In this document: positions 1 to 64,000 of the stretch, piece by piece | Numbering within the stretch: the first letter of the stretch is position 1 | Layout of the letters: every line of letters begins with the position of its first letter | IMG/VR virus record: IMGVR_UViG_3300043409_000956 | Coordinates: 1-64,000 of that record | DNA length: 64,000 nt | Direction: 5' to 3' (one strand) | Source: a virus | The notes under the pieces: model-generated | What the model was told of the DNA's origin: nothing | Seen by the model: only the letters and a program-made list of their open reading frames with translations | Database searches by the model: none | Position numbers and translations under genes: made by a program

Positions 1-2
1 CC

Positions 3-1307
3 AGTGCTGGTACCAGATTAACCACAAGATGGGACGGAACCATAGTTCCAACCGATGCCGCAGCCCGGTCCTGGTGGACCAGTGGTTCCAACAGATCTGC
101 ACAATTTGCATCAGCAGGTACTGTGGCAGTTCCGTCATACTACACAAGAGCCAACTGCAATGGATCATCCAGCACCAACTCAGTTGAGGGAGATCACGGC
201 ACACCCTGTGCAGGACAAACATACGGTAAAACTTTTGGTTGGGCATACAATGCCAACAAGTGGTTCATTGATGCCTACGGCAGTTATGGATTTGGACTCA
301 ATGTAAATCTTTATTTTGACATAATGAAAATATTCCATGTCAACAAACCCATTAATCCAACATATGGTACAAAAGATCCCACAATCTCCAGCAACAGTTG
401 GGGATTTAGAGCCACACAAGGCAGTACAGGATATTATTATTTTAGACAAGGTACATCTGGCACCGGAGGAGTAGCGTACGGTAGCAAACCGGCCTTTATG
501 ACCTATCTAGGATCTTCGGGCGACAGTGGCCGATTCAAAGGTGAGATGGTTACTAACTCACTCACTGTGGCTGGGGATGAATTAATAGCCAGTGGGGTTA
601 TATTTGTTGCGGCCGCAGGCAACAGCAACCAACAACAGTCTGGTTCAAGCAGTCCCAATTTCAACAACTATTGGTCCAGCTCAGCATCAACTCCGTTAAC
701 TAGTGCAACACATGATGAATTTGGATCTACTTGTTATAATACCACCAGTCGAAGAGGGTTTCCGCAACAGATAGGAAAATATACCGATGGTAGTGGAAAT
801 GTTGTGTATCCAGTTATCAATATTGGAGCATTAGATAAAAACTTCACAGCAGGTAGCCTAGAAAGAAAAGTTGATTACAGTGACATGGGAGATCAGATCG
901 ATTGTTACACCCCCGGAGATAACACTTTATCATCGGCAAGAACTCCGTATACCTCATACAGCCGATACGAGCAACGTGCCAGTGGCCTAACATCATATGA
1001 TACTAGCTTCAATGGTACTAGTTCTGCATGTCCAACTGCCACGGGGTTTATTGCCACTGCACTAGAAACCAACAGATCATGGACCTGGCAAAATGTGCGG
1101 ACCTGGTTACAGGGTTTAACAGAACAAGATGCCGCTACATTTTATCAAGGGCCCGACCCTGCCACAGCAACCAGCACAGACTGGAGTGACTTAAACAGCT
1201 TGATGGGCGGCACAAGAAGAGTGGCGTACAACAATATGGTCATGCTATCACTAACGGGCAATGGATTGGCAATAACAGGTAACGGAATTAGAATATCATT
1301 GGTTTAA
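3..1307 (+). CDS. Subtilisin-like S8 serine peptidase, 5'-truncated by the window edge
   Basis: Frame is open from position 3. Catalytic His motif DHGTPCAG, oxyanion motif FVAAAGNSN and catalytic Ser motif FNGTSSACP. Confidence 0.88.
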   Translation, partial: SAGTRLTTRWDGTIVPTDAAARSWWTSGSNRSAQFASAGTVAVPSYYTRANCNGSSSTNSVEGDHGTPCAGQTYGKTFGWAYNANKWFIDAYGSYGFGLNVNLYFDIMKIFHVNKPINPTYGTKDPTISSNSWGFRATQGSTGYYYFRQGTSGTGGVAYGSKPAFMTYLGSSGDSGRFKGEMVTNSLTVAGDELIASGVIFVAAAGNSNQQQSGSSSPNFNNYWSSSASTPLTSATHDEFGSTCYNTTSRRGFPQQIGKYTDGSGNVVYPVINIGALDKNFTAGSLERKVDYSDMGDQIDCYTPGDNTLSSARTPYTSYSRYEQRASGLTSYDTSFNGTSSACPTATGFIATALETNRSWTWQNVRTWLQGLTEQDAATFYQGPDPATATSTDWSDLNSLMGGTRRVAYNNMVMLSLTGNGLAITGNGIRISLV

Positions 1308-1391
1308 CAATGAATAATATACACACATAATCCAATCACAACATACTTTCCCAGAGCGATAAATAACATATAATAATGGAATCTTCGCTCT

Positions 1392-2915
1392 ATGACAACT
1401 GTTAATTTAAATAGTGTAAACACAGGCAGTACAGCCAACTCTGGTGATGGTTCTACCATTAGAGATGCGTTTACAATTGTCAACTCAAACACCAACAAAC
1501 TCAACAATCAGTTGAATGGTACTGCATCACAGGCCGACACTTACCAAGTAACCAATGTCAGTGCCACTGGCATTATCAGTGCCAACACCGGTGCTGTCTA
1601 CGGATTAAATGTTTACGGTGGAATTGTTTTCTCCCGTGGATCAGAAGTGTTAACATCCAGCTCGGGTACATGGAACGGTGGCAATGTTAGTTTATATGGT
1701 ATTTTTGCCAACACAGAACCCAGTACCAGCACAACAACAGGTATGCTTCAAGCATTTGGTGGTGTGGGTATTCGTGGCAACATCAATGTTGGTGGCACAG
1801 TCAACACTGTTGTTGGCAATTTGGCAGTTGGTGGTGTATTTTCTTCAGGTAATGCCAGTGTAGGAACTCTTAGCGCAAGTGGTGCCACCACAGTTGGGGC
1901 ATTGACTGTAGCGGGTACAACAACATTTATTGGTAATGTCACTGTGGCCAATGCCACAGTGAGTGCAACACTAACTGGCAACACTGGTATTTTTACAAAT
2001 CTAACAGGTACAAATGTTTCGTTTGGAACTTTACCGAATTTAGTGGTTGCAGGAACCAGTGCATTAAACACCGCAACAGCGGCCAGTGTACAGGCCAGTG
2101 CCATCGGCAACATAACACCGGGCTCAGGTGCGTTTACAACATTATCTGTCAGCAGTACCAGCGCACACACAGGTGCGGCAACATTCACTACACTTACATC
2201 AGGCGGAATACAATCCACAGCAATAGGTAACGTAACTCCTGGCTCAGGCGCATTTACATCTGTATTGGCCAGCAACGTAACTAGTTCTGGTAACTTGGTT
2301 ACAACCAATGGATTATTTTGGGCCAACGGTATCAACGTGCTGTCAACATTTGCGGCCGCGTCGGCACTGTATGCCAATACCAATGTGGCAGCTTATTTGC
2401 CAATATACACTGGTGCTGTGCAGGCCAGTAGCATATTGCCCAATGCCAATGTCACTGCCAACATTGGATCATCTACTGCTTGGTTCAGTAATGTGCATGC
2501 CATAACATTCCGTGGAACGTCTACCACTGCACAATACGCTGACTTGGCTGAGGTATACGAATCTGACGTTGACTATGAGCCAGGTACAGTACTGGTGTTT
2601 GGCACAGATACCGAAGTTACTATCAGTTCTAAACACGAAGATAATCGTGTTGCTGGAGTAGTTACTACCAATCCTGCTTACTTGATGAACAGTGACGCTA
2701 CAGGTGTGGCAGTGGCACTACAAGGTCGTGTACCATGTCGTGTTGTTGGCACTATTCGACGAGGTGACATGATGGTGACTAGCACAACTCCTGGCGTGGC
2801 AACCGCATGTATGCCACCGTTTGGACCACATATAGGTACTGTAATTGGTAAAGCCTTACAGAACTATGAAAGTAGCGAAGTTGGTGTAATTGAAATTGTC
2901 GTAGGCAGAGTATAA
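1392..2915 (+). CDS. Tail fibre/virion protein with a C-terminal intramolecular-chaperone (peptidase G2/IMC-like) domain
   Basis: N-terminal GSTANSGDGSTIRDAF motif typical of T4-like fibre/baseplate proteins; G/T/N-rich beta repeats; duplicated AIGN(I/V)TPGSGAFT; C-terminal YADLAEVY..YEPGTVL...GRVPCRV...IGKAL. Confidence 0.75.
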   Translation: MTTVNLNSVNTGSTANSGDGSTIRDAFTIVNSNTNKLNNQLNGTASQADTYQVTNVSATGIISANTGAVYGLNVYGGIVFSRGSEVLTSSSGTWNGGNVSLYGIFANTEPSTSTTTGMLQAFGGVGIRGNINVGGTVNTVVGNLAVGGVFSSGNASVGTLSASGATTVGALTVAGTTTFIGNVTVANATVSATLTGNTGIFTNLTGTNVSFGTLPNLVVAGTSALNTATAASVQASAIGNITPGSGAFTTLSVSSTSAHTGAATFTTLTSGGIQSTAIGNVTPGSGAFTSVLASNVTSSGNLVTTNGLFWANGINVLSTFAAASALYANTNVAAYLPIYTGAVQASSILPNANVTANIGSSTAWFSNVHAITFRGTSTTAQYADLAEVYESDVDYEPGTVLVFGTDTEVTISSKHEDNRVAGVVTTNPAYLMNSDATGVAVALQGRVPCRVVGTIRRGDMMVTSTTPGVATACMPPFGPHIGTVIGKALQNYESSEVGVIEIVVGRV

Positions 2916-2918
2916 CGT

Positions 2919-5900
2919 ATGTCAAGACCAGTATGGATCACTCCCGGAGGTAATCTCCCTATACAGCCTGAATTAGAGTTTTACACACTGCCATTACAGG
3001 TTACGAATCCAACTGGATCACCTGTCACCTTTACTTTTTTATCTGGTGAACTGCCGCCCGGATTACAAATTATACGTTCTGGTATATTACAAGGTGTACC
3101 GGTTGTATTAGATCCAAAGCCCGACGCCGAAACACGCACATATAAATTCACAATTCGAGCCAGTTGCCAAACACCAGTTGTAGTAGTGGACCGTACATTT
3201 ACATTTACAGTCAGCAATATACAACCACCAGTTATTGTTCCCGAGGAAGAGTTACTGGGCGAATTCTTTGATGGTACCAAAATTGATCTGGCTTTAGATG
3301 CCATAGAAGGAAATCCATCAGCTGTGTTGGTATGGGCCGTTAAAGATGGCGAGCTGCCGCCGGGTGTTGTATTAACTCAAGATGGTAGATTGATGGGATT
3401 TATTGGGCAGGCTGAATCGGTTACAACCGACGATAGACTTGGTTATGATGCAAGGCCGTCACAGGTACAAGTATTATTTTCTGCGGCCGCCAATGTCACT
3501 GTACCGGACAATCAATACTTTACAGGCAATGCACAACCATACAGACTAGAAACACAAACACCATTTGGTAGTCCGCAGTTGTATCAAGAACTGCCATACG
3601 ACTATAGCACATCGTTATCAACTAATAAAAATTATTCGTTTACAGTACAGGTATTTGATGGAGCCAAGTACGATACACAAACATACACAATTAAGGTTGT
3701 TTCAAAAGGTTCTTGGTCTACCGACAATGATATAAACACCATTGATGATAATATCATCACCACAGATGCTGACCAGTTATATGTTCCAATTATAACCACT
3801 GCCATTACTAGTTTGCCTGATGTACGTGAAAACAGCAACTTTGCTTTCAAGTTCAGCGCAATTGATTATTACAATACTCCGTCTCTGTATTGGTCTAGTC
3901 CCGATATGAGCGGAAATACTAATATTGCCAACTTGATTCCTGGACTAACTCTTGATTCAACCACAGGTTGGTTGTCGGGCCACATTGGAAATCAAGCTGA
4001 CTACAAGCAAACGTATACTTTTTATATAACAGCCGCCAATAACACACCAGGCACTAGTGTAATTACAGCAACATACGTTGCTGGCGGATACAGTAATACC
4101 AACTTGATTGTCAACAGCACCTCTGGTATCAGAGCTGGCATGTATGTACAATCTAATGTATACACCAACAGTCAACAAGTACTACGGGTGTTTAGTTCCA
4201 ATAACACCTTAGAGATCTCAGGTGTTGCCGCTAGTACTCCTGCAGGTAATATAACATTCAATGGCACGTTAACCAGTGCTCCAGTTGAATACCAGTTGAC
4301 TGTGTTGGGTGATGTTAATAACAAAATTGTTTGGGACACCGACAGCCTAGTTGGCACCATAGTCAACGGATCTATTAGTGAGTTAACCATTGATGCACAC
4401 AGCACATTGTATGTTGATGATGCAACTACCCCCGGTAAAAAAATGGTTTATAAAATAGTACACGGTACTGACACAGATGGATCGGCCATAACAGACACAG
4501 GATACAATACTCCAACGGAAGTTAGTTTGCCACAAGGTCTGGAACTATTACAATCCGGGCATATTGCGGGACGAGCCTCGTTTAGACATTTCCAATTGGA
4601 TGCTGGTGCTACATCAATTGATGGTGGCAGAACAAACTTTGATACCATCTACACATTCACAGTTCAAGCTGAATCTGTGGATCAGACAGTATCTGATGAA
4701 AAAACATTTACCATCAAGATTAGTAATTTATACAAAACACCTTACGAAAATTTGTATATGAAGGCACTAACAACGTTAGACCAGCGTAGATTATTCAATA
4801 ACATTCTTAAAGATCCAACTGAGGGTGGATTGTTCCCTGACGATTTAATTTATAGACTTGATGATCCAAACTTTGGTAAATCTAAAGATATTAAATTCCT
4901 AGCAGTGCCCGGTGTTGCTCCCAGTAGTCTAGAAGATTATATGTCGGCCATGCAAAAGAATTTCCAAAATAAAACAATTAAGTTTTCGGAAATCAAAACA
5001 GCCATAGCCACAGATCCAAACAATAACTATGCTGTCAAATACGAAGTAGTGTATGCCGACATTGTGGATCCATTCAATCCAGATAATGCTGACGTAGCAA
5101 TAGAGACTAATTTATATTCTACTGTAAATCATATCGAAAATCCATACTATGGCTCAAATAGTTCAGAGTATCATATACTAAATCCCAACACATTTGACAA
5201 CATGGAAACTCGTATCAGTCAGAATTTGGGTTACAGCGCACAGGGTGTTATACCCGATTGGATGACTAGTGTGCAACAAGATAAAACTGTATTGGGTTTT
5301 AAACGTGCCATAGTGTTGGCATATACCAAACCTGGAGCGGCAAAGAAAATTGCCTGGCGTGTCCAGAACAAGGGCATCACGTTAGATACTATCAACTTCA
5401 CTGCTGATCGTTACGTACTTGATAACATATTGAGTGCGTACTATAATGTTCCATCTGCTAATTTTGATTCAAGTAGACAAACAACTTTTGATTATTTGAC
5501 TCTAGTAGATTCTACGTCGTTTGATGTAGTTAACTATGCGGCCGAACAAACATTTGCCAGTATCAACAATCAACATGTTTCTTATATCGATGCCCGAGGC
5601 GGTATTGATGGAGTAACAACTTTCAGAGATGGTGATCGATTGATATTTGCCAAGCAAGAAAATTTCACAACTGATTTTTCAAATGATGGTTGGATATACT
5701 ACCGAGATTTATTTGTAGGAAATTATTCCGATGCAACTGATGATATTGATACAGCATATTTTGACTCTGCAGGATTTGATAGCTCGTATATTGTTCCGGG
5801 TTACATTGAAAAAGCCGCTAAAATACAAGAGCCTAGTTTAACTGGTGCCGTAACAGTTGGTAACCAGTACATCTATGTTCCGTATATTGTTGGTGTTAAT

Positions 5901-6782
5901 TATGTTGGTAAGATGATTAAGGCCACTAGTTTTATTGACGACAATACTGTGATCACCAGTCAAGTTGCTGACAACAGCACAGGCACATTGAGTTGGCGCC
6001 TAACATTAAATCAGATCACCATTGGTACAACTGCTGTTGGTACCACTGTTAAAATTGAATCATATTTGGTAGTTACCGCAGTCGATGGCAATGTGATAAC
6101 AGTTAATCCTGCATCATTCCCCAGTGATATTGGGGACAAGTTGGCCTTGATTGAAAATGCAGTATCTGGATATGGGATTGCAGAAGGTAGTAGAATTGCC
6201 AACATTGTTGATAATGTAATTACATTAGAAAACTATGAGTCCACATTTACAACCAGCATAAGAGTTGGTGATCTACTAGGTTATTATGTAGAGAACCAAC
6301 GAGCAGGTATTTGGGAAATACAGGTTAACGAAACTACTGATACTATTCGGTTACAGTTTGTAAAAGAACTAAGCCAAGGATCTGTAGTCAAAGTGCTAGA
6401 TGGTAGAAGTCATAGCCTAAGTTTCTTACAATATAGTCACAGTATAGAAAGCGGTCATACTGTACCAGATTTTAACAAAGTACCAAACGTTATCACGTTC
6501 AATGGCGCAGATGGTGGTAGAACTAGTTTTGACAGTAACGGAACAAAATTCCTTGATCGCAGAGATCAACCAATTTATATCCCAACAGTACCCGATGCCT
6601 GGGTTGCAAACACATACTACCCAGTGAGTAGCCGAGTACAATACCAAAATCAATATTACAGAGCCACCACAAATGTTGATGGGGCCGCGGTATTCCAGAC
6701 TGGAAAATGGGAAAAATACAACGAGTTAGAGGTCACCGGAGAAACGTACTTGAAGTTTCCGCAACTTAATGTATTCAACTAA
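2919..6782 (+). CDS. Large virion structural protein (1287 aa; putative Ig-like repeats, possible baseplate component, C-terminal CBM5/12-like module)
   Basis: Repeated GELPPGL...G.L.G.P and YTFTV segments (He_PIG-type); C-terminal WVANTYYPVSSRVQYQNQYYRA; lies among structural genes. Confidence 0.7.
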   Translation: MSRPVWITPGGNLPIQPELEFYTLPLQVTNPTGSPVTFTFLSGELPPGLQIIRSGILQGVPVVLDPKPDAETRTYKFTIRASCQTPVVVVDRTFTFTVSNIQPPVIVPEEELLGEFFDGTKIDLALDAIEGNPSAVLVWAVKDGELPPGVVLTQDGRLMGFIGQAESVTTDDRLGYDARPSQVQVLFSAAANVTVPDNQYFTGNAQPYRLETQTPFGSPQLYQELPYDYSTSLSTNKNYSFTVQVFDGAKYDTQTYTIKVVSKGSWSTDNDINTIDDNIITTDADQLYVPIITTAITSLPDVRENSNFAFKFSAIDYYNTPSLYWSSPDMSGNTNIANLIPGLTLDSTTGWLSGHIGNQADYKQTYTFYITAANNTPGTSVITATYVAGGYSNTNLIVNSTSGIRAGMYVQSNVYTNSQQVLRVFSSNNTLEISGVAASTPAGNITFNGTLTSAPVEYQLTVLGDVNNKIVWDTDSLVGTIVNGSISELTIDAHSTLYVDDATTPGKKMVYKIVHGTDTDGSAITDTGYNTPTEVSLPQGLELLQSGHIAGRASFRHFQLDAGATSIDGGRTNFDTIYTFTVQAESVDQTVSDEKTFTIKISNLYKTPYENLYMKALTTLDQRRLFNNILKDPTEGGLFPDDLIYRLDDPNFGKSKDIKFLAVPGVAPSSLEDYMSAMQKNFQNKTIKFSEIKTAIATDPNNNYAVKYEVVYADIVDPFNPDNADVAIETNLYSTVNHIENPYYGSNSSEYHILNPNTFDNMETRISQNLGYSAQGVIPDWMTSVQQDKTVLGFKRAIVLAYTKPGAAKKIAWRVQNKGITLDTINFTADRYVLDNILSAYYNVPSANFDSSRQTTFDYLTLVDSTSFDVVNYAAEQTFASINNQHVSYIDARGGIDGVTTFRDGDRLIFAKQENFTTDFSNDGWIYYRDLFVGNYSDATDDIDTAYFDSAGFDSSYIVPGYIEKAAKIQEPSLTGAVTVGNQYIYVPYIVGVNYVGKMIKATSFIDDNTVITSQVADNSTGTLSWRLTLNQITIGTTAVGTTVKIESYLVVTAVDGNVITVNPASFPSDIGDKLALIENAVSGYGIAEGSRIANIVDNVITLENYESTFTTSIRVGDLLGYYVENQRAGIWEIQVNETTDTIRLQFVKELSQGSVVKVLDGRSHSLSFLQYSHSIESGHTVPDFNKVPNVITFNGADGGRTSFDSNGTKFLDRRDQPIYIPTVPDAWVANTYYPVSSRVQYQNQYYRATTNVDGAAVFQTGKWEKYNELEVTGETYLKFPQLNVFN

Positions 6783-6783
6783 A

Positions 6784-6791
6784 TATAAATA
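6784..6791 (+). promoter_or_regulatory. T4-type late promoter TATAAATA
   Basis: Exact T4 late consensus about 25 nt before the ATG at 6817. The (A/C)TAAATA core recurs upstream of many genes (about 1360, 22680, 24678, 26076, 27941, 30352, 33381, 35015, 35921, 43822). Confidence 0.65.
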
Positions 6792-6816
6792 TAGCTAATA
6801 TCGGAGCACACATTTA

Positions 6817-7698
6817 ATGTCATCAAACATAAACCCAAATAATATTAACGGTAATTTTCCCGTTGCAGGCCAGGACAATGACAGTCAGGGTTTTCGTGAC
6901 AACTTTACCAATATTTTAAACAACTTCAGTTTTGCAGCCACAGAAATCAATGCTCTGCAAAGTACAACAGCTTCAGTTCAAACTGTTGTACAATCCAATG
7001 GCAACGTAGAAGCCTTTTACGGTAACATTGCTCAAGGGTTGACTGTAAATAACACTACACATTTAATTGGTGCGGCCACACTGGATGCTAATTTAACTGT
7101 TGCTGGAATTTCTGCATTTACTGGAAACATTTCAGTTGGTGGAGTGGCCAGTATCACCGGAAATCTAACATCAGCCAACCTAACCGTGGGCAATGTACGG
7201 TCCACCGGAAATCTTTCGTTGACCAACAACATGTCTGTGGGTGGCAATGTTGCTGTAACTGGCAATGTTGCTGTAACTGGCAATATTACACTGGCCAGTA
7301 ACCTTATTGTAACAACTGGTACTGTGGTTGGTAATTTAACTGTAACTGGAGCTGTTACTACTCCCAATTTAATTATATCAGGTAGTACTATTGCATCTGG
7401 TGGCGGGGTACAATATAATACGCCATCGGCTAACTTTACGTATTCAATGAATAGTGGTATTAGTTTCTTTATACTAAATCCAACAACCTCAATTACAAAC
7501 GGTCAAATTACCCTACCAACAGGTAATATTCAAGGTGCCATGGTAACAGTCCATACAACTCAGGCCATAACAAACTTACAGGTATTGGGAAATCCGGGCA
7601 CTGTAGTAGTACCATCGGCTAACGTTTCACTGTCAGCTGGAAATGGATCACGATACTACTACCAACAGAGCGAAGCCAAGTGGTTTAAAATCAATTAA
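6817..7698 (+). CDS. Virion structural protein with GN(V/L)xVT beta repeats
   Basis: N-terminal PVAGQDNDSQGFRDNF; 6-residue repeats; TATAAATA late-type promoter upstream. Confidence 0.6.
   Translation: MSSNINPNNINGNFPVAGQDNDSQGFRDNFTNILNNFSFAATEINALQSTTASVQTVVQSNGNVEAFYGNIAQGLTVNNTTHLIGAATLDANLTVAGISAFTGNISVGGVASITGNLTSANLTVGNVRSTGNLSLTNNMSVGGNVAVTGNVAVTGNITLASNLIVTTGTVVGNLTVTGAVTTPNLIISGSTIASGGGVQYNTPSANFTYSMNSGISFFILNPTTSITNGQITLPTGNIQGAMVTVHTTQAITNLQVLGNPGTVVVPSANVSLSAGNGSRYYYQQSEAKWFKIN
7243..7284 (+). repeat. 18-bp in-frame tandem duplication (GGCAATGTTGCTGTAACT x2.3)
   Basis: Exact repeat encoding GNVAVT GNVAVT GN. Confidence 0.9.
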
Positions 7699-7713
7699 TT
7701 GGTTATACTGAGT

Positions 7714-7742
7714 TTGACTCCTAGTGGGCTGTAGTGTATACT
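7714..7742 (+). promoter_or_regulatory. Sigma70-type promoter overlapping a terminator-like inverted repeat
   Basis: TTGACT-17 nt-TATACT; ACTCCTAGT (7717-7725) pairs with ACTAGGAGT (7750-7758), followed by a T-run. Confidence 0.7.
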
Positions 7743-7764
7743 ACTAGTTACTAGGAGTTTTTTT

Positions 7765-7890
7765 ATGAAAATTGCTTTGAGTCTATATCCTACCCAGGTC
7801 ATTGCGGAGAATGTAAATAAGTTAAACAGCCGCTATCATAGTGGCACGTTTGATCCACAGCACAAAAATAGAAAAGACGGAGATTTATAA
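7765..7890 (+). pseudogene. Remnant (C-terminal 41 aa) of a phage MazG-like NTP pyrophosphohydrolase
   Basis: MKIALSLYPTQVIAENVNKLNSRYHSGTFDPQHKNRKDGDL resembles, from recollection, the C-terminus of phage MazG-like proteins (VI..NV.KL..RYPGG.FD...SENR..GDL). The catalytic EExxE/ExGD core is absent; promoter and RBS are intact. Confidence 0.6.
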
Positions 7891-8138
7891 TGCATCCACT
7901 TAGCCCAGATTTAAGTACGCTCACAGATGATGAAGTTGCAAGAAAATTCAATGAGTTGAGCAAACGTCTGGGGCAAGCATATAGATCAGGGCCAAGTCAA
8001 ATTATTCCACAGATTCAAATGCTTATGCAAGACTATCAACAAGAGCTTGGTAACAGACAGCAAAAACTAATGACAGAAATGGAACAACGTGCTGAGAAGA
8101 ATGGCAAGGGATTTAAAGGTATTATTGATATCTCATGA
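7890..8138 (+). CDS. Hypothetical protein
   Basis: 82-aa ORF with RBS, coupled to its neighbours. Confidence 0.7.
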   Translation: MHPLSPDLSTLTDDEVARKFNELSKRLGQAYRSGPSQIIPQIQMLMQDYQQELGNRQQKLMTEMEQRAEKNGKGFKGIIDIS

Positions 8139-8659
8139 AGTATAATCAATTTGGACAAGCATACACTGACACCAATGAACTGTTTGAACTACTGTACGAA
8201 AATCCCGACTTAGACATCAGTCGTTTCCAAGTTGAGGATCCGGGACAGTATAATCAAGCAAGGGAAATTACGTACAGTGATTTTCCCATTGTGCAACGCT
8301 ATATGCCAATGGATTACAAAGAAGAAATACCCCTGGAGTTGTTTGATCACCATCAACAACAAACATGGTATATGCCAGAAGAATATAAAAAATTAGATGT
8401 TGCACAATGGTTAATGGATCAATGTGATACTGAACCAAAGTTACAGCGTGTTGGTCAAGAGTTATTACTATATCAAGAACGTGAGTTATTTGATTTATTG
8501 CGTTACCTAAAATACTTTGTAGATACCATGCGAACAAATTCGGTGGTATGGGGACTAGGTAGAGGTAGTAGTGTAGCCAGTTATGTGTTATACTTGATTG
8601 GAGTACATAAAATAGACAGCATGTATTATGATTTAGACGTGACTGAATTTTTAAGATAA
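8135..8659 (+). CDS. Stand-alone fragment of DNA polymerase III alpha (DnaE) palm region
   Basis: WGLGRGSSVASYVLYLIGVHKID matches DnaE GxGRGSxxGSLVAY.LGIT.VDP; the ORF ends before the PDID catalytic motif. Confidence 0.8.
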   Translation: MKYNQFGQAYTDTNELFELLYENPDLDISRFQVEDPGQYNQAREITYSDFPIVQRYMPMDYKEEIPLELFDHHQQQTWYMPEEYKKLDVAQWLMDQCDTEPKLQRVGQELLLYQERELFDLLRYLKYFVDTMRTNSVVWGLGRGSSVASYVLYLIGVHKIDSMYYDLDVTEFLR

Positions 8660-8682
8660 GTATACATATAACGGAGAACCAT

Positions 8683-9150
8683 ATGAGTAAACACATTTAT
8701 ACCACAGCACAAGGCAAGCAAATCGACATCGAAGGTTTGCGTGTTGCCAATGAAGAAACTATTGCAGTTGGCAACATGAAGGTCAATGCACGAGGAGACA
8801 AACTTGGAGCAGGTGGGCGAGTTGCTGAAACTCGGAATCAGTCACAAGATGCATATTATCGCCTAAACACACAGGTGCCGCAAGAAATTGCCAATCCCGA
8901 TTCCGAAGTGGCTGTTAGACAACAAGCCAGATCTGGCGCCAAGGTAACACAGGGTACACCAATGCCTGAACCGTTGGCCGAAGCGCCAACAGTAGAAGCT
9001 GACCAAGAAGAAATTGTGTCACCGACTACACCAGCAGATCCAGTTCCGCAGTTGCGTGGATCCCTGGCTTCTGCAGTGGCCGCACCCACAGTACACAAAC
9101 AAGAATTACTCAAAGACCCACGTAAACCAACAGGACCCGCAAGGATTTAA
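8683..9150 (+). CDS. Hypothetical protein
   Basis: 155-aa ORF with GGAG RBS. Confidence 0.7.
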   Translation: MSKHIYTTAQGKQIDIEGLRVANEETIAVGNMKVNARGDKLGAGGRVAETRNQSQDAYYRLNTQVPQEIANPDSEVAVRQQARSGAKVTQGTPMPEPLAEAPTVEADQEEIVSPTTPADPVPQLRGSLASAVAAPTVHKQELLKDPRKPTGPARI

Positions 9151-9151
9151 T

Positions 9152-9565
9152 ATGCCAGTAGAAGAACCGTTATTTCAAGCCAGCAACAAATATAGAGCAA
9201 CAAATCAAGTTGACGGTGTTAGAGCATTACATGACCATGTGATCGTGCGAGACATGAACTTTGGTGCAAGAAAGTTAGCCAGTGGTATTTTCTTACTCAA
9301 CGACGATGGCAAGACTGAAGGTATTCGCCCACGTTGGGCCCGGGTGTATGCTGTTGGTCCCGACCAAAAGGATGTTGCTGTTGGTCAATGGGTGTTTATC
9401 GAACACGGACGCTGGAGTCGTGGCATGGAGGTTGAAATTGACAATGAAATATTTACTCTACGCAAAGCAGATACTAAATGTATTATTTTTGTCAGCGATG
9501 AAGAACCCACTGAAGATGAAACTATCAGTGATGCAGTAATGGCAGAGCGTAAATCAAGAGATTGA
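9152..9565 (+). CDS. groES: GroES-like co-chaperonin
   Basis: RALHDHVIV...LASGIFL...ARVYAVGP...VAVGQWV pattern; likely start is MPVEE at 9152. Confidence 0.8.
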   Translation: MPVEEPLFQASNKYRATNQVDGVRALHDHVIVRDMNFGARKLASGIFLLNDDGKTEGIRPRWARVYAVGPDQKDVAVGQWVFIEHGRWSRGMEVEIDNEIFTLRKADTKCIIFVSDEEPTEDETISDAVMAERKSRD

Positions 9566-9566
9566 T

Positions 9567-9806
9567 GTGATGATCATCGACTGGAATGTGGATAAAGTCA
9601 TTGCTGATTGTCAGAAAATGTATGCGGCCGCTAACGATCCATATGTAACAGGTTGGAACAATTGGCCCTGCAAACAAGACTTGTATCGTGTAAAATTTGC
9701 AGTAGATGAGATGCTGGCAAAAACTTCTAAGTTTAGCGGTGAAGAAGAATGGTTAGAAGCATTAGAAAAAGAAAAAGTAATTAGGATATTAAAAAATGGA
9801 AATTGA
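9567..9806 (+). CDS. Hypothetical protein
   Basis: 79-aa ORF in operon. Confidence 0.65.
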   Translation: MMIIDWNVDKVIADCQKMYAAANDPYVTGWNNWPCKQDLYRVKFAVDEMLAKTSKFSGEEEWLEALEKEKVIRILKNGN

Positions 9807-9969
9807 AGTGCAACCCAAAGATACAAGTCGGGGACATTTTTATGTTAGTCTTGTAAAAAGTATTATCCGTATTGGAGCAGGAGGTTGTTTAATTATTGGT
9901 AACGTATTCTTTGCAGGCTTTTTATTAATTTTTGCAGAACTATTAGGAATTATTGAGGAACTGGTATGA
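9796..9969 (+). CDS. Small membrane protein (57 aa, not in the ORF track)
   Basis: MEIEVQPKDTSRGHFYVSLVKSIIRIGAGGCLIIGNVFFAGFLLIFAELLGIIEELV fills the gap and overlaps both neighbours. Confidence 0.7.
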   Translation: MEIEVQPKDTSRGHFYVSLVKSIIRIGAGGCLIIGNVFFAGFLLIFAELLGIIEELV

Positions 9970-10220
9970 GTAAAGGGTCTAGTCCAAGACCATTTAGTGT
10001 TAGTCAAGCGGAATTTGACAATCGGTTTGATGTCATCTTTGGTAAAAAGAATAAAGCCAAAGACATTGACGATTCAACGTTAAACGTGTATAATGATGAA
10101 CGACTAGTGTCAAAGTTTGACAAGATGGTTGTTATGGCGAACGAATACTACGACTTAGAAACGAAAGAAACAGATGAAAGAACTTTGGACGGAAAAGTAC
10201 AGACCCCGGACAGTCAGTGA
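9966..10220 (+). CDS. Hypothetical protein
   Basis: MSKGSSPRPFSV start, ATGA coupling. Confidence 0.6.
   Translation: MSKGSSPRPFSVSQAEFDNRFDVIFGKKNKAKDIDDSTLNVYNDERLVSKFDKMVVMANEYYDLETKETDERTLDGKVQTPDSQ
10066..10094 (+). promoter_or_regulatory. Sigma70-type promoter for the clamp loader (inside the upstream ORF)
   Basis: TTGACG-17 nt-TATAAT. Confidence 0.65.
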
Positions 10221-11097
10221 TTATGTATTCACCGACACCAATCAAAAACAAATTGTTGAGTCGTGGGTTAAGGAAGGTACTATACCGCACATACTGTTAA
10301 GTGGTAGTCCTGGCACAGGCAAGACCACACTGGCTAAGGTGTTGATTAACGAATTGGGCATTGATGAGTTTGATGTGCTACAGATCAATGCTAGTCGTGA
10401 CAACGGTGTAGACTTTATCAAGAAGAGTGTGGAAGGCTTTGTGCAGACCATGCCGTTTGGCCGGTTTAAAGTTGTACTAATGGACGAGGCCGACTACTTG
10501 AGTCCACCGGCACAGGGCATCATGCGTGGACTATTAGAGACCTACGCAAGCCAAGCTCGCTTTATCTTTACTTGTAATATGCCACACAAGATCATGGATG
10601 CGCTACACAGTCGTTGCCAAAGTTTCCACATTGACAAAAGCGATGTAACTGAGTTTACTGCTAGGGCCGCAACAGTATTGGTCACAGAAGGTATGGAGTT
10701 TGATCTAGATACTCTTGACAGTTATGTCAAAGCTACATACCCAGACTTGCGTAAGTGTTTGAACTTGTTACAAAGCAACACAACAACCGGTGCATTGAAC
10801 CGACCCAGCGAAAATGATCGCGGAGTCAAAGACTGGAAATTGGAAGCAGTTAACTTTATGAAACTGGGTGCTATCCGTCAAGCCCGTAGTGTAATTTGCA
10901 CACAGGCCGCAGTAGAAGACATCAACGAAATGTTTCGCTGGATGTACGACAATCTTGAAATGTGGAGCAAGACTCCCGAAGGTCAAGACGAGGCCATACT
11001 GGCCATACGCAAAGGAATGGTTAACCACTCAATGGTTGCCGATCCGGAAATCAACTTGAGTGCAACCTTAGTGGAGTTATGTCAAATTGACAAATAA
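10174..11097 (+). CDS. Clamp loader AAA+ subunit (RFC small subunit/T4 gp44-like)
   Basis: LWTEKYRP, Walker A GSPGTGKTT, INAS, Walker B MDEAD and SRC motifs. Confidence 0.93.
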   Translation: MKELWTEKYRPRTVSDYVFTDTNQKQIVESWVKEGTIPHILLSGSPGTGKTTLAKVLINELGIDEFDVLQINASRDNGVDFIKKSVEGFVQTMPFGRFKVVLMDEADYLSPPAQGIMRGLLETYASQARFIFTCNMPHKIMDALHSRCQSFHIDKSDVTEFTARAATVLVTEGMEFDLDTLDSYVKATYPDLRKCLNLLQSNTTTGALNRPSENDRGVKDWKLEAVNFMKLGAIRQARSVICTQAAVEDINEMFRWMYDNLEMWSKTPEGQDEAILAIRKGMVNHSMVADPEINLSATLVELCQIDK

Positions 11098-11464
11098 ACA
11101 CGACATTTATCTAGTGGCCTTTTACGGCATGAAACCACGCAAGGGTGTCAACACATCTGTCAAGGGTTGGATGGCGGATAAGAACAACTTGCAGTATGAT
11201 GAGAAGGTAGAGATTACACGGGGGCAAAAGAAAAGCAGTTCTCTTGCCAATGTGATTTTGAACCTGAGTCAAAAGAGTGTTGAGCGCAACACATTCAATG
11301 ACGACAGAGATTTTAAAAGTTTCTTTAAATATTATTTTGGTGGGTACGACCAATACATCACCGCAGTAATGAAACAACTCGACCCCACTTATCTAACAGC
11401 AATATTGGATGAGTTAGAAGCAGAAATGAAAGAAGCTCAAGCCAATGAGCAACCTGCCCAGTAA
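11087..11464 (+). CDS. Hypothetical protein
   Basis: 125-aa ORF overlapping both neighbours. Confidence 0.65.
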   Translation: MTNKHDIYLVAFYGMKPRKGVNTSVKGWMADKNNLQYDEKVEITRGQKKSSSLANVILNLSQKSVERNTFNDDRDFKSFFKYYFGGYDQYITAVMKQLDPTYLTAILDELEAEMKEAQANEQPAQ

Positions 11465-12629
11465 GACATTTTGCATCCTGCCGTGGACGCACTTCTTCCA
11501 TGACCCAACGGGCAAAATAAAACCCTGTTGTGCGGCTACTGGTGATTTTGGGAACATACGAGACTTCACTGATGCTGATAGTGTAGCCAACACTGAAGCA
11601 ATGCGTCAAGTACGTGTCGACATGTTAGCAGGCAAAGAACCCCGGGCCTGCGCTGGATGCTATCAAGAAGAGTCGCATGGTATTCCTAGTTTTCGTAGTG
11701 CAAAAAATCAAGACATTGATCATTTAAGCATTAATGTTGATGGTCTACTAACAAAAACTTCCGCAGATGGGCATTTGCAAGACTTTGCCATGCAGTACTG
11801 GGACATACGTTTCTCGAATATTTGCAATTTAAAATGTCGTATGTGCGGTCCTGATTACAGTCATACATGGGGCAGTGATTCTGTTGCAATGTATCACAAG
11901 CCTGCTAAAACAAACTATGTTATTCATGCACTTGACGAACAAGTAGATATGCTACGCTATGGCAATTTAAGTCAACTCAAAGAGGTTTATTTTGCAGGAG
12001 GCGAAAGTCTATTTCAACAAGAACATTGGGAGTTGTTGGATCAATTAATCGCATTAGGTCTAACAGATATTAGATTAACATACACCACCAATTTGACCAA
12101 GTTGCAATTTGGGCAACGTCGACTAGAAGAATATCTAAAGCACTTTACCAATGTGCTGTTTATTGTCAGCGTGGATGCAACCGAACAGTTGGGAGAATAT
12201 ATACGTTCGGGATTGGACTGGAATCTACTGTTAAACAACATCAAAACAATAAAACAGTTTCCGGGTGTGAAGATCAAGTTTAACTGTGTGGTCAGTGTGT
12301 ATAATATCTTATACTTGGATCAAATGTTAGATTTTGCTTACATCCACGGCAATGCATTTGACCCAATTGATTTAACTCCTTGCCATCATCCGGTAGAATT
12401 AAACATTACAAATTTGCCACCAGAATTAAAAGAATTAAGTAAGCAACGTATACAATCTAGTCCACACTATGGCAAACAACAGATACGAATAAATGGAATT
12501 CTTAGTTACATAAACGAACCCCCGCAATCAACGTGGGATAGCACTATACAATTTACAAATAAACTTGATCAACTTAGGAATGAAAGTGTACTAGTGGTAG
12601 TACCAGAATTCGAGCAGTATTGGAAGTAA
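11445..12629 (+). CDS. Radical SAM protein with an N-terminal SPASM/twitch-like domain
   Basis: CNLKCRMC and YFAGGE motifs; N-terminal FCILPW...PCC...CAGC. Confidence 0.88.
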   Translation: MSNLPSKTFCILPWTHFFHDPTGKIKPCCAATGDFGNIRDFTDADSVANTEAMRQVRVDMLAGKEPRACAGCYQEESHGIPSFRSAKNQDIDHLSINVDGLLTKTSADGHLQDFAMQYWDIRFSNICNLKCRMCGPDYSHTWGSDSVAMYHKPAKTNYVIHALDEQVDMLRYGNLSQLKEVYFAGGESLFQQEHWELLDQLIALGLTDIRLTYTTNLTKLQFGQRRLEEYLKHFTNVLFIVSVDATEQLGEYIRSGLDWNLLLNNIKTIKQFPGVKIKFNCVVSVYNILYLDQMLDFAYIHGNAFDPIDLTPCHHPVELNITNLPPELKELSKQRIQSSPHYGKQQIRINGILSYINEPPQSTWDSTIQFTNKLDQLRNESVLVVVPEFEQYWK

Positions 12630-12638
12630 GGAAGTAAT

Positions 12639-12962
12639 ATGAAAAAGTTTCACATGAGGGATGCCGGCGAACGAGGCTGGTTTATAGGTCAATTTGACCG
12701 TGCAGTTTTTAAAACTGATGCTTGCGAAGTGGCGTTTCAAACCAACTATAAGGGTGAAGTCAGCGAACCACACTATCATCGAGTTGCCACAGAAGTCAAT
12801 TTGATTACTCGTGGTCTGGTTAGAATCAACGGTGAGATGTATACCGCGGGACAAGGCGTAGTTTTTCATCCGGGCGATGTTGCTGAATGCGAATACTACG
12901 AAGATACTGACACCTTGGTAGTAAAAATGCCCGGAGTGCTGAACGATAAATATATAGTATGA
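12639..12962 (+). CDS. Cupin-fold protein
   Basis: PHYHRVATEVN cupin metal-binding motif. Confidence 0.7.
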   Translation: MKKFHMRDAGERGWFIGQFDRAVFKTDACEVAFQTNYKGEVSEPHYHRVATEVNLITRGLVRINGEMYTAGQGVVFHPGDVAECEYYEDTDTLVVKMPGVLNDKYIV

Positions 12963-13198
12963 GCTATTTAAAAGACATGTACAAGATCAAGAAGAAGCGG
13001 CCCGTGGACCCCAATGCACCACCGCGTCCAAATTTGATGACACACGAAGTTAAACTTCGCACAGCACAACAAACCATTGATGCAATGGAAACACAGGTGC
13101 GTGTAATGGCCGCACGAGTTGAAGCACTTGAAGCCAAGGCCCGTAGTCAAACACAATATCTGCAGGCCTTACACGACCAAGTTTCCAAACGCCGATAA
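12959..13198 (+). CDS. Hypothetical coiled-coil protein
   Basis: 79-aa ORF with heptad pattern. Confidence 0.65.
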   Translation: MSYLKDMYKIKKKRPVDPNAPPRPNLMTHEVKLRTAQQTIDAMETQVRVMAARVEALEAKARSQTQYLQALHDQVSKRR

Positions 13199-13202
13199 AC
13201 GG

Positions 13203-13231
13203 TTGACTCGAAAAGGTATCTTTAGTATACT
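13203..13231 (+). promoter_or_regulatory. Sigma70-type early promoter
   Basis: TTGACT-17 nt-TATACT, followed by an AAGGAG RBS. Confidence 0.75.
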
Positions 13232-13259
13232 AGTGGCTTAATAACAAAAAGGAGCCACA

Positions 13260-13538
13260 ATGTTATTCAATGCTGTCCCAAGTAGTACTTTGTATTTAAA
13301 AGTAAACTTCAAGCGTAAACCTTACTCAAACACCATAAACACCCTGCGTATTGTAGCACACACATTCGCAGAATTTACTGCCAACAAAGCCCTGTTTCTA
13401 GTAGATTTAAACCCCGACAACGCCACTTTAGCCCAAATAAATGCAGTCGTAGAAACTCTGCGTGTTCGTGCTAATGCTCTTAATACCAAAGTATTAATGC
13501 CCAATGCCGTTTACAACAAGCTCGCCCTGCGAGAGTAA
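13260..13538 (+). CDS. Hypothetical early protein
   Basis: Strong RBS and its own promoter. Confidence 0.7.
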   Translation: MLFNAVPSSTLYLKVNFKRKPYSNTINTLRIVAHTFAEFTANKALFLVDLNPDNATLAQINAVVETLRVRANALNTKVLMPNAVYNKLALRE

Positions 13539-13575
13539 CACTATAGTAGTACTACAAAAGTACTACTTCTTCCAT

Positions 13576-13604
13576 TTGACACCAAATGGAATCTTTTGTA
13601 TAAT
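13576..13604 (+). promoter_or_regulatory. Perfect-consensus sigma70 early promoter
   Basis: TTGACA-17 nt-TATAAT. Confidence 0.88.
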
Positions 13605-13634
13605 AGTGGCATAGTAAGTAAAAAGGAGCCCGTA

Positions 13635-13892
13635 ATGAAGACCAGCACAATCGAACAGTATGTTAAACAGAAAAATGCATGGAACTCAATCTTTGGTAAA
13701 AAAGAGCTCAGTCTGCTCAACACCAGTGATCGTCAGCGTATTGCTGATATGCTTGGGTCAGACCTTAGTCCCGAGAACCTAACTTGCGATGGCGAAGTGC
13801 GTGGCAGTGCATTACAGCAAAAGGCTCGCTTCTTGAACCGTGCCGCAGAAGAATTGCTCAGTATTGATTCTAACCTTGTTGTGGAGTATTAA
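13635..13892 (+). CDS. Hypothetical early protein
   Basis: AAGGAG RBS before ATG 13635; LSPENLTCDGE motif. Confidence 0.7.
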   Translation: MKTSTIEQYVKQKNAWNSIFGKKELSLLNTSDRQRIADMLGSDLSPENLTCDGEVRGSALQQKARFLNRAAEELLSIDSNLVVEY

Positions 13893-13893
13893 A

Positions 13894-14037
13894 ATGAAAA
13901 TTATCTATAATAGCATATTGTCAGGTTGGTTTATTGTGCGTGGAGCACATCAAACCCCAATCAGTGGTCGATTCGACACTCGAGAATTGGCCCTGGCACA
14001 CCTGCGTAGACGCAACCCTTTACATACTGGAGTCTAA
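13894..14037 (+). CDS. Small hypothetical protein
   Basis: MKIIYNSILSGWFIVRG...; GGAG RBS. Confidence 0.6.
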   Translation: MKIIYNSILSGWFIVRGAHQTPISGRFDTRELALAHLRRRNPLHTGV

Positions 14038-14038
14038 A

Positions 14039-14254
14039 ATGAACCCGTCAGTACAAATTTCGTTGAACCGTATAGGAGATCGAGAAATCTCTACTGTGTT
14101 GTTGTACAGATTTGACAACGAACCCCGGGTGTGGGAGACTTGTATTTTTGAAGATAATGGCAACTCGGATGTTGTGGCTCGCTATGCTACCGAAGCAGAG
14201 GCCATTGCAGGTCACAATAAAATCTTTATGAATGAAATAACAGCAGAGGTATAA
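14039..14254 (+). CDS. Small hypothetical protein
   Basis: MNPSVQISL...; GGAG RBS. Confidence 0.6.
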   Translation: MNPSVQISLNRIGDREISTVLLYRFDNEPRVWETCIFEDNGNSDVVARYATEAEAIAGHNKIFMNEITAEV

Positions 14255-14256
14255 TC

Positions 14257-14925
14257 ATGGCCAAGCAAGATTTTCCAAAATTTGAAACTGCAGAAGTGCT
14301 GGCTGTAGCACAGGCCATCTTCAGACTTGAAGGTAACAAGATAAATCGCGGTGACTTTGACTTTGTGACCAAGAAGCCGCAGGTGTCCAGCAAAGAGCGT
14401 ATTGTTGCACATTTCAACAATACCACCTCAATTGCAGTAACTGATGCCGATTGCGAGACAGCCAGTACCATTGCTGGTTACATACAACAACGAGTGATCA
14501 TGGACACCTTGATGCAAAAAGAAATCAGTGATTTTATTGCAGACATCAATACCATTGTCAGCAGAGAACATGTACACCAATTTGACCTGGGCCGTGTGGT
14601 ATGGGCACCCAAGTTGTATGCCGACATGTTGCAACAAAGCAATAACCAAGAAGACATTGCTCAGTATGCCATCACCAGCGGGTATGTGGGTCGGGTCAAA
14701 GAAAAGATCGAATTAGATTTTACGGTGATCAGTGCCAAGTACAATCGTGAATACGAATGCTTTAGGCACCTGGGACACGATGGTGCAGGAAACTTGATTG
14801 GCTTTTTAAATAAAAAATCAATCAGTAATGGACGCATACAGGGCCGTGTCAAGTCACAGGCCATCAGCAAGTACAACAACAATGGCAAGGTAACTTATCT
14901 CAACTATGTTAAGGAATTGGAGTAA
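14257..14925 (+). CDS. Hypothetical protein (possible C-terminal OB-like domain)
   Basis: 222-aa ORF; YVGRVKEKI...TYLNYVK. Confidence 0.65.
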   Translation: MAKQDFPKFETAEVLAVAQAIFRLEGNKINRGDFDFVTKKPQVSSKERIVAHFNNTTSIAVTDADCETASTIAGYIQQRVIMDTLMQKEISDFIADINTIVSREHVHQFDLGRVVWAPKLYADMLQQSNNQEDIAQYAITSGYVGRVKEKIELDFTVISAKYNREYECFRHLGHDGAGNLIGFLNKKSISNGRIQGRVKSQAISKYNNNGKVTYLNYVKELE

Positions 14926-14928
14926 CAC

Positions 14929-15303
14929 ATGGGCTTAGACATGTACGCATACACTGCCGCCAAAGCAGAGGCAGACTATGAAACAGAACAGCGTGAAATT
15001 GCATACTGGCGCAAGCATCCTAACCTGCATGGTTGGATGGAACAGTTGTGGCGATACAAAATGCAAGCAGACAATCGTGATCCAGATCAGCACACCTTCA
15101 ATGGCATTGAGCTAGAACTTGACTGGCAGGACATGGACGAACTTGAACGGGATATCAATGAAGGCAAGTTGCCCGAAACCTCAGGATTCTTTTTTGGCAA
15201 CGATGCAGACGAGCATTATAAAGAAACGGATCTTGCATTCGTTAAACGGGCCCGAGCAGAGTTGTTCTTGGGGTTGAAAGTGTTTTATAATAGCAGTTGG
15301 TAA
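14929..15303 (+). CDS. Conserved hypothetical phage protein
   Basis: MGLDMY...YWRKHPNLHGWM...GFFFG...YNSSW pattern. Confidence 0.75.
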   Translation: MGLDMYAYTAAKAEADYETEQREIAYWRKHPNLHGWMEQLWRYKMQADNRDPDQHTFNGIELELDWQDMDELERDINEGKLPETSGFFFGNDADEHYKETDLAFVKRARAELFLGLKVFYNSSW

Positions 15304-15764
15304 TGAAAAAAATCTTTTACGAAAAACGGGGCCGCAGATATTATCCTGTATCTGAGTATGACAGTAACCTTATAGATGGGTTGCCCAAAGGCACACATCT
15401 TGTTGATGTCTACCCCGGTGGACAATCAACTCGTTACAATGTTGATCCCAACCATGCGGCCTTGATTGCGGCAGGCCGTGTGGCAGAAGATGCCATGTGT
15501 CGGGCTCTGCACAACGCCAGTGAAATTCGACCAACAACCAGAGCTCTTACACCGGAACAACGCAAAGCCTGGAATCAATTGATCCGGGTATTTGGTGAAG
15601 ATGCTAGGTGTTTAAGCAGGGCAAGTAGTCGTGACATTGCCGAAGCAGGCATTAAGGCCTTGCAAACAGAAGCAGATCAATTGATGACGCACGAAAGTGT
15701 CAGGCAGGCATTCGATCATTTTCAGTTGGTGTGTATGCTTACAAAGGAGCAAAAAAATGAGTGA
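15303..15764 (+). CDS. Hypothetical phage protein
   Basis: MKKIFYEKRGRRY start, TAATG coupling. Confidence 0.7.
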   Translation: MKKIFYEKRGRRYYPVSEYDSNLIDGLPKGTHLVDVYPGGQSTRYNVDPNHAALIAAGRVAEDAMCRALHNASEIRPTTRALTPEQRKAWNQLIRVFGEDARCLSRASSRDIAEAGIKALQTEADQLMTHESVRQAFDHFQLVCMLTKEQKNE

Positions 15765-16017
15765 AGTAACTTGTAGAGATTGTGTTCATAATACAGCCAA
15801 TTGGTTGGATCGACTACTCAATACCAATTATTATTTCTGGAACTGTAAGTTGACTTGGAGAGAACCCGAGTACAATCCAGTTAACGGAACAACCAGCAAA
15901 GGTCGTTATGAGAGTTGCAATGTTGCCCGTGTGCGAGAAGAAATATGTGGCAAGGGTGCCAAAGCTTGGCAACCACGCGGCAAGAACAACTTTCTTGTTT
16001 ATTTAAAAAGGATCTGA
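15757..16017 (+). CDS. Cys-rich hypothetical protein
   Basis: CRDC...C...C...C; AAGGAG RBS. Confidence 0.65.
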   Translation: MSEVTCRDCVHNTANWLDRLLNTNYYFWNCKLTWREPEYNPVNGTTSKGRYESCNVARVREEICGKGAKAWQPRGKNNFLVYLKRI

Positions 16018-16018
16018 C

Positions 16019-16246
16019 ATGGATGCTAAAGATTTTATTAACGATATCGAAATTGGCATGAAGGGACTTGGGGAATTTGAAGTACAAATTGAAATCCCCG
16101 AAAATTTCACCTTCTACGGAGAGGTACCTTATACCATGCACATTGTAAACAGAACTGCATTAGTAACTGTTCCTGCGTCAAGTGTGGAACAAGCTCGGGA
16201 ATTGGCTCTAGCATACTTTGCAGGTGGGGTAGATCTAGATGAGTAA
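16019..16246 (+). CDS. Hypothetical protein
   Basis: 75-aa ORF in operon. Confidence 0.6.
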   Translation: MDAKDFINDIEIGMKGLGEFEVQIEIPENFTFYGEVPYTMHIVNRTALVTVPASSVEQARELALAYFAGGVDLDE

Positions 16247-16481
16247 TCTAACACGATACTTCGAGCGTAGAGATGCAGACTTGCCTAAGCCCCGGTACAA
16301 CTCCGGAGATAGGGTGTTTGGGCACTGGAATCGGATTCCTTTCATTGGAAGTGTGGTTCGAGAGATAGCACCCTTGGCGATGATACAAGTTGACTTGCCC
16401 ATCAAGTATGAAGGTACTGTACACAATATCATCTCTCCTCGTCTCAAAGATATCAAACGATTGGTGGTCGTGGGTGACTGA
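16239..16481 (+). CDS. Hypothetical protein
   Basis: 80-aa ORF overlapping its neighbour. Confidence 0.6.
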   Translation: MSNLTRYFERRDADLPKPRYNSGDRVFGHWNRIPFIGSVVREIAPLAMIQVDLPIKYEGTVHNIISPRLKDIKRLVVVGD

Positions 16482-16797
16482 AGATCAAGAACACATGTGG
16501 GCCATGTTGAAATCAGAGCCACAAAAATTATGCCATGCATGGGCAGATCAACTAGTGGCTTGCAAGTCTGACGCAAAAGCAATGAACGCATTGGCAGATG
16601 ATTTTGTATACTACATGCTAGATCGATTTAGTCATGTTGATACTTGTAGGGTCATAAAGACTTGGTTGACTGTGTACAAACTGCCCATCGAACCAGAGCA
16701 TATTACAAGTTTTACTCGGTTTCATGTCAATTGTGGTCAATTTGTCGTAGACCATGCTGAGACCATAACTGCGTTTGAAAGGAAACAAAATGGATGA
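16474..16797 (+). CDS. Hypothetical protein (start uncertain)
   Basis: Likely GTG start overlapping the upstream stop. Confidence 0.55.
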   Translation: MTEDQEHMWAMLKSEPQKLCHAWADQLVACKSDAKAMNALADDFVYYMLDRFSHVDTCRVIKTWLTVYKLPIEPEHITSFTRFHVNCGQFVVDHAETITAFERKQNG

Positions 16798-16984
16798 CCG
16801 TGATGCTATCAAGCAACGCATGGCTGAACTCATGCAACCCATACATCAACAAATTCTAATGTGTGATGATCGTAAAGATCAATTGATGATGGCCAGTGCC
16901 ATGTTGATAGCGGCCAAGGACCTGTTTGATCTCCATATTGGAGAATCAGGTCGACGAACAATGTTTAAGGACATGCTAAAATGA
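16790..16984 (+). CDS. Hypothetical protein
   Basis: AAGGA RBS; MDDRDAIKQRM start. Confidence 0.6.
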   Translation: MDDRDAIKQRMAELMQPIHQQILMCDDRKDQLMMASAMLIAAKDLFDLHIGESGRRTMFKDMLK

Positions 16985-17565
16985 AAGATAGAATTATACT
17001 TGTAGATGCTGATGGTGTGCTACTCAATTGGGAGTACGCATTTGCTGTCTGGATGGAAACACACGGATTCAACAAAGTTCCCGGCAGTGATTTCAATTAC
17101 AACATCGGAGAACGATACGGGATTGGACATGACCAAGGTCGTAAGTTGATCAAGATCTTCAATGAAAGTGCCGCAATTGGATTCTTACCTCCGTTACGTG
17201 ATGCCATGTACTATGTGAAACGACTACATGAAGAACACGGCTATGTGTTTCACTGTATCACTAGTCTAAGTCTAGATCCTGCCGCCGGCAAACTGCGTGA
17301 AATGAACCTTGCCAAACTGTTTGGTAAAACAGCATTTGAACGAGTTGTGTGTCTTGACACTGGTGCTGATAAAGATGAAGCACTTGAACCATATGAGAAT
17401 ACCGGTTGTTGGTGGGTAGAGGACAAGCCCGAAAATGCCATGGTTGGTCACAATTTGGGCTTGCGTAGTATACTAATAGAGCATGGTCACAATATGCACT
17501 TCTATCATGATGCTATTCCTGTTGTAAAAAACTGGCGACAGTTGTACGAACTAGTGACTGCCTAA
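16981..17565 (+). CDS. HAD-superfamily phosphatase, 5'(3')-deoxyribonucleotidase-like
   Basis: ILVDADGVLLNW (motif I), ITS (motif II) and WVEDK (motif IV). Confidence 0.82.
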   Translation: MKDRIILVDADGVLLNWEYAFAVWMETHGFNKVPGSDFNYNIGERYGIGHDQGRKLIKIFNESAAIGFLPPLRDAMYYVKRLHEEHGYVFHCITSLSLDPAAGKLREMNLAKLFGKTAFERVVCLDTGADKDEALEPYENTGCWWVEDKPENAMVGHNLGLRSILIEHGHNMHFYHDAIPVVKNWRQLYELVTA

Positions 17566-18527
17566 GTACCGCACTCAGTGTTACATTGGGTGAGTTGGTC
17601 TCCGGACCAGCTTTCCTTGACTAAATTAAACCACTCAATAGCCTGTTCTATGCCAACTTCAAGTGCATTGTTACTAGCCGGCAACATTTCTAAAATGCGA
17701 TCATTGCCCAAATGATACATGGTACGTGGATAAAATCCCAACCAACAACAGGGACTTACTTCGCCTGTGGCTGATACATACACTGATCGCTTGGTAACAC
17801 TTTTACAACTAATTTTTTTTGGTGTTACTGGTAGACTACGTTTACCATCACGTCCATCGGAGTGTATCCATAATACTCGTTCAAATGCCACAGGTTGATC
17901 ATGTGAGCCTATGTGATGTCGGAACCTACCTTTTTGATCAAACACTGGAAAAGCATTGCGCCCATGATCAACAAACTCAAAATGCTTAAATCCCATTTGC
18001 TGACTTAACTTATAGCAATCCTGCTCTTGATGCTGGTTGTGATCAAACTTAATCATCTTCCATACAGCGTAGCCACCAGCTTGTATAAAGGCCAAGGCGT
18101 TGTCTATAACCGTGGCCCACTTGGTTTGCTGTCGATATAACTCATGAGTGCCTTCTAATCCGTCAAGACAAAATCTCACAATCACATTCAAGTGTGCTAA
18201 TTCAGCCCAAATGTCAGATTTAATACCAGCGTTTGTACTAATATCAATTATCAGTTGTTTATTATGTTGTCTAAAGTATTTCACAATTGCTAGGCCTTCA
18301 CGAGCTGTAATAAAGTCGCCTAAATTTCCGTTGATGTTTATTGCTGTTAACTGTTTAAGAAATTGGGGGGTGAATATTTGTTCCGCTTCAGCCAATGTCA
18401 TGTCATGAAGAGGAAAATCGTCGATTACATCAACACCGCATAAATTACGAGGACAACCAGGACAAGCGGCGTTGCACCTGGTTGATATTTCTAAATGAAC
18501 ATGTCGGATGTCGGAATATGTGTACAT
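17562..18527 (-). CDS. Radical SAM protein with a C-terminal SPASM/twitch-like domain
   Basis: CNAACPGC; C-terminal C...GEVSPCC...C..C. Confidence 0.87.
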   Translation of the reverse strand: MYTYSDIRHVHLEISTRCNAACPGCPRNLCGVDVIDDFPLHDMTLAEAEQIFTPQFLKQLTAININGNLGDFITAREGLAIVKYFRQHNKQLIIDISTNAGIKSDIWAELAHLNVIVRFCLDGLEGTHELYRQQTKWATVIDNALAFIQAGGYAVWKMIKFDHNQHQEQDCYKLSQQMGFKHFEFVDHGRNAFPVFDQKGRFRHHIGSHDQPVAFERVLWIHSDGRDGKRSLPVTPKKISCKSVTKRSVYVSATGEVSPCCWLGFYPRTMYHLGNDRILEMLPASNNALEVGIEQAIEWFNLVKESWSGDQLTQCNTECGT

Positions 18528-18539
18528 CCAATACTTATA

Positions 18540-19292
18540 TTAGATCTCCTTGTAAATCTTTAAAATTTCCAGTACAGCAGGGTGGCGCTGAATATCGCGT
18601 CCCCCAAATTCTATACCTGCAACATAATGACAGGACTCATACTCTTTTACTAGCCTCTTAAAATCTAGTAATCCGTTTTCGCTCTCACGGCGGTCGGTTT
18701 GTTGAGTATCGCCTGTAACAACTAGTTTGCTTCCTTCACCAAGTCGTGTCAACAGCATTTTCATTTGGTTTGGTGTGGCATTCTGCATTTCGTCAGCAAT
18801 GATCCACGCATTTTTAAATGTCCGTCCACGCATGTATGCTAGGGGAGAAATCTCAATCAACTGGTCTTCTAGCATAGCATTGATGTCCTGAGGTCTATAA
18901 TATTCTCCAATGTAGTCCATTATAGGTCTAGTCCATGGTGCCATTTTGGCATTAAGATCCCCCGGAAGGAATCCATGCTCTTCATCATCCACGCCAACGG
19001 CAGGGCGTGTAACAATGATCTTTGTACACTCGCCTGTTTGGTAGGCCTTCAATGCGGCCAATACAGCCATCATTGTTTTGCCAGTACCGGCAGGGCCAGT
19101 AGCAAATACTATTAATTTATCGGGATTGTCCAGTAACTCTATATAATCTTCTTGGGTGCGAGTTCTAGGTACTAAATGAACTTTGCGCGGTTGCTTCCTG
19201 TAATTATCTAGTTGAAGTGGTTTGTTTACTACAGTTGGCAGGGGATCTTGAAATTGCTGAGCCAGAGCTCGGTTATTACGCCGTTTAGACAA
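18540..19292 (-). CDS. phoH: PhoH-family ATPase
   Basis: GPAGTGKT, TRPAV, GFLPGDL, PLAYMRGRTF, DEMQN, LTRLG and GDTQQTD motifs; probable TTG start at 19292 after AAGGAG. Confidence 0.95.
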   Translation of the reverse strand: MSKRRNNRALAQQFQDPLPTVVNKPLQLDNYRKQPRKVHLVPRTRTQEDYIELLDNPDKLIVFATGPAGTGKTMMAVLAALKAYQTGECTKIIVTRPAVGVDDEEHGFLPGDLNAKMAPWTRPIMDYIGEYYRPQDINAMLEDQLIEISPLAYMRGRTFKNAWIIADEMQNATPNQMKMLLTRLGEGSKLVVTGDTQQTDRRESENGLLDFKRLVKEYESCHYVAGIEFGGRDIQRHPAVLEILKIYKEI

Positions 19293-19437
19293 ATGTTTCT
19301 CCTTATGGTTAACGCTGAAAATGTTTGAACTTTGCATCTTTGCGTAACTGGCAGTTGATGCCAGCTACAAAGATATTTAAGGAGCGGGGCCGGTGCCAAT
19401 TAACGGCATGTTTAAATTTATAAAACAGGCATAAGTA

Positions 19438-20160
19438 TTAGGCTAACTTAGAGTACACAAAGTACAGTCTATCATTAGCATCCTTTTTAAAAGTTTCTAA
19501 TTTAAGACTGTACTTGTCTTCAAACTCTCGAACTATTTCAAATGTCCAAGGAAATATATCAACGTATGGTCCAGTTTTGTGCGGAATACCTGGATTGGCT
19601 CGCAGAAAAAATGAGCCACCTGCCCGAAGCATATTAACGCATTTTGCAAAGCGAGCTTCAATTTCATCCCGGCTATTAAAGTTAATGCTACCTAGGGCAA
19701 TGATAACATCATGCTCACCGACATAGTCAAGAATGTCAACCATATAATCAGCGCAGTTGTTGTAGGGATCAATCCCTACCAAGTTATTGATTCGCCCTTT
19801 GAATGGGTGATATCCACAACCCACGTCTAGCACACTCTTGGGATTCAGCGCATTGATTTCATCTACTAGATGCCATCCGGTATAATCATAGTCTCCGGTC
19901 CGGGGTTTCCAAATCTCACCAAAGAATCGGTTGATGTAACGTTCACTAAGATCGTGCGTGATATCTTTAAGCGTTCCAACGTAGTCACAGGGCAGACTTA
20001 GTTCTGCTTCCACAGCATCTTTAAATTTGCTGTAGCGGGCAGGAGTCCATGGTAGCGTATCCACTACAGTAGTTTCGTCTATGACTATGTTAGAGTACTT
20101 GGGTAAATTAAATGCTTCTTGTAAATTTTTTGTTAAGAGTGCAAAAATTTTAGTATTCAT
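19438..20160 (-). CDS. Class I SAM-dependent methyltransferase with an extra N-terminal helical domain
   Basis: VLDVGCG and GID motifs. Confidence 0.78.
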   Translation of the reverse strand: MNTKIFALLTKNLQEAFNLPKYSNIVIDETTVVDTLPWTPARYSKFKDAVEAELSLPCDYVGTLKDITHDLSERYINRFFGEIWKPRTGDYDYTGWHLVDEINALNPKSVLDVGCGYHPFKGRINNLVGIDPYNNCADYMVDILDYVGEHDVIIALGSINFNSRDEIEARFAKCVNMLRAGGSFFLRANPGIPHKTGPYVDIFPWTFEIVREFEDKYSLKLETFKKDANDRLYFVYSKLA

Positions 20161-20238
20161 TGAAATTTTTTCCTATTTGATAAATAAATTTGCACCAAGT
20201 GCAATTTTTCTATAAGTATTTAATCAAAGGAACTACAC

Positions 20239-21195
20239 ATGAAAAAACTTCTTGCCCTATTGGCATTACTTCCCGCTTTGGCTTTTGCATGGCAACCCAC
20301 ACGGCCAGTTACTGTTATATTCCCAAATGGACCTGGTGCGGGAAATGAAATCTCATTTCGTATAGTGGCCAGCATAGTCGAGCGTGAAACAGGAGCTAAA
20401 TTCAATCCCGAGTATCGCCCGGGTGCCGATGGCAACATTGCCATTAACCACTTTGTTACGGTGCCTGCAGATGGACACACCATAAGTGTGCCAGCTTGCC
20501 AATCAAATTGGGTCACTCCTGAAATATGGTACTCTAACATGGTCAAATACAATCCCATGGATCTAGAGCCTGTGGCCAATATTGCTCGCAGTCCCTTGGC
20601 ATTCTGGGCCACGCCCAAGAGCGCAATTAATACTCCCGATGAATTAATAGCACTTATTCGCAAAAAAGAACGGCCCATAACATTTGCTATTGGTGGCGGC
20701 GGGCACAGACTGGCAGTGGAATATCTAGTAGATAAGCTACGTGTACCTGGTGGAGATCGGGTAGAAACTGTCATGTACAAAGGTCCTGCACAGGCATTGT
20801 TAGATGTCATGGGCGGCCATGTTGAGTTTGCGGTCACTCCTGTTGCTGTGGGCTACCCACATGTACAAGCAGGCCGACTACGACTAATTGGTATTGCAGA
20901 CACACGCATATTACCTGGTTTAGAGAGTGTACCTTTGATGAGCCGTGCCGCGCCGGGGCTAAGTATACACGGCTGTTGGAATATTGTATTACCACCAGGT
21001 ACGCCACAAGACGTACAAACATGGTATCACGAAAAATTTGTACCTGCCATACGCTCAGCAGAAGCCGCTGAAAAGTTTCGTGAAAACATGATGTATATCA
21101 CGCCCGAAGAACACACACCTGCAGGTGTACGTGTCGCTATGCTAAGATTACAACAAACTTGGCAACCTATCGCTAAAAGGATTCGACCAGAATGA
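20239..21195 (+). CDS. Tripartite tricarboxylate transporter substrate-binding protein (Bug/TctC family)
   Basis: Signal peptide; P.RPVTVIFP..PG.G, RPGADGNIA, PADGHT, YKGPAQALLDVMGGHV and PPGTP motifs. Confidence 0.9.
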   Translation: MKKLLALLALLPALAFAWQPTRPVTVIFPNGPGAGNEISFRIVASIVERETGAKFNPEYRPGADGNIAINHFVTVPADGHTISVPACQSNWVTPEIWYSNMVKYNPMDLEPVANIARSPLAFWATPKSAINTPDELIALIRKKERPITFAIGGGGHRLAVEYLVDKLRVPGGDRVETVMYKGPAQALLDVMGGHVEFAVTPVAVGYPHVQAGRLRLIGIADTRILPGLESVPLMSRAAPGLSIHGCWNIVLPPGTPQDVQTWYHEKFVPAIRSAEAAEKFRENMMYITPEEHTPAGVRVAMLRLQQTWQPIAKRIRPE

Positions 21196-21812
21196 AATAT
21201 ATTTTTGTAAGTGGAGCCCCGGGCTCTAAGTGGAGCTCTGTAGTTAAAAACATTTACTACAGTCCTGATGTTGATTCAAGTGACTATAGTGAAGCTAGAA
21301 CATATCGACATGACGCTACAGGCACAATGGAGTTATTACACATGGGTGTATACTGGGGTCCGGCTATGGAATTTGGCAACCATTTTGAACGTTTGGATCA
21401 GTACACACGTGAACAAAACGAAGCAGAGTTTGATGCTCCGTTTTCAGGCTCAGGTGTACGCATTATTAAAAGTCATGTGTTTGGTTATCACATTGACTAC
21501 ATTAAAAAGACCTGGCCCGATTGTCCCATTGTGCTAGTGGATCGTACCGACGATGCTTGTCTAGGTTGGTGGGTCAAGTGCGGAGAATTTAAAATAACAT
21601 ATCCATTATATAGAGATTACTATAAAGATCTTCGTGAAATGTCTGCGGCCATTGCCCGAGAAAATCGTGGCAATAGGCAAGCCGCAAGAGATTACCCAGG
21701 ACGGGTAGTAGAAACCAATAGACAACTAGCTAGAGTATGTGGTATTCAAGTTCCTGCACCTGAATACTATCAAGACTATATTGCGTCCGACATAAAGGTA
21801 ACAGTGATATGA
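21192..21812 (+). CDS. Sulfotransferase-like/P-loop fold protein
   Basis: IFVSGAPGSKWSS, RIIKSH and IVLVDR resemble sulfotransferase PAPS-binding elements. Confidence 0.45.
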   Translation: MKYIFVSGAPGSKWSSVVKNIYYSPDVDSSDYSEARTYRHDATGTMELLHMGVYWGPAMEFGNHFERLDQYTREQNEAEFDAPFSGSGVRIIKSHVFGYHIDYIKKTWPDCPIVLVDRTDDACLGWWVKCGEFKITYPLYRDYYKDLREMSAAIARENRGNRQAARDYPGRVVETNRQLARVCGIQVPAPEYYQDYIASDIKVTVI

Positions 21813-22462
21813 AAAGCAACTGGGAAGCAAGTCGAGCACGAAGTGATTATCACTTTAATCCCGGCATTAAAGACAATCCAATGGACGTCATGCAGTACCT
21901 GGGATACGTTACTCCCATATGGACTGCTGACATTGAAGATATTGTTGCCAATGCCAAGCCCGCAACATGGGCCACACGTGGTTACAAAGGTGAGGGTATT
22001 ATGGCCCCGCGTGAAGATCTTGCCATGGAAGAATACGACTTAACCAGTCATGGCATGAGCCGGGACTTGCCTATAACACATCTTAATTGGCGCATACCCG
22101 AAAGTCTACAACGACTAAGCGATGAGTTTGGATTAGCAGACTGTATGGATCGTATTCATGTACAGATGCCTGGCGAAATTTGGAACTTACATCTAGACAA
22201 GTTGTCAAAATGGGCACCAGATGATCCTACAAATGTCGTACGTATTATGATACAGTTAACCGACTGGGCGCCAGGGCAGTTTTGGGAATATGGCAACTAT
22301 CATTATCACCAATGGCATGCTGGAGATGTAACCACATTTGATTGGGCCAACATACCGCATTGCACAGCAAATGCTGGGTTCCATCCCAGAGTTACATTTC
22401 AGATCACCGGTGTTAAAACCGAGCAAACACAAGTCATGCTAGATAGGTTACATCATGGTTGA
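21809..22462 (+). CDS. Putative Fe(II)/2-oxoglutarate dioxygenase-like protein
   Basis: HLD...PHCTAN...RVTFQ pattern (HxD...H...R). Confidence 0.6.
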   Translation: MKSNWEASRARSDYHFNPGIKDNPMDVMQYLGYVTPIWTADIEDIVANAKPATWATRGYKGEGIMAPREDLAMEEYDLTSHGMSRDLPITHLNWRIPESLQRLSDEFGLADCMDRIHVQMPGEIWNLHLDKLSKWAPDDPTNVVRIMIQLTDWAPGQFWEYGNYHYHQWHAGDVTTFDWANIPHCTANAGFHPRVTFQITGVKTEQTQVMLDRLHHG

Positions 22463-22664
22463 CACTCCGTTACGTAGTCTAGCAAAAGCAATAAGCTGGC
22501 GAGTGACCGGAACTGTAGATACATTTATCATCAGTTGGCTTATTACTGGACAAGTATTACTAGCCAGCGGGATTGCACTGACTGAAATAATGACTAAAAT
22601 ATTCCTATTTTGGGTCCACGAGCGTGTTTGGAATAAGATTTCCTGGCAAAGACAACAACAGTAG
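22455..22664 (+). CDS. DUF2061-like small membrane protein
   Basis: RSLAKAISWR...HERVW signature. Confidence 0.8.
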   Translation: MVDTPLRSLAKAISWRVTGTVDTFIISWLITGQVLLASGIALTEIMTKIFLFWVHERVWNKISWQRQQQ

Positions 22665-22704
22665 ATATATTGTTGGGCTAAATAATATATCAGCGGAATA
22701 AACC

Positions 22705-23274
22705 ATGGCCAACCATATTAAAGATGTAATACAAAACACCAAAGAAATCTACATGAGTGATAGTGCTCTAAGCACCCTTATGGACTTTGAGCGTGTACTA
22801 GACGAACTAGACATGTATGTGTTTAAGAATTGGAAGGCGGGCGAATTGGTAGCAGGTCCTGCTTATGAAAAGTATTTTATAACCTGTACATTCATGTGGC
22901 CGCACCGGTTAATGCCCGACCCGCGCGGAGCAGATCGTTTGATGGAATACGACTGCGAAATCAAGTGGACCAAGGATGTGTTAGAATATCCTGTTACGGT
23001 CAAAGAGCCCGGTGATTTTAGGCCTGGCACTAAGATGCCTAGACTGGGAAAAATTCCGGTATGGCTAGTGGAAATTACCATGCCCAAGAAACTAATGTTT
23101 GAAATTGAACGTGGATCACTGGAATTAGAAAGCGAAAGTGTAGAAGCAGAAGATGTCGAATCAGCTTACGAAACTGGCGCAGATGATTTAGAAGCACAAG
23201 GACAAGCCGCAGGAGCAACAGCACCTGCCGCGCCAGCACCCGCAGGAGCACCTGCACCAGCACCGGTGGCATAA
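22705..23274 (+). CDS. Conserved hypothetical phage protein
   Basis: 189-aa ORF, late-type promoter upstream, Ala/Pro-rich tail. Confidence 0.7.
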   Translation: MANHIKDVIQNTKEIYMSDSALSTLMDFERVLDELDMYVFKNWKAGELVAGPAYEKYFITCTFMWPHRLMPDPRGADRLMEYDCEIKWTKDVLEYPVTVKEPGDFRPGTKMPRLGKIPVWLVEITMPKKLMFEIERGSLELESESVEAEDVESAYETGADDLEAQGQAAGATAPAAPAPAGAPAPAPVA

Positions 23275-23275
23275 T

Positions 23276-23854
23276 ATGAAACAATTATTTGAAGGCCTAG
23301 AAACAGGCGACTTAAAAAGATTAATACACACAGAACTGCACATTGACGAGTTTAAAAGCAAGTTGGGAGCGGATGAAGATACTGTGGTGATCAGTTTCAA
23401 AGTCAAGGGCAAAGAGCCTGCACAAGACCTAGTCAACTTTATTGAAAAAGGTTACGAGTGGGTTATTGATGCAGATGTCAGTTCAGGAGAAATGGACGAT
23501 GGCGATTTTATTGTTTTCATTGAATGTGATCGTACTCCCAAATTGGCACAAGAGCTTGTTGAAATGATGGAGGACATCATGAACATCACAGAACAAACGG
23601 CAGAAGATTGGCGTGTACGTTATTACACCAGCCAAGAAGATCACAAGCTGGATGTAGACAGCCTACGCAATTTAATTCCCAGTACTCCCGAAGAGTATGA
23701 ACGTAAATTTGGCCACAAAGACCAAGAGCACAAAGAAAAAGGTGACGACCGTGACCTGGACAACATGCGCTCTGCGGCCGGCATCAAAGTTAAAACCAAA
23801 GCACCCAAAAACGAATACACTGAAAGTCTAAGGATTGCGGCCGGTATTCGTTAA
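23276..23854 (+). CDS. Conserved hypothetical phage protein
   Basis: 192-aa acidic ORF. Confidence 0.7.
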   Translation: MKQLFEGLETGDLKRLIHTELHIDEFKSKLGADEDTVVISFKVKGKEPAQDLVNFIEKGYEWVIDADVSSGEMDDGDFIVFIECDRTPKLAQELVEMMEDIMNITEQTAEDWRVRYYTSQEDHKLDVDSLRNLIPSTPEEYERKFGHKDQEHKEKGDDRDLDNMRSAAGIKVKTKAPKNEYTESLRIAAGIR

Positions 23855-23859
23855 AGTCA

Positions 23860-24747
23860 ATGATTGACCTAATTACTGTTGTATTTCAACAAGAATTAAA
23901 TTTCTTAAAGGTTCAAGCACAGTCCATAGAACTATACATACAGCAAGCGGATCTTGGCAACATTTATGTTGTTGTCAATGATGATGATTCTGTTGTAGAT
24001 CTAATAGACTCTCGATGGTGGGGCATAAACCAAGCAAAAGTCAAAGTTATATCGTATAGTTGTTGGAACTACTCAAGTAGAATCAACGGATGGGAAAACC
24101 AACAACTGTGTAAATTATTAGCGGCCGGTTCAGCTGAACATGAATGGAGCATGAGCTTAGATGCCAAGACTTGGTTTGTGCAACCCGTGGACTTGACAAA
24201 ACTGTTTGATGATCAAGGGCGTGTTACTGCTGGAACAGTTCCTGTGTTTACTGTATTTGATAGTAGTAAAGAATTCCTAGAAAAGTATTATGCGGTTAGC
24301 ATGCCTAACATCATTGGTCCACAGGGTGTGCCATTTGTATTTCATACCGCAACAGTTAAAGAACTAATAAACAGCCATCAAGACTTTACGGAATTTTTTC
24401 AAACCAACGTTAGGTATCCTCACTTGATTACTGAATTTCATTTGTATTCTAGTTTTGTGCTGTCTAGAGATACCACCTACGAACATTTATACAATAAAAC
24501 CCAGTATTATACCTGTTGCAACATTGCTGACTCTGACGTTGACAATTTTGATCAACATTATGCCAGGATGCTGTCTGACAAAAAATTACTGACTGCAAGT
24601 ATACACCGTCGTGCTTATCCGTTATTAAATTCAAAACAATTAATAAACTGGACACAATTCTTACTCCAACGAGGGCTAAATATTAGAGCTATCCTAGGAG
24701 AACAGCAATTATGGCATTCGAATTTGACTTCACTGTCGCCCAACTAA
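23860..24747 (+). CDS. Glycosyltransferase-like (GT-A fold) protein
   Basis: NGWENQQLCKL, SLDAK and TEFHLY motifs. Confidence 0.55.
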   Translation: MIDLITVVFQQELNFLKVQAQSIELYIQQADLGNIYVVVNDDDSVVDLIDSRWWGINQAKVKVISYSCWNYSSRINGWENQQLCKLLAAGSAEHEWSMSLDAKTWFVQPVDLTKLFDDQGRVTAGTVPVFTVFDSSKEFLEKYYAVSMPNIIGPQGVPFVFHTATVKELINSHQDFTEFFQTNVRYPHLITEFHLYSSFVLSRDTTYEHLYNKTQYYTCCNIADSDVDNFDQHYARMLSDKKLLTASIHRRAYPLLNSKQLINWTQFLLQRGLNIRAILGEQQLWHSNLTSLSPN

Positions 24748-25343
24748 AACAAATCGTCCCTGGTAATCCCTATATCGATCATTGGTATGAGGCATTGTCG
24801 GAAATATGTCCCGACTACGACATCAACACACCACAGCGCCTGGCGGCTTTCTTAGCCCAATGTGCTCATGAGTCAGGTGGCTTCAAAGCAATCAAAGAAA
24901 ACTTAAACTATAGACCAGCAACCCTGGTCACGTTGTTTAAAAAGTACTTTGACCAACCCACAGCAGAACGCTACTGCGCCATGCCCGACAAGCAGGCCGC
25001 AATTGCCAACAAGATATATGCTAACAGAATGGGTAACGGCCCAGAAGAGAGTGGCGACGGATATCGTTATTGTGGTCGTGGCTTAATACAGTTAACTGGC
25101 AAAGACAACTACACTCGTTACGCTCAAAGTACAGAACAAACTGTGGAAGAAGCCAGCGAGCACCTGACAACATTCGAAGGCTGTGTACAAAGTGCCGCTT
25201 GGTTCTGGGAAGCCAACAACTTAAATCAGTATGCAGACACAGGCGATATTCTAACAATGACCAAACGTATCAATGGCGGAACCATTGGCTTAGAAGATCG
25301 CAAGAAACATTATGAACATGCTTGTCACGTACTAGGTGCATAA
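24711..25343 (+). CDS. Endolysin, glycoside hydrolase family 19
   Basis: AAFLAQCAHESGG, ENLNY, YANRMGNG, GRGLIQLTGKDNY and TKRINGG motifs. Confidence 0.93.
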   Translation: MAFEFDFTVAQLKQIVPGNPYIDHWYEALSEICPDYDINTPQRLAAFLAQCAHESGGFKAIKENLNYRPATLVTLFKKYFDQPTAERYCAMPDKQAAIANKIYANRMGNGPEESGDGYRYCGRGLIQLTGKDNYTRYAQSTEQTVEEASEHLTTFEGCVQSAAWFWEANNLNQYADTGDILTMTKRINGGTIGLEDRKKHYEHACHVLGA

Positions 25344-25346
25344 ACC

Positions 25347-26075
25347 ATGCCAACAATAGGTCCAGGAATAACTGTAGGTCCAGGAATAACTGTAGACGGT
25401 TTTAGTGTAGTTACCTCAGGTTTGTTGCAGTATCTTGATGCTGGAAACCCTGCAAGTTACCCCGGTACTGGCACCACCTGGACTGATTTGAGTGGTAATG
25501 CCAACAACGGTACTCTTGTCAATTCGCCAAGTTTTATTAGTGCAGATGGTGGCGGATGTATTCAACTGGATGGTATTAACGATTATATCACGCTTCCCAC
25601 AACCGGATTTGCACCAGCCAGTCTAACTATAGATTATTGGATAAAGAGAATAAGTGATAACGGATACTTTTGGGTAATAGATAATAATGACCAACCTGAG
25701 TTGCGGATGCTTTTTCAGTCATCAGGGAAATTACAAATATATTTCTATGATGATGGTGGATATTTTTCAACCGCCCTATCCTCGACTACATTTAGTACCG
25801 GTTCGTGGTATAATATTACAGCCACTCTTACTAACGGTTCACAGAATGTATACATTAACGGTAATCAAGAAATATTAACCACTACCGGAACATATACAGG
25901 TAACCCAGGTGGTAATGCAGGTGAACATACCCTAGGTACATATAACCGACCAAGTCCAGGTTATGGAGGTTATGCCAATGTACGAATAGGTGGCTTCAAG
26001 TTCTATAACCGAGTATTGACCACAATTGAAATAACACAAAATTATAATGCGGTACGCGGCAGATACGGATTATAA
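25347..26075 (+). CDS. LamG/concanavalin A-like lectin-domain virion protein
   Basis: LDAGNPASYPGTGTTWTDLSG...YNRVLT..EITQNYNA.RGRYGL. Confidence 0.8.
   Translation: MPTIGPGITVGPGITVDGFSVVTSGLLQYLDAGNPASYPGTGTTWTDLSGNANNGTLVNSPSFISADGGGCIQLDGINDYITLPTTGFAPASLTIDYWIKRISDNGYFWVIDNNDQPELRMLFQSSGKLQIYFYDDGGYFSTALSSTTFSTGSWYNITATLTNGSQNVYINGNQEILTTTGTYTGNPGGNAGEHTLGTYNRPSPGYGGYANVRIGGFKFYNRVLTTIEITQNYNAVRGRYGL
25357..25395 (+). repeat. 18-bp tandem duplication (TAGGTCCAGGAATAACTG x2)
   Basis: Exact repeat encoding IGPGITVGPGITV. Confidence 0.9.
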
Positions 26076-26096
26076 TAAATATTAGAAGGAAAAATA

Positions 26097-26543
26097 ATGT
26101 GGATGTTGAGTTTTATTCCTGATGCGTGGTTACACTTGGCAGTGCTGAGTGTATTGGGATTGGGTGCCGTAATTTATGTGCTCAGTTACTTTACTGTGCT
26201 GGTTCCGCCGTTGATGCCTGCTCGAGAATTTATTAGAATACTTGGCACACTGATCATCGTGGCGGGCGTGTTCTTTTACGGCAGTTACGACACAGAGATG
26301 AGCTGGCGCGATCGTGTTGCAGAAGCAGAAGCACGAGTTGCCAAAGTAGAAGTGGCAAGTAAAACAGCCAACGATAAAATTGAAGCAAAGGCCAAAGAAC
26401 GAGTCAAGGTTATATATCAGCAAGGCACAATCGTACGACAATACATTGACCGTGAAGTTGTCAAGTACGATGATTCATGTAAAATTCCCGACGCGGTAGT
26501 TCGAGCACACAATGCCGCGGCCAAGAATGAGGAAATCAAATGA
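26097..26543 (+). CDS. Putative inner-membrane spanin (Rz-like)
   Basis: N-terminal TM segments and a periplasmic coiled coil with a C-terminal Cys; precedes a lipoprotein gene. Confidence 0.7.
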   Translation: MWMLSFIPDAWLHLAVLSVLGLGAVIYVLSYFTVLVPPLMPAREFIRILGTLIIVAGVFFYGSYDTEMSWRDRVAEAEARVAKVEVASKTANDKIEAKAKERVKVIYQQGTIVRQYIDREVVKYDDSCKIPDAVVRAHNAAAKNEEIK

Positions 26544-26809
26544 GATATTTGTTAGTGACAATAGCATTGATGTTATCGGCATGTGGTACTACCGTACCAG
26601 TTGTTGCCAAATTCCCCGATGAACCGGGCAAAGCCGCTATGGAACCATGTCCACAGCTGACCACAGTAGACAACGGGGTTAAGTTAAGTGAATTGACTCG
26701 GACTGTTACTATGAATTATAACACATACTACGAATGTGCAGTCAAGATGGATACCTGGATTGAGTGGTATCAGATACAGAAAAAAATACACGAGGATCTT
26801 AAGAAATGA
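26540..26809 (+). CDS. Putative outer-membrane spanin (Rz1-like lipoprotein)
   Basis: Lipobox LSAC, Pro-rich segment and NY..Y.EC motif. Confidence 0.72.
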   Translation: MRYLLVTIALMLSACGTTVPVVAKFPDEPGKAAMEPCPQLTTVDNGVKLSELTRTVTMNYNTYYECAVKMDTWIEWYQIQKKIHEDLKK

Positions 26810-27165
26810 AAAAGTTCTTATATATTGCTGTGGTGTTATTAACAGGTTGTTCAACTTTACAAGACTTAAAGCAATACATACCACGTGATCATGATCCTGT
26901 TATGTTTAACTACCTAGTCATCACTGACATAGCCATCAAGCACATAGATTGCGAGCGAGCAGACTGGGGTGAGGCACACCGCAATGCTGAGATTTTAGCG
27001 CAATATACCGAATGGCGTCGAGATCCACAATCCACAAACATCAAGGGCCTTTCAGCACATACAGAACGTATGGCCAAGGGTGGCAGTAAAACATTTTGTG
27101 AACTAGGCAAGAAGACTGCCGCACAAAGAATAGAAGCGGCACGGTCCGCATGGCAAGGAAGATAA
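26806..27165 (+). CDS. Lipoprotein
   Basis: Lipobox LTGC. Confidence 0.7.
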   Translation: MKKFLYIAVVLLTGCSTLQDLKQYIPRDHDPVMFNYLVITDIAIKHIDCERADWGEAHRNAEILAQYTEWRRDPQSTNIKGLSAHTERMAKGGSKTFCELGKKTAAQRIEAARSAWQGR

Positions 27166-27166
27166 T

Positions 27167-27355
27167 ATGCATCCACTAGAACAAGAAATCCAGTCAATCA
27201 CAGAACAATGCCAATTGGGTAATATCAGTGAGGATGAGCGTAATTATTTGTTAACTGAGATTAGAGACATTCGTGCGGCACAAGAGTGTGCAGGCAACGA
27301 ACAACTATTTAGATACGTTGTACAGGCATGCAATGTCGCAATGTGTCTTGTTTAA
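27167..27355 (+). CDS. Hypothetical protein
   Basis: 62-aa ORF. Confidence 0.55.
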   Translation: MHPLEQEIQSITEQCQLGNISEDERNYLLTEIRDIRAAQECAGNEQLFRYVVQACNVAMCLV

Positions 27356-27373
27356 GGAATAAGGAATTAACAT

Positions 27374-27937
27374 ATGGCATTAATCGATTCAGTATTAAAT
27401 TTAGTAAACAAAACACCCAAAGATCCAGACGCACCCAAGCCCGTAGTGGGATCTAGATCCGAGCGTGAAGCACGTATCAAAGACCGAGCAGGTATGGTTA
27501 TTTCTGTGTTTGCACTGTTATTGGCAGTAAATTCTTGGTATGGTGGTAAATTATCAAGTGCAGTATTAAACAATACATTAGGTGCCAACAACACTTGGGC
27601 ACAGTATCAAGCAAAGGCGGGTCGTGGTGTTAGTTATGAACTTGCGGCTAAGACAACTACTGATTCAAAACTAAAAGCAGAGTTCATGGCAGAGAAAGAC
27701 CGCATGGACAATGACAAGAAAGAACTTGCTACTAAAGCAAAAGCCATGGAAGCTGTCCGTGAAGAAGCCAAAAAAGGATCACCATGGATTGCTTATGCCA
27801 ATACTGCATACCAATTAGCCATTGTTGTGTTATCTGCAAGTATTCTTGCAGTTAGTATGCCAATGTTTTGGGGCAGTTTTGCAGTAGCGGCCATAGGAAT
27901 TCTATTGTCAGCCAATGGGTTATATTTGTGGTTTTAA
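27374..27937 (+). CDS. DUF4337-like membrane protein
   Basis: TM, then WAQYQAK, coiled coil, QLAIVVLSASIL and a TM pattern. Confidence 0.65.
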   Translation: MALIDSVLNLVNKTPKDPDAPKPVVGSRSEREARIKDRAGMVISVFALLLAVNSWYGGKLSSAVLNNTLGANNTWAQYQAKAGRGVSYELAAKTTTDSKLKAEFMAEKDRMDNDKKELATKAKAMEAVREEAKKGSPWIAYANTAYQLAIVVLSASILAVSMPMFWGSFAVAAIGILLSANGLYLWF

Positions 27938-27969
27938 AGGTAAATATCAATATCAACTAGGAGCCAGAC

Positions 27970-28539
27970 ATGACAGAAGAAGTTAAAAGCGCAAGCGAAA
28001 CAAAAAAAGAAGACTGGATGAACAGCAAGTGGCGTCCCATGATGGGTTGGATGTACATGTTGGTGTGTACCATGGACTTTGTGGGTTTTCCTGTGCTATG
28101 GAGCCTGTTACAGGCCATGAGTAAGGGTGCAGTTAATGTACAATGGCAACCCTTAACTCTACAAGGTGCAGGACTATTTCACATAGCAATGGGTGCAGTA
28201 CTGGGACTAGCGGCATACGGTCGTACACAAGAAAAACTAGGCGGCGCCAATAATGGCGGGATTAACCTAGGAGCAGGCACAAGTTACACACCACCGGCAC
28301 CTGTTGCTGGTACAGGATTTGGAGGAACAACAAATGCAACAACCAACACACCCGGCGGATTTACAGCGCCTAGCGCACCTGCAACAGGAGGCTTTAACAG
28401 CAATCCAGGCGCTGGAGCGGCATCGTTTGGATCCGCACCCGCACCAAGCGGCTTTGACTCAGGCAGCTTTGGAAGCGCACCTGCAACAACAGCATCAGGA
28501 AAGAAAATAGTTCCTGGATTTGATCAACCATTAATTTAA
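27970..28539 (+). CDS. Holin-like protein (GTA 3TM holin family) with a Gly/Ala/Pro-rich tail
   Basis: WRPMMGW.Y...MGAVLGLAAYGRTQEK motif. Confidence 0.7.
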   Translation: MTEEVKSASETKKEDWMNSKWRPMMGWMYMLVCTMDFVGFPVLWSLLQAMSKGAVNVQWQPLTLQGAGLFHIAMGAVLGLAAYGRTQEKLGGANNGGINLGAGTSYTPPAPVAGTGFGGTTNATTNTPGGFTAPSAPATGGFNSNPGAGAASFGSAPAPSGFDSGSFGSAPATTASGKKIVPGFDQPLI

Positions 28540-28548
28540 GGAACAACA

Positions 28549-28692
28549 ATGTTAGAAACATTATTTTGGATTTTTGTAGGTGCATTTGTAGGTTGGAACT
28601 TTCCCCAACCCGAATTTGCAAAAAGCATACAAACCCGGTACTTGCAAAAGTACATTGACCGATTAAAAACAATATTATTCTTTTGGAGATAA
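28549..28692 (+). CDS. Small membrane protein (47 aa, not in the ORF track)
   Basis: MLETLFWIFVGAFVGWNFPQP...; AAGGA RBS. Confidence 0.7.
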   Translation: MLETLFWIFVGAFVGWNFPQPEFAKSIQTRYLQKYIDRLKTILFFWR

Positions 28693-28696
28693 TGCT

Positions 28697-29020
28697 ATGG
28701 CAGATGAATCAGCAAAAGGAATGTTTATAGAGAAACTATTGTTTGCTCTACTACCCTTAATTATAGCAGGTGTAGGTTATTTGTTAAATGCAGTTAGTAC
28801 CCTCAATCATCAAGTAACGGTATTGGAAAGCAAAGTAAGTTTAGTTGTAACATCGGATAACAAGCAGGCATCAAATACTGGTGCTGAACTTGCTCGTGAA
28901 AAACTACGTCAAGACCTAACAGAAGCAATTCAACGCAATCGTGATGCTATTCAAGCAAACAGAGAACAAATTTCTATACACGAAGAAAAATTAAAATCAC
29001 TTGCGGGTAGAGGCAAATAA
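28697..29020 (+). CDS. Single-TM coiled-coil protein
   Basis: Hydrophobic N-terminal segment followed by heptads. Confidence 0.65.
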   Translation: MADESAKGMFIEKLLFALLPLIIAGVGYLLNAVSTLNHQVTVLESKVSLVVTSDNKQASNTGAELAREKLRQDLTEAIQRNRDAIQANREQISIHEEKLKSLAGRGK

Positions 29021-29021
29021 T

Positions 29022-29234
29022 ATGAACGCATTAAAGAGTATGTTAAGTGATGACACAGGTGCAGTAAGCAGTAAGCGTACTATCACCTTTTTGTCATTTT
29101 TGCTATGTGCCGCGGCATTTGTAGCAGATCTGGGGTGGGATTTGAAAGTAGACTTTCCAGTCTTTCAGGCAATGATGTATATTGTTATTGCAGGGTTAGG
29201 ATTTACAGCAAGCGAAAAGTTTGCAACCAAATAA
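29022..29234 (+). CDS. Small two-TM protein (holin-like)
   Basis: SSKR followed by two TM segments and a SEKF ending. Confidence 0.6.
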   Translation: MNALKSMLSDDTGAVSSKRTITFLSFLLCAAAFVADLGWDLKVDFPVFQAMMYIVIAGLGFTASEKFATK

Positions 29235-29244
29235 GGAAATCAAT

Positions 29245-29448
29245 ATGAAAAACTATATATTTGTAGCAGGATTATGTTTAGCGGTGGCATCGACTGTACA
29301 TGCAGGTGGCGAGGAAAAGAAGGTCTGCGAAGACAAAAAAGACAAAGCCGGTAAAGTTGTTAACGGCAAAGACGGCAAGCCACAGCAGACCTGTAAAACC
29401 ATCAAGGTGCACAAAAAGGTTGAAGGCGAAAAAGTTCCCACCAAGTAA
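29245..29448 (+). CDS. Small secreted Lys-rich protein
   Basis: Signal peptide (VHA/G) and two Cys. Confidence 0.65.
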   Translation: MKNYIFVAGLCLAVASTVHAGGEEKKVCEDKKDKAGKVVNGKDGKPQQTCKTIKVHKKVEGEKVPTK

Positions 29449-29463
29449 ATTGGCACTACTCCC

Positions 29464-29504
29464 AAACCGGACTGGTTGACTCTGTCCGGTTTCTCGTTTA
29501 TAAT
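29464..29504 (+). promoter_or_regulatory. Terminator-like hairpin fused with a sigma70 promoter for dnaJ
   Basis: Stem AAACCGGAC/GTCCGGTTT; TTGACT (29476) in the loop, 17 nt spacer, TATAAT (29499). Confidence 0.72.
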
Positions 29505-29511
29505 AAGAGAT

Positions 29512-30354
29512 ATGACTCATTATGCCACATTAGGTGTTGCCGAAACAGCAACCGCAGACGAAATTAAACGAGCATATCGCGGTCTTGCATCTAAACATCA
29601 CCCCGACAAGGGTGGAGATACACAACGGTTCCAAGAGATACAGGCCGCATACGCTGTACTAGAAGACTCCAACCGGCGGGCACAGTATGATCAAGAGCGT
29701 CGTAATCCTGGTGGTGGTTTTAGATTTAATGTAAATGGTCAAGATTTCGATCAAATGCCTCCAGAAATGGAAAATATATTTAGAAACTTTGGATTTCCGG
29801 GCAGTCCGTTTGGGGCACAACGCCATCCTAGAAAGAATAAAGATCTAAGAGTTGAAGTAGTAATGCCCTTGGCTGAAACACTACAAGAACAAAAGAAAAC
29901 ATTGAGTGTACAGACCACAACAGGCCACAGGGAAACAGTAGAAGTAACAGTACCAAGGGGCATACACACAGGATCACAAATAAAATATCCCGGCCTGGGG
30001 GATAACATGTTCAACACACTACCACGTGGGGATCTTTATATTGTGTTTACTGTGCCACCAGATCCCAAGTTTAAAGTAGACGGCGTTGATTTAATATCTA
30101 GAGTAGCAATTAATTGCTTAGATGCCATCACAGGTGGGGTCACAGAGATTACAGGGTTAGACGGGCGTGTGTTTGAACTACAGATACCTGTGGGAACACA
30201 ACCTGGTACCCTGATGCGTGTGCGCGGAGAAGGATTGTATCATTTAAATCATACTGTTCGTGGCAATTTGTTGGTTGAAATTGTTGTTAGTGTGCCACAG
30301 AACCTGACTGAAACACAGTTAGAATTAATCCGACAAATTCAGTCTAACCAATAA
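29512..30354 (+). CDS. dnaJ: DnaJ/CbpA-type chaperone (no Zn finger)
   Basis: J-domain with HPD motif, G/F linker and C-terminal GDLY/GNLLV motifs. Confidence 0.92.
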   Translation: MTHYATLGVAETATADEIKRAYRGLASKHHPDKGGDTQRFQEIQAAYAVLEDSNRRAQYDQERRNPGGGFRFNVNGQDFDQMPPEMENIFRNFGFPGSPFGAQRHPRKNKDLRVEVVMPLAETLQEQKKTLSVQTTTGHRETVEVTVPRGIHTGSQIKYPGLGDNMFNTLPRGDLYIVFTVPPDPKFKVDGVDLISRVAINCLDAITGGVTEITGLDGRVFELQIPVGTQPGTLMRVRGEGLYHLNHTVRGNLLVEIVVSVPQNLTETQLELIRQIQSNQ

Positions 30355-30366
30355 ATATTTTAAAGG

Positions 30367-30395
30367 TTGCGTATGTACAGGATTTGCTGTATACT
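30367..30395 (+). promoter_or_regulatory. Sigma70-type promoter for the Clp ATPase
   Basis: TTGCGT-17 nt-TATACT. Confidence 0.55.
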
Positions 30396-30418
30396 TATAT
30401 CACAACAATATCATAAAC

Positions 30419-32698
30419 ATGATGACAATCCAACCGAATCCCGAAATTGAAGTAATTGTTAACTCAGCTATTAAATCAGCTAAAGAACTTAACCACGAAT
30501 ATGTAACCCTTGAGCATCTACTCAAAGCGGTTGTGTTGTACAAGCCATTTTACGAGCTTTGTCAAAATTTTGGTGCCGATATTGACAGCATGGTAATCGA
30601 GTTACATCAATATCTTGTATCACAAACATATCTGGTCAGCACAGAGAATGGCTGCGAGCCAAAGAAAACACATGCCCTGGAGCGTATGTTTAATCGTGCC
30701 TTTACACAGGTGTTGTTCAGTGGACGCACACACATACAAGTGATTGATATCTTCCTAAGTATGTCCAACGAGGCAAATAGTCATGCCGCATACTTCATGC
30801 TCAAATACGGTCTGGATAGACAAAAGTTAATTGAATTTTATAATGAGAATTATCAAGAGTCCAAACAAGTAAAGGCCGCTCGCAAGTTGCGGACACATGA
30901 TGTACTTGATGAGTATTGTACCAACCTCAGTGAGTCTGCCGCGGCCGGCAACATTGATCCAGTGATTGGTCGTGAATTTGAGATTAACGAAATAGCACAG
31001 GTCCTGGCCAAACGCAACAAGTCAAATATCTTAATGGTGGGTGATCCCGGTGTGGGTAAAACAGCCATTGCAGAAGGACTGGCAAGAAACATCTTTAATA
31101 AAGAAGTGCCCGACTACCTACATGATTACACAGTATTCAATTTGGACATTGGCAGTATCCTGGCGGGCAGTAAATACCGCGGTGAGTTTGAAGAAAAAGT
31201 CAAAGACGTTATTGAAGCATTGATTGCACGTGGCAAGTGTATCCTGTTCATAGACGAGGCACATCAAATGCAGGGCGCAGGCTCAGGCAGTCAAAGTAGT
31301 GTGGACTTTGGTAACATGATCAAACCTGCACTGAGCAAGGGACAGATCAAAGTCATTGCAAGTACCACGTGGGAAGAATACTCACAGAGCTTTGAAAAGG
31401 ATCGTGCGTTGATGCGTCGATTCCATAGACTGTCAATTGATGAACCTACTCCAGCAGTGGCCAAAGATATCTTGCGTGGCTTGCGTGGATACTTTGAAGA
31501 GTTCCATGGCGGCATTATTGATGATACAGCCATTGAAAGTGCTGTTGATCTAAGTGTACGCTATCAAACCGACAAGCGCCTGCCCGACAAAGCAATTGAC
31601 TTGATAGACAGCGCCTGTGCCAGAGTCAAGTTGGTAGAAAAAGAGTGGGTTGTGGCCAAGAGTCACATCATTGACACCCTGAGCAAGTTCACAAAGATAC
31701 CTGCAGATCAAATTGGTGCAGAAACTGTGCGTAGTTTAGATAACTTAGAAGGCAACATCAAAGCCAAGTTGTATGGACAGGAACAAGTTGTTGATACAAT
31801 CTTAGAACGTATATATGTCAGCCGGGCAGGACTCAAAGGCATCAACAAACCCATTGGTAGTTTTCTATTCATTGGACCCACCGGCACAGGTAAAACTGAA
31901 CTTGCTAAACTCCTGGCCGAAAACCTCGGGATGAAACTATTAAGATACGATATGAGTGAGTACCAAGAACGGCATTCGGCCAGCAAACTGATCGGTGCAC
32001 CCCCGGGGTATGTAGGCTATGAAGACAGCAACTTAGGTGGTGGCATGCTGATCAGCGATCTAGAAAAGAACACCAATGCAGTCATCTTGTTTGATGAAAT
32101 TGAAAAAGCACACCCAGACGTTAGCAATGTACTACTACAGTTGATGGATGAAGGTACGATTACCTCGAGCAATGGCAAAAAAGCAGATGCACGTAATGCC
32201 ATCATCATCATGACCAGTAACTTGGGAGCCGCAGACAATGAACGTAACAGCATTGGATTTAGCTCACCGGAAAAAACTGGTGAAGACGACAAGGCTGTTA
32301 AGGAATTCTTTAAGCCTGAGTTCCGTAATCGCCTGGATGGTATTTGTAAGTTTAACCGACTAGATAAGTTAAGTATTAAGAAAGTAGTTGCCAAGTTCAT
32401 TAACGAAGTCAACGACTTGTTAAGTGAAAAGACTATTAAGATTCGATTGACCGAGTCCGCTGTAGACTATTTGGCTGAAGTTGGATATGATAGCAAGATG
32501 GGTGCAAGACCACTAGGTCGTAAAATTAACGATTTGATCAAAGTACCGCTAAGTAAAAAGATACTATTTGAGCGTGTATCCCCAAATAGTAGTATTACTG
32601 TGGACTGGACTGGAACTGAATTTACATTCGATAGCAGAATTTGCATTGAAGCACCCCCCACTGTGGATGAGCATGGATACATCGTACTGGAAAAATAA
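30419..32698 (+). CDS. clpA: ClpA-like Clp/Hsp100 ATPase
   Basis: Clp N-domain; two AAA modules (GDPGVGKT, GPTGTGKT); KYRGEFE, LPDKAIDL, GAPPGYVG and an IGF loop; no ClpB middle domain. Confidence 0.92.
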   Translation: MMTIQPNPEIEVIVNSAIKSAKELNHEYVTLEHLLKAVVLYKPFYELCQNFGADIDSMVIELHQYLVSQTYLVSTENGCEPKKTHALERMFNRAFTQVLFSGRTHIQVIDIFLSMSNEANSHAAYFMLKYGLDRQKLIEFYNENYQESKQVKAARKLRTHDVLDEYCTNLSESAAAGNIDPVIGREFEINEIAQVLAKRNKSNILMVGDPGVGKTAIAEGLARNIFNKEVPDYLHDYTVFNLDIGSILAGSKYRGEFEEKVKDVIEALIARGKCILFIDEAHQMQGAGSGSQSSVDFGNMIKPALSKGQIKVIASTTWEEYSQSFEKDRALMRRFHRLSIDEPTPAVAKDILRGLRGYFEEFHGGIIDDTAIESAVDLSVRYQTDKRLPDKAIDLIDSACARVKLVEKEWVVAKSHIIDTLSKFTKIPADQIGAETVRSLDNLEGNIKAKLYGQEQVVDTILERIYVSRAGLKGINKPIGSFLFIGPTGTGKTELAKLLAENLGMKLLRYDMSEYQERHSASKLIGAPPGYVGYEDSNLGGGMLISDLEKNTNAVILFDEIEKAHPDVSNVLLQLMDEGTITSSNGKKADARNAIIIMTSNLGAADNERNSIGFSSPEKTGEDDKAVKEFFKPEFRNRLDGICKFNRLDKLSIKKVVAKFINEVNDLLSEKTIKIRLTESAVDYLAEVGYDSKMGARPLGRKINDLIKVPLSKKILFERVSPNSSITVDWTGTEFTFDSRICIEAPPTVDEHGYIVLEK

Positions 32699-33383
32699 AA
32701 ATCACTCGGTCAAATTTGAAGAAACTACCAAACAGTTTTTTGGAAAATACTTGTATCGATTAAAAATGTCTGTTCCTGGTGGGCGTATTATATACGAGAA
32801 TAGAGATTATGCTGAGGCAGTTGAATCAAGGCGCCATTTCCGACAGTTTAATCCTGGCGGATACTGGGGCAAAGGTACATTAAATACAGATAGTATAGAT
32901 GTAGGATTACTATATGCTATTCGCGAGTTAAAAGACACTAATCCAAATATCAAAATGCGTGTGGAAGAGCCCGAGATACAGTTCTACGCTGAGTCTGAAG
33001 CGGAGTTAAAAGCTATATCCATTAAGCTAGGGGCAAAATACAATACCGCACTATTGTCAATATCTGGTCCTGCCAGTGACTCCACACAACAACTGCTAAA
33101 AACTGGCGTAATTATACGCAAAAAAGAATTTGGGTACAAGTATAAGATTATATTGCGTGATTGTCGTTGTGAAATTGATACTAAACAACAAATTCTCAAC
33201 TACATGGAGGGCATGGGCGCAGACGAAGTCAAAGTTTCTGCGGGAACTAAACGTATGCTTGGCTCAAAGTACAACGGATTCTGGGGGATTTGGTTTTATG
33301 CCAACGACGAGAAAGTTATAACTTTTTTAGAACTAATACATCCAGGTTGTGTATTAAATATTCATCCAGTGGTCGTTGCCTAA
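32673..33383 (+). CDS. Hypothetical protein
   Basis: About 236-aa ORF overlapping the clpA end. Confidence 0.65.
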   Translation: MDTSYWKNKNHSVKFEETTKQFFGKYLYRLKMSVPGGRIIYENRDYAEAVESRRHFRQFNPGGYWGKGTLNTDSIDVGLLYAIRELKDTNPNIKMRVEEPEIQFYAESEAELKAISIKLGAKYNTALLSISGPASDSTQQLLKTGVIIRKKEFGYKYKIILRDCRCEIDTKQQILNYMEGMGADEVKVSAGTKRMLGSKYNGFWGIWFYANDEKVITFLELIHPGCVLNIHPVVVA

Positions 33384-33413
33384 ATAAATACTTGTATATT
33401 CAAGGAGAAGCCC

Positions 33414-33578
33414 ATGGCTAAGATTCAAGAAGAGATAATTGTCATTACCATCAGTAAACTAGTTAAAAACGACGATGCCGGGCATGATATTGCAAACACA
33501 GAAACTTTAACAGCATTGGCATCTGTAGCAGAAGAACTACTGGGTCAGGGCGTGGTAGTTGAAGTTAACAAAGCATAA
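33414..33578 (+). CDS. Small hypothetical protein (54 aa, not in the ORF track)
   Basis: MAKIQEEIIVITISKLVK...; AAGGAG RBS and TAAATA upstream. Confidence 0.72.
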   Translation: MAKIQEEIIVITISKLVKNDDAGHDIANTETLTALASVAEELLGQGVVVEVNKA

Positions 33579-33599
33579 ACAAACCTAAGAAAGTAATCA

Positions 33600-34499
33600 A
33601 TGAGTAAAGAAAAAAAGATTAATCAATCTGCCGCTGTAGAGTTGATCAAAAAAGCCGCGGCTGCCAGGGCGCAACAACAAACACAAGCACCTGCACAACA
33701 ACCAGGTCCGGGTGTACCGTTTGACTTTAGTAAAACACATCTACACATCGGCATTCCTTGTTATGGTGGTATGGTTAGTGAACCCACCATGACCAGCTTC
33801 TTGCGTTTTATCTTGTTGGCACAACAGGCAGGCTTAAATTGGAGCCTAGACACCATGGTCAACGAATCATTGGTTACTCGTGCTCGTAATAACTTGATGG
33901 CCAAGATGATGACCAACACAGCGGCCACACATTTTATGTTCATCGACGCAGACATTCGCTTTGAACCAGATGCTATTCTTAAAATGATTGCCTGTGACAA
34001 GGATGTCATTGGCGGACTGTATCCCAAGAAAGCCCTGCCAGTCAACTATGTGATTAACCTGCGTCCGGAAACTAAGATCCAAGGTGATATCTTCACTGTA
34101 GACACAATGGGCACAGGCTTCTTGTTGTTCAAGCGTCATGTGTACGAGAAACTGATTGCGGCACATCCAGAGTGCAAGTATGTTGACGATGTTGGCCTGG
34201 GCAAACAGTATGAGCCAATGATGTATAGTATCTTTGATTGTAACATTGATGCCCGCGGACACTATCTAAGTGAAGATTGGTTGTTCTGCAGACGCTGGGC
34301 GGCCATTGGTGGCGAGATTTGGGCACACGGTAAAGTGTTGTTGAACCACATCGGACACTATGAGTTTGCTGGTGACTTGAGCAAGATGCCAAAATTTGGC
34401 GATGAAGCCAGTAGTGCATTGCCAGGCGGAGCACCAGCCGCACTACGAGATGCTATCAATATGGCTGCCAAGGGCGCACCACAGGCCATCACAACCTAA
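33600..34499 (+). CDS. Glycosyltransferase-like protein (GT-A fold)
   Basis: IPCYGG, ESLVTRARN, FIDADI (DxD), GTGFLL and LSEDWLFC motifs. Confidence 0.8.
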   Translation: MSKEKKINQSAAVELIKKAAAARAQQQTQAPAQQPGPGVPFDFSKTHLHIGIPCYGGMVSEPTMTSFLRFILLAQQAGLNWSLDTMVNESLVTRARNNLMAKMMTNTAATHFMFIDADIRFEPDAILKMIACDKDVIGGLYPKKALPVNYVINLRPETKIQGDIFTVDTMGTGFLLFKRHVYEKLIAAHPECKYVDDVGLGKQYEPMMYSIFDCNIDARGHYLSEDWLFCRRWAAIGGEIWAHGKVLLNHIGHYEFAGDLSKMPKFGDEASSALPGGAPAALRDAINMAAKGAPQAITT

Positions 34500-34508
34500 G
34501 GAAACGAT

Positions 34509-34982
34509 ATGTCAATGGAAAAGATACACTTTAAGATCAAACTCAGTGGAACATATTGGGATAAACGACCACACTATGTTATTCTAATAGATGATCAAGA
34601 GTGTGTCAATGCCTACATTACAAAAGATTCCGATGAAGTAGAATATGTTGAATTTGATTGTAGTGTGGAAGAAGACACCGAGCATGTTTTACGCATACAG
34701 TTTGACAATAAAGCACAAGAAGATACAGTCACAGATGTTGCAGATCCCAATAATCATGTAATTATCAAAGACATGTTATTAAACATCATAGACATTGAAG
34801 TTGATGATATTGAATTAGGTACCTTAACCCAGATGTTAAGCGTATTTAAATATGATGAGCCCCGTGATTGGCCCGAACCCAATAGCACAGAGTGGGCCAA
34901 CTGTGTTAATCTTGGTTTTAACGGTACGTATGAGCTTAAATTTAGTAGTCCATTTTACCTCTGGCTACTAGAGAACATATAA
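34509..34982 (+). CDS. Hypothetical protein
   Basis: 157-aa acidic beta-rich ORF. Confidence 0.65.
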   Translation: MSMEKIHFKIKLSGTYWDKRPHYVILIDDQECVNAYITKDSDEVEYVEFDCSVEEDTEHVLRIQFDNKAQEDTVTDVADPNNHVIIKDMLLNIIDIEVDDIELGTLTQMLSVFKYDEPRDWPEPNSTEWANCVNLGFNGTYELKFSSPFYLWLLENI

Positions 34983-34985
34983 ACT

Positions 34986-35005
34986 GGCCCGCAAGGGCCT
35001 TTTTT
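34986..35005 (+). terminator. Rho-independent terminator
   Basis: GGCCC-GCAA-GGGCC-TTTTTT (GNRA tetraloop). Confidence 0.9.
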
Positions 35006-35027
35006 GTTTCCTGCTAAATACAGTACT

Positions 35028-35633
35028 ATGTTTATTTTTGAACTGTTTGAAGCAAAACCAGCCGAAAAGACTGTGGTCATATTGCCCGGTGGGTTCCATC
35101 CCTTTCATCCCGGGCACCTGAGTCTGTACACTTCGGCACAGAAGATGTTTCCTGGTGCTGATATCTACTACGCGGCCACCAACGACAAGGCCAATAGACC
35201 ATTTGACATTGCAGACAAAGCACGATTAGCACAAATTGCTGGTGTTCCCCCAGGACATTTTGTACAAGTTAAGAGCCCTTTCCAAGCCAAAGAAATTACC
35301 GCCAATTACGATCCAGCCACAACTGTATTAGTATTTGCCCGTAGTATCAAAGACCGAGATGAACCACCACACGCAGGTGGCGTCAAGAAGGATGGCAATC
35401 CTGCATACTTACAACCTTACAGTAAAAACCCTGCTCCAATGAGTCAGCATGGTTATATGGCTTACTTGCCTACTGTGGAATTTGCCGCAGGTCCCAGTGG
35501 CATTACTAGTGCTACGCAAATTCGTACAATGTGGCCCAAAGCCACACCAGAACAAAAAGCCGAGATTGTCAGCGACTTGTATCCCAAGAACCCCCGGGCC
35601 GCACATCAGATTCTAGACAAATACCTAGGATAA
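35028..35633 (+). CDS. Cytidylyltransferase-like (HxGH) nucleotidyltransferase
   Basis: PGGFHPFHPGH and SATQIR motifs. Confidence 0.78.
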   Translation: MFIFELFEAKPAEKTVVILPGGFHPFHPGHLSLYTSAQKMFPGADIYYAATNDKANRPFDIADKARLAQIAGVPPGHFVQVKSPFQAKEITANYDPATTVLVFARSIKDRDEPPHAGGVKKDGNPAYLQPYSKNPAPMSQHGYMAYLPTVEFAAGPSGITSATQIRTMWPKATPEQKAEIVSDLYPKNPRAAHQILDKYLG

Positions 35634-35636
35634 TAC

Positions 35637-35918
35637 ATGTTACGACACGCCGAATTAAAATTTAATGTTCATTGTTATTACAGCGGTACCAACCCAAGAT
35701 ACCGAGTGTATGTTGATAACGATTTAATTACAGAGCGCACATTTGTTTGGAGATCTGGCGAACAGTATATAGAAGAAACAGTTATCATTGAAGCACCTGC
35801 GGGAACACATCGACTACGAGTGGAAAATGTTGATCCGGCATTGGGTACATTTAGTGTAGAGAATATAAAGTTAGACGGAATCACTCCTGCTGGGAATACC
35901 GTATTCGAAATAGTATAA
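35637..35918 (+). CDS. Hypothetical protein
   Basis: 93-aa ORF. Confidence 0.65.
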   Translation: MLRHAELKFNVHCYYSGTNPRYRVYVDNDLITERTFVWRSGEQYIEETVIIEAPAGTHRLRVENVDPALGTFSVENIKLDGITPAGNTVFEIV

Positions 35919-35947
35919 CATAAATATAGCATAACCAGGATTAGGAT

Positions 35948-36436
35948 ATGAAACCAACAGATTTTATTGTAGAACACAACCCATTTATAGCACAAGATGC
36001 CAATGAAATGCACGGCGACCACGAAGTACAAATGGCCCGAGCTGATTGTTATAATGCCGCAGACTATGCCATCAAACTACATAAGATTTTGCAAGGTATA
36101 AAAGAGACTGGACAACTAGAAGGTTGGGTCAGCGAAAAGATCACCCTGGCCAACGACTACTTGCGTACTGTTTATGAGTACTTGAGTTACGAAAATCGTG
36201 AACAAGAATCGGGCGCAATGCCTGCGTTTGCTTATGAATCTGCTGATCGTCGATTTGAAGAAGTTGTGGCAGAGTCTGCCAGTATTGGTGCCAGTGTCTC
36301 AGGTGGTATGGCCATTGGTGCAGTAGGTTCCGCAACTCCCATGCAACGCCGTGTCAAGCAAGAGTCAGCTGCCACTAAAAAGTATGGCAACGCAATGAAA
36401 ACAAAACAGCCCAAGATTGGTAAAGGCGTTTATTAA
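35948..36436 (+). CDS. Hypothetical late protein (possible internal head protein)
   Basis: TAAATA upstream; DHEVQMAR...LEGWVSEKITLA.DYL motif. Confidence 0.65.
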   Translation: MKPTDFIVEHNPFIAQDANEMHGDHEVQMARADCYNAADYAIKLHKILQGIKETGQLEGWVSEKITLANDYLRTVYEYLSYENREQESGAMPAFAYESADRRFEEVVAESASIGASVSGGMAIGAVGSATPMQRRVKQESAATKKYGNAMKTKQPKIGKGVY

Positions 36437-37068
36437 TGAGTATGCGTGATCTATTAACCCAGCTGTCAGCGTTGGAAGAAGGTTCCAAGGTTCGATTTGC
36501 CGGCGAGCCCAAACAACGGCCCGGCGATCAAGTGCGTGGCACAGATCGGGCCGTGGGTAAAAAAGGTCAACATCCATTTCAAAATCGCTTGGTTGGTGGT
36601 GAAAGCATCCTGCGTGATTTAGAAGCCGCATTGCACGAAACACCTGTTAGAGACTTGATGCGTGAGTATCAAGACTTTGTCAACGAAGCTCCTGTTCCTC
36701 CCGTGCCCGCTCCAGCAGGTCAACAACAAAATCCCAATCCCAATCCCAATCAACCAAATCAAGATCCAGCAATTTTAGCCGCACAGGCCAAACTTGCACA
36801 ACAACAAAAAACCAAACAAGATGCCGCATTGCAACAAGGTATCTCTAAATTAAAATCAGCTGGTGCTGATGTTGACATGCAGACCATGAATGACAAAAAC
36901 AATGATCTAGCGCCGGTATTAGCACCCATCATGAGCAACCCACAGCTACAAGGCAAATTCCAAGAATTAATCAAACAGGCCAATGCCGAGCAAAAGAAAC
37001 AACAACAAGCACAACAGACTGCCGTGCCCGCAGGTGCTGTTGGCGCACCAGTTCCAGGACAGAAATAA
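36436..37068 (+). CDS. Hypothetical Gln/Pro-rich protein (possible internal head protein)
   Basis: 210-aa ORF with low-complexity Q/P/N segments. Confidence 0.65.
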   Translation: MSMRDLLTQLSALEEGSKVRFAGEPKQRPGDQVRGTDRAVGKKGQHPFQNRLVGGESILRDLEAALHETPVRDLMREYQDFVNEAPVPPVPAPAGQQQNPNPNPNQPNQDPAILAAQAKLAQQQKTKQDAALQQGISKLKSAGADVDMQTMNDKNNDLAPVLAPIMSNPQLQGKFQELIKQANAEQKKQQQAQQTAVPAGAVGAPVPGQK

Positions 37069-37069
37069 T

Positions 37070-39604
37070 ATGAACTTATACGACCTATCTCATCCTAGCA
37101 AAAAGAAAAAACAACAACTAGCCATGGAAAGCCGCCTGGCTGAATTTGCACCACCTGGTGGAGATGATGGCGGTCCCGACGAAGATGAGATACTATTCAA
37201 ACTAGCCAAACAATGGTGGCTTGGCACTGAACAAGACATGATTCGTGTGGAACGCACACTAGCATCAATGGGTTGGGAAATTGGTGAAGATGAAGGCAGT
37301 TATGACGACGGTGGTGTGTTTGTTGTACGTGCCGGTGATGTCAACGGTAAAAGTTATCAGTCATGGCCGCATGAGGAATTAGTAACGGAAGGTGCCACGG
37401 TAACAACAACCCCTGGATCCGTTGAGCCAGGTGGTGCAGTAGACAACTTTAAACAACAGATGGCCAACAATACTGAACTTGCATATCAGAAAAAACAACA
37501 AGGCATGGCCGAAGGTGACACTGTAGTCAAACACCGTATCGGCCTAACTGTCACAGACCCCAACCACCCCATGGCGAGCAAGCGCAACGAACCCTTTCAA
37601 CGGACTGTGCGTGTGCCCGGCGATGATCCTGCCAAGGCCATCAATGCGGCCATTGCACACTATCGCCGCAAAGGTTACAAAGTGCATGACCATCACTACA
37701 TGGGCACAGTGGACTATACCATAGACGAAGCGGCACCCGATTGGTTGAGACGCACAGCCGGTGCGGCCACAGGTGCATTGGCCGGTGTTGGTGCAAGTTT
37801 CCCCGGTGCGGCCATTGCAGGTCCCATTGGTGGTGCAGTGGCAGGTGCATACGGAGCCAAAGCCGGATATGATTTAGGTGCCGATGCCGCTGACTGGGTA
37901 TATGACAAAGTCACTGGCGAACGAGTTCCGGCAGACAAGACCGAGGTTGATGAAGCATTAACAATGAAGCATCAGCGAGCTCATACAACTCAAAGACGCC
38001 CCGACATCAGCAATAGCCTGGCCGATAGAGACTTTGACATGTCAGAGAAACCCAATGTTGCCAAGAGTGCAGATGGTCACCCCACAGTCAAGTGGCGTCA
38101 TCATGGCCATGCCGGACATACTAGAGTTGAGCCCACACTGAACCCGACCACAGTGCAACGCAAGGACACAAGACCCATACCATCTTTCTTGAAGAAAGGC
38201 ATGGCGGAAGACGCAGAAAACTTTAACGGCATTGAGTTATCAATGAAGATACAACTCCAAGATGTTGAATATGTTGATGATGAAGATTATGATAATCAAG
38301 TAATATATGTCACTGCTAGTAGCAACGGTAGGGAACTGGGGCATGTGTTATTTTCGTTTGATGGTGAGTATTTAATGCCTCAGGATTTAGAAGTAGAAGA
38401 AAAGTATCGTGGACAGGGCATTGCTCAAACAATGTATGATTATGTAAAGAGCAAAGGATATAAAATACGCCGCAGTGGACAACAAACTGATGCAGGCGCT
38501 GGATTTTGGGACAAACATAAACCTGGAAAAAATGTCTGGGAACAAGGTGTGGCGGAAGGCTCACTAAACGAATTTGCACCAGATGGCTTTAACGGTGATG
38601 ACGATGAAGGATTCAGTCCGGAAATTGCCAAGATGGCGTATGATGCTGGTAGTGTCAAGGGCGTGAGCCTTGCTGACGGTGCTACATTAGCCAGAGCAAT
38701 GGCGATAACGGAGTGGGACAAACAAGACGGTGGCATTTACACCCAGCACTTTGCAAAAGGCTTCAAAGCAGGTCGTATGAATAAAATCAATCACCACAAT
38801 AAACAATACAATCTCAACTTGAAGTTGATGAAAGATGGTAGCATTAGACGCGGTCAGCAAGGTGTGGCGGAAGGTTCATTAGAAGAAGATGAATATGATA
38901 AAATGCTAAGAGATTTGTTGAAGGCAAGACCTGACTTAACTAAAAAATATGCCAAAGATGTTCAAAAGTCAAAAGATATTGAAAGTGGCAAAGAGTTAAA
39001 CAAACTTGTTAAAAAGAATCCTGGTGTATTGAAAACATACAGTGATGCTGTAAAGAGAGATAAGAAACTAGGTGTGGCGGAAGGTGGATACCGTCAAGGT
39101 TTTGCAGATCCCAACGCACCCAGTCTAGGTGGCAGTCGTAGAAAAGATGACGAAGGCAACTCAGAGTTTGATGACCGTCAGCGTAGACAAACCGGAATGA
39201 TATTCTACAAGGTTGACGACGCCGAACTAGCACAACAACTAGGACTCAAACAAACTCGTGCAGGCAAGTGGTATTTGCGTACAGGTAACAGACATGCACA
39301 ACAGACTGCTGACCGTGCATTTGGCCTGGGACGCATTTGGTATCCAAAGAATGAAACTGTAGAGTCAGAAGAGCTCGGCGAACTCAGCAATGAGTTGTTG
39401 GGTCGTTACAAAAAAGAACTAGGTATCCGTGCTAGTGCCGCAGATCGAGCAGGCAACTTTGACAAAGGTCACGAATACTTTAAAAAAATCAACCGAGCAA
39501 CTGTTCGCCAAGGTGATAATGATGCTCGCAGACACGCAGAAAAAGAAAACGATGTAATGGAAACTCGTTTAAATATGATGCGTAAGGCAGGATACGATCT
39601 ATGA
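37070..39604 (+). CDS. Modular polyprotein-like protein (about 844 aa) with glycine-zipper and GNAT acetyltransferase modules separated by G(V/M)AE repeats
   Basis: ATG at 37070; GNAT motif A VEEKYRGQGIAQTMY...QTDAGAGFW; five G(V/M)AE(G/D) junctions. Confidence 0.75.
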   Translation: MNLYDLSHPSKKKKQQLAMESRLAEFAPPGGDDGGPDEDEILFKLAKQWWLGTEQDMIRVERTLASMGWEIGEDEGSYDDGGVFVVRAGDVNGKSYQSWPHEELVTEGATVTTTPGSVEPGGAVDNFKQQMANNTELAYQKKQQGMAEGDTVVKHRIGLTVTDPNHPMASKRNEPFQRTVRVPGDDPAKAINAAIAHYRRKGYKVHDHHYMGTVDYTIDEAAPDWLRRTAGAATGALAGVGASFPGAAIAGPIGGAVAGAYGAKAGYDLGADAADWVYDKVTGERVPADKTEVDEALTMKHQRAHTTQRRPDISNSLADRDFDMSEKPNVAKSADGHPTVKWRHHGHAGHTRVEPTLNPTTVQRKDTRPIPSFLKKGMAEDAENFNGIELSMKIQLQDVEYVDDEDYDNQVIYVTASSNGRELGHVLFSFDGEYLMPQDLEVEEKYRGQGIAQTMYDYVKSKGYKIRRSGQQTDAGAGFWDKHKPGKNVWEQGVAEGSLNEFAPDGFNGDDDEGFSPEIAKMAYDAGSVKGVSLADGATLARAMAITEWDKQDGGIYTQHFAKGFKAGRMNKINHHNKQYNLNLKLMKDGSIRRGQQGVAEGSLEEDEYDKMLRDLLKARPDLTKKYAKDVQKSKDIESGKELNKLVKKNPGVLKTYSDAVKRDKKLGVAEGGYRQGFADPNAPSLGGSRRKDDEGNSEFDDRQRRQTGMIFYKVDDAELAQQLGLKQTRAGKWYLRTGNRHAQQTADRAFGLGRIWYPKNETVESEELGELSNELLGRYKKELGIRASAADRAGNFDKGHEYFKKINRATVRQGDNDARRHAEKENDVMETRLNMMRKAGYDL
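37498..39085 (+). repeat. Dispersed in-frame direct repeat AGG(T/C)(G/A)TGGC(G/C)GAAG, five copies
   Basis: AGGTGTGGCGGAAGG is identical at about 38545, 38860 and 39070; variants AGGCATGGCGGAAGA at about 38197 and AGGCATGGCCGAAGG at 37501. Confidence 0.85.
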
Positions 39605-40032
39605 CACTATCAGAAACTACAAAAATAGCATTTGCTAGCGAATATACCTTTTATTTGAAGGCACACAACTTTCACTGGAATGTGGAAGGTGCTGACTTCC
39701 TAGAACATCACCAGTTGTTTGGCATGATCTACGAAGAAGTATACGGTGCCATTGACGATTTTGCAGAAAAGATTCGCGGCATCGGTAGTTATGTGCCAGC
39801 CAGCTACACCAGATTCAGTCAATTGAGTCAAATTGGTGACGAGACCAACATACTCAGCCCGGGTGCCATGTTGCATGAACTATCAGAAGACAATGAAAAA
39901 ATGTTGTTGGTACTGAAGATGGCTTATGATGCAGCCGAACAAGCCGGCGAGCATGGATTCTCAAACTTCTTAGCTGAACGGTTAGATGCACATCGTAAAC
40001 ACGGTTGGATGTTGAGAGCAAGTCTAAAATAA
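39601..40032 (+). CDS. dps: Dps/ferritin-like DNA protection protein
   Basis: KAHNFHWNVEG.DF...H.LF..IYEE...D.FAEKIR and H.K..WML motifs. Confidence 0.92.
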   Translation: MTLSETTKIAFASEYTFYLKAHNFHWNVEGADFLEHHQLFGMIYEEVYGAIDDFAEKIRGIGSYVPASYTRFSQLSQIGDETNILSPGAMLHELSEDNEKMLLVLKMAYDAAEQAGEHGFSNFLAERLDAHRKHGWMLRASLK

Positions 40033-40733
40033 TGTTGCCCATCATAGCAACATTGGTGATGACACATATCACCATCATATGTGTCACAGTTTTCCTACAC
40101 CGCGGACAAGCACATCGCGGATTGATATTTCATCCTGTACTTAGTCACTTTATGCGAGCCTGGCTTTGGCTAACAACCGGAATGGTCACTAAACAATGGG
40201 TAGCCATACATCGTAAGCATCATAGGTTCAGTGATGTTGCGGGTGACCCACATAGCCCACACGTATATGGAATTGGACGAGTATTGTTTAAAGGAGCAAT
40301 GTTATATCATGAAGCAAGCAAAGATACGGACATGGTTAATACATATGGTGCTGGTACTCCTGCTGATTGGATGGAGCTTCACGTATACCAGCCTTACTCT
40401 AGACTTGGCATTGGCATTCTCTTTGTGCTAGACGTCTTGGTGTTTGGATGGTGGGGTCCTGTAATTTGGGGCATCCAGATGATATGGATACCGTTTTGGG
40501 CAGCCGGAGTCATAAACGGCGTTGGTCATTGGATTGGGTATCGTAATGGTGAAACCAAAGATCATAGTCGTAACATCGTGCCTTGGGGCATTGTCGTTGG
40601 TGGAGAGGAGTTGCACAACAATCACCACCTGAACCCAGCAAGTCCCAGGCTCAGCAAGACCTGGTTTGAATTTGATGCAGGCTGGATGTACATAAATATT
40701 TTTAAATCGCTTGGACTACTTAAAATTAAATGA
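40032..40733 (+). CDS. Acyl-lipid/acyl-CoA delta-9 fatty acid desaturase
   Basis: Histidine boxes HRGQAH, HRKHH and HNNHH; DPHSP; GEEL. Confidence 0.92.
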   Translation: MLPIIATLVMTHITIICVTVFLHRGQAHRGLIFHPVLSHFMRAWLWLTTGMVTKQWVAIHRKHHRFSDVAGDPHSPHVYGIGRVLFKGAMLYHEASKDTDMVNTYGAGTPADWMELHVYQPYSRLGIGILFVLDVLVFGWWGPVIWGIQMIWIPFWAAGVINGVGHWIGYRNGETKDHSRNIVPWGIVVGGEELHNNHHLNPASPRLSKTWFEFDAGWMYINIFKSLGLLKIK

Positions 40734-41359
40734 CATTTTTCTATAAAGAATTAGACCTGCCACCCATACCAGAAGAATTACTAGCACATTTGCCCGAGAT
40801 CAGCGATGAGACAACTGCAAAAGATATCGGATATGGATACAGACATTTTAAAAATGGTGTAGAGTTGCATGCCTGCACCTACTCGTGGACTGTGATCAAC
40901 GAAGGAATAATGTTGCCATGGTTAAAACAAAATATACTGCCGATACAAAAACATTTAGCAAATGCCACAGTCGATATTCCAGTATACATGCAGACCGCGA
41001 CTCCGAGACACCCAGAAGGTGGGGTACATATTGTGCATTCTGATTTCAAAAGAATTGCCGGACTAAATTATCATTGGGCTCTGGGCGGTGACGCTGTTGT
41101 TAATCGATGGTACAAAGAAAAAGGCAAACCCTTACTGCGCCGTAAAACACAACGTGGGCGACAGTCGGATTCCGGGCGTGTTAAATATGATGATTTAGAA
41201 ATATTAGAAGAAGTTATTATAAAAAAGAATTGTTGGTATCTTATCAACGTGGCCTGCTTGCATGATGTACAAAACATCACCAGCACAAGACAAGGTATAA
41301 CAGTTCCATTTATTTCCAACAAAGTGTTGGAGTTGGCAGGTTTTACAGAACACCCTTAG
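40730..41359 (+). CDS. Hypothetical protein (possible double-stranded beta-helix/2OG-oxygenase fold)
   Basis: HSD...LNY...LHDV...R pattern; ends at a UAG inside a structured element. Confidence 0.55.
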   Translation: MTFFYKELDLPPIPEELLAHLPEISDETTAKDIGYGYRHFKNGVELHACTYSWTVINEGIMLPWLKQNILPIQKHLANATVDIPVYMQTATPRHPEGGVHIVHSDFKRIAGLNYHWALGGDAVVNRWYKEKGKPLLRRKTQRGRQSDSGRVKYDDLEILEEVIIKKNCWYLINVACLHDVQNITSTRQGITVPFISNKVLELAGFTEHP

Positions 41360-41448
41360 GACCGTAACTTAGGTTACGTGGGTGACCCGGCTGCTGGGTT
41401 CCAAATGTGGGAGTCGTGCCCCATCAAGCATTTGGTGAAGTGAGCACT
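41351..41448 (+). ncRNA. Candidate structured RNA (multi-stem, GC-rich), family unrecognised
   Basis: Stems CACCC/GGGTG, CGTAAC/GTTACG, ACCCG/TGGGT, CCAAATG/CATTTGG and TGGG/CCCA, followed by a T-run. Confidence 0.6.
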
Positions 41449-41481
41449 ATTTTTTTCTAAAGAATTGTGTTATAATCAATA

Positions 41482-42024
41482 ATGAAATCTGATCAATGGG
41501 CAATTACTCTCCCGCCAAGCAAGGACACAATAATCAGTAGCGCCGATTATCGTACATTGAAATTTGTACAGCTACTTGTTAGTAAAATGATTAACATATC
41601 TGTTGCGGAATTGAAAAAAAGTCCTAAACTAATTCTGTCAGATCAAGAACAAATAATCAATCTCATTTACCAAATAGTCAATGTTGAGTTAACTGGTATA
41701 GATACGTATAAGACTATTAGACAAGATCTTTATTATGTACACCATATTTCGGTAGATGTTACCAAAGAGTTCCTTACTATTGTCGGCGGTGTCGATACTG
41801 TCGTCGAACTTGCACATCAGTCCGAAATTAATAACTTAACTCAGTATATAGAACATTGTGATAATCATAAAAGTTTTGTTTTCAACTTGCTATACAATAC
41901 AGATTACAATAAATCTGCTGTTGAAATTTACAAATGGTTTCTCAACGAATTAACAAAATATCCGCCTGACACTAGTTATGTATCGTACAACCTGAATAAA
42001 CTGTTAAGTAACATTAACCTATGA
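41482..42024 (+). CDS. Hypothetical protein (AT-rich)
   Basis: 180-aa ORF after an extended -10 element (TGTTATAAT). Confidence 0.6.
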   Translation: MKSDQWAITLPPSKDTIISSADYRTLKFVQLLVSKMINISVAELKKSPKLILSDQEQIINLIYQIVNVELTGIDTYKTIRQDLYYVHHISVDVTKEFLTIVGGVDTVVELAHQSEINNLTQYIEHCDNHKSFVFNLLYNTDYNKSAVEIYKWFLNELTKYPPDTSYVSYNLNKLLSNINL

Positions 42025-43202
42025 ACAGCGACGTTAATACATTAATAAAATCCAATAGCACATTAACATTGAGGCTATCTACACCTATCAACAACATAAA
42101 AGGTAGATATTGGATTAATCTAAGAACTATGTTGTTTGGAGTCACCGACATTAGAGCCAGAGTCGGAACTTTTAGTAACCCGTGGTCAACTGAATTGTCT
42201 GACACTTACCGAGTGCCTCCGTTAATTTATATAAATGATAAACTCAAAGATATAGTTGACGCAAGAGCTGTTGAATTAAATCAGTATGCCAAAAAAACCA
42301 ACAAACGAATATTAATACAATGGAGCGGTGGTATAGATTCGACGTTGGTTCTTTCTGCATTTATTAAAAACATATCAGCGGCTGATTTATTAAATGTTTC
42401 TGTTATTCTAACACTTAATTCAATCATTGAAAATTATGACTTTTACTGTACACAAATAGCAGGAAAGATATCATGTATAAATTGGTTAGATATTGAGATA
42501 ACCGACGATGTACTAAGAAATAATATCATTCTACACGGAGACCCGGCTGATTGTTTATTTGGTCCCAGTATATCAATGTACCAATCATTGATGCACGATA
42601 ATACTCATTTAGCACCATTTAAAGATAATATAAACTTAGTTGCAAGAACTATAGATCGTTCAAAACTTGATGTTGTAAACAAATATCAAATTCGAGGATT
42701 TGGTAAATGGTATGCTGAAAAAATAACTGATAATCTATTGGAGATTGCACCTGACAATATTACCAGTATTGCTGATTGGTGGTGGTGGCACTATTTTAAT
42801 TTTAAATGGCAATTTAGCCTATCAAGACCTTTCCTACGCAGAAGAACAAATGGTAACGAAGACGTTGGGTTATCTCCGGTCCTTGTTACAGAATTTTTGG
42901 AAACAGCTTTTTTTAATACAGACCGTTTCCAGCAGTGGAGTTATAGTAACTTGCCATATCTAGTGGGAAATGATATAAAAAATCACAAACAAGAAGCCAA
43001 ACAATACATTTACGAATTAGACAAGAATCAAAAATATTTAAGTTGTAAAACCAAAGTAGAGTCCATGCCGGTGTATGATCACGGGCTTGTACTAAACTTA
43101 CGTAGACCAATAATGTGGGATCAGCAATGGAAAGGCTATCATACAAACTATCCAGACTTGCTACCAACATGTGTAGAACATTTAGAAAAATATAAAGGTT
43201 AA
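42021..43202 (+). CDS. PP-loop (adenine nucleotide alpha-hydrolase) family protein
   Basis: WSGGIDST motif; HGDPADCLFG resembles asparagine synthase G.G.D.LFG. Confidence 0.65.
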   Translation: MNSDVNTLIKSNSTLTLRLSTPINNIKGRYWINLRTMLFGVTDIRARVGTFSNPWSTELSDTYRVPPLIYINDKLKDIVDARAVELNQYAKKTNKRILIQWSGGIDSTLVLSAFIKNISAADLLNVSVILTLNSIIENYDFYCTQIAGKISCINWLDIEITDDVLRNNIILHGDPADCLFGPSISMYQSLMHDNTHLAPFKDNINLVARTIDRSKLDVVNKYQIRGFGKWYAEKITDNLLEIAPDNITSIADWWWWHYFNFKWQFSLSRPFLRRRTNGNEDVGLSPVLVTEFLETAFFNTDRFQQWSYSNLPYLVGNDIKNHKQEAKQYIYELDKNQKYLSCKTKVESMPVYDHGLVLNLRRPIMWDQQWKGYHTNYPDLLPTCVEHLEKYKG

Positions 43203-43210
43203 ATTTCTAT

Positions 43211-43239
43211 TTGCTTTTTCCAATAAGTTAGTGTAAAAT
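43211..43239 (+). promoter_or_regulatory. Sigma70-type promoter
   Basis: TTGCTT-17 nt-TAAAAT, followed by an AGGAG RBS. Confidence 0.55.
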
Positions 43240-43261
43240 ACATTTTTAACTAGGAGACACT

Positions 43262-43528
43262 ATGTCACAAGGACCACGCATGTTCAGCGGCGAACAAAAA
43301 GCCAAACTCACACAACTCATCAACGAAGGCATGCAAGTCATGATGGAAGTTGATACCTTAAATGAAGGCTTGGCTGATACAGTTAAAGCCATTGCAGAAG
43401 AACTTGAAGTCAAACCTGCTGTGCTTAAAAAAGCAATTCGAATTGCACACAAAGCCGCGCTGGGACAAACCAATGCAGATCACGAAGAACTAAACACTAT
43501 TTTAGAGACTGTTGGTAAAACTCTGTAA
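43262..43528 (+). CDS. Small helical DNA-binding protein (T4 DsbA/GapR-like)
   Basis: Coiled coil followed by a KAIAEELEVKPAVLKKAIRIAHK pattern. Confidence 0.55.
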   Translation: MSQGPRMFSGEQKAKLTQLINEGMQVMMEVDTLNEGLADTVKAIAEELEVKPAVLKKAIRIAHKAALGQTNADHEELNTILETVGKTL

Positions 43529-43818
43529 TGAATGACATCCTCAGTGGAACCTCTAACTGGATCAAAGAAGATTATAAAAGCGATAGACTTCGTTTTTGTT
43601 TTGAGGTTTTGGCTTGGGCTATATCTATTGGCTGTAGTATCACTATGGCCCTCACCGTGCCTAATCCTCCCCTTCTCACCATGTACCCAATTTGGATTAC
43701 AGGTTGTGCTATATATGCTTGGTGCGCTTATAGTCGTCGTTCCTTTGGTATGCTGGCTAATTATATCCTGCTGGTCACTATCGACACCGTTGGACTCGTG
43801 CGTATGCTCATCCAATGA
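43528..43818 (+). CDS. Small membrane protein
   Basis: Three hydrophobic segments. Confidence 0.65.
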   Translation: MNDILSGTSNWIKEDYKSDRLRFCFEVLAWAISIGCSITMALTVPNPPLLTMYPIWITGCAIYAWCAYSRRSFGMLANYILLVTIDTVGLVRMLIQ

Positions 43819-43835
43819 AGATAAATATTATCACT

Positions 43836-43889
43836 AGTCTCGCCGGACTTGAAACGGCATGAAGAGTTGTGTAAGCTCAAAGTTACGCA
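43836..43889 (+). promoter_or_regulatory. Structured 5' leader of polB (two predicted H-type pseudoknots)
   Basis: AGTC/GACT interleaved with GCCG/CGGC; GAGT/GCTC interleaved with TGTGTAA/TTACGCA; abuts the AAGGA RBS. Confidence 0.5.
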
Positions 43890-43901
43890 AAGGACAGATG
43901 A

Positions 43902-46565
43902 ATGAGTTATGTAGACGCTCTCTTTGATAGAGCAAAAGATAAGATACACATAGTTGAGCGAGTCAACGGAGAACGAGTATATCGTGAATATCCTGCAGAC
44001 TATATCTTTTACTATGATGATCCCCGCGGCAAGTTTCGCACCATATACGACACCCCGGTTGGCAGGTTCAGTAGTCGCAACAGCAAAGAATATCACAAAG
44101 AACTAAAAGCCAACTCAGGTAAGCGACTATGGGAAAGTGACATCAATCCCATCTTCCGATGTCTTGAGACCAATTACCTTGGTGTACCTAGTCCCAAATT
44201 ACACACAGCCTTTTTCGATATTGAGGTGGACTTTGATCCCTTGCGAGGCTTTAGTAAACCCGAAGATCCCTTTAATCCTATCACTGCTATTTCAGTTTAC
44301 CTAGACTGGATGGATAAACTAGTCACGCTGGTTATTCCTCCCAAAAGTTATTCGTGGGAAACTGCACAGGAAATTTGTAACAGGTATGATAACTGTTTCT
44401 TGTTTGAACGAGAAGCAGACATGTTGGACACATTTCTTGACTTGATTGATGACGCAGATATTTTAAGTGGATGGAACAGTGAAGGCTTTGATATTCCCTA
44501 CACTGTCATGCGTATTCAACGTGTACTAAGCAAGGATGATACAAGACGCTTTTGTCTATGGGGACAACTGCCCAAGCAAAGAACTTTTGAACGCTTCGGT
44601 GCTGAAAATTTGACCTTTGACTTGATTGGTCGTGTGCATATGGACTATATGCAACTGTACCGCAAGTACACCTATGAGGAACGACACAGTTATAGTCTAG
44701 ACGCAATTGGTGAATATGAAGAATGTGGCAGTAAGGTTGCTTACGAAGGCACATTGGATCAACTTTACAATAAAGATTTCCCGACGTTTATTGAATATAA
44801 CCGACAAGATACCATGCTAATTGCTAAGTTTGATAAGAAGCTCCGCTTCTTGGATCTAGCAAACGAACTTGCTCATGACAACACGGTGTTGTTACCAACC
44901 ACAATGGGTGCGGTTGCAGTAACAGAGCAGGCTATCATTAATGAAGCTCATCAGCGTGGTATGATTGTTCCTAATAGAAAGAGCAAAGATGACCCAAGAG
45001 AAACGCAAGCCGCAGGTGCCTATGTTGCTTACCCCAAAAGGGGAGTACACGAATACATCGGTGCGATCGACATCAACAGTCTCTACCCCTCGGCTATTAG
45101 AGCCCTTAACATGGGCCCAGAAACAATCGTTGGGCAACTCCGGACCACAATGACCGACCACTACATCAAGGAAAAGATGACAGCAGGTTCGTCTTTTGCT
45201 GATGCGTGGGAAAATATGTTTGGTAGTTTGGAATATCAGGCAGTCATGAACAACGAGCTTGGTACTGAGATTACCATCGACTGGGCCAGTGGTGAAGAAA
45301 CTGTACACAGTGCGGCTGAAGTCTGGCGATTAATATTCAACGGTAACCAACCGTGGACACTCAGTGCCAATGGCACTATATTTAGATATGACATGAAGGG
45401 TATTATTCCCGGCTTGTTGGAAAGGTGGTATGCAGAACGTAAAGAAATGCAAGCAAAAAAGAAGACCGCAGAAACTGCTGAAGACACGGCGTTCTGGGAT
45501 AAACGCCAACTCGTTAAAAAAATTAACCTTAATTCGCTCTATGGGGCTATCCTCAACCCACATTGCAGGTTCTTTGACCAAAGAATTGGCCAAAGTACGA
45601 CACTTACTGGTAGGATCATTGCCAAACACATGGACGCCACAGTTAACCAAGCAATTACAGGCGACTACGACCACGTTGGTTCGAGCATTATCTATGGCGA
45701 CACGGACTCGGTATACTTTACAGCGTGGCCCGCGGTCAAAGCGGAAGTAGAATCCGGTGCAATGGAATGGAACAAAGACATTGCTGTACAACTGTATGAT
45801 ACCATTGCCGATGGTGTAAATGAATCGTTCCCAGGGTTTATGGAACGGGCCTGTCATTGCCCTAGAGAAATGGGTGAGATCATCATGGGTGGTCGAGAGC
45901 TTGTGGCTCGCAAAGGTTTGTTTATTAAGAAGAAGCGTTATGCTGTGTTGATTTACGATATGGAAAATCATCGATTAGATGTAAACGGTAAGCCAGGCAA
46001 AGTAAAAGCCATGGGTCTAGACTTGAAGCGTAGTGATACTCCCAAAATTGTACAAGAGTTCTTGAGTGAAATACTTATGGATGTACTAACCACAGACGAT
46101 GCTAGAGAAGTAGTCATCGACAAAGTACGTGAATTTAAACTTGAATTTCAGAAACGTCCGGCTTGGGAAAAGGGCACTCCCAAGCGTGTGAACAACTTGA
46201 CCAAGTATACCGCAGAAGAAGCCAGACTAGGCAAAGCCAACATGCCGGGACATGTACGAGCCGCAATGAATTGGAACAATCTAAAGCGTATGCATGGTGA
46301 CAACTATTCAACCAGTATTGTTGATGGTATGAAGACCATTGTTTGTAAATTACGAGATAATCCCTTGGGATATACCAGTGTTGGTTATCCCACAGACGAA
46401 ACACATATACCACAGTGGTTCAAAGATCTTCCGTTTGATCAAGACAGTATGGAAACAGGCATTGTGGATCAAAAGGTAGAAAACTTGTTGGGTGTACTAG
46501 AATGGCAAATTGCCGACAGTACAGACATCAAGTCAACATTTGACTCATTGTTTACTTGGGAATAA
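43902..46565 (+). CDS. Family B DNA polymerase (T4 gp43-like)
   Basis: Exo I FDIEV, Exo II GWNSEGFDIPY, Exo III YNRQD; polymerase motifs DINSLYPS, KINLNSLYG, YGDTDS and KKRY. Confidence 0.97.
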   Translation: MSYVDALFDRAKDKIHIVERVNGERVYREYPADYIFYYDDPRGKFRTIYDTPVGRFSSRNSKEYHKELKANSGKRLWESDINPIFRCLETNYLGVPSPKLHTAFFDIEVDFDPLRGFSKPEDPFNPITAISVYLDWMDKLVTLVIPPKSYSWETAQEICNRYDNCFLFEREADMLDTFLDLIDDADILSGWNSEGFDIPYTVMRIQRVLSKDDTRRFCLWGQLPKQRTFERFGAENLTFDLIGRVHMDYMQLYRKYTYEERHSYSLDAIGEYEECGSKVAYEGTLDQLYNKDFPTFIEYNRQDTMLIAKFDKKLRFLDLANELAHDNTVLLPTTMGAVAVTEQAIINEAHQRGMIVPNRKSKDDPRETQAAGAYVAYPKRGVHEYIGAIDINSLYPSAIRALNMGPETIVGQLRTTMTDHYIKEKMTAGSSFADAWENMFGSLEYQAVMNNELGTEITIDWASGEETVHSAAEVWRLIFNGNQPWTLSANGTIFRYDMKGIIPGLLERWYAERKEMQAKKKTAETAEDTAFWDKRQLVKKINLNSLYGAILNPHCRFFDQRIGQSTTLTGRIIAKHMDATVNQAITGDYDHVGSSIIYGDTDSVYFTAWPAVKAEVESGAMEWNKDIAVQLYDTIADGVNESFPGFMERACHCPREMGEIIMGGRELVARKGLFIKKKRYAVLIYDMENHRLDVNGKPGKVKAMGLDLKRSDTPKIVQEFLSEILMDVLTTDDAREVVIDKVREFKLEFQKRPAWEKGTPKRVNNLTKYTAEEARLGKANMPGHVRAAMNWNNLKRMHGDNYSTSIVDGMKTIVCKLRDNPLGYTSVGYPTDETHIPQWFKDLPFDQDSMETGIVDQKVENLLGVLEWQIADSTDIKSTFDSLFTWE

Positions 46566-46567
46566 TT

Positions 46568-47500
46568 ATGAAACTAAGTGAACTTGTTGACCTAAGAGAA
46601 AGACTTAAAAAAGCATTTTATCTTGATCCGGTGTTGGCCAGTATTGATAACTTGCGATTAAATCTTAGCCTGGTAAATCAAAACGTAGATGAGAATTACA
46701 GCGAGCAACTAGATCTACTGATCAAAGATTATAGAGACATTCGCACAGAAGTACACAAGCCCAGCGAGCGTGTGCAGGAAATCATTGATGCAATCAACAA
46801 AGAAATATCATCTAAGAGCAGTCATTTCTTTTTGAACAATTACGAAGATGAATTAAATTACGAAGATCCCAATAACATCCGTCGAGTTCGTGTGATGTAC
46901 ATTCCAGTGCAAGTACAACAAGAAATTGAATCTCGTATTGGGTTATATTCAAATTGGAAGTACCCCGGATTGGAACTGGGATGTAGGGATGGTGAATGGA
47001 CAAAATTCCTAGTGGCCAGTGACCCGTTGTACATTGCTGATGCACATCAGGATTTTTTAGATAGTGCAATCAAAGAATATGCTCCGGAATTTCAACGTCG
47101 GGTCCGTCCTTACTTGATTCGAAACAACGAGTACGGTGTTCTGCCACAAAGTCAATTTAGCTTTGTTTTTAGTTGGAATCATTTCAATTACAAAACATTA
47201 GAGACCACCAAACAGACGCTAAAGCAAGTGTATAACTTACTTCGTCCCGGTGGTGTGTGTATGTTTAGTTATAACAATGGCGATATACCAGCTGGTGCGG
47301 CTTATGCAGAAACCTACTTCATGAGTTACATGCCAAAGAGTTTGTTGCTACCCATGTGCCAAAGTCTAGGATACGAAGTTGTTTATCAACAAGATCATGA
47401 GCCAGCGGTGAGTTGGCTAGAACTACGCAGGCCTGGTGAGCTGAGTACAATAAAAGGACATCAGGCTCTGGGCATAATCAAAGAAAAAACTGTCGAATAA
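46568..47500 (+). CDS. SAM-dependent methyltransferase-like protein with an N-terminal coiled coil
   Basis: GLELGCRDG and NLLRPGG motifs. Confidence 0.7.
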   Translation: MKLSELVDLRERLKKAFYLDPVLASIDNLRLNLSLVNQNVDENYSEQLDLLIKDYRDIRTEVHKPSERVQEIIDAINKEISSKSSHFFLNNYEDELNYEDPNNIRRVRVMYIPVQVQQEIESRIGLYSNWKYPGLELGCRDGEWTKFLVASDPLYIADAHQDFLDSAIKEYAPEFQRRVRPYLIRNNEYGVLPQSQFSFVFSWNHFNYKTLETTKQTLKQVYNLLRPGGVCMFSYNNGDIPAGAAYAETYFMSYMPKSLLLPMCQSLGYEVVYQQDHEPAVSWLELRRPGELSTIKGHQALGIIKEKTVE

Positions 47501-47501
47501 G

Positions 47502-47531
47502 TTGACAGGTCTAAATACAATCATCTATAAT
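47502..47531 (+). promoter_or_regulatory. Sigma70 promoter with a nested late-type CTAAATA
   Basis: TTGACA-18 nt-TATAAT; CTAAATA in the spacer. Confidence 0.7.
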
Positions 47532-47553
47532 ACACATTAACAGGAGAAACTCA

Positions 47554-48285
47554 ATGCAAGACTATTTGAAAGACATTGTACAGCACACACACGGACTAGG
47601 CACCATTGACTTGGTCAAGGTCACAGGCACAGATACCGAAACTCGGGTTATTGCTCTAGCCGAAGACAAAACAGCAGTGGTAGACGCAGTATTTAAAAGC
47701 GCACACCCAGACTTCATTGGCACATTTGGTATGCCAAACTTGGCCAAGTTGAACACCATATTGGGTATTCCGGAATACAAGGAAGATGCCAAACTGTCAA
47801 TTACCAAGCAAGATCGCAATGGCGAGTCAGTTCCAGTTGGTATCCACTTTGAAAACAAAGCCGGCGACTTTAAAAACGATTATCGTTTCATGACTGCCGA
47901 AATCATCAACGACAAGTTGAAGAATCAAAAGATGCGGCCAGTTAAATGGAATGTGGACTTTGCACCCACTGTACAAAACATTCAGCGCCTGCGTTTTCAA
48001 GCCAGTGCCAACAGTGACGAAACCACCTTTACTGCTCGAACAGAAAACGGCGACTTGAAGTTCTTCTTTGGTGACCATGCCAGCCACGCAGGTAACTTTG
48101 TATTCCAAGCCGGAGTCACAGGCACACTGAGCAAGGCATGGTCATGGCCAGTTGCGGCTGTGATGGCTATCTTGGCCCTGCCCGGAGACAAGGCATTCAG
48201 AATCAGTGATGAAGGTGCCGCACAGATCACAGTGGACTCGGGCGTTGCTGTTTGGAACTACACACTACCAGCACAGACCAAGTAA
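47554..48285 (+). CDS. Putative DNA sliding clamp (gp45/PCNA-like)
   Basis: Size (243 aa), two-domain alternating beta/alpha pattern, ISDEGA..I.VDSG...Y.LPA C-terminus, adjacent to polB, clamp loader present in the window. Confidence 0.6.
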   Translation: MQDYLKDIVQHTHGLGTIDLVKVTGTDTETRVIALAEDKTAVVDAVFKSAHPDFIGTFGMPNLAKLNTILGIPEYKEDAKLSITKQDRNGESVPVGIHFENKAGDFKNDYRFMTAEIINDKLKNQKMRPVKWNVDFAPTVQNIQRLRFQASANSDETTFTARTENGDLKFFFGDHASHAGNFVFQAGVTGTLSKAWSWPVAAVMAILALPGDKAFRISDEGAAQITVDSGVAVWNYTLPAQTK

Positions 48286-48929
48286 TGTCATTTTCCTTCC
48301 ACCAATACTGGGAACCAAAAGGTCATGTGTTTGGTACTTGCATGAGCAAGCCGGATCTTGACCTTATGTATGTCAACATACCCAAGAATGCCAGTTCGTG
48401 GACCAAACCCAACTTGTTGGATCAACACTGGGAATTTTATAACTACCACCTTGATCATATCAGACATAAACATGCCATGGTTGTGTTACGAGATCCTGTG
48501 GAGCGTTGGCTCAGTGGTATATGCGAATACTTTACATTGTACCATCGAGATATAGACACTACTGAATTTAATTCTGCATTTTACGATCTGCTGATGGAAC
48601 AAATTACATTTGACGATCATACAGAAAAACAAGCGTACTTTATCAATGGTCTAAATCCCAATAGGATAACTTTCTTTTGGTGTGATGCAGATTATCGCTT
48701 GTACTTTAGTCAGTTCTTGCGTAACCAAGGCATTCCCGAAGCCGCTAGATATGCAAATTATGACTTTCAACATACCACAGAAGATCGCCAGGATGGCGAT
48801 ACTCGCAGACTTAAATTTAAAAATATATTCAAGCACCTACTAGACAATCCTGTGTATCTTGAACGAATCAAACAGCATTATGCTCCAGACTACGAATTAA
48901 TAAATAAAGTGAAATTTTGGCGTGGATGA
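48285..48929 (+). CDS. Sulfotransferase family protein
   Basis: YVNIPKNASS (5'-PSB), LRDPVERWLSG (3'-PB) and Y..DYEL motifs. Confidence 0.78.
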   Translation: MSFSFHQYWEPKGHVFGTCMSKPDLDLMYVNIPKNASSWTKPNLLDQHWEFYNYHLDHIRHKHAMVVLRDPVERWLSGICEYFTLYHRDIDTTEFNSAFYDLLMEQITFDDHTEKQAYFINGLNPNRITFFWCDADYRLYFSQFLRNQGIPEAARYANYDFQHTTEDRQDGDTRRLKFKNIFKHLLDNPVYLERIKQHYAPDYELINKVKFWRG

Positions 48930-50463
48930 TTTAACCAGTAAACAAAAAGACTATGCAGTATTCCTGCCTGCTATCAGTGGCTTCTATGCTACCTTTGTGG
49001 GCAAGCAAAGAGATACTGCCAGTGTGCCGTATGTAGACCCTGCACGTTTTCCGCAGGGCTTAACTGATATGGAGCAACTCAACTGGTTAAACAGCCAGAA
49101 AGCGTTGTTCCCATATAAATGGTCGCTTTACTCCGGCGGCCATGCTAACCTCGATCTAAACAAACAAGATTGGAGCGAGGACATGGTTCGAAATCGTGAT
49201 CCCAACACACTGGTCTTAGGCGACTCTGGCGGATTCCAGATTGCTAAAGGACTATGGGAAGGCGATTGGAAAGCCAACTCAGGATGCCTGAAGGCCCAGA
49301 AAAAACGTGAACAAGTTTTGGCTTGGCTGGACGGCATTGCTGATTATGGAATGATTTTAGATATACCAACCTGGGTTGTAAATGATCCACACGCCAGTTC
49401 AAAGTGTCAAATCACCACACATCAACAGGCAGTTGATGCCACCAAGTTCAACAACGAATACTTTATGCGTAATCGCAAAGGCAAGAACAATGGTGGTGCC
49501 AAGTTCTTAAATGTGTTACAGGGTGCCACACACACAGAAGCAGAAGATTGGTATCAAACCATGAAACATTACTGTGACCCTGCTGTGTATCCAGACACAC
49601 ACTTTGACGGTTGGAGCATGGGTGGTCAAAACATGTGTGATGTACACTTGGTATTAAAACGCCTGGTGGCCTTGCGCTATGATAACTTGTTACAAGAAGG
49701 AGTTCATGATTGGATGCACTTCTTGGGTACTAGTAAACTAGAGTGGGCTGTTTTATTAACTGTAATTCAACGTGCCATTAGAAAATATGTTAACCCCTCC
49801 TTTACCATCAGTTTTGATTGTGCCAGTCCGTTCCTTGCAACAGCCAATGGTCAGGTCTACTTTGAAAATGTGTTTGAACACGATAGCAAATGGAGTTACC
49901 GGATGGCTCCCAGTGCAGACGATAAAAAATACGCCACAGACACCCGTAAATGGAGTACCGGAGTAGTTGCTGATGGAATCTATCCACGATGGGAAGATAG
50001 CCCATTGAGCGACTTGTTTAAGATGAAAGATATTTGCATCTACAAACCCGGCGACCTAAATAAGAATGGCAAAGAAGGCAAAACATCGTGGGATAGTTTT
50101 AGTTACGCATTGCTAATGGGCCATAATGTTTGGATGCACTTGACTGCGGTTCAAGAAGCCAACAGACGTTTTGATGCTGGCGAACATCCTGCTATGATGC
50201 AACGTTCGGGCGGAGACTATGCCAGATTTGAAGACATCGTAGAAGCAATCTTTGCGGCTCCCACCAAACAAGATGCATTGGACATTATTGAGCTGTATGA
50301 TACATATTGGATGGAAATTATTGGAACTCGTGGTGCCAAAGGTAAGAAAGCTAAAAACTCAAACACCATGTTTAAATCCTTATTTGAAGTTGACGAGCCT
50401 GAAAGCAATGACGACTCGGTTGAATTAGATCAAACAGCATTGGACAACTTGGAAGGATCATGA
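48922..50463 (+). CDS. TGT-fold transglycosylase, probable DpdA-type DNA 7-deazaguanine insertase
   Basis: LGDSGGFQ, MILDIP, NVLQG, MHFLG and SFDCAS motifs; no tRNA-TGT CxCxxC Zn site; QueD-like and FolE genes nearby. Confidence 0.78.
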   Translation: MDDLTSKQKDYAVFLPAISGFYATFVGKQRDTASVPYVDPARFPQGLTDMEQLNWLNSQKALFPYKWSLYSGGHANLDLNKQDWSEDMVRNRDPNTLVLGDSGGFQIAKGLWEGDWKANSGCLKAQKKREQVLAWLDGIADYGMILDIPTWVVNDPHASSKCQITTHQQAVDATKFNNEYFMRNRKGKNNGGAKFLNVLQGATHTEAEDWYQTMKHYCDPAVYPDTHFDGWSMGGQNMCDVHLVLKRLVALRYDNLLQEGVHDWMHFLGTSKLEWAVLLTVIQRAIRKYVNPSFTISFDCASPFLATANGQVYFENVFEHDSKWSYRMAPSADDKKYATDTRKWSTGVVADGIYPRWEDSPLSDLFKMKDICIYKPGDLNKNGKEGKTSWDSFSYALLMGHNVWMHLTAVQEANRRFDAGEHPAMMQRSGGDYARFEDIVEAIFAAPTKQDALDIIELYDTYWMEIIGTRGAKGKKAKNSNTMFKSLFEVDEPESNDDSVELDQTALDNLEGS

Positions 50464-50648
50464 TGATTAAAAATCGAATTGCACATTTAGAACAACAACA
50501 CCATGCACTAGACAAGCAAGTTGATCAAATGGAACGCACTGGAAACTTTTCGGACAAACAGATTGCCGAATTAAAGAAAAAGAGGTTGCACTTTAAAGAT
50601 GAAATTGCTAAACTAAAGCAACAACTCCGGGATGAATTGAATGATTAG
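50460..50648 (+). CDS. DUF465/YdcH-like small coiled-coil protein
   Basis: HHALDKQV...LKKKRLHFKDEI motif. Confidence 0.75.
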   Translation: MMIKNRIAHLEQQHHALDKQVDQMERTGNFSDKQIAELKKKRLHFKDEIAKLKQQLRDELND

Positions 50649-51177
50649 AGAAGGGCATGAAGAAACGAAATTCTTCGTAGGCACAGAAGTAGAACATACT
50701 CCTGCGTTTGGTAAGACAACTTTGTTTGTTGTTGGCATCCAGGATGCGAAAGATATACAGTCAATAATTGACGAGCGATCCTGTTTGCTTGACGAATCAA
50801 AACACATCAAGCATATCTATTTTGGTGCTAATCACAGTTTCCCCAACCTGGCAGTTAACGATGGTGCTGACTGGGCCAAGTGGGAAAAGATGATTTACAA
50901 CTTCCTGGACCGAGATTACTTATGCACATTGGATATTGATGTGGCCTGTGTCGAAGGATTACTAGAAGCCGGCTTTGTTGAATACCATAACTTTATCCCT
51001 ATGATTTCAGTTAAATTGCCCTATGTATTACAACTGGGGTATAATGCTGTCGTTAAACTTGATGACAAAGACTTCAATGCCACAACACCCGGAGTTTGGT
51101 GCCATCAATTACACAACCTATTAGACCGTAAGGTATTCACTGAGTGGTCTAAATATACCAAAGACGAAACATTATGA
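50641..51177 (+). CDS. Conserved hypothetical phage protein
   Basis: FFVGTEVEHTPA.G..TLFV...HIYFGAN. Confidence 0.65.
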   Translation: MIREGHEETKFFVGTEVEHTPAFGKTTLFVVGIQDAKDIQSIIDERSCLLDESKHIKHIYFGANHSFPNLAVNDGADWAKWEKMIYNFLDRDYLCTLDIDVACVEGLLEAGFVEYHNFIPMISVKLPYVLQLGYNAVVKLDDKDFNATTPGVWCHQLHNLLDRKVFTEWSKYTKDETL

Positions 51178-51614
51178 CACAAGAAGAACGCGAACAAGTT
51201 GAACGAATTAAACAACGTGCAGATCGTAAGATCTGGGTCACATTCCGTAAAGAAGGTATACATTGCTATCCTGCGGCGGCCACTGATCCTGCACTGGCCA
51301 CAGGCGATGAATATGATGTGAGTTTCTTGGGATCTCCACATCGTCACATATTCCACTTTAGAGTGTGGATTGATGTGTTGCACAACGATCGTGACATTGA
51401 GTTTATTCAATTCAAACGTTGGTTAGAAAATTTGTACAAAGACGGCATCTTGCAACTGGACTACAAGAGTTGTGAAATGATGTCAGATGATTTGTATTTG
51501 CAAATTGCCAATCGTTATCCCAACCGTGCTATCTGGATTGAAGTTTCTGAAGATGGTGAGAATGGCGCACTAATTAAGTATGAGACCTTTCGGCCACAAC
51601 TTATTAGTGTGTGA
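51174..51614 (+). CDS. QueD-like (6-pyruvoyltetrahydropterin synthase/T-fold) protein
   Basis: EGIHCYP, HRHIFH, IEF, SCEM and VSEDGEN motifs. Confidence 0.68.
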   Translation: MTQEEREQVERIKQRADRKIWVTFRKEGIHCYPAAATDPALATGDEYDVSFLGSPHRHIFHFRVWIDVLHNDRDIEFIQFKRWLENLYKDGILQLDYKSCEMMSDDLYLQIANRYPNRAIWIEVSEDGENGALIKYETFRPQLISV

Positions 51615-52423
51615 TGTTAACGTTTGATGTAAGTTCCCCCAATCTTGTGTTGGTGCAGTATCCGGGTGGCGGATATGGGAATTTACTACATCATTTGTTG
51701 ACTGAATTTCTCGAAGATACAGTAAAAGTAAATAACGACCAGTTTGCTGTCAGTGGTACTGGTAATAGCCACAACACCGTTAAGTACACCGCCAAACACG
51801 AAACTCCGTTTGATCGAGAATACGTACCCGAAGTGTTTTTTCAATCAGCGCATGATCAAATAGCACAAGGTCGAAAGTTTTTAGTTTTATGTGACCCAAC
51901 TCCGGTTGCAGATAATCGTAAACAATTATTAGCACAGTTTCCGAATGCCCACATGGTTCGGGTATATACTGATACCTTTATCGACAGGTTAGTGATGTTA
52001 ACTAATCTAATGACCAAGTCCTACACCGATAATACCAAACAAGAATTATACAAAAATTCCCTACTAGGACACGATACTGTTGCTGGACTAACTGACGAAC
52101 AAATTGTTGATATGTTGGTGTTGACCTTTAGACAAAAGTTCAATGCATATGGTATGATGTTTAATAAGCCATTGAGTAATGATCGCATATATAACTTTAA
52201 CTTTAGATCCTTTACTAATTTTGATTCATTACTAAAAGAGTTACAGGGTGTTGCAACTTTTCTAAATACATCTATAACAGATGTAGAACAGTTGAGGTGT
52301 TTCTTTAGTGAATGGAAAATGACCCAGTCATCACATCAATACTATGACTATACCGCAGATACTGTAACCAACTCAAACGATTTAACGGGCAAGGCATTGG
52401 TTAAATTTTATGCGACACTTTAA
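51611..52423 (+). CDS. Hypothetical protein (possibly degenerate sulfotransferase/P-loop fold)
   Basis: N-terminal YPGGGYGNLL. Confidence 0.5.
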   Translation: MMLTFDVSSPNLVLVQYPGGGYGNLLHHLLTEFLEDTVKVNNDQFAVSGTGNSHNTVKYTAKHETPFDREYVPEVFFQSAHDQIAQGRKFLVLCDPTPVADNRKQLLAQFPNAHMVRVYTDTFIDRLVMLTNLMTKSYTDNTKQELYKNSLLGHDTVAGLTDEQIVDMLVLTFRQKFNAYGMMFNKPLSNDRIYNFNFRSFTNFDSLLKELQGVATFLNTSITDVEQLRCFFSEWKMTQSSHQYYDYTADTVTNSNDLTGKALVKFYATL

Positions 52424-52916
52424 TACATATACTCAACTACAATGTAAATGCAATCCCAGCATGGCTCCCACTTTGCAGGACCAAGAGTTTACGGACTGGT
52501 TGTCCACAGTACCACACAATAACTTGTTAGACCTAACAGACAAACACGAACAAGATAAATCAGACTACTATTCTTTTAAAAAACACCAGCAAGGGCAAGC
52601 GCCCTGGGACGTTGTCACTTATACCAATACCACTCGGGTTGTAGACTTGACACAATTACTCGGCAGAATAGATCAATTGGCAAACCAGATTAACAGCAAT
52701 GGGTATTTTTATCTTGCACTAAACAAATGGACAACAACAGTATCTAATCCGGATTCAGACTTTGCAAAATTAAGTTACGACCAGGCCATCGAGCAGTATG
52801 TGGCAAAATACATTAAAAATTATTCCTGTGTAGATTACAAATACATAGACAATGATCGTGGTGGACTTGGTAACTTTGTACACGGAAACAATAGATGTTG
52901 GCTACAGAAGCTATGA
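52410..52916 (+). CDS. Hypothetical protein
   Basis: 168-aa ORF. Confidence 0.55.
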   Translation: MRHFNTYTQLQCKCNPSMAPTLQDQEFTDWLSTVPHNNLLDLTDKHEQDKSDYYSFKKHQQGQAPWDVVTYTNTTRVVDLTQLLGRIDQLANQINSNGYFYLALNKWTTTVSNPDSDFAKLSYDQAIEQYVAKYIKNYSCVDYKYIDNDRGGLGNFVHGNNRCWLQKL

Positions 52917-53476
52917 GTATCTATAATATAATGACCAAAAAGAACATGCGGTCGTTGATGATACATTTCAACCAACTGTACCAACATTATCGATCAACAC
53001 CCGATGTGTTAGTACCAACTGACAAAATAACTGTTAAATTGTTAAAGCCTGGAAGTACGTTAGTATGGAACTCATATGGTTATCGTTTTGTCAATCACAT
53101 ACAGGATCTGCACATATATGATGATTTTCAAAAGTCTAACATAAGTTTAGACAGGACATTTGATAACATTGTGATTGTTAATCCAATGGTACTACGTTAT
53201 ACAACAACCACAGAGTTATCAGAAAGATTACTTCCGTTAATTACCAAAATCAATGAAGGTGGTAGACTTCAATTGAGCTTTAATAGTCAATTTCTACTTT
53301 GGAATCGTGTTAGTTCACCAATTGGTCCTGAAATAGAACTTTTGGTTAACAAACTAGAGCAACAAGGCTTGCAATTAATCTTTAAAGATGTTAAACTACT
53401 ACAAACAACAATTACAGGAGACTGTAAGTTTTTGTTTGACAAATCTAAACAACTTGACATACATAAGGAACTATAA
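52913..53476 (+). CDS. Hypothetical protein (possibly degenerate methyltransferase fold)
   Basis: FDNIVIVN...KINEGGRL pattern. Confidence 0.5.
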   Translation: MSIYNIMTKKNMRSLMIHFNQLYQHYRSTPDVLVPTDKITVKLLKPGSTLVWNSYGYRFVNHIQDLHIYDDFQKSNISLDRTFDNIVIVNPMVLRYTTTTELSERLLPLITKINEGGRLQLSFNSQFLLWNRVSSPIGPEIELLVNKLEQQGLQLIFKDVKLLQTTITGDCKFLFDKSKQLDIHKEL

Positions 53477-53743
53477 ATGTCGCAAGATTGGCTTAAAAAA
53501 TATCTTCGTATGAAACCCGAAGTTGACTTTCTCTTTAACGAGCTCGACGAGTATCTAGAGTTCTGTAAAAAGCAGGGTTATGTATACGATGAATGTCATC
53601 TAGGTAACGAAAAGACTCCGTGGGGTGAATGGCAACGAGTCAAGGCAGGAAAGATTCCTAAAAACAATTGGAGTCCTTATCCCAAAGAACCACGTCGAGA
53701 GTGGAAACCACGTGATACCAATTCCAATTGGAAGTATCGTTAA
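53477..53743 (+). CDS. Hypothetical protein
   Basis: AAGGA RBS; 88 aa. Confidence 0.65.
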   Translation: MSQDWLKKYLRMKPEVDFLFNELDEYLEFCKKQGYVYDECHLGNEKTPWGEWQRVKAGKIPKNNWSPYPKEPRREWKPRDTNSNWKYR

Positions 53744-54939
53744 TGCGTAAGTTGTTCTACATGGGACTAGAGCCCTACAAGGCCAGATATACTCTACAGT
53801 TGCAAGACTGGAACGAAGCAGTCTTTCGGCGTCGTGGCATTGACTATGTGTTGGTGCCTGGTGATACATTAAGTAATGATCAGGCCATAGTGACAGGACA
53901 AGTTCTAGATGCACATGGACGCACATACTTTGGCATGAGCCAACTTATGAATTTGGTCAAGATGATGAAGGCTGGAGAAGTCACAAATGAAGATGTTGTG
54001 TACTTTGAAGACATGTTTCAGCCCGGAATTGAATCATTACCGTACATCATCAATCAAGTTCCAGAACATCTTAGGCCTAGGATTTATGTTCGTTGTCTTG
54101 CTCAGAGCATTGATCCTGATGATTTTGTTCATGTATGGGGTATGGGTAAATGGATGGGCTTGTATGAAAAAATGGTAGACAGTTTTGTTACTGGTGTATT
54201 GGCCAGTAACGAAGAAATGGTCATGCACATGAAAATTGCAGGCTGGGAAGCCCCTGTATACAACATCTCCGGACTAGCGTTCGGTCGAGATGAAGTCCGT
54301 GCAAGAGTACCAGGTGAATTGAAACCATTTGATCAACGTAAAATGCGTGTGGGCTTTGCGGCTAGATGGGATCAAGAAAAGCAACCAGACTTCTACATGG
54401 ACTTGATTGAAGAATGGAATCGGAGACATGATGCCATGGGACTTGATCCCACGAATCGTGTGGAGTTTGCCATCTTCTCAGGTGCCGCACTAAAGAGCAA
54501 TAACGACAGTTATATGGCCCGTACAAGAGACCTACAGGCTCGCGGACTGTTGACATTGTATGAGGATTTAGATAAAAATGACTATTATGCTTTGCTTGAC
54601 GATACTAGGGTTTTATTTAATTGTGCTTTACAAGATTGGGTCTCAAACACTGTATCTGAGGCTGATACTCTGGGCTGTAATGTGCTTTACCCTGCTTATC
54701 GCAGTTTCCCCGAAACCTTTGCTAATGATCCTGACCGACTTTATGTCCCTTGGAGCATAGACGATGCTATCCGCAAGTTGATGGTGTTGCTGGCCAAGCC
54801 GCATGCCAACCTAGGTCGTATCAGCGCCTGGACTGACGGCACTATTGATCGCGTCTGCGATATTATGGAAGGCAAAGGCGAGTCTTGGCGGCGTATGAGT
54901 ACAGACTATCGCCGGCACACACATGAATCAAAATTTTAA
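53743..54939 (+). CDS. GT-B fold (GT4-like) glycosyltransferase
   Basis: FAARWDQEKQP and ALQDWVSNTVSEA..LGC.VLYP..RSFPE motifs. Confidence 0.75.
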   Translation: MRKLFYMGLEPYKARYTLQLQDWNEAVFRRRGIDYVLVPGDTLSNDQAIVTGQVLDAHGRTYFGMSQLMNLVKMMKAGEVTNEDVVYFEDMFQPGIESLPYIINQVPEHLRPRIYVRCLAQSIDPDDFVHVWGMGKWMGLYEKMVDSFVTGVLASNEEMVMHMKIAGWEAPVYNISGLAFGRDEVRARVPGELKPFDQRKMRVGFAARWDQEKQPDFYMDLIEEWNRRHDAMGLDPTNRVEFAIFSGAALKSNNDSYMARTRDLQARGLLTLYEDLDKNDYYALLDDTRVLFNCALQDWVSNTVSEADTLGCNVLYPAYRSFPETFANDPDRLYVPWSIDDAIRKLMVLLAKPHANLGRISAWTDGTIDRVCDIMEGKGESWRRMSTDYRRHTHESKF

Positions 54940-54951
54940 CAAAGGAAAAAT

Positions 54952-55401
54952 ATGTCTATTACTATTAAAAACTTAGAGGCGGCGTTTGCCGGTGAGTCAC
55001 AGGCTCACACTAAATATCGCTATTTTGCAAAACTGGCTCGTGCCGAAGGATTTGAAGATGTTGCAAAACACTTTGAACATACAGCAGATCAAGAACTGCT
55101 ACACGCATGGGGCCATTTAGAATTGATCATTGGCAAGCCAACAACTCGCGAATGTTTGGAAAAGGCTATCGAAGGTGAGACCTATGAGTTCACCACAATG
55201 TATCCAGAGATGAAACATCAAGCCATTGTTGAAGGTGACGAACATGCTGTGCTTGAAGCAGACATGCAAATTGGCGAAAGTAAAGAACACGCAGAGCAAT
55301 TTGCCGCTATTCTAGCCAAGGCAGAAAAGCGTTTTTCCGCTCTACAACGAGTAGAGCAACATCATGCAAATCTTTACAAACAAAAATTGGAGGCACTATA
55401 A
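54952..55401 (+). CDS. Rubrerythrin (ferritin-like diiron domain only)
   Basis: NLEAAFAGESQA..KY..FA..A..EG, E..HA, GETYE...MYP and E..HA motifs. Confidence 0.92.
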   Translation: MSITIKNLEAAFAGESQAHTKYRYFAKLARAEGFEDVAKHFEHTADQELLHAWGHLELIIGKPTTRECLEKAIEGETYEFTTMYPEMKHQAIVEGDEHAVLEADMQIGESKEHAEQFAAILAKAEKRFSALQRVEQHHANLYKQKLEAL

Positions 55402-55402
55402 T

Positions 55403-55531
55403 ATGGAACATGTATGTGTAATTTGTGGTCATGTACACGACGAAGAAACAGAAGGCAAATGGGAAGATCTTCCTGAGGACTTTCCTTGTCCTGAATGCGG
55501 TGGGTTCAAAGCAGACTACGAGTCTATTTAA
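55403..55531 (+). CDS. Rubredoxin (42 aa, not in the ORF track)
   Basis: MEHVCVICGHVHDEETEGKWEDLPEDFPCPECGGFKADYESI; GGAGG RBS. Confidence 0.9.
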   Translation: MEHVCVICGHVHDEETEGKWEDLPEDFPCPECGGFKADYESI

Positions 55532-55533
55532 AA

Positions 55534-56757
55534 ATGTCTAAGAAGAAATCTGAACAAGCGGAAGCAGTCAACGCCGAGTACGAGCAGTTAATGGCGACTC
55601 TCAAGTTCACTCCACGTACCTATAAAATCTCCATGTGGGGCTATGGTGGTGAAATAGTCATGGGTACCGTGGATAAAAAAGTCTGGAACTACTGCATGAA
55701 AAACTCAGTAGATCTGCAAGAAATAGCCTGGAGCGATGAAGACACTGTGCAAGATGAAATGGGATTAGATTTAGATCAGTTACCGTTTACACCAGGGTCC
55801 TGGTATGAATGTGATAGCATGGCACATGTGAATGGGGTCAGTCGCGACTCGGGACACATCCAGATTGAAGATGAAAAAGGCAACACAGTATTTGAAAAAA
55901 GCCTAGATGACTGCGACGGTTGCGAAGACAGTCCGCAGTGGTCGGGGCAAGATGAAGTCTGGGTGGGCAGTCGCAAAAAAGGCGAAGTGGTATTCATTGG
56001 TAGAAGCAACGAAAAAGGCACATTCTTCGACGGTGAGATTGAACTGCGAGCCCCGTTTGATATTGAAAAACTAGAACTCTACTACGATGAAGTGGACGGA
56101 GAAGAGATTGTGAACTCCGTGATGTATGACGGTGAAGAAATCGACAACAACGGTGGCAGCACTGACGGCAAGAGTTCAGACATGATCATGGTTCGGCTCA
56201 CTGACAACAAGGGAAACTTTGAACGCTATGCACCCGAAGAGAAAGATTGGGGTCATCCTCCACATGGTTCAAGTCCCAGCACCTGGGAAAAGTCTAAAAC
56301 ATTTAAGTTTACAAAAGTCCAACCCACACTGCCTGGGTATTACAGTTGTACCTGGAAGCACTATGGCACAACATATGGCACAGCATACTGGGATGGCACA
56401 CAGTTTGGCGAATGGGAATACGGCAAGTTCAATCCTATTACAGGAGAGATTGTGACTTGGTCGGGCTATAACTGGGACACTGGTTCATGGGTCAACCAAC
56501 CACCAGAACCTGTAGATATTGCGTGTGACAATAAAAAATGCGGTTGGGTAGGCAAGAGTGAGGATCGTCGCACTGACGATGACTACAACGATCACTGCCC
56601 CGAATGTGATGGCACAGAGTTTACTTGGATTGACTATGATCCAGACTCAGCAGTTGGACGCAAGAATCGTGCTAAGTACTGTCGAGAGTGGGATCCTGCA
56701 ATTGCCATGGATCGTATTGTTGCTACTGCAACAGAACAAAGTTTAGAAGAAAAGTAA
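55534..56757 (+). CDS. Acidic hypothetical protein with a C-terminal Zn ribbon
   Basis: CDNKKCGW...CPECDG; likely start is MSKKK at 55534. Confidence 0.65.
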   Translation: MSKKKSEQAEAVNAEYEQLMATLKFTPRTYKISMWGYGGEIVMGTVDKKVWNYCMKNSVDLQEIAWSDEDTVQDEMGLDLDQLPFTPGSWYECDSMAHVNGVSRDSGHIQIEDEKGNTVFEKSLDDCDGCEDSPQWSGQDEVWVGSRKKGEVVFIGRSNEKGTFFDGEIELRAPFDIEKLELYYDEVDGEEIVNSVMYDGEEIDNNGGSTDGKSSDMIMVRLTDNKGNFERYAPEEKDWGHPPHGSSPSTWEKSKTFKFTKVQPTLPGYYSCTWKHYGTTYGTAYWDGTQFGEWEYGKFNPITGEIVTWSGYNWDTGSWVNQPPEPVDIACDNKKCGWVGKSEDRRTDDDYNDHCPECDGTEFTWIDYDPDSAVGRKNRAKYCREWDPAIAMDRIVATATEQSLEEK

Positions 56758-56781
56758 TCATTTAACATAAAGGAAAATAAA

Positions 56782-56964
56782 ATGACTGATTTAAAAGCAC
56801 CGTTTGAAGCATACTTGGCTGAGAACGAAAAATTCGAAGGTGGTAACAATGCCGCAGGTACCCGTGCTCGCAAAGCATTGGCCGAACTAGGTAAAGCAGT
56901 CAAGGCACGCCGTAACGAAATTACCGAAACTAAAAATGCGAGAGTTGCCGCTAAAGCAAAATAA
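56782..56964 (+). CDS. Histone H1-like (Hc1-family) small basic protein
   Basis: KFEGGNNAAGTRARKALAEL.K..K..R.EI motif. Confidence 0.75.
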   Translation: MTDLKAPFEAYLAENEKFEGGNNAAGTRARKALAELGKAVKARRNEITETKNARVAAKAK

Positions 56965-57935
56965 TGAACAGAACTGTTGTTGTAACAGGTGGATGTGGCT
57001 ACATAGGTAGCCATGTTGCTCGTGCATTTAAACAAAACAATGATACTGTACACATCATTGATCAAGTCAACCGCGAGCATACTCTCAAAGACATTGATGG
57101 ATATCTGATTGCCGACTTTGCCAGTGACGAAGCCCTGGCTATGATAGTTAACCTAGCACCCGATGTTGTTGTACATTGTGCTGGCACCAGCTTGGTTGGG
57201 CCCAGCATAACTGACCCCGCCGAATACTACACAAACAACATAGTCAAGACCATTGCCTTGTTGAATGTTGTTAGACACATGTCCAAACGGCCTGTGATAC
57301 TGTTTAGCAGTAGTGCCAGTGTGTACGGCGTACCTGATACTTGGCCCACCGATGAAGGCAGTGACATACAACCCATCAGTCCCTACGGTGCTACCAAGGC
57401 CATGACTGAACGCATACTAGATGACTATTTCAAAGCATACGACATTCATAGTATGTGTTTTAGATATTTTAATGCGGCAGGTGCCGAGCCTTTTAATTCG
57501 GATCTTGGGCAAGAACCTGGTGCAACACATATTGTTGCTCGTGCATTAGAAGCCAGCATTGCTAATCGTGCATTTACAATCAACGGTGACGACTACGATA
57601 CCGACGATGGTACTTGTGTTCGAGACTATGTGCATGTATGGGATTTAGCTCAGGCACATATACTAGGTGTCAACTACCTGCTAGATGACTATCCGCAACC
57701 AGGTGCTTATGTTTTAAATCTTGGCACTCGAGAGGGAATAAGTAATAAACAAATCGTTGATTATGTGTTTAACAAATACGGATTACCATTTGTTAACTAC
57801 GGACCAAAGCGGCCGGGCGACCCAGATATACTCGTAGCCGATGCTACACAAGCAAAGAACCTATTGGGATGGGTGCCCAAGTACAGCAACATTGAAACTA
57901 TTATCAACTCAGCACACAAATGGTATACTAAATGA
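56964..57935 (+). CDS. galE: UDP-glucose 4-epimerase
   Basis: TGGCGYIGSH, FSSSASVYG, PYGATK, RYFNAAGA, DGTCVRDYVHV and RPGDP motifs. Confidence 0.92.
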   Translation: MNRTVVVTGGCGYIGSHVARAFKQNNDTVHIIDQVNREHTLKDIDGYLIADFASDEALAMIVNLAPDVVVHCAGTSLVGPSITDPAEYYTNNIVKTIALLNVVRHMSKRPVILFSSSASVYGVPDTWPTDEGSDIQPISPYGATKAMTERILDDYFKAYDIHSMCFRYFNAAGAEPFNSDLGQEPGATHIVARALEASIANRAFTINGDDYDTDDGTCVRDYVHVWDLAQAHILGVNYLLDDYPQPGAYVLNLGTREGISNKQIVDYVFNKYGLPFVNYGPKRPGDPDILVADATQAKNLLGWVPKYSNIETIINSAHKWYTK

Positions 57936-58291
57936 CAAGACTATACGGACAAGTAGAAAAAGGGTGGGGTTCAGAAGAAATCTGGGCCAGCAACGACCGA
58001 TACTGCGGTAAGTTAATGAACTTTAATACCGGTGCAAAATTCAGTATGCATTTCCATGCAGAAAAAGATGAGAGCTGGTATGTGCTCAGTGGAAAGTTCA
58101 GTGTACACTACATCGACACCGTAGATGCCAGTCTACGTACAGCAGAACTGAATCCTGGAGACACATGGCATAACCTACCATTGTTGCCACATCAATTAGA
58201 GTGTGTTGAAGCTGGTACTGTAATCGAAGTTAGTACACCAGACAGCGTAGAAGACAACTATCGTGTGGGTAAAGGTGATAGTCAACGATGA
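57932..58291 (+). CDS. Cupin sugar isomerase-like protein
   Basis: KGWGSE, SMHFH..KDE and EVSTPD motifs. Confidence 0.75.
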   Translation: MTRLYGQVEKGWGSEEIWASNDRYCGKLMNFNTGAKFSMHFHAEKDESWYVLSGKFSVHYIDTVDASLRTAELNPGDTWHNLPLLPHQLECVEAGTVIEVSTPDSVEDNYRVGKGDSQR

Positions 58292-58698
58292 CTCGAGTAT
58301 TTGTTAACGGCACCTTTGATATTATGCATCGAGGTCATCTCGAAATGCTCGAATATGCTCGTAGCCTTGGTGATGAAGTATTGGTTGCCATAGATTCTGA
58401 CAGACGTGTTCGAGAACTAAAAGGCGGTGGCCGACCTATCAATAACCAAATAGATAGACAATTTATGCTAGAAAGTTTAAAATACGTTGACAGAGTTTGC
58501 ATTTTTGATTCTGACGCGGAATTAATCAACACAATCAAACAGTATGATGTTGACGTTATGGTCAAGGGCAGTGACTATAAAGGTTATCCTATAATTGGAC
58601 AAGAGTACTGTAAACACATTGAATTTTTTAAATTAATAAATGAATACTCAACAACCAAAGCAATTCAACATATTGCTGATCGGCGACGACTGCATTGA
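58288..58698 (+). CDS. D-glycero-D-manno-heptose 1-phosphate adenylyltransferase (RfaE domain II/HldC-like)
   Basis: NGTFDIMHRGH, SD..V..LKG..RPIN, KGSDY and STT motifs. Confidence 0.85.
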   Translation: MTRVFVNGTFDIMHRGHLEMLEYARSLGDEVLVAIDSDRRVRELKGGGRPINNQIDRQFMLESLKYVDRVCIFDSDAELINTIKQYDVDVMVKGSDYKGYPIIGQEYCKHIEFFKLINEYSTTKAIQHIADRRRLH

Positions 58699-59386
58699 TG
58701 TATACCAATTTGGCACTGTAGATCGCATCAGTCCCGAAGCTCCTGTACCTGTATTTGAATGCACCCATAAGGATACCAAACCCGGCATGGCCGGCAATGT
58801 GGCCAAGAACTTGGAAGCACTGGGTTGTCGGGTCACATACCTACACAACGAAACATCAACCAAGACCAGACTAATTGATGTTCGTAGTAAGCAACAAATT
58901 GTACGCATAGACAGCGACAGTCGATGCACACCGTTAACATTTGATACTGTTATCCCACCAGGGTATGATGCTATTGTTGTCAGTGATTATAACAAGGGTA
59001 CAGTAACATATGAATTACTTACGGAGTTACGTGAAGGTTTTGCAGGTCCCATCTTTGTTGACACAAAGAAAACAGATCTGGCACAACTGGAAGGTTGTAT
59101 TGTAAAGATTAATCAACTTGAGTCGAGTCGTATTACCAGTCGGTGTACAGACTTGATTGTAACACAAGGTGACAAGGGTGCGGTCTGGAGTGACATACAT
59201 TTTACTGCCAGACGTGTAGAAGTTGCTGATGTGTGTGGTGCTGGGGATACATTCCTAGCCGCACTAACTTACAAATATCTAACAGAAGACAACATGCCGC
59301 CTGCTATAAACTTTGCTATCCGTGCCAGTGCTGTTACTGTACAGCACATCGGTAACTATGCACCCACTGTAGAGGAAATTGCATGA
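58640..59386 (+). CDS. Heptose 7-phosphate kinase (RfaE domain I/HldA-like, PfkB family)
   Basis: RISPEAPVPV, GMAGNVA.N, SDYNKG and DVCGAGDT motifs. Confidence 0.88.
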   Translation: MNTQQPKQFNILLIGDDCIDVYQFGTVDRISPEAPVPVFECTHKDTKPGMAGNVAKNLEALGCRVTYLHNETSTKTRLIDVRSKQQIVRIDSDSRCTPLTFDTVIPPGYDAIVVSDYNKGTVTYELLTELREGFAGPIFVDTKKTDLAQLEGCIVKINQLESSRITSRCTDLIVTQGDKGAVWSDIHFTARRVEVADVCGAGDTFLAALTYKYLTEDNMPPAINFAIRASAVTVQHIGNYAPTVEEIA

Positions 59387-60228
59387 AAGTAATGGTCACA
59401 GGTAGTCGAGGTTTTATTGGACAAAACTTAATCGCCTACTTAAAACTACACACTGACTGGCATGTGGATGGTTGGAATATCACAGACAACCCAGATCTAT
59501 TGTTCAACGACTATGACTGGATCATTCACTTGGGCGCAAACTCAAGTACTGTGGAGCGTGATGTTGACAGCATAATGCGTACCAATTATGATTTTAGTCG
59601 TTGGCTATATCAACGCTGTTGCGAAGAGGGTATCAACTTACAATACGCCAGTAGTGCCAGTGTTTACGGCGTTGTATCAGATTTCAAAGAAACTAGCCCA
59701 CCAGATCCACGTAATCCCTATGCTTGGAGCAAGTACTTGTTTGATCGACATGTGGAACAAAATCCCACAGACCGAATCGTTGTGCAGGGATTTAGATACT
59801 TTAATGTATACGGTCACTATGAAGAACACAAAGGTGGACAAGCAAGCCCTGTTACGCAATTCAGACGGCAGGCCGAGTCTACAGGTGTTATCAAACTATT
59901 CCACGACAGCGACAAGTATCTGCGTGATTTTATCTGTGTGGAAGATGTTGCTTGGACACACTTACAGTTCGCACAACGAGTGCCCAAGTCCGGTGTTTGG
60001 AATGTGGGCACTGGAAATGCTGTTAGTTTTAAATACGTTGCTGATCAAATCGTAATGGTAACTCATGCCGACATTGAATACATAGACATGCCCGAAGTAT
60101 TAAAGGGCAACTATCAAGCATATACCCGCGCCGATATTGCCAAGTTGTACGAAGCAATAGGTCCACAAAATTGGATGACCGTTAGAGAATGGATCAAGGT
60201 AAACCCCGATGTTCGACGATTTATATAA
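59383..60228 (+). CDS. hldD: ADP-L-glycero-D-manno-heptose 6-epimerase
   Basis: TGSRGFIG, HLGANSST, YASSASVYG, YAWSK, RYFNVYG..E.HKG and YQAYTRAD motifs. Confidence 0.88.
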   Translation: MKVMVTGSRGFIGQNLIAYLKLHTDWHVDGWNITDNPDLLFNDYDWIIHLGANSSTVERDVDSIMRTNYDFSRWLYQRCCEEGINLQYASSASVYGVVSDFKETSPPDPRNPYAWSKYLFDRHVEQNPTDRIVVQGFRYFNVYGHYEEHKGGQASPVTQFRRQAESTGVIKLFHDSDKYLRDFICVEDVAWTHLQFAQRVPKSGVWNVGTGNAVSFKYVADQIVMVTHADIEYIDMPEVLKGNYQAYTRADIAKLYEAIGPQNWMTVREWIKVNPDVRRFI

Positions 60229-60793
60229 ATTTGAATCTGCATTAGCAAAGTATACCGGAGCTCCGTATGTGGTGGTTACAGATGGATGCACCCATGCCAT
60301 AGAGTTATGCTTTAGGTTCAACCGTATTACCGCCTGTGAGTTCTCTGCATTTACCTATATCAGTATCCCACAATTAATGCGACAACTGGGTGTACACTAT
60401 ACCTTAAGGTCGGACTATTGGAACACCATTGGTGAATACAATTTTATAGGTACTAATATTTGGGATAGTGCCAGGCTATTACGTAGAGGCATGTACAAGC
60501 CAGGCCAGATCCAATGTCTCAGCTTTGGTCACGGCAAGCCACTAAGTGTTGGCAAGGCTGGTGCTATCTTAACAGACTCTTACGCACAGTATAGAGAACT
60601 GAGCCTAATGCGTAGTGATGGAAGAGATCTTTTAGTTACACCCTGGGAACGTCAACAGACATTCGGTGAGGGCTATCACTACTGTCCAACACTAGAAACT
60701 TGTAGAATGGGTTTAGATTTATTGGATATGGTTAGTCAAGAACCTAAATATCATCAATATCCGGACTTGAGAACCATTGACTTTACAAGTTAA
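60209..60793 (+). CDS. Shortened DegT/DnrJ-type PLP sugar aminotransferase
   Basis: FESALAKYTG, CTHAI, WDSA and SFGHGKPL..G.AGAILTD motifs; only 194 aa. Confidence 0.72.
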   Translation: MFDDLYKFESALAKYTGAPYVVVTDGCTHAIELCFRFNRITACEFSAFTYISIPQLMRQLGVHYTLRSDYWNTIGEYNFIGTNIWDSARLLRRGMYKPGQIQCLSFGHGKPLSVGKAGAILTDSYAQYRELSLMRSDGRDLLVTPWERQQTFGEGYHYCPTLETCRMGLDLLDMVSQEPKYHQYPDLRTIDFTS

Positions 60794-60805
60794 AGATATT
60801 ACAAT
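60777..60805 (+). promoter_or_regulatory. Sigma70-type promoter for folE
   Basis: TTGACT-17 nt-TACAAT. Confidence 0.65.
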
Positions 60806-60846
60806 ACAACAAAGACATCCTCGTCTTAATAACTCGGAGAACTAAA

Positions 60847-61581
60847 TTGAACGAAAATTGGATTGACACCATAGACGACAAGGGCTATGAAGAAGGTTAC
60901 TTAGGCAACGCTATTCGCTTTCGAATGAAGCGTGACGGCAAAAGGTTTTGGGCCGGCGACAACATCAGTGACTATGTCAGCGAAGCAGATAAAGAACAAC
61001 TAATCGACGATGCCGCAGAAGCATTTGAAGGTGTACTTGATGCACTACTAATTGATCGAGAAACTGATCCCAACAGTCAAGGTACAGCACGACGACTGGC
61101 CAAAATGTACTTTAATGAAGTAATGGCTGGACGTTATGAACCAAGTCCCAATGCCACAGCCTTTCCTAACGATACCGACGGCAAATACGAAGGCATGTTG
61201 GTAGTACGCAGTGAGCTCAAATCAATGTGTAGTCATCATCACCAGCCGGTGTCGGGTGTGGCATACATTGGTATTATTGCAGGACCAAAACTAATCGGAC
61301 TTAGCAAGTATACTCGTATTGCACAATGGTGTGCCCGTAGAGGTACCTTACAAGAAGAATTGTGTATGGATATTGCCCGCGAAATTGAATATGCAACAGG
61401 ATCGCCAGACGTGGGTGTTTACATACAGGCCACCCACGGTTGTTGTGAGAATCGTGGTATTATGGCTCACAGTAGTTTGACACAAACTACGGTATTGCAT
61501 GGCGCCTTCCAAGCTGACCAAAGCACAAAGAAGGAATTCTTTGACAACATCAAACTACAACAAGACTTTGCACCCCGCTAA
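60847..61581 (+). CDS. folE: GTP cyclohydrolase I
   Basis: TARRLAKMY, SMCSHH, IGLSKY.R, LQE, HGC..RG motifs; TTG start. Confidence 0.95.
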   Translation: MNENWIDTIDDKGYEEGYLGNAIRFRMKRDGKRFWAGDNISDYVSEADKEQLIDDAAEAFEGVLDALLIDRETDPNSQGTARRLAKMYFNEVMAGRYEPSPNATAFPNDTDGKYEGMLVVRSELKSMCSHHHQPVSGVAYIGIIAGPKLIGLSKYTRIAQWCARRGTLQEELCMDIAREIEYATGSPDVGVYIQATHGCCENRGIMAHSSLTQTTVLHGAFQADQSTKKEFFDNIKLQQDFAPR

Positions 61582-61617
61582 TTTGGCACAAACGGCGATC
61601 TTTGTTACAATGCTTGC

Positions 61618-62412
61618 ATGAACCTAATAAATTTACTTAAAACCGGCTTTGTAATACTTTTGTACACCCTGTGTAACATGGGGAATTGTAACAGTTTACA
61701 ATTTATAGATGCGCCTAAACGTTTTTTTGGCAGTAAAGATCCCACTACCATTTACACTTTTAGTAACTCAAATGCTCGGGCTACAATAATATTCTTTCCT
61801 GGTGGTGACGGTAGTTTTAAAATAAACGAAAACATAAAGAATCACAAAGGCCTGCCGCGGATGCTACAAATGATTGCTGATGCAGGTTATAATGTAGTGT
61901 TTGTAGATAGTCCGTATCCGTTATTGGACTCTGGATCGGGCGGGTATCCCGCAATGCGAGATTCCGGCGATCATCTAGATAGAATGGATTCTGTATTAAA
62001 GCATCATCAAGGGCAAAATTTACCAATCTGGCTAATGGGTCATAGCAACGGGTCGTTTACTGTAAGTTCCTTTTTTTATCGCTTGCAAAAAGAACATAGA
62101 ACAAAAGAAATCAGCGGAATAATTCTGTCAGGCACACGCAATGTTGCAAAGTTTCAAGATTCAATGGATACTAATGTTATATTTGTGCATCATGAAAAAG
62201 ATGGATGTTTTAACACATTATATCGAGATGCTGTAAACAATTACAACAAAGTAAAATCGTTTAACCAAGGACCAACTACGTTTATAACTATCACCGGTGG
62301 CACTAGCGGTAGTATCCCCGGTGGTCCCAGCGGCCCCTGCTATTCGGGATACCATATGTATTATGATGCTCATACCGAAACTGTGCAAAATATTTTATCT
62401 AAATTACCGTAA
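61618..62412 (+). CDS. Alpha/beta hydrolase
   Basis: FPGGDG, nucleophile elbow GHSNG, HHEKDGC and a C-terminal His. Confidence 0.78.
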   Translation: MNLINLLKTGFVILLYTLCNMGNCNSLQFIDAPKRFFGSKDPTTIYTFSNSNARATIIFFPGGDGSFKINENIKNHKGLPRMLQMIADAGYNVVFVDSPYPLLDSGSGGYPAMRDSGDHLDRMDSVLKHHQGQNLPIWLMGHSNGSFTVSSFFYRLQKEHRTKEISGIILSGTRNVAKFQDSMDTNVIFVHHEKDGCFNTLYRDAVNNYNKVKSFNQGPTTFITITGGTSGSIPGGPSGPCYSGYHMYYDAHTETVQNILSKLP

Positions 62413-62421
62413 GGAGATGTA

Positions 62422-62880
62422 ATGAAGTGGTTACTTGACTTTTTAGAAAAGCATGGTCGCAAACGCATAGTCATGGATCGTGTCAATAACGAGCCATACT
62501 TAGAACGCTACTATCTTTTCTTAAAGGATCGTAAGCGTTTTCCCTTTAATGTGTTTTTACACAAATTCTTAAAATCAGATCCAGATGATGTGCATGACCA
62601 TCCTTGGCCCTATGCCACAGTTATTCTCAAAGGTGGGTATTGGGAATGGACCCCACAGTTTGACAGCTCGGGTAAAAAGATTAATGAAATTGCCAATTGG
62701 CGTGGTGCTGGACACTTTCGCGTTTGCAGTGCCAACAGTTATCACCGCATCGAACTTGATCCTACTGTAGAGTGTTGGACCTTGTTCATGCCTGGACCAC
62801 AGACTCAAGATTGGGGATTTCTAACTCGCACGGGTTGGGTACAACATGAACAATATTTAGATGCTAGGGCTGGCAAATGA
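62422..62880 (+). CDS. Cupin-fold phage protein
   Basis: HDHPW...GGYWE...HRIEL...WTLF motif. Confidence 0.7.
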   Translation: MKWLLDFLEKHGRKRIVMDRVNNEPYLERYYLFLKDRKRFPFNVFLHKFLKSDPDDVHDHPWPYATVILKGGYWEWTPQFDSSGKKINEIANWRGAGHFRVCSANSYHRIELDPTVECWTLFMPGPQTQDWGFLTRTGWVQHEQYLDARAGK

Positions 62881-63197
62881 TGCAACTGCCGCCAGGTGTT
62901 ACAGTCAACTACTTTATTGCCATTGAGATTGATCGATTAACTGAAGAAATGGTCGACTGGTTTGAGATGATAGGCGGCCAAGTTGGCAAAGAAATCAAAT
63001 GGACCAGGCGCGGTAGTACTATCAATTTGCCCGTTGTGCAATATGGCCAAGGCAAGCCCAGTTACTACAGACAAGATGGATCAGGCAGTGTGCGTCTAAA
63101 TTTCCACGGTGATGATGCCAGTGCGGCCAGTATGTTTATATTGAAATTCATGGAACATGTTCAACAACACAATTTGAAAGAGGTACACTTTGCATAA
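62877..63197 (+). CDS. Hypothetical protein
   Basis: 106-aa ORF. Confidence 0.65.
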   Translation: MMQLPPGVTVNYFIAIEIDRLTEEMVDWFEMIGGQVGKEIKWTRRGSTINLPVVQYGQGKPSYYRQDGSGSVRLNFHGDDASAASMFILKFMEHVQQHNLKEVHFA

Positions 63198-63702
63198 AGT
63201 ATATTATACACCAGACGATGTTCGGTATTGGTTACACAACATCATCAGAGACATGACCGCACACAACTGGCGACCCGACTACATTGTGGGCATTGGTCGA
63301 GGTGGATTGATTCCTGCTACCATGTTGAGTCATTATATGAATGTGCCCATGCAAACACTTGATGTTAGCCTGCGTGACAGCACAGTTGGACCAACCAGTA
63401 ACTGCGGCATGGCCGAAGATGCATATGGTGGCGGCCGTGTGTTTCACCGTAAAAATATATTGGTTGTAGATGACATCAACGACTCAGGTGCCACACTTGA
63501 ATGGATCAAAAACGATTGGCCAGCTTCGTGTATGCCCAACGATACTGCGTGGCAAGACATTTGGCACAGCAATGTTCGCTTTGCTGTGATGGTCAATAAT
63601 CAGACTAGTGCGTTCAAAGATGCTGACTATGTGGGTGCTCATATTAACAAACTAGAGCAAGATATTTGGTGTGTTTTTCCCTGGGAAGAATGGTGGAGAT
63701 AA
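63190..63702 (+). CDS. Purine phosphoribosyltransferase (Gpt/Hpt-like)
   Basis: GIGRGGLIPA, PRPP-binding LVVDDINDSGAT and VFPWE motifs. Confidence 0.88.
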   Translation: MHKVYYTPDDVRYWLHNIIRDMTAHNWRPDYIVGIGRGGLIPATMLSHYMNVPMQTLDVSLRDSTVGPTSNCGMAEDAYGGGRVFHRKNILVVDDINDSGATLEWIKNDWPASCMPNDTAWQDIWHSNVRFAVMVNNQTSAFKDADYVGAHINKLEQDIWCVFPWEEWWR

Positions 63703-63705
63703 TAC

Positions 63706-64000
63706 ATGGCCGGACATAACGATTGGTACGATGTCAAGTTAGAAAAATTAAGTGACCACAATGAGTTTACTATAAACTTCAATGTGGATAAGCCAACACA
63801 ACTAATGTCTTTTCAAGATGCAACTGATTATACTGCCAATTTAATATACCAGCAGAGTAAAAATATCTTTTTGGGACTAAGCGGCGGATTAGATAGTGAA
63901 TTTGTTGCCAATGTATTTGTTAGAAATAATATTCCATTTACTCCTATTATATTAACATTCAATAAAACCAAAGAACATTACTATGCATTAGAATGGTGTG
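63706..64000 (+). CDS. PP-loop family protein, 3'-truncated by the window edge (not in the ORF track)
   Basis: MAGHNDWYDV...IFLGLSGGLDSEFVA, open to the end of the window. Confidence 0.7.
   Translation, partial: MAGHNDWYDVKLEKLSDHNEFTINFNVDKPTQLMSFQDATDYTANLIYQQSKNIFLGLSGGLDSEFVANVFVRNNIPFTPIILTFNKTKEHYYALEWC

Follow-up and report, generated by a model that had tools for sequence, protein, structure and literature searches.

A cassette polyprotein of a T4-related giant phage, joined by a repeated in-frame adaptor that is a putative crossover patch and prohead-protease site

The locus and its parts

The window analysed here is a stretch of 64,000 nt, positions 1 to 64,000 of IMG/VR record IMGVR_UViG_3300043409_000956, which as a whole is a lake-water contig of 93 kb (26% complete) that belongs to a giant phage related to T4. 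It contains a polyprotein gene whose sequence reads as a leader followed by seven small and mutually unrelated cassettes of 4-25 kDa, joined by a single repeated adaptor, (Q)-G-[V/M]-A-E↓G (here and below, the arrow marks the position behind the Glu). An alternative in-frame ATG at 36983 gives a longer ORF that overlaps the upstream gene; since orthologues begin with MNLYDL, 37070 is favoured as the start codon. No paper describing such a protein was found in the literature. The gene and its parts are as follows.

37070..39604, + strand: cassette polyprotein gene, 844 aa, stop codon included (ORF call)
37070..37129, + strand: N-terminal leader MNLYDLSHPSKKKKQQLAME, 20 aa, kept in orthologues
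37130..37393, + strand: cassette 1a, acidic GWEIGEDEG module, 88 aa, pI 4.1
37133..37156, + strand: RLAEFAPP motif, a second joint type, recurring as SLNEFAPD at 38561-38584
37382-37393, + strand: degenerate junction LVTE↓G closing cassette 1a
37394..37513, + strand: mini-cassette GA..TTPGS..GGAVDNFKQQMANNTELAYQKKQQGMAE, 40 aa, the most widespread piece of the family
37514..38209, + strand: cassette 2, 232 aa, pI 9.2: a small domain at the N terminus, then a glycine-zipper stretch and finally a basic tail
38210..38557, + strand: cassette 3, 116 aa, a compact module resembling GNAT acetyltransferases, with an RGQGIA motif
38558..38872, + strand: cassette 4, 105 aa, beginning SLNEFAPDG
38873..39082, + strand: cassette 5, 70 aa, Lys-rich, predicted helical
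39083..39601, + strand: cassette 6, 173 aa, basic

The initial annotation of this DNA, made from the letters alone, had described one 844-aa ORF of unrelated short modules joined by G(V/M)AE(G/D), and this description holds at 37070-39604, where five such junction peptides are found. Its map of a chain of modules also stands, except that what it took for a first module is really the leader (20 aa), the acidic cassette and the mini-cassette (40 aa). The recurrence of LAEFAP/LNEFAP that it had noticed was found again, as a repeat at 37142-37158 and 38570-38586. Homology to two relatives, L005 and L006, ends at the first of these motifs (RLAEFAPP), where L005 has 247 extra bases. The pI values of the cassettes span 4.1-9.3, and acidic and Lys-rich cassettes alternate. 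The N-terminal domain of cassette 2 has a relative in UTS51990.1, a 612-aa structural-region protein of the cyanophage BUCT-ZZ01 (ON615601) in which two of the cassettes have relatives, and cassette 6 has in L005 and L006 an additional 65-aa piece after ESVAE↓A, where the 844-aa ORF reads NETVES (indel 39345/39370).

The GNAT-like fold of cassette 3 is the sole recognisable fold among the cassettes of this ORF. Its Pfam scores fall just below threshold (19.7 bits where 20.7 are required, and 20.6 where 27 are) and homologous cassettes in relatives exceed the cut-off (34.8-39.9 bits). The acetyl-CoA motif, defined as Q/R-x-x-G-x-G/A, is present as RGQGIA, and its conserved Gly and Ala are invariant across 20 homologues. 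An AlphaFold model of the cassette has a pLDDT of 75.5, with the junction as a low-confidence tail, and the top Foldseek matches to it in the PDB are all GNATs (E 3e-3, probability at least 0.96), the TM scores being only 0.37-0.48 because the unit is short. The 'complete GNAT domain' announced by the initial annotation is thus borne out only in part, cassette 3 being a compact GNAT-like unit of 116 aa that in this copy scores below the Pfam threshold. For cassette 4, the AlphaFold model (19 homologues) reached a pLDDT of 46, and an ESM Atlas search returned no usable relatives for cassettes 2 and 6 (every TM by query below 0.35). A PDB sequence search and PADLOC gave no matches, and PHROGs gave one weak match only, to a family of unknown function. 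As one cassette alone has a recognisable fold, to call the cassettes 'effectors' is a guess.

Three genes upstream of the polyprotein gene are related to arrays of other phages.

35028..35633, + strand: separate gene, leader MFIFELFE↓A followed by an HxGH nucleotidyltransferase-like domain
35948..36436, + strand: separate gene, leader MKPTDFIVE↓H; a homologue of the module that opens the P0074, P0100 and L014 arrays
36436..37068, + strand: separate gene, translationally coupled to the polyprotein gene; the L020 array opens with a match to its N-terminal part

The HxGH domain of the first is the N-terminal module in arrays of other phages, the leaders of the first two fit the capsid-targeting pattern, and the third holds an internal sequence resembling the T4 capsid-targeting sequence, MREYQDFVNE, at 36658. 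The wider neighbourhood consists of chaperone, ferritin-like, desaturase and replication genes and contains no head genes, and the polyprotein gene is translationally coupled to the ferritin-like gene downstream of it. The T4 late promoter TATAAATA was considered and discarded as a signal, there being one copy in the window, below chance. ATAAATA has 11 copies, all of them on the coding strand; one, at 35920, precedes the operon that starts at 35948, and another lies ahead of the DNA polymerase gene. Contigs from RNA libraries span parts of the polyprotein gene, a coverage that is not proof of transcription.

A junction conserved as DNA

The five junctions are conserved in their nucleotides and not only in the peptide.

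37502..37516, + strand: junction 1, GMAEG at aa 145 (GGC ATG GCC GAA GGT), diverged, 3 mismatches to the 15-mer
38198..38212, + strand: junction 2, GMAED at aa 377 (GGC ATG GCG GAA GAC), 3 mismatches to the 15-mer
38546..38560, + strand: junction 3, GVAEG at aa 493 (GGT GTG GCG GAA GGC), canonical copy
38861..38875, + strand: junction 4, GVAEG at aa 598, canonical copy
39071..39085, + strand: junction 5, GVAEG at aa 668, canonical copy

As had been claimed from the letters alone, the 15-mer AGGTGTGGCGGAAGG is identical three times (around 38545, 38860 and 39070) and has near-copies around 37501 and 38197. The window holds six matches to it against 0.91 expected, a number that none of 100 shuffles reached, and a search of the entire 93-kb record found only the three exact copies and one copy with a single mismatch, which lies in a minus-strand gene and also encodes GVAEG. 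The idea of a genome-wide repeat was ruled out, the 14-mer occurring only 1-8 times per genome and nearly always within array genes. Another GMAED, at 63178-63699, belongs to a phosphoribosyltransferase and has probably arisen by chance.

The silent positions point to conservation of the DNA itself. The Ala codon GCG, which had been judged uncommon by eye, is indeed used at four of the five junctions and makes up 9% of the Ala codons of the genome, where GTG accounts for 24% of the Val codons. Given the peptide GVAE, GGT GTG GCG GAA has a probability of 0.0069, and three identical copies would hence arise by chance with a probability of 3e-7. Across 32 genes the same codons are strongly over background, so that conservation at synonymous sites, one of the tests suggested for the repeat, was upheld: at junctions, Ala is GCG in 84% (8% in the background), Val is GTG in 92% (19%), and the Gly codons are GGT in 84% (46%) and GGC in 73% (31%). 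V-A-E away from junctions in the complete relative G001 has ordinary codons, and the silent sites of leader codons are free to vary, unlike those of the junctions.

The junction is thus a non-palindromic direct repeat of 15-20 nt that is read in frame. Each of the 97 near-matches to the 15-mer is read as GVAEG, with none in the other frames or on the opposite strand. The first two positions of the junction Glu codon are changed in none of these copies and Glu is invariant; Gly1 is almost constant, Val alternates with Met, and the P1' position is taken by G, D, A, N or S. Among 150 representatives, 288 strict junctions were counted (1.3 expected).

Shuffling of cassettes among relatives

Comparison of relatives reveals, besides the frozen silent sites, breakpoints at junctions, permuted cassettes and a near-identical cassette in otherwise diverged genomes. 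All seven cassettes are found independently in other proteins, and 1785 representative proteins match single modules of the 844-aa ORF at variable positions; these representatives are clusters at 50% identity, and their number is a lower bound for the module pool. Distinct breakpoints fall within 10 nt of a junction in 32 of 50 cases (10% expected), as do 72 of 103 alignment ends (binomial P 7e-20). In L005 and L006, which are orthologous and syntenic genes, cassettes are different or permuted: homology stops at 38210 (junction 2) and starts again at 39066 (junction 5), and in L006 the counterpart of cassette 4 lies upstream of the mini-cassette, hence in permuted order. Two other relatives, L011 and L019, differ in the placement of one cassette, which is 99.6% identical, and the DNA of cassette 3 is 83-85% identical in L007 and L009 within limits set by junctions 2 and 3. 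Contigs of other lakes break or join at the same coordinates. A pair of joints at 38562/38855 in aligned contigs was set aside, since on one side they extend over just 19-20 letters and may reflect no more than the repeat. Module content and order thus vary among orthologues, with homology breaking at the junctions.

Cassette 5 offers the sharpest contrast between a module and its surroundings. Its DNA is 97-99% identical in nine further viral contigs whose flanks are unrelated, and the identity begins and ends at the junction 15-mers. Against the copies in seven aligned contigs it is 97-98% identical (97-99% among the copies themselves), versus a backbone identity of ~65% in those contigs and 64.6% for the DNA polymerase gene. 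This high identity could in part reflect strong selection instead of recent transfer.

The earlier suggestion that the repeat is a crossover site for cassettes thus finds strong support in these sequence comparisons, with content and order differing, breakpoints at the repeat and silent sites conserved. The tyrosine integrase family PF00589 is absent from the 93-kb contig, a second partial contig and two complete relatives, with all control genomes positive, which agrees with the earlier remark that no recombinase is visible in the window; nor were recombinase or homing-endonuclease families found among the neighbouring genes scanned. In view of the missing integrase, general recombination is the likely driver, and RecA/UvsX-like genes are present in G001 and G002. 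The exchange would be driven by homology. A stretch of 15-20 nt is short for efficient homologous recombination, a point against this mechanism.

Leaders, head protease and candidate cleavage

The protease half of the dual role proposed for the repeat would follow by inference from leaders, junction peptides and the gene content of relatives. In T4, gp21 cleaves after Glu, and foreign proteins can be loaded into the head by means of capsid-targeting sequences (PMC9026906, PMC5694885, PMC8442874). N-termini fitting M-x(2-4)-[DEQ]-h-h-x-E are found in 48 of 145 family members, for example MRAQEFIAE, which has QEFIAE in common with the T4 capsid-targeting sequence MKTYQEFIAE, and G001 has at least eight genes with T4-like capsid-targeting leaders. 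The leader of the present ORF (MNLYDL...) reads LAME↓S at residue 20 but lacks a Glu anywhere in positions 8-10; it belongs to a second leader class that differs from the canonical capsid-targeting type. In the relative P0002, the equivalent leader ends LISE↓G and is fused straight to the mini-cassette.

Leader and junction can stand in for one another. The GNAT cassette is preceded by GVAE↓ in 39 of 69 cases and, in the same register, by the terminal Glu of a leader in 10 of 69. The mini-cassette likewise follows a leader Glu in the same register, P0055 reading MIVTDLFE↓GAPISGD, and the substitutions seen at junctions obey the hydrophobic-x-Glu pattern. A gp21-type protease (Peptidase_S77) is encoded by both complete array-carrying relatives (99.5 and 88.7 bits), in G001 at 62222-62683, and no such gene lies in the 93-kb contig, which is 26% complete. 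The complete relatives also encode a gp22-like scaffold, in which KLVAEG occurs, and a capsid protein of the gp23 type whose mature fold is preceded by LLAE↓S or MLAE↓N. Among 50,697 cultured-phage records, tblastn found one weak match to the ORF (BUCT-ZZ01, over 8% of the query) and no match to a canonical family member.

A putative mechanism and its rivals

Taken together, these data are best explained, in our judgement and with reasonable though far from complete confidence, by a head-cargo polyprotein whose adaptor is both a DNA crossover patch and a prohead-protease site. The ~20-nt core CAAGGTGTGGCGGAAGGC would be an identity patch common to all cassettes and many phages, at which general recombination of the phage (UvsX/RecA-type) would cross over, so that whole cassettes could be inserted, deleted, permuted and passed between co-infecting phages with the reading frame always kept. 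The adaptor peptide would be a hydrophobic-x-Glu site for a gp21-type prohead protease. The leader would bring the chain into the core of the assembling head, the protease would cut behind each junction Glu, and the freed modules, staying by the DNA, would pass into the host at infection as T4 internal proteins do. Released in this way would be the GNAT-like enzyme and, from the arrays of relatives, modules of the nucleotidyltransferase, HAD-like and ParB-like kinds; some cassettes may instead serve as core or as filler that balances charge. We infer the cleavage-and-delivery step as a whole from the logic of the sequence.

That the junction is a recombination joint only, with GVAEG merely encoded by the DNA adaptor and the product an uncut multidomain protein with its units like beads on a string, is unlikely but deserves attention, because nothing else in the case is as strong as the evidence at the DNA level and because the whole protein, as modelled in the ESM Atlas, resembles a set of loosely linked units (pTM 0.21). 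A pure DNA site, however, should vary evenly over its 15 positions and occur in any frame or between genes, whereas the variation seen here spares the first two Glu codon positions and nearly spares Gly1, lets Val and Met alternate and keeps to one frame throughout (97/97), and the junction Glu and the Glu that ends a T4-type targeting leader can replace each other. The frozen codons might instead serve translation or the mRNA, for example as a programmed pause between domains, with breakpoints as a by-product. Their rarity (GCG 9%, GTG 24%) and their location between independently folding units would fit, but pausing needs no identical 15-mer across phages of 36-42% GC and leaves unexplained both the permutation of cassettes and a 97-99% identical cassette bounded by the 15-mer, which makes this account very improbable indeed.

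Two further alternatives concern the fate of the product, and we give each of them little credence. In one, a protease other than the prohead enzyme would cut the chain in the cytoplasm, and the products would act in the producing cell, being neither packaged nor injected; the setting of the gene among metabolic, chaperone and replication genes, its coupling to a ferritin-like gene and the departure of its own leader from the canonical capsid-targeting type speak for it. Against it, no peptidase domain was found in the 844-aa ORF or in eight long relatives, many leaders of the family are nearly identical to the T4 capsid-targeting sequence, and the site obeys the rule of gp21, a protease that the complete relatives encode. 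The other would make the array mainly structural, a disposable core or inner-body filler that is chopped up, its acidic and basic pieces being expelled or balancing DNA charge, with no host-directed effectors. The T4 core proteins gp22, gp67 and gp68 indeed undergo many cuts (PMC9026906), and the alternation of acidic and Lys-rich cassettes, the want of a recognisable fold in most of them and a 40-aa mini-cassette too small for an enzyme would all be in line with filler. Enzyme-like cassettes do exist, however, here and in relatives, and the fast turnover and horizontal spread of single cassettes resemble cargo shaped by an arms race.

Known systems and significance

The closest comparison is with the internal proteins of T-even phages (IPI, IPII, IPIII and Alt). 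In T4 and, at the level of the family, here, short leaders ending in hydrophobic-x-Glu head diverse, fast-changing and unrelated small proteins, and further likenesses are the gp21-type protease and gp22/gp23 head module of the complete relatives and the predicted product sizes of 8-25 kDa, which agree with those of the T4 internal proteins. T4 internal proteins, however, are separate genes with one cut beside the leader, whereas here many units would be chained behind one leader with a repeated internal site that is conserved as DNA; cleavage and packaging have been shown for T4, and the array is known from sequence.

Short conserved DNA motifs beside variable modules are also a feature of the PeSLs of T4-type phages, ~100-bp intergenic elements (promoter and stem-loop) that move whole genes; their authors liken them to integrons without an integrase and propose the phage's own homologous recombination at small identity patches as the driver (Arbiol et al. 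2010, PMC2839356; PMC4122927). In both cases, the ends of indels or replacements fall in the motif, but the present junction is ~15-20 nt long and coding, is read in the GVAEG frame, moves segments of a protein and, once translated, gives a peptide that looks functional. Shuffling within a gene, with exchanges in or near short conserved motifs, is likewise seen in the gp38 adhesins of T-even phages, in which glycine-rich motifs lie between hypervariable segments and make up the structural core of a single folded domain (PMC3157838); the order of the gp38 motifs is fixed and none can be deleted, in contrast to the independent units found here, which can be deleted, added and reordered. Polyvalent proteins (Iyer et al. 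2017, PMC5512222) resemble the array in that each polypeptide has many unrelated domains, believed to be delivered together with the DNA and then processed into separate units, and in the conflict-type look of the cargo. They lack a uniform linker and include a processing peptidase of their own (MPTase, assemblin-like and others), whereas in the array no peptidase domain was found, one strict linker conserved as DNA is used throughout and the modules are far smaller. With integron arrays, finally, the polyprotein shares exchangeable units, a recurring boundary site and a community pool; there is here no IntI-type integrase and no attC-like inverted repeat or folded site, and the units are in-frame segments without start or stop codons of their own, expressed as one protein. 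The description 'integron-like' given by the initial annotation therefore survives as an analogy only.

A wider reading, to which we give somewhat less than even weight, is that the junction may be a universal in-frame adaptor of giant T4-related phages lake-wide, kept identical down to its silent sites and combining an integron-like but recombinase-free exchange of segments with release by the head protease for delivery. Through this shared DNA, any of the phages could acquire any head-cargo cassette of a relative infecting the same cell, and the five codons would see to it that each cassette acquired is set free. If this account is true, these phages could quickly evolve their injected protein cargo, one short sequence ensuring both the in-frame exchange of modules and their release as separate proteins inside the capsid. 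This would carry the T4 internal-protein paradigm beyond single genes to arrays that are shared and reshuffled, and it would open up a very large pool, at least 1785 clusters at 50% identity, of modules that are candidates for host takeover or anti-defence. The junction provides a ready rule for dividing arrays into functional units for screening, and the leader-plus-junction design could serve to bring several proteins into T4-type capsids with one construct.

Cassettes and junctions

The contig of which the window is the first 64 kb is 93,092 bp long and was estimated by CheckV to be 26% complete, which implies a genome of ~350 kb; its DNA is also present in freshwater and lake metagenomes. 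The gene of interest encodes a polyprotein in which a leader is followed by cassettes:

37070-39604, + strand: polyprotein gene, 844 aa
Residues 145, 377, 493, 598 and 668: the five junction peptides, G(V/M)AE(G/D)

The initial annotation described modules joined by this repeated peptide, a 15-mer identical three times with two near-copies, an uncommon Ala codon and a recurring LAEFAP/LNEFAP, all of which was verified. Exact copies of AGGTGTGGCGGAAGG are found at 38545, 38860 and 39070, and copies with three mismatches at 37501 and 38197 (6 matches in the window versus 0.91 expected). In the present genome 9% of Ala codons are GCG and 24% of Val codons are GTG, and the chance of three identical GGT-GTG-GCG-GAA sets is ~3e-7 from codon usage alone. 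The supposed first module consists of three parts, a 20-aa leader, an acidic cassette terminating in a decayed junction (LVTE↓G, the arrow marking the predicted cut point after Glu) and a 40-aa mini-cassette (GGAVDNFKQQMANNTE...). A genome-wide repeat was ruled out by motif counts of 1-8 per genome, nearly all copies lying inside array genes.

An exhaustive HMMER search retrieved 1785 representative proteins at E <= 1e-3 (955 at E <= 1e-10). Among the matches listed, mostly one cassette or a few were matched (e.g. residues 375-498, 490-604, 668-844 or 20-110), located variably within proteins of 132-1319 aa. The best 150 of the 1785 contain 288 strict junctions, versus 1.3 expected from composition, with the consensus (E/K)-Q-G-V-A-E-G-(S/L). 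When host ORFs from 43 related viral loci were split at the junction and the pieces clustered, the same cassettes recurred beside differing neighbours; in ten loci cassette 5 has a length of exactly 70 aa, with at least six different neighbour sets, and the GNAT-like cassette is 113-116 aa in five.

The mini-cassette (37394-37513), which is below the size of any enzyme, was found in 29 of the 43 loci. It always has x-x-E↓GA(P/S/T) in front, and its 16-residue core, GGAVDNFKQQMANNTE, is near-invariant even in arrays without GVAEG junctions. Further family genes are clustered at the other end of the contig (88608-93092, - strand, corresponding to 5608-10090 of locus L054). Two neighbouring GTG-start genes in it (88.6-91.1 kb) have an identical 29-nt leader and both begin MKIKDIIVES; one of the two has a weak ParB_N-like domain (DGHHRFW), and a third gene (at least 665 aa) DUF6934 and a PAVAED site.

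Exchange of cassettes between relatives

The proposal that orthologues differ in cassette content with breaks at the repeat was borne out by two pairs of loci and by the ends of alignments. Loci L005 and L006 share synteny with the window on either flank, at 78-83% DNA identity. Inside the gene, homology with L005 spans 37142 to 38210 (junction 2) and restarts at 39066 (junction 5), the three intervening cassettes being swapped for others. In L006 cassette 4 lies upstream of the mini-cassette and cassette order is therefore permuted. In the close relatives L011 and L019, the arrays differ in the position of one 99.6%-identical cassette. Overall, 72 of 103 alignment ends inside the gene fall within 10 nt of a junction, as do 32 of 50 distinct end coordinates versus 10.3% expected (binomial P 7e-20). 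Contigs from other lakes halt, jump or rejoin at the same coordinates, one jumping from 38217 to 38540 and so lacking the GNAT cassette, and another from 38875 back to 37433.

The clearest case is cassette 5. Seven of the contigs aligned match positions 38855-39084 at 97-98% identity, the remainder of these contigs being unalignable or ~65% identical (DNA polymerase 64.6%), and the high identity starts and stops within junction 15-mers. An exact 38-mer of the cassette matches nine viral contigs. This indicates that a single cassette has recently moved horizontally, in frame. These 70 Lys-rich codons show 1-3 changes in 195 nt in L011, L013-L017 and L019, and are more conserved between phages than the flanking junctions and far more than any backbone gene; the cassette appears to be spreading at present.

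There is also a recurrent breakpoint away from canonical junctions (39345-39370), where 65 aa are inserted after ESVAE↓A in L005 and L006 and the present copy reads NETVES; it looks like a junction decayed after deletion.

The junction as DNA and as peptide

The suggestion that the repeat is conserved at silent sites was upheld by codon bias in 64 junctions from 32 non-redundant genes and by two controls. Junction Val is GTG in 92% (19% in the background), Ala GCG in 84% (8%), the first Gly GGT in 84% (46%) and the last Gly GGC in 73% (31%); one string, GGTGTGGCGGAAGGC, is found in 27 of the 64, and the bias extends to adjacent codons (Gln CAA 51/53, Ser TCN 18/19). In the complete relative G001, V-A-E elsewhere, scaffold protein included, is written in ordinary codons, GTG GCG GAA being confined among such sites to four cassette junctions, and conserved N-terminal leaders vary freely at silent sites. 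Both controls support frozen junction codons.

The peptide, too, is under selection. When the family genes were searched for DNA resembling the 15-mer, with no peptide requirement, 97 near-matches emerged, all in the GVAEG frame, and none in the other two frames or on the opposite strand. Across these 97, positions 1 and 2 of the Glu codon are invariant, the first Gly is nearly so, Val interchanges with Met, and Glu is followed by G, D, A, N or S. These substitutions fit the hydrophobic-x-Glu rule that governs cleavage, after Glu, by T4-type prohead proteases (PMC9026906, PMC5694885).

Many N-termini in the family (MRAQEFIAE, MRAKEFITE, MKPTDFLTE, MKINEILTE and similar; one leader pattern fits 48 of 145) can be set beside MKTYQEFIAE, the capsid-targeting sequence of T4, in which cleavage follows the last Glu (PMC8442874). 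The GNAT cassette is preceded by GVAE↓ in 39 of 69 proteins and, in 10 of 69, directly follows the terminal Glu of an N-terminal leader in the same register (e.g. MRAKEFITE↓GQEHFNGIDIS); the mini-cassette is likewise preceded by a junction or a leader (e.g. MIVTDLFE↓GAPISGD). The junction Glu thus occupies the place of a known cleavage Glu, and this shared register is the most telling point in favour of capsid targeting.

Leaders, neighbouring genes and head machinery

At least eight genes of G001 have capsid-targeting-like leaders. The pattern is rare in the present contig, and the polyprotein's own leader is of a second type (MNLYDL...). Directly upstream, genes 35028 (MFIFELFE) and 35948 (MKPTDFIVE) do carry it; the latter corresponds to the opening module in arrays P0074, P0100 and L014, and the nucleotidyltransferase domain of the former heads arrays P0042, P0053 and P0101. 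Gene 36436-37068 contains an internal MREYQDFVNE (36658-36687), with five identical and three conservative positions relative to MKTYQEFIAE, which suggests that what was once a gene start has been fused into the interior of a protein. Gene 23276-23854 begins MKQLFEGLE..., possibly a very short leader ending LFE↓G (first 40 residues read).

The head module is missing from the present contig since this is incomplete. Both complete array-carrying relatives (367 and 374 kb) encode a Peptidase_S77 protein (gp21 family; 99.5 and 88.7 bits), a gp22-like scaffold in which KLVAEG is conserved, a capsid protein of gp23 type with LLAE↓S or MLAE↓N at the end of its propeptide, and a RecA/UvsX-type recombinase; no tyrosine integrase was found in either.

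Neighbours of the polyprotein gene encode DnaJ, ClpA/B-like, ferritin-like, desaturase and DNA polymerase proteins. A full DnaJ (J domain and C-terminal domain) lies beside a 759-aa ClpA/B-like ATPase (phrog_4871, 790 bits) as a chaperone pair (29476-32698). Ferritin/Dps-like (66 bits) and fatty-acid desaturase (46 bits) genes (39601-40733) show translational coupling to the 3' end of the polyprotein gene, a position conserved in L005 and L006. ATAAATA, probably a promoter element, has 11 copies in the window, all on the coding strand and mostly just 5' of gene starts (including 1359, 6785, 26075, 30351, 35920, 43821 and 48900); the full T4 late box, TATAAATA, has one.

Cassette contents

Cassette 3 is a compact GNAT-like unit with an RGQGIA motif; in its model (pLDDT 75.5), for which all top PDB matches are GNATs, the junction that closes the cassette forms a disordered tail. 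The other cassettes gave no fold or function match in a PDB sequence search and PADLOC, or in the ESM Atlas for cassettes 2 and 6. Predicted products are 4-25 kDa with pI 4.1-9.3. Extra modules in relatives include further GNATs, HAD-like modules and one weak ParB-like module. No cultured relative was found by tblastn in 50,697 cultured-phage records, the sole exception being cyanophage BUCT-ZZ01, with a distant multi-module protein in its structural region.

Relation to known systems

The integron-like array initially suggested stands as no more than an analogy, no tyrosine integrase having been found in the present contig or in the two complete relatives. That the junction is a recombination joint is strongly supported, and its roles as protease site and in delivery are plausible and coherent but unproven. 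Polyvalent proteins (PMC5512222) are similar, but no embedded peptidase like theirs was found in the present protein or in eight long relatives. By sequence logic, the array would combine three known T4-world themes: varied internal proteins that carry capsid-targeting leaders and are processed by gp21, modules that are shuffled in PeSL fashion at short conserved motifs in DNA (PMC2839356), and gp38-type within-gene exchange at conserved motifs (PMC3157838). No description of GVAEG arrays or of prohead-protease-cut polyproteins of this kind was found in full-text searches. What would be new is the linking of cargo units into a single reading frame headed by one leader, with the same adaptor throughout, conserved both as peptide and as DNA.

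Follow-up and report, generated by a model that had tools for sequence, protein, structure and literature searches.

Comparative analysis of a 64,000-nt stretch of viral DNA (the window; positions 1 to 64,000 of the IMG/VR record IMGVR_UViG_3300043409_000956) reveals a new family of small RNAs, about 95–105 nt in length, that belong to uncultured freshwater jumbo myoviruses. The copy in the window occupies 41348..41449 on the + strand and, as judged from the covariation among its relatives, folds into five helices (P1, P1a, P2, P3 and P3a). We tentatively propose, at somewhat less than even confidence, that this RNA would act in trans by pairing with the 23S rRNA of the host, with a knotted 3' domain serving as its scaffold.

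Identification and distribution of the family

The initial annotation, made from the window alone, described a compact, almost fully paired GC-rich island in AT-rich surroundings and took it for an unrecognised ribozyme or non-coding RNA, or else for a stop-codon readthrough element. The letters that it quoted from 41340–41460 match the sequence as given, and the island is a local peak of G+C, with a fraction of 0.54 at 41350–41449 as against 0.27–0.41 downstream. To gather relatives, we ran three pattern scans, each based on a different pair of conserved blocks; every scan recovered at least 119–120 loci, and the three combined yielded more than 250 distinct variants. The family is present in more than 250 uncultured freshwater jumbo-phage contigs, and the sequencing runs holding the DNA of the window are freshwater, lake and river metagenomes. 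A covariance model derived from 61 members of what we term type A (model R1, see below for the types) matches the whole element at 41348..41449 with 70.7 bits (E 2.8e-14), which is its sole match in the window as well as in the complete 93-kb source record, itself estimated to be 26% complete. This single occurrence is typical: among the matches listed, R1 finds exactly one copy per locus in 195 of 195 loci, and five records of 262–353 kb, one of which is a complete genome of 353 kb with terminal repeats, each hold one significant copy.

The protein of 209 aa encoded directly ahead of the element (40730..41359, +) found no match in Pfam or PHROG but has three homologues in IMG/VR (L001–L003; 52–71% identical), behind which the RNA is nearly unchanged, such differences as do occur being compensatory. 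The family-B DNA polymerase of the record is 42–52% identical to those of the 350–490-kb jumbo myoviruses Phosso, Atu_ph07, CBB and GAP32. A search with R1 of the three closest cultured relatives tested, chosen by DNA polymerase similarity (Sinorhizobium phage Phosso, Agrobacterium phage Atu_ph07 and Pectobacterium phage CBB), found no copy. Likewise, BLAST searches (megablast, blastn and tblastn) of 50,697 phage records with the region, the upstream protein and two other family members as queries found no useful match among cultured phages; the sole match, 23 nt in a Stenotrophomonas phage, is ascribed to chance. The representative genomes of 185,579 bacterial and archaeal species contributed one real match, on a contig of a metagenome-assembled Lishizhenia genome, while matches in metagenome-assembled genomes of Desulfobacteraceae and Deltaproteobacteria were rejected as chance occurrences in GC-rich DNA.

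The family is new in that it has no catalogued relative in Rfam 15. Scanning the whole window at the gathering thresholds matched no described family, and searches with the window's copy together with type-A and type-B copies at E values up to 10 returned only noise, scoring at most 21 bits and lying outside the element. A search of the literature found no description of such an RNA. The suggestion of an unrecognised non-coding RNA thus holds, in the form of a conserved and covarying family that is not in Rfam 15, and so does the accompanying statement that the element is neither a tRNA nor a hammerhead nor a simple terminator: ARAGORN detected 0 tRNA or tmRNA genes in the window, Rfam gave no hammerhead, and a consensus terminator scan of 40600–42100 found no terminator-like site. 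In a lake metatranscriptome, an assembled contig of 154 nt covers the copy of a relative. RNA libraries can contain DNA, and neither ends nor strand are readable from this contig; we take it as a weak sign of expression.

Secondary structure and coding strand

Folded as a single sequence, the element is no more stable than its shuffles (z of −0.86 for the + strand and −0.33 for the − strand), and the case for a structure therefore rests on the relatives and not on energy. In the model-based alignment A3, 94.8% of the cells are paired and 21 of the 28 pairs show double changes, a level of covariation that is reached by 0 of 500 shuffles; when the partners are slid by one to three columns as a control, pairing falls to 29–46%. 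An independent alignment dominated by type-B members (A2) agrees with A3 on the structure. The absence of homologues or of covariation, which the initial annotation had allowed for, can be dismissed given the size of the family and the strong covariation in A3 and A2. Moreover, the stems that had been read from the letters of the window are all retained by covariation in the relatives: CACCC/GGGTG corresponds to P1, CGTAAC/GTTACG to P1a, ACCC/GGGT to P2, CCAAATG/CATTTGG to P3 and GGG/CCC to P3a. In L001, P2 and P3 are rebuilt from other letters by way of compensatory changes.

All parts of the element are on the + strand. The 5' domain (41351..41384) is composed of P1, closed around the J1 loop, and the hairpin P1a. 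All five pairs of P1 (41351–41355 with 41380–41384) are changed on both sides in relatives, and G-C/C-G pairs covary in P1a (41363–41368 with 41373–41378), which indicates that selection acts on the latter as a hairpin of its own. The J1 loop inside P1 reads UUAGGAC; its invariant core CUUAGG (41355–41360), which is kept in members gathered without the core as an anchor, belongs to a putative recognition segment CCUUAGGACCGU (41354..41365) that includes the TAG at 41357–41359. The P2 hairpin (41385–41388 with 41396–41399) is 100% paired, with double changes in three of its four pairs, and displays the loop GGCUGCU (41389–41395). P3 (41401–41407 with 41429–41435) encloses P3a (41409–41411 with 41420–41422), and double changes are seen in all 6 P3 pairs and in 3 P3a pairs. 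With its P3a loop AGUCGUGC (41412–41419), the window's copy is of type A; the inner P3 hairpin is variable among the relatives, some of which are of type B, with the loop AUUCGCUAC, and others of type C or of short form. P1a is missing from some members, and short forms without it still keep P2, P3 and the tail. The 3' tail AAGUGAGC (41438..41445) is near-invariant even in those pattern scans where no search pattern required it, and is followed by an A/U-rich, G-poor stretch (41446..41457), here ACUA and then seven T. About 35 invariant positions of the family are located in loops and junctions.

The RNA is read from the + strand. Of 164 variants, 127 fold more favourably as this strand than as the − strand, with a mean gain of 4.75 kcal/mol, and G-U is the most frequent pair at several positions of A3; together, the folding asymmetry and the conserved G-U pairs argue for + as the RNA strand. 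They also rule out the opposite reading, in which a − strand transcript would mimic helix 69 and the 530 loop of rRNA in the sense orientation.

One shown and one probable pseudoknot between the tail and the hairpin loops

The tail appears to fold back onto two of the loops. In the first of these pairings, PK1, G41390-C-U41392 of the P2 loop faces A41443-G-C41445 of the tail. It is 100% paired and is maintained through compensatory double changes of GC to CG or AU at two positions (L008, L009 and their relatives), which we regard as comparative proof of this predicted pairing. In the second, PK2, C41415-G-U41417 of the P3a loop faces G41440-U-G41442. PK2 is likewise 100% paired in A3, its variation is confined to changes from wobble to Watson-Crick pairs, among them a double change of GU to AC that is seen in two separate lineages, and the GUG of the tail is able to pair with either the CGU of type-A or the CGC of type-B P3a loops. 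We consider PK2 probable; by pairing with the P3a loop as well, the tail would tie both hairpin loops together. Two other pseudoknots put forward from the window alone lack support in the relatives: GTGC:GCAC because it needs bases 3' of GAGC, which are variable, and GAC:GTC because the GAC is part of P1a in most members.

Such an architecture might be expected of an RNA whose loops and double pseudoknot build a surface for a phage or host protein or a small ligand, or which serves as a decoy. The roughly 35 invariant loop and junction positions and the two loop-tail pseudoknots are more than base-pairing sRNAs usually need, P1a covaries as a hairpin, and P2, P3 and the tail outlast P1a in the short forms. 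The likeness to antisense 23S rRNA that is described below would then be due to chance or to ancestry in a captured piece of rDNA, and not to a present-day pairing. We regard this explanation as unlikely, as no protein family is constant as a neighbour of the element and as its account of the 23S likeness conflicts with the divergence of the stems (see below).

Genomic context

In every match listed, a stop codon lies no more than about 10 nt from the start of the element, and the gene that it ends is an early or auxiliary one. These upstream genes represent at least 22 unrelated families, among them ferritin-like proteins, a fatty-acid desaturase, dCMP deaminase, radical SAM, Fe-S assembly, nuclease and ferredoxin proteins along with unknowns, and the genes behind the element at least 19 unrelated families. 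The distance to the next start is 15–200 nt and often includes a promoter-like spacer. In the window, the element sits between the ORF at 40730–41359, the last four codons and stop of which fall within the RNA, and the ORF at 41482–42024. Family-wide, no conserved promoter was found upstream, base composition being even from about 12 nt before the element outwards; nor is there a promoter-like site immediately before the element in the window, where the nearest one on the + strand lies ~280 nt upstream. The occurrence of one copy per genome among unrelated neighbours speaks against both a generic gene-end device and a gene-specific regulator, and suggests instead an RNA with its own function that forms the tail of whichever early transcript carries it. 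The same diversity of downstream genes, with no constant class and no expression platform, argues against a riboswitch and hence against that version of the ligand-binding explanation.

The position next to the stop codon raises the prospect of a cis-acting 3'-end element, in which the buried tail would shield the upstream mRNA from 3' exonucleases or, in another version, the pseudoknots would assist an unusual terminator ahead of the next promoter. Consistent with this, the sequence that follows GAGC is A at +1 in 72% of the family, T-rich from +2 to +6 and depleted of G (2–9%) across its first 9 nt; 106 of 246 members (43%) have a U-tract as opposed to 14% at random places, and a promoter-like spacer often precedes the start of the next gene. 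However, more than half of the members are without a U-tract, the scan detects no terminator here, and the T-run of the window begins 14 nt after P3, whereas an intrinsic terminator needs its U-tract within 0–2 nt of the hairpin. Further, an element of this kind would hardly be expected as a single copy in a 260–350-kb genome with hundreds of gene ends, nor behind an upstream gene that is not conserved, and it leaves the invariant loops and the 23S likeness unexplained. Taking its two versions jointly, we judge a cis-acting role to be quite improbable.

A role in self-cleavage or some other catalysis, by which the RNA would process the early transcript between two genes, deserves mention on account of the size of the element (~100 nt), its pseudoknots and invariant unpaired bases, its intergenic place in a polycistronic region and its occurrence in phage DNA. 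The twister, pistol, hatchet and HDV-like ribozymes share such size, pseudoknots, invariant unpaired bases and phage setting. Unlike these, the phage RNA matches none of their Rfam models; the ribozyme classes covered in Rfam were hammerhead, twister, twister-sister, pistol, hatchet and HDV-like, and with no known class matching, this would have to be a new one. A general processing signal would be expected to recur, but there is one copy per genome, and catalysis does not account for the complementarity to rRNA. A catalytic role therefore seems to us decidedly unlikely.

The TAG stop codon

The proposal of a readthrough element had drawn on the TAG at 41357–41359, which lies in the J1 loop. 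What had been observed in the window is correct: this TAG ends the upstream ORF 40730–41359, it is the only one among the 58 + strand open frames of at least 150 codons (TAA 40, TGA 17, TAG 1), and the frame behind it stays open for 27 more codons up to a TGA. The relatives, nevertheless, refute the interpretation. TAG is the stop of the upstream ORF in only 27 of 123 loci among the matches listed (about one in five), and in most relatives that ORF stops 9–22 nt before it. In 29 distinct elements with an ORF ending at the TAG, the P2 block falls in frames 0, 1 and 2 in 12, 9 and 8 cases, and the extensions behind the TAG amount to 2–70 codons of unrelated peptides; even in the close relatives L001 and L002, indels have shifted the frame. 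With the downstream frame random and the extensions unrelated, a stimulator of readthrough at this codon is exceedingly improbable. TAG as a stop is so rare in the window and yet present here because the invariant CUUAGG of the RNA supplies it, and not because of recoding. The 27 open codons reflect the G+C-rich stretch and are not a coding extension, and the overlap of stop and RNA is incidental, a by-product of tight gene packing. For purposes of annotation, neither the unusual TAG stop nor the open frame that follows it has any coding significance.

Complementarity to 23S rRNA

Using the E. coli rrn operon as the rRNA reference, we found that the 5' domain is significantly similar, at the level of sequence alignment, to the antisense of 23S helix 69 and its 3' flank, such that P1a would be the antisense image of helix 69 and J1 that of the flank. 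The invariant loop (U)ACCUUAGGAC(C)G and the hairpin that follows it align to antisense 23S 1909–1933. In L013, a major type-A member, 22 of 24 positions are identical to antisense 23S 1909–1933 in a gapped local alignment, the score of which (36) compares with 21.6 +/- 2.3 for shuffles and is attained by 0 of 400; three other long-form members score 30–32 at the same site, with 2–3 of 400 shuffles as high. The window's own copy scores 27 at this site, with 12 of 400 shuffles as high (p about 0.03). Here, CCUUAGGACCGU is the exact antisense of 23S 1919–1930 over 12 nt and the gapped similarity reaches to 41378. As an exact 12-mer match to either rrn strand turns up in 4–5% of dinucleotide shuffles, and 10–11-mers are the norm, the 12-mer of the window is weak when taken alone (p 0.04–0.05), whereas the gapped alignment at the level of the family is convincing; the case for a link to 23S rests on the family and not on the copy in the window. 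Among members gathered without the 5' domain as an anchor, a Watson-Crick run to 1919–1933 of at least 12 nt is found in 155 of 196, and one of at least 10 nt in 188 of 196. The predicted duplex of the 5' domain with 23S amounts to −28 to −33 kcal/mol as against −3 to −6 kcal/mol for the domain's own fold. In further support, the one substituted position in the L013 alignment falls opposite U1915, which is m3-pseudouridine in mature rRNA and as such unable to pair. Furthermore, UUCGCUACC of the type-B P3a loop is the antisense of the adjoining 23S 1929–1937, although the type-B loop can pair with the tail as well.

The stems of the family have diverged freely, and identity to an invariant cellular sequence must therefore be held by selection, for which pairing is the simplest reason. 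This is the main argument against a protein- or ligand-binding RNA that merely descends from rDNA, since 22 of 24 positions identical to antisense 23S could not have persisted neutrally under such divergence. The likeness might also operate in the DNA: the − strand of the 5' domain resembles 23S rDNA 1909–1933, which overlaps the recognition site of I-CeuI, and the element could thus be a target or decoy for homing endonucleases of the I-CeuI type. We hold this to be very improbable, for the compensatory changes, the conserved G-U pairs and the folding asymmetry of the strands bespeak selection on RNA, and the rest of the element has no counterpart in rDNA.

The complementarity is not absolute, as seen in the variants GGAAC, CCCUAGG and AACUUAGG and in the short forms without P1a. 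In the mature 50S subunit, nucleotides 1920–1932 are in or beside helices, and access to them would hence need unfolding or nascent rRNA. It also counts against pairing with 23S that a phage needs working ribosomes and that its gain from binding helix 69 is not obvious.

Other potential targets were considered as well. CGGCUGCUGG is the antisense of 16S 518–527 (the 530 loop), but a complementarity of 10–11 nt is expected by chance from the shuffles, and rare variants of the P2 loop break the 16S complement and yet keep their pairing with the tail; this match was rejected. Comparison of the full-length RNA with rRNA by RNAduplex produced meaningless long duplexes and was dropped. Within the phage, the complement of J1 was found only in the element itself and at one chance site across five genomes, which does not exceed the count for a reversed control word.

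Proposed mode of action and comparison with known systems

On the antisense likeness of the 5' domain to 23S 1909–1933, we build the following model of action in trans. The RNA would be made by co-transcription as the 3' end of the upstream mRNA; its knotted 3' domain would provide a stable, nuclease-resistant scaffold and its 5' domain the working end, which may pair with host 23S rRNA in free 50S subunits or in nascent 23S and so alter subunit joining or ribosome assembly in the course of takeover. Helix 69 makes up the central bridge between the subunits and is in contact with tRNA and release factors. A more specific formulation, that a stable, doubly knotted sRNA hybridises with helix 69 and its flank and thereby controls subunit joining, assembly or rRNA turnover, is possible and we hold it with correspondingly lower confidence; under it, catalysis or recruitment might even reside in the knotted 3' domain. 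If pairing with 23S is real, these phages would act on the host ribosome by means of RNA rather than protein, at a site that virtually all bacteria share unchanged, and host takeover would gain a new principle. The RNA would then be the first natural antisense regulator of a bacterial rRNA to be encoded in trans, as well as a natural lead for the design of anti-ribosomal antisense agents and a reason to seek anti-rRNA RNAs elsewhere. Whatever its function, this is a widespread, deeply conserved and intricately folded class of RNA, found in hundreds of jumbo-phage contigs and once per genome, and orphan RNA classes of this quality have repeatedly proved to be ribozymes, riboswitches or new regulators.

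Among known RNAs, the H/ACA and C/D guides are similar in having an internal loop between two stems that is complementary to conserved rRNA, in this instance near the pseudouridines of helix 69. Inspection of alignments A1–A3, however, revealed neither an ACA box nor a K-turn nor a guide pocket with two sides; on its 3' side the internal loop has only 2–6 nt, with P2 placed directly after P1, and the C/D boxes of guide RNAs are missing. No Cbf5- or fibrillarin-type partner was found near the element, none is known from bacteria, and bacteria modify helix 69 without guides (RluD).

A closer parallel is offered by the antisense RNAs CopA/CopT of plasmid R1 and RNA I/RNA II of ColE1, in which a folded RNA displays a short loop of the U-turn type (YUNR), as the J1 core CUUAG, which fits YUNR by sequence, would do here. 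By analogy, this loop could seed a pairing that spreads into a longer duplex, and a kissing start is conceivable given that the neighbouring hairpin P1a is the antisense of a hairpin in the target, helix 69. The extended complementarity from a YUNR-type loop that marks these systems is present in the sequence (12 nt exact and up to 22/24 gapped). In contrast, CopA and RNA I are encoded opposite their targets and are fully complementary to them, whereas the phage RNA lies far from its candidate target, is complementary over ~12–24 nt, and comes from phage records that do not contain the target word beyond chance. Its candidate target is an rRNA where theirs is an mRNA or primer, and its double-pseudoknot domain has no counterpart in CopA or RNA I.

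CpxQ and SroC are base-pairing sRNAs of bacteria that derive from 3' UTRs. The phage RNA resembles them, and also CisR (PMC13250501), in being located at the 3' end of a coding transcript directly after the stop. It further resembles the 3'-UTR-derived sRNAs in having no conserved promoter of its own and a function that seems independent of the parent gene. The 3' end of these sRNAs is an ordinary terminator hairpin followed by a U-tail, and Hfq is usually required, whereas the tail of the phage RNA is predicted to fold back onto two loops and is followed by a U-tract in 43% of members only.

Finally, a natural RNA complementary to an rRNA has a precedent in the chloroplast AS5, an antisense RNA to 5S rRNA that is reported to destabilise 5S (PMC3017836). 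AS5 is read from the strand opposite the rRNA gene itself, whereas the phage RNA is encoded by a virus and has an elaborate fold of its own.

Source phage and possible host

The window comes from a fragment of a jumbo myovirus, the 93,092-base record G000, which is estimated to be 26% complete. The family-B DNA polymerase encoded at 43902-46565 shows 42-52% identity to its counterparts in Sinorhizobium phage Phosso, Agrobacterium phage Atu_ph07 and the CBB/GAP32 group, whose genomes range from 350 to 490 kb. The only match of the RNA to a bacterial genome (L124; CAZHPL010000057.1, 1094-1198, minus strand) lies on a 14.6-kb contig of a metagenome-assembled Lishizhenia (Bacteroidota) genome. This may be a phage contig that was binned with the Lishizhenia genome, and it therefore offers a possible hint at the host.

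A minimal core and a metatranscriptome copy of the RNA

In several relatives the RNA takes a short form of 79-85 nt that has no hairpin P1a (among others L223, L225, L226, L230, L232 and L234, and further L242, L256, L257, L260 and L266). In these, P1 closes a loop directly, as in ACCUUAGGGCC, and P2, P3 and the tail are all retained; the helix-69-like hairpin is thus not needed by the minimal core of the RNA. A relative's copy was also found on a 154-nt contig of a lake metatranscriptome assembly (run X19), corresponding to 41347-41446 of the window and with flanks resembling those of loci L022 and L027; coding sequence adjoining the RNA was not recovered within this run.

Genes flanking the RNA

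The commonest gene downstream of the RNA, present at 44 of the 118 loci listed, codes for a 99-aa protein of family phrog_12534 (e.g., L037, 7627-7923, minus strand), which weakly matches the transcriptional-regulator family phrog_639 and is absent from the window. It starts 60-107 nt past the GGGAGUCGUGCCCC block, i.e., about 35-80 nt past the end of the RNA, and is preceded by an A-rich spacer with TTGAC/TTGC-like elements. In the window, within 41468-41484, an extended -10-like motif, TGTTATAAT, ends 5 nt ahead of the ATG of the downstream ORF (41482-42024), and the identical motif is found 6 nt ahead of the ATG in L003. This hints at a leaderless or very-short-leader mRNA downstream of the RNA; a consensus promoter scan did not call the window motif.

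A short distance upstream of the RNA is a run of auxiliary-type genes (36983-40733). Their products are an 873-aa protein weakly matching GNAT acetyltransferases, a ferritin-like protein (encoded at 39601-40032) and a fatty-acid desaturase (encoded at 40005-40733). In other phages the RNA is likewise flanked by ferritin-like proteins and desaturases, in differing gene order.

The plus-strand open frames of at least 150 codons in the window terminate in 40 TAA, 17 TGA and a single TAG, the latter being that supplied by the RNA element.
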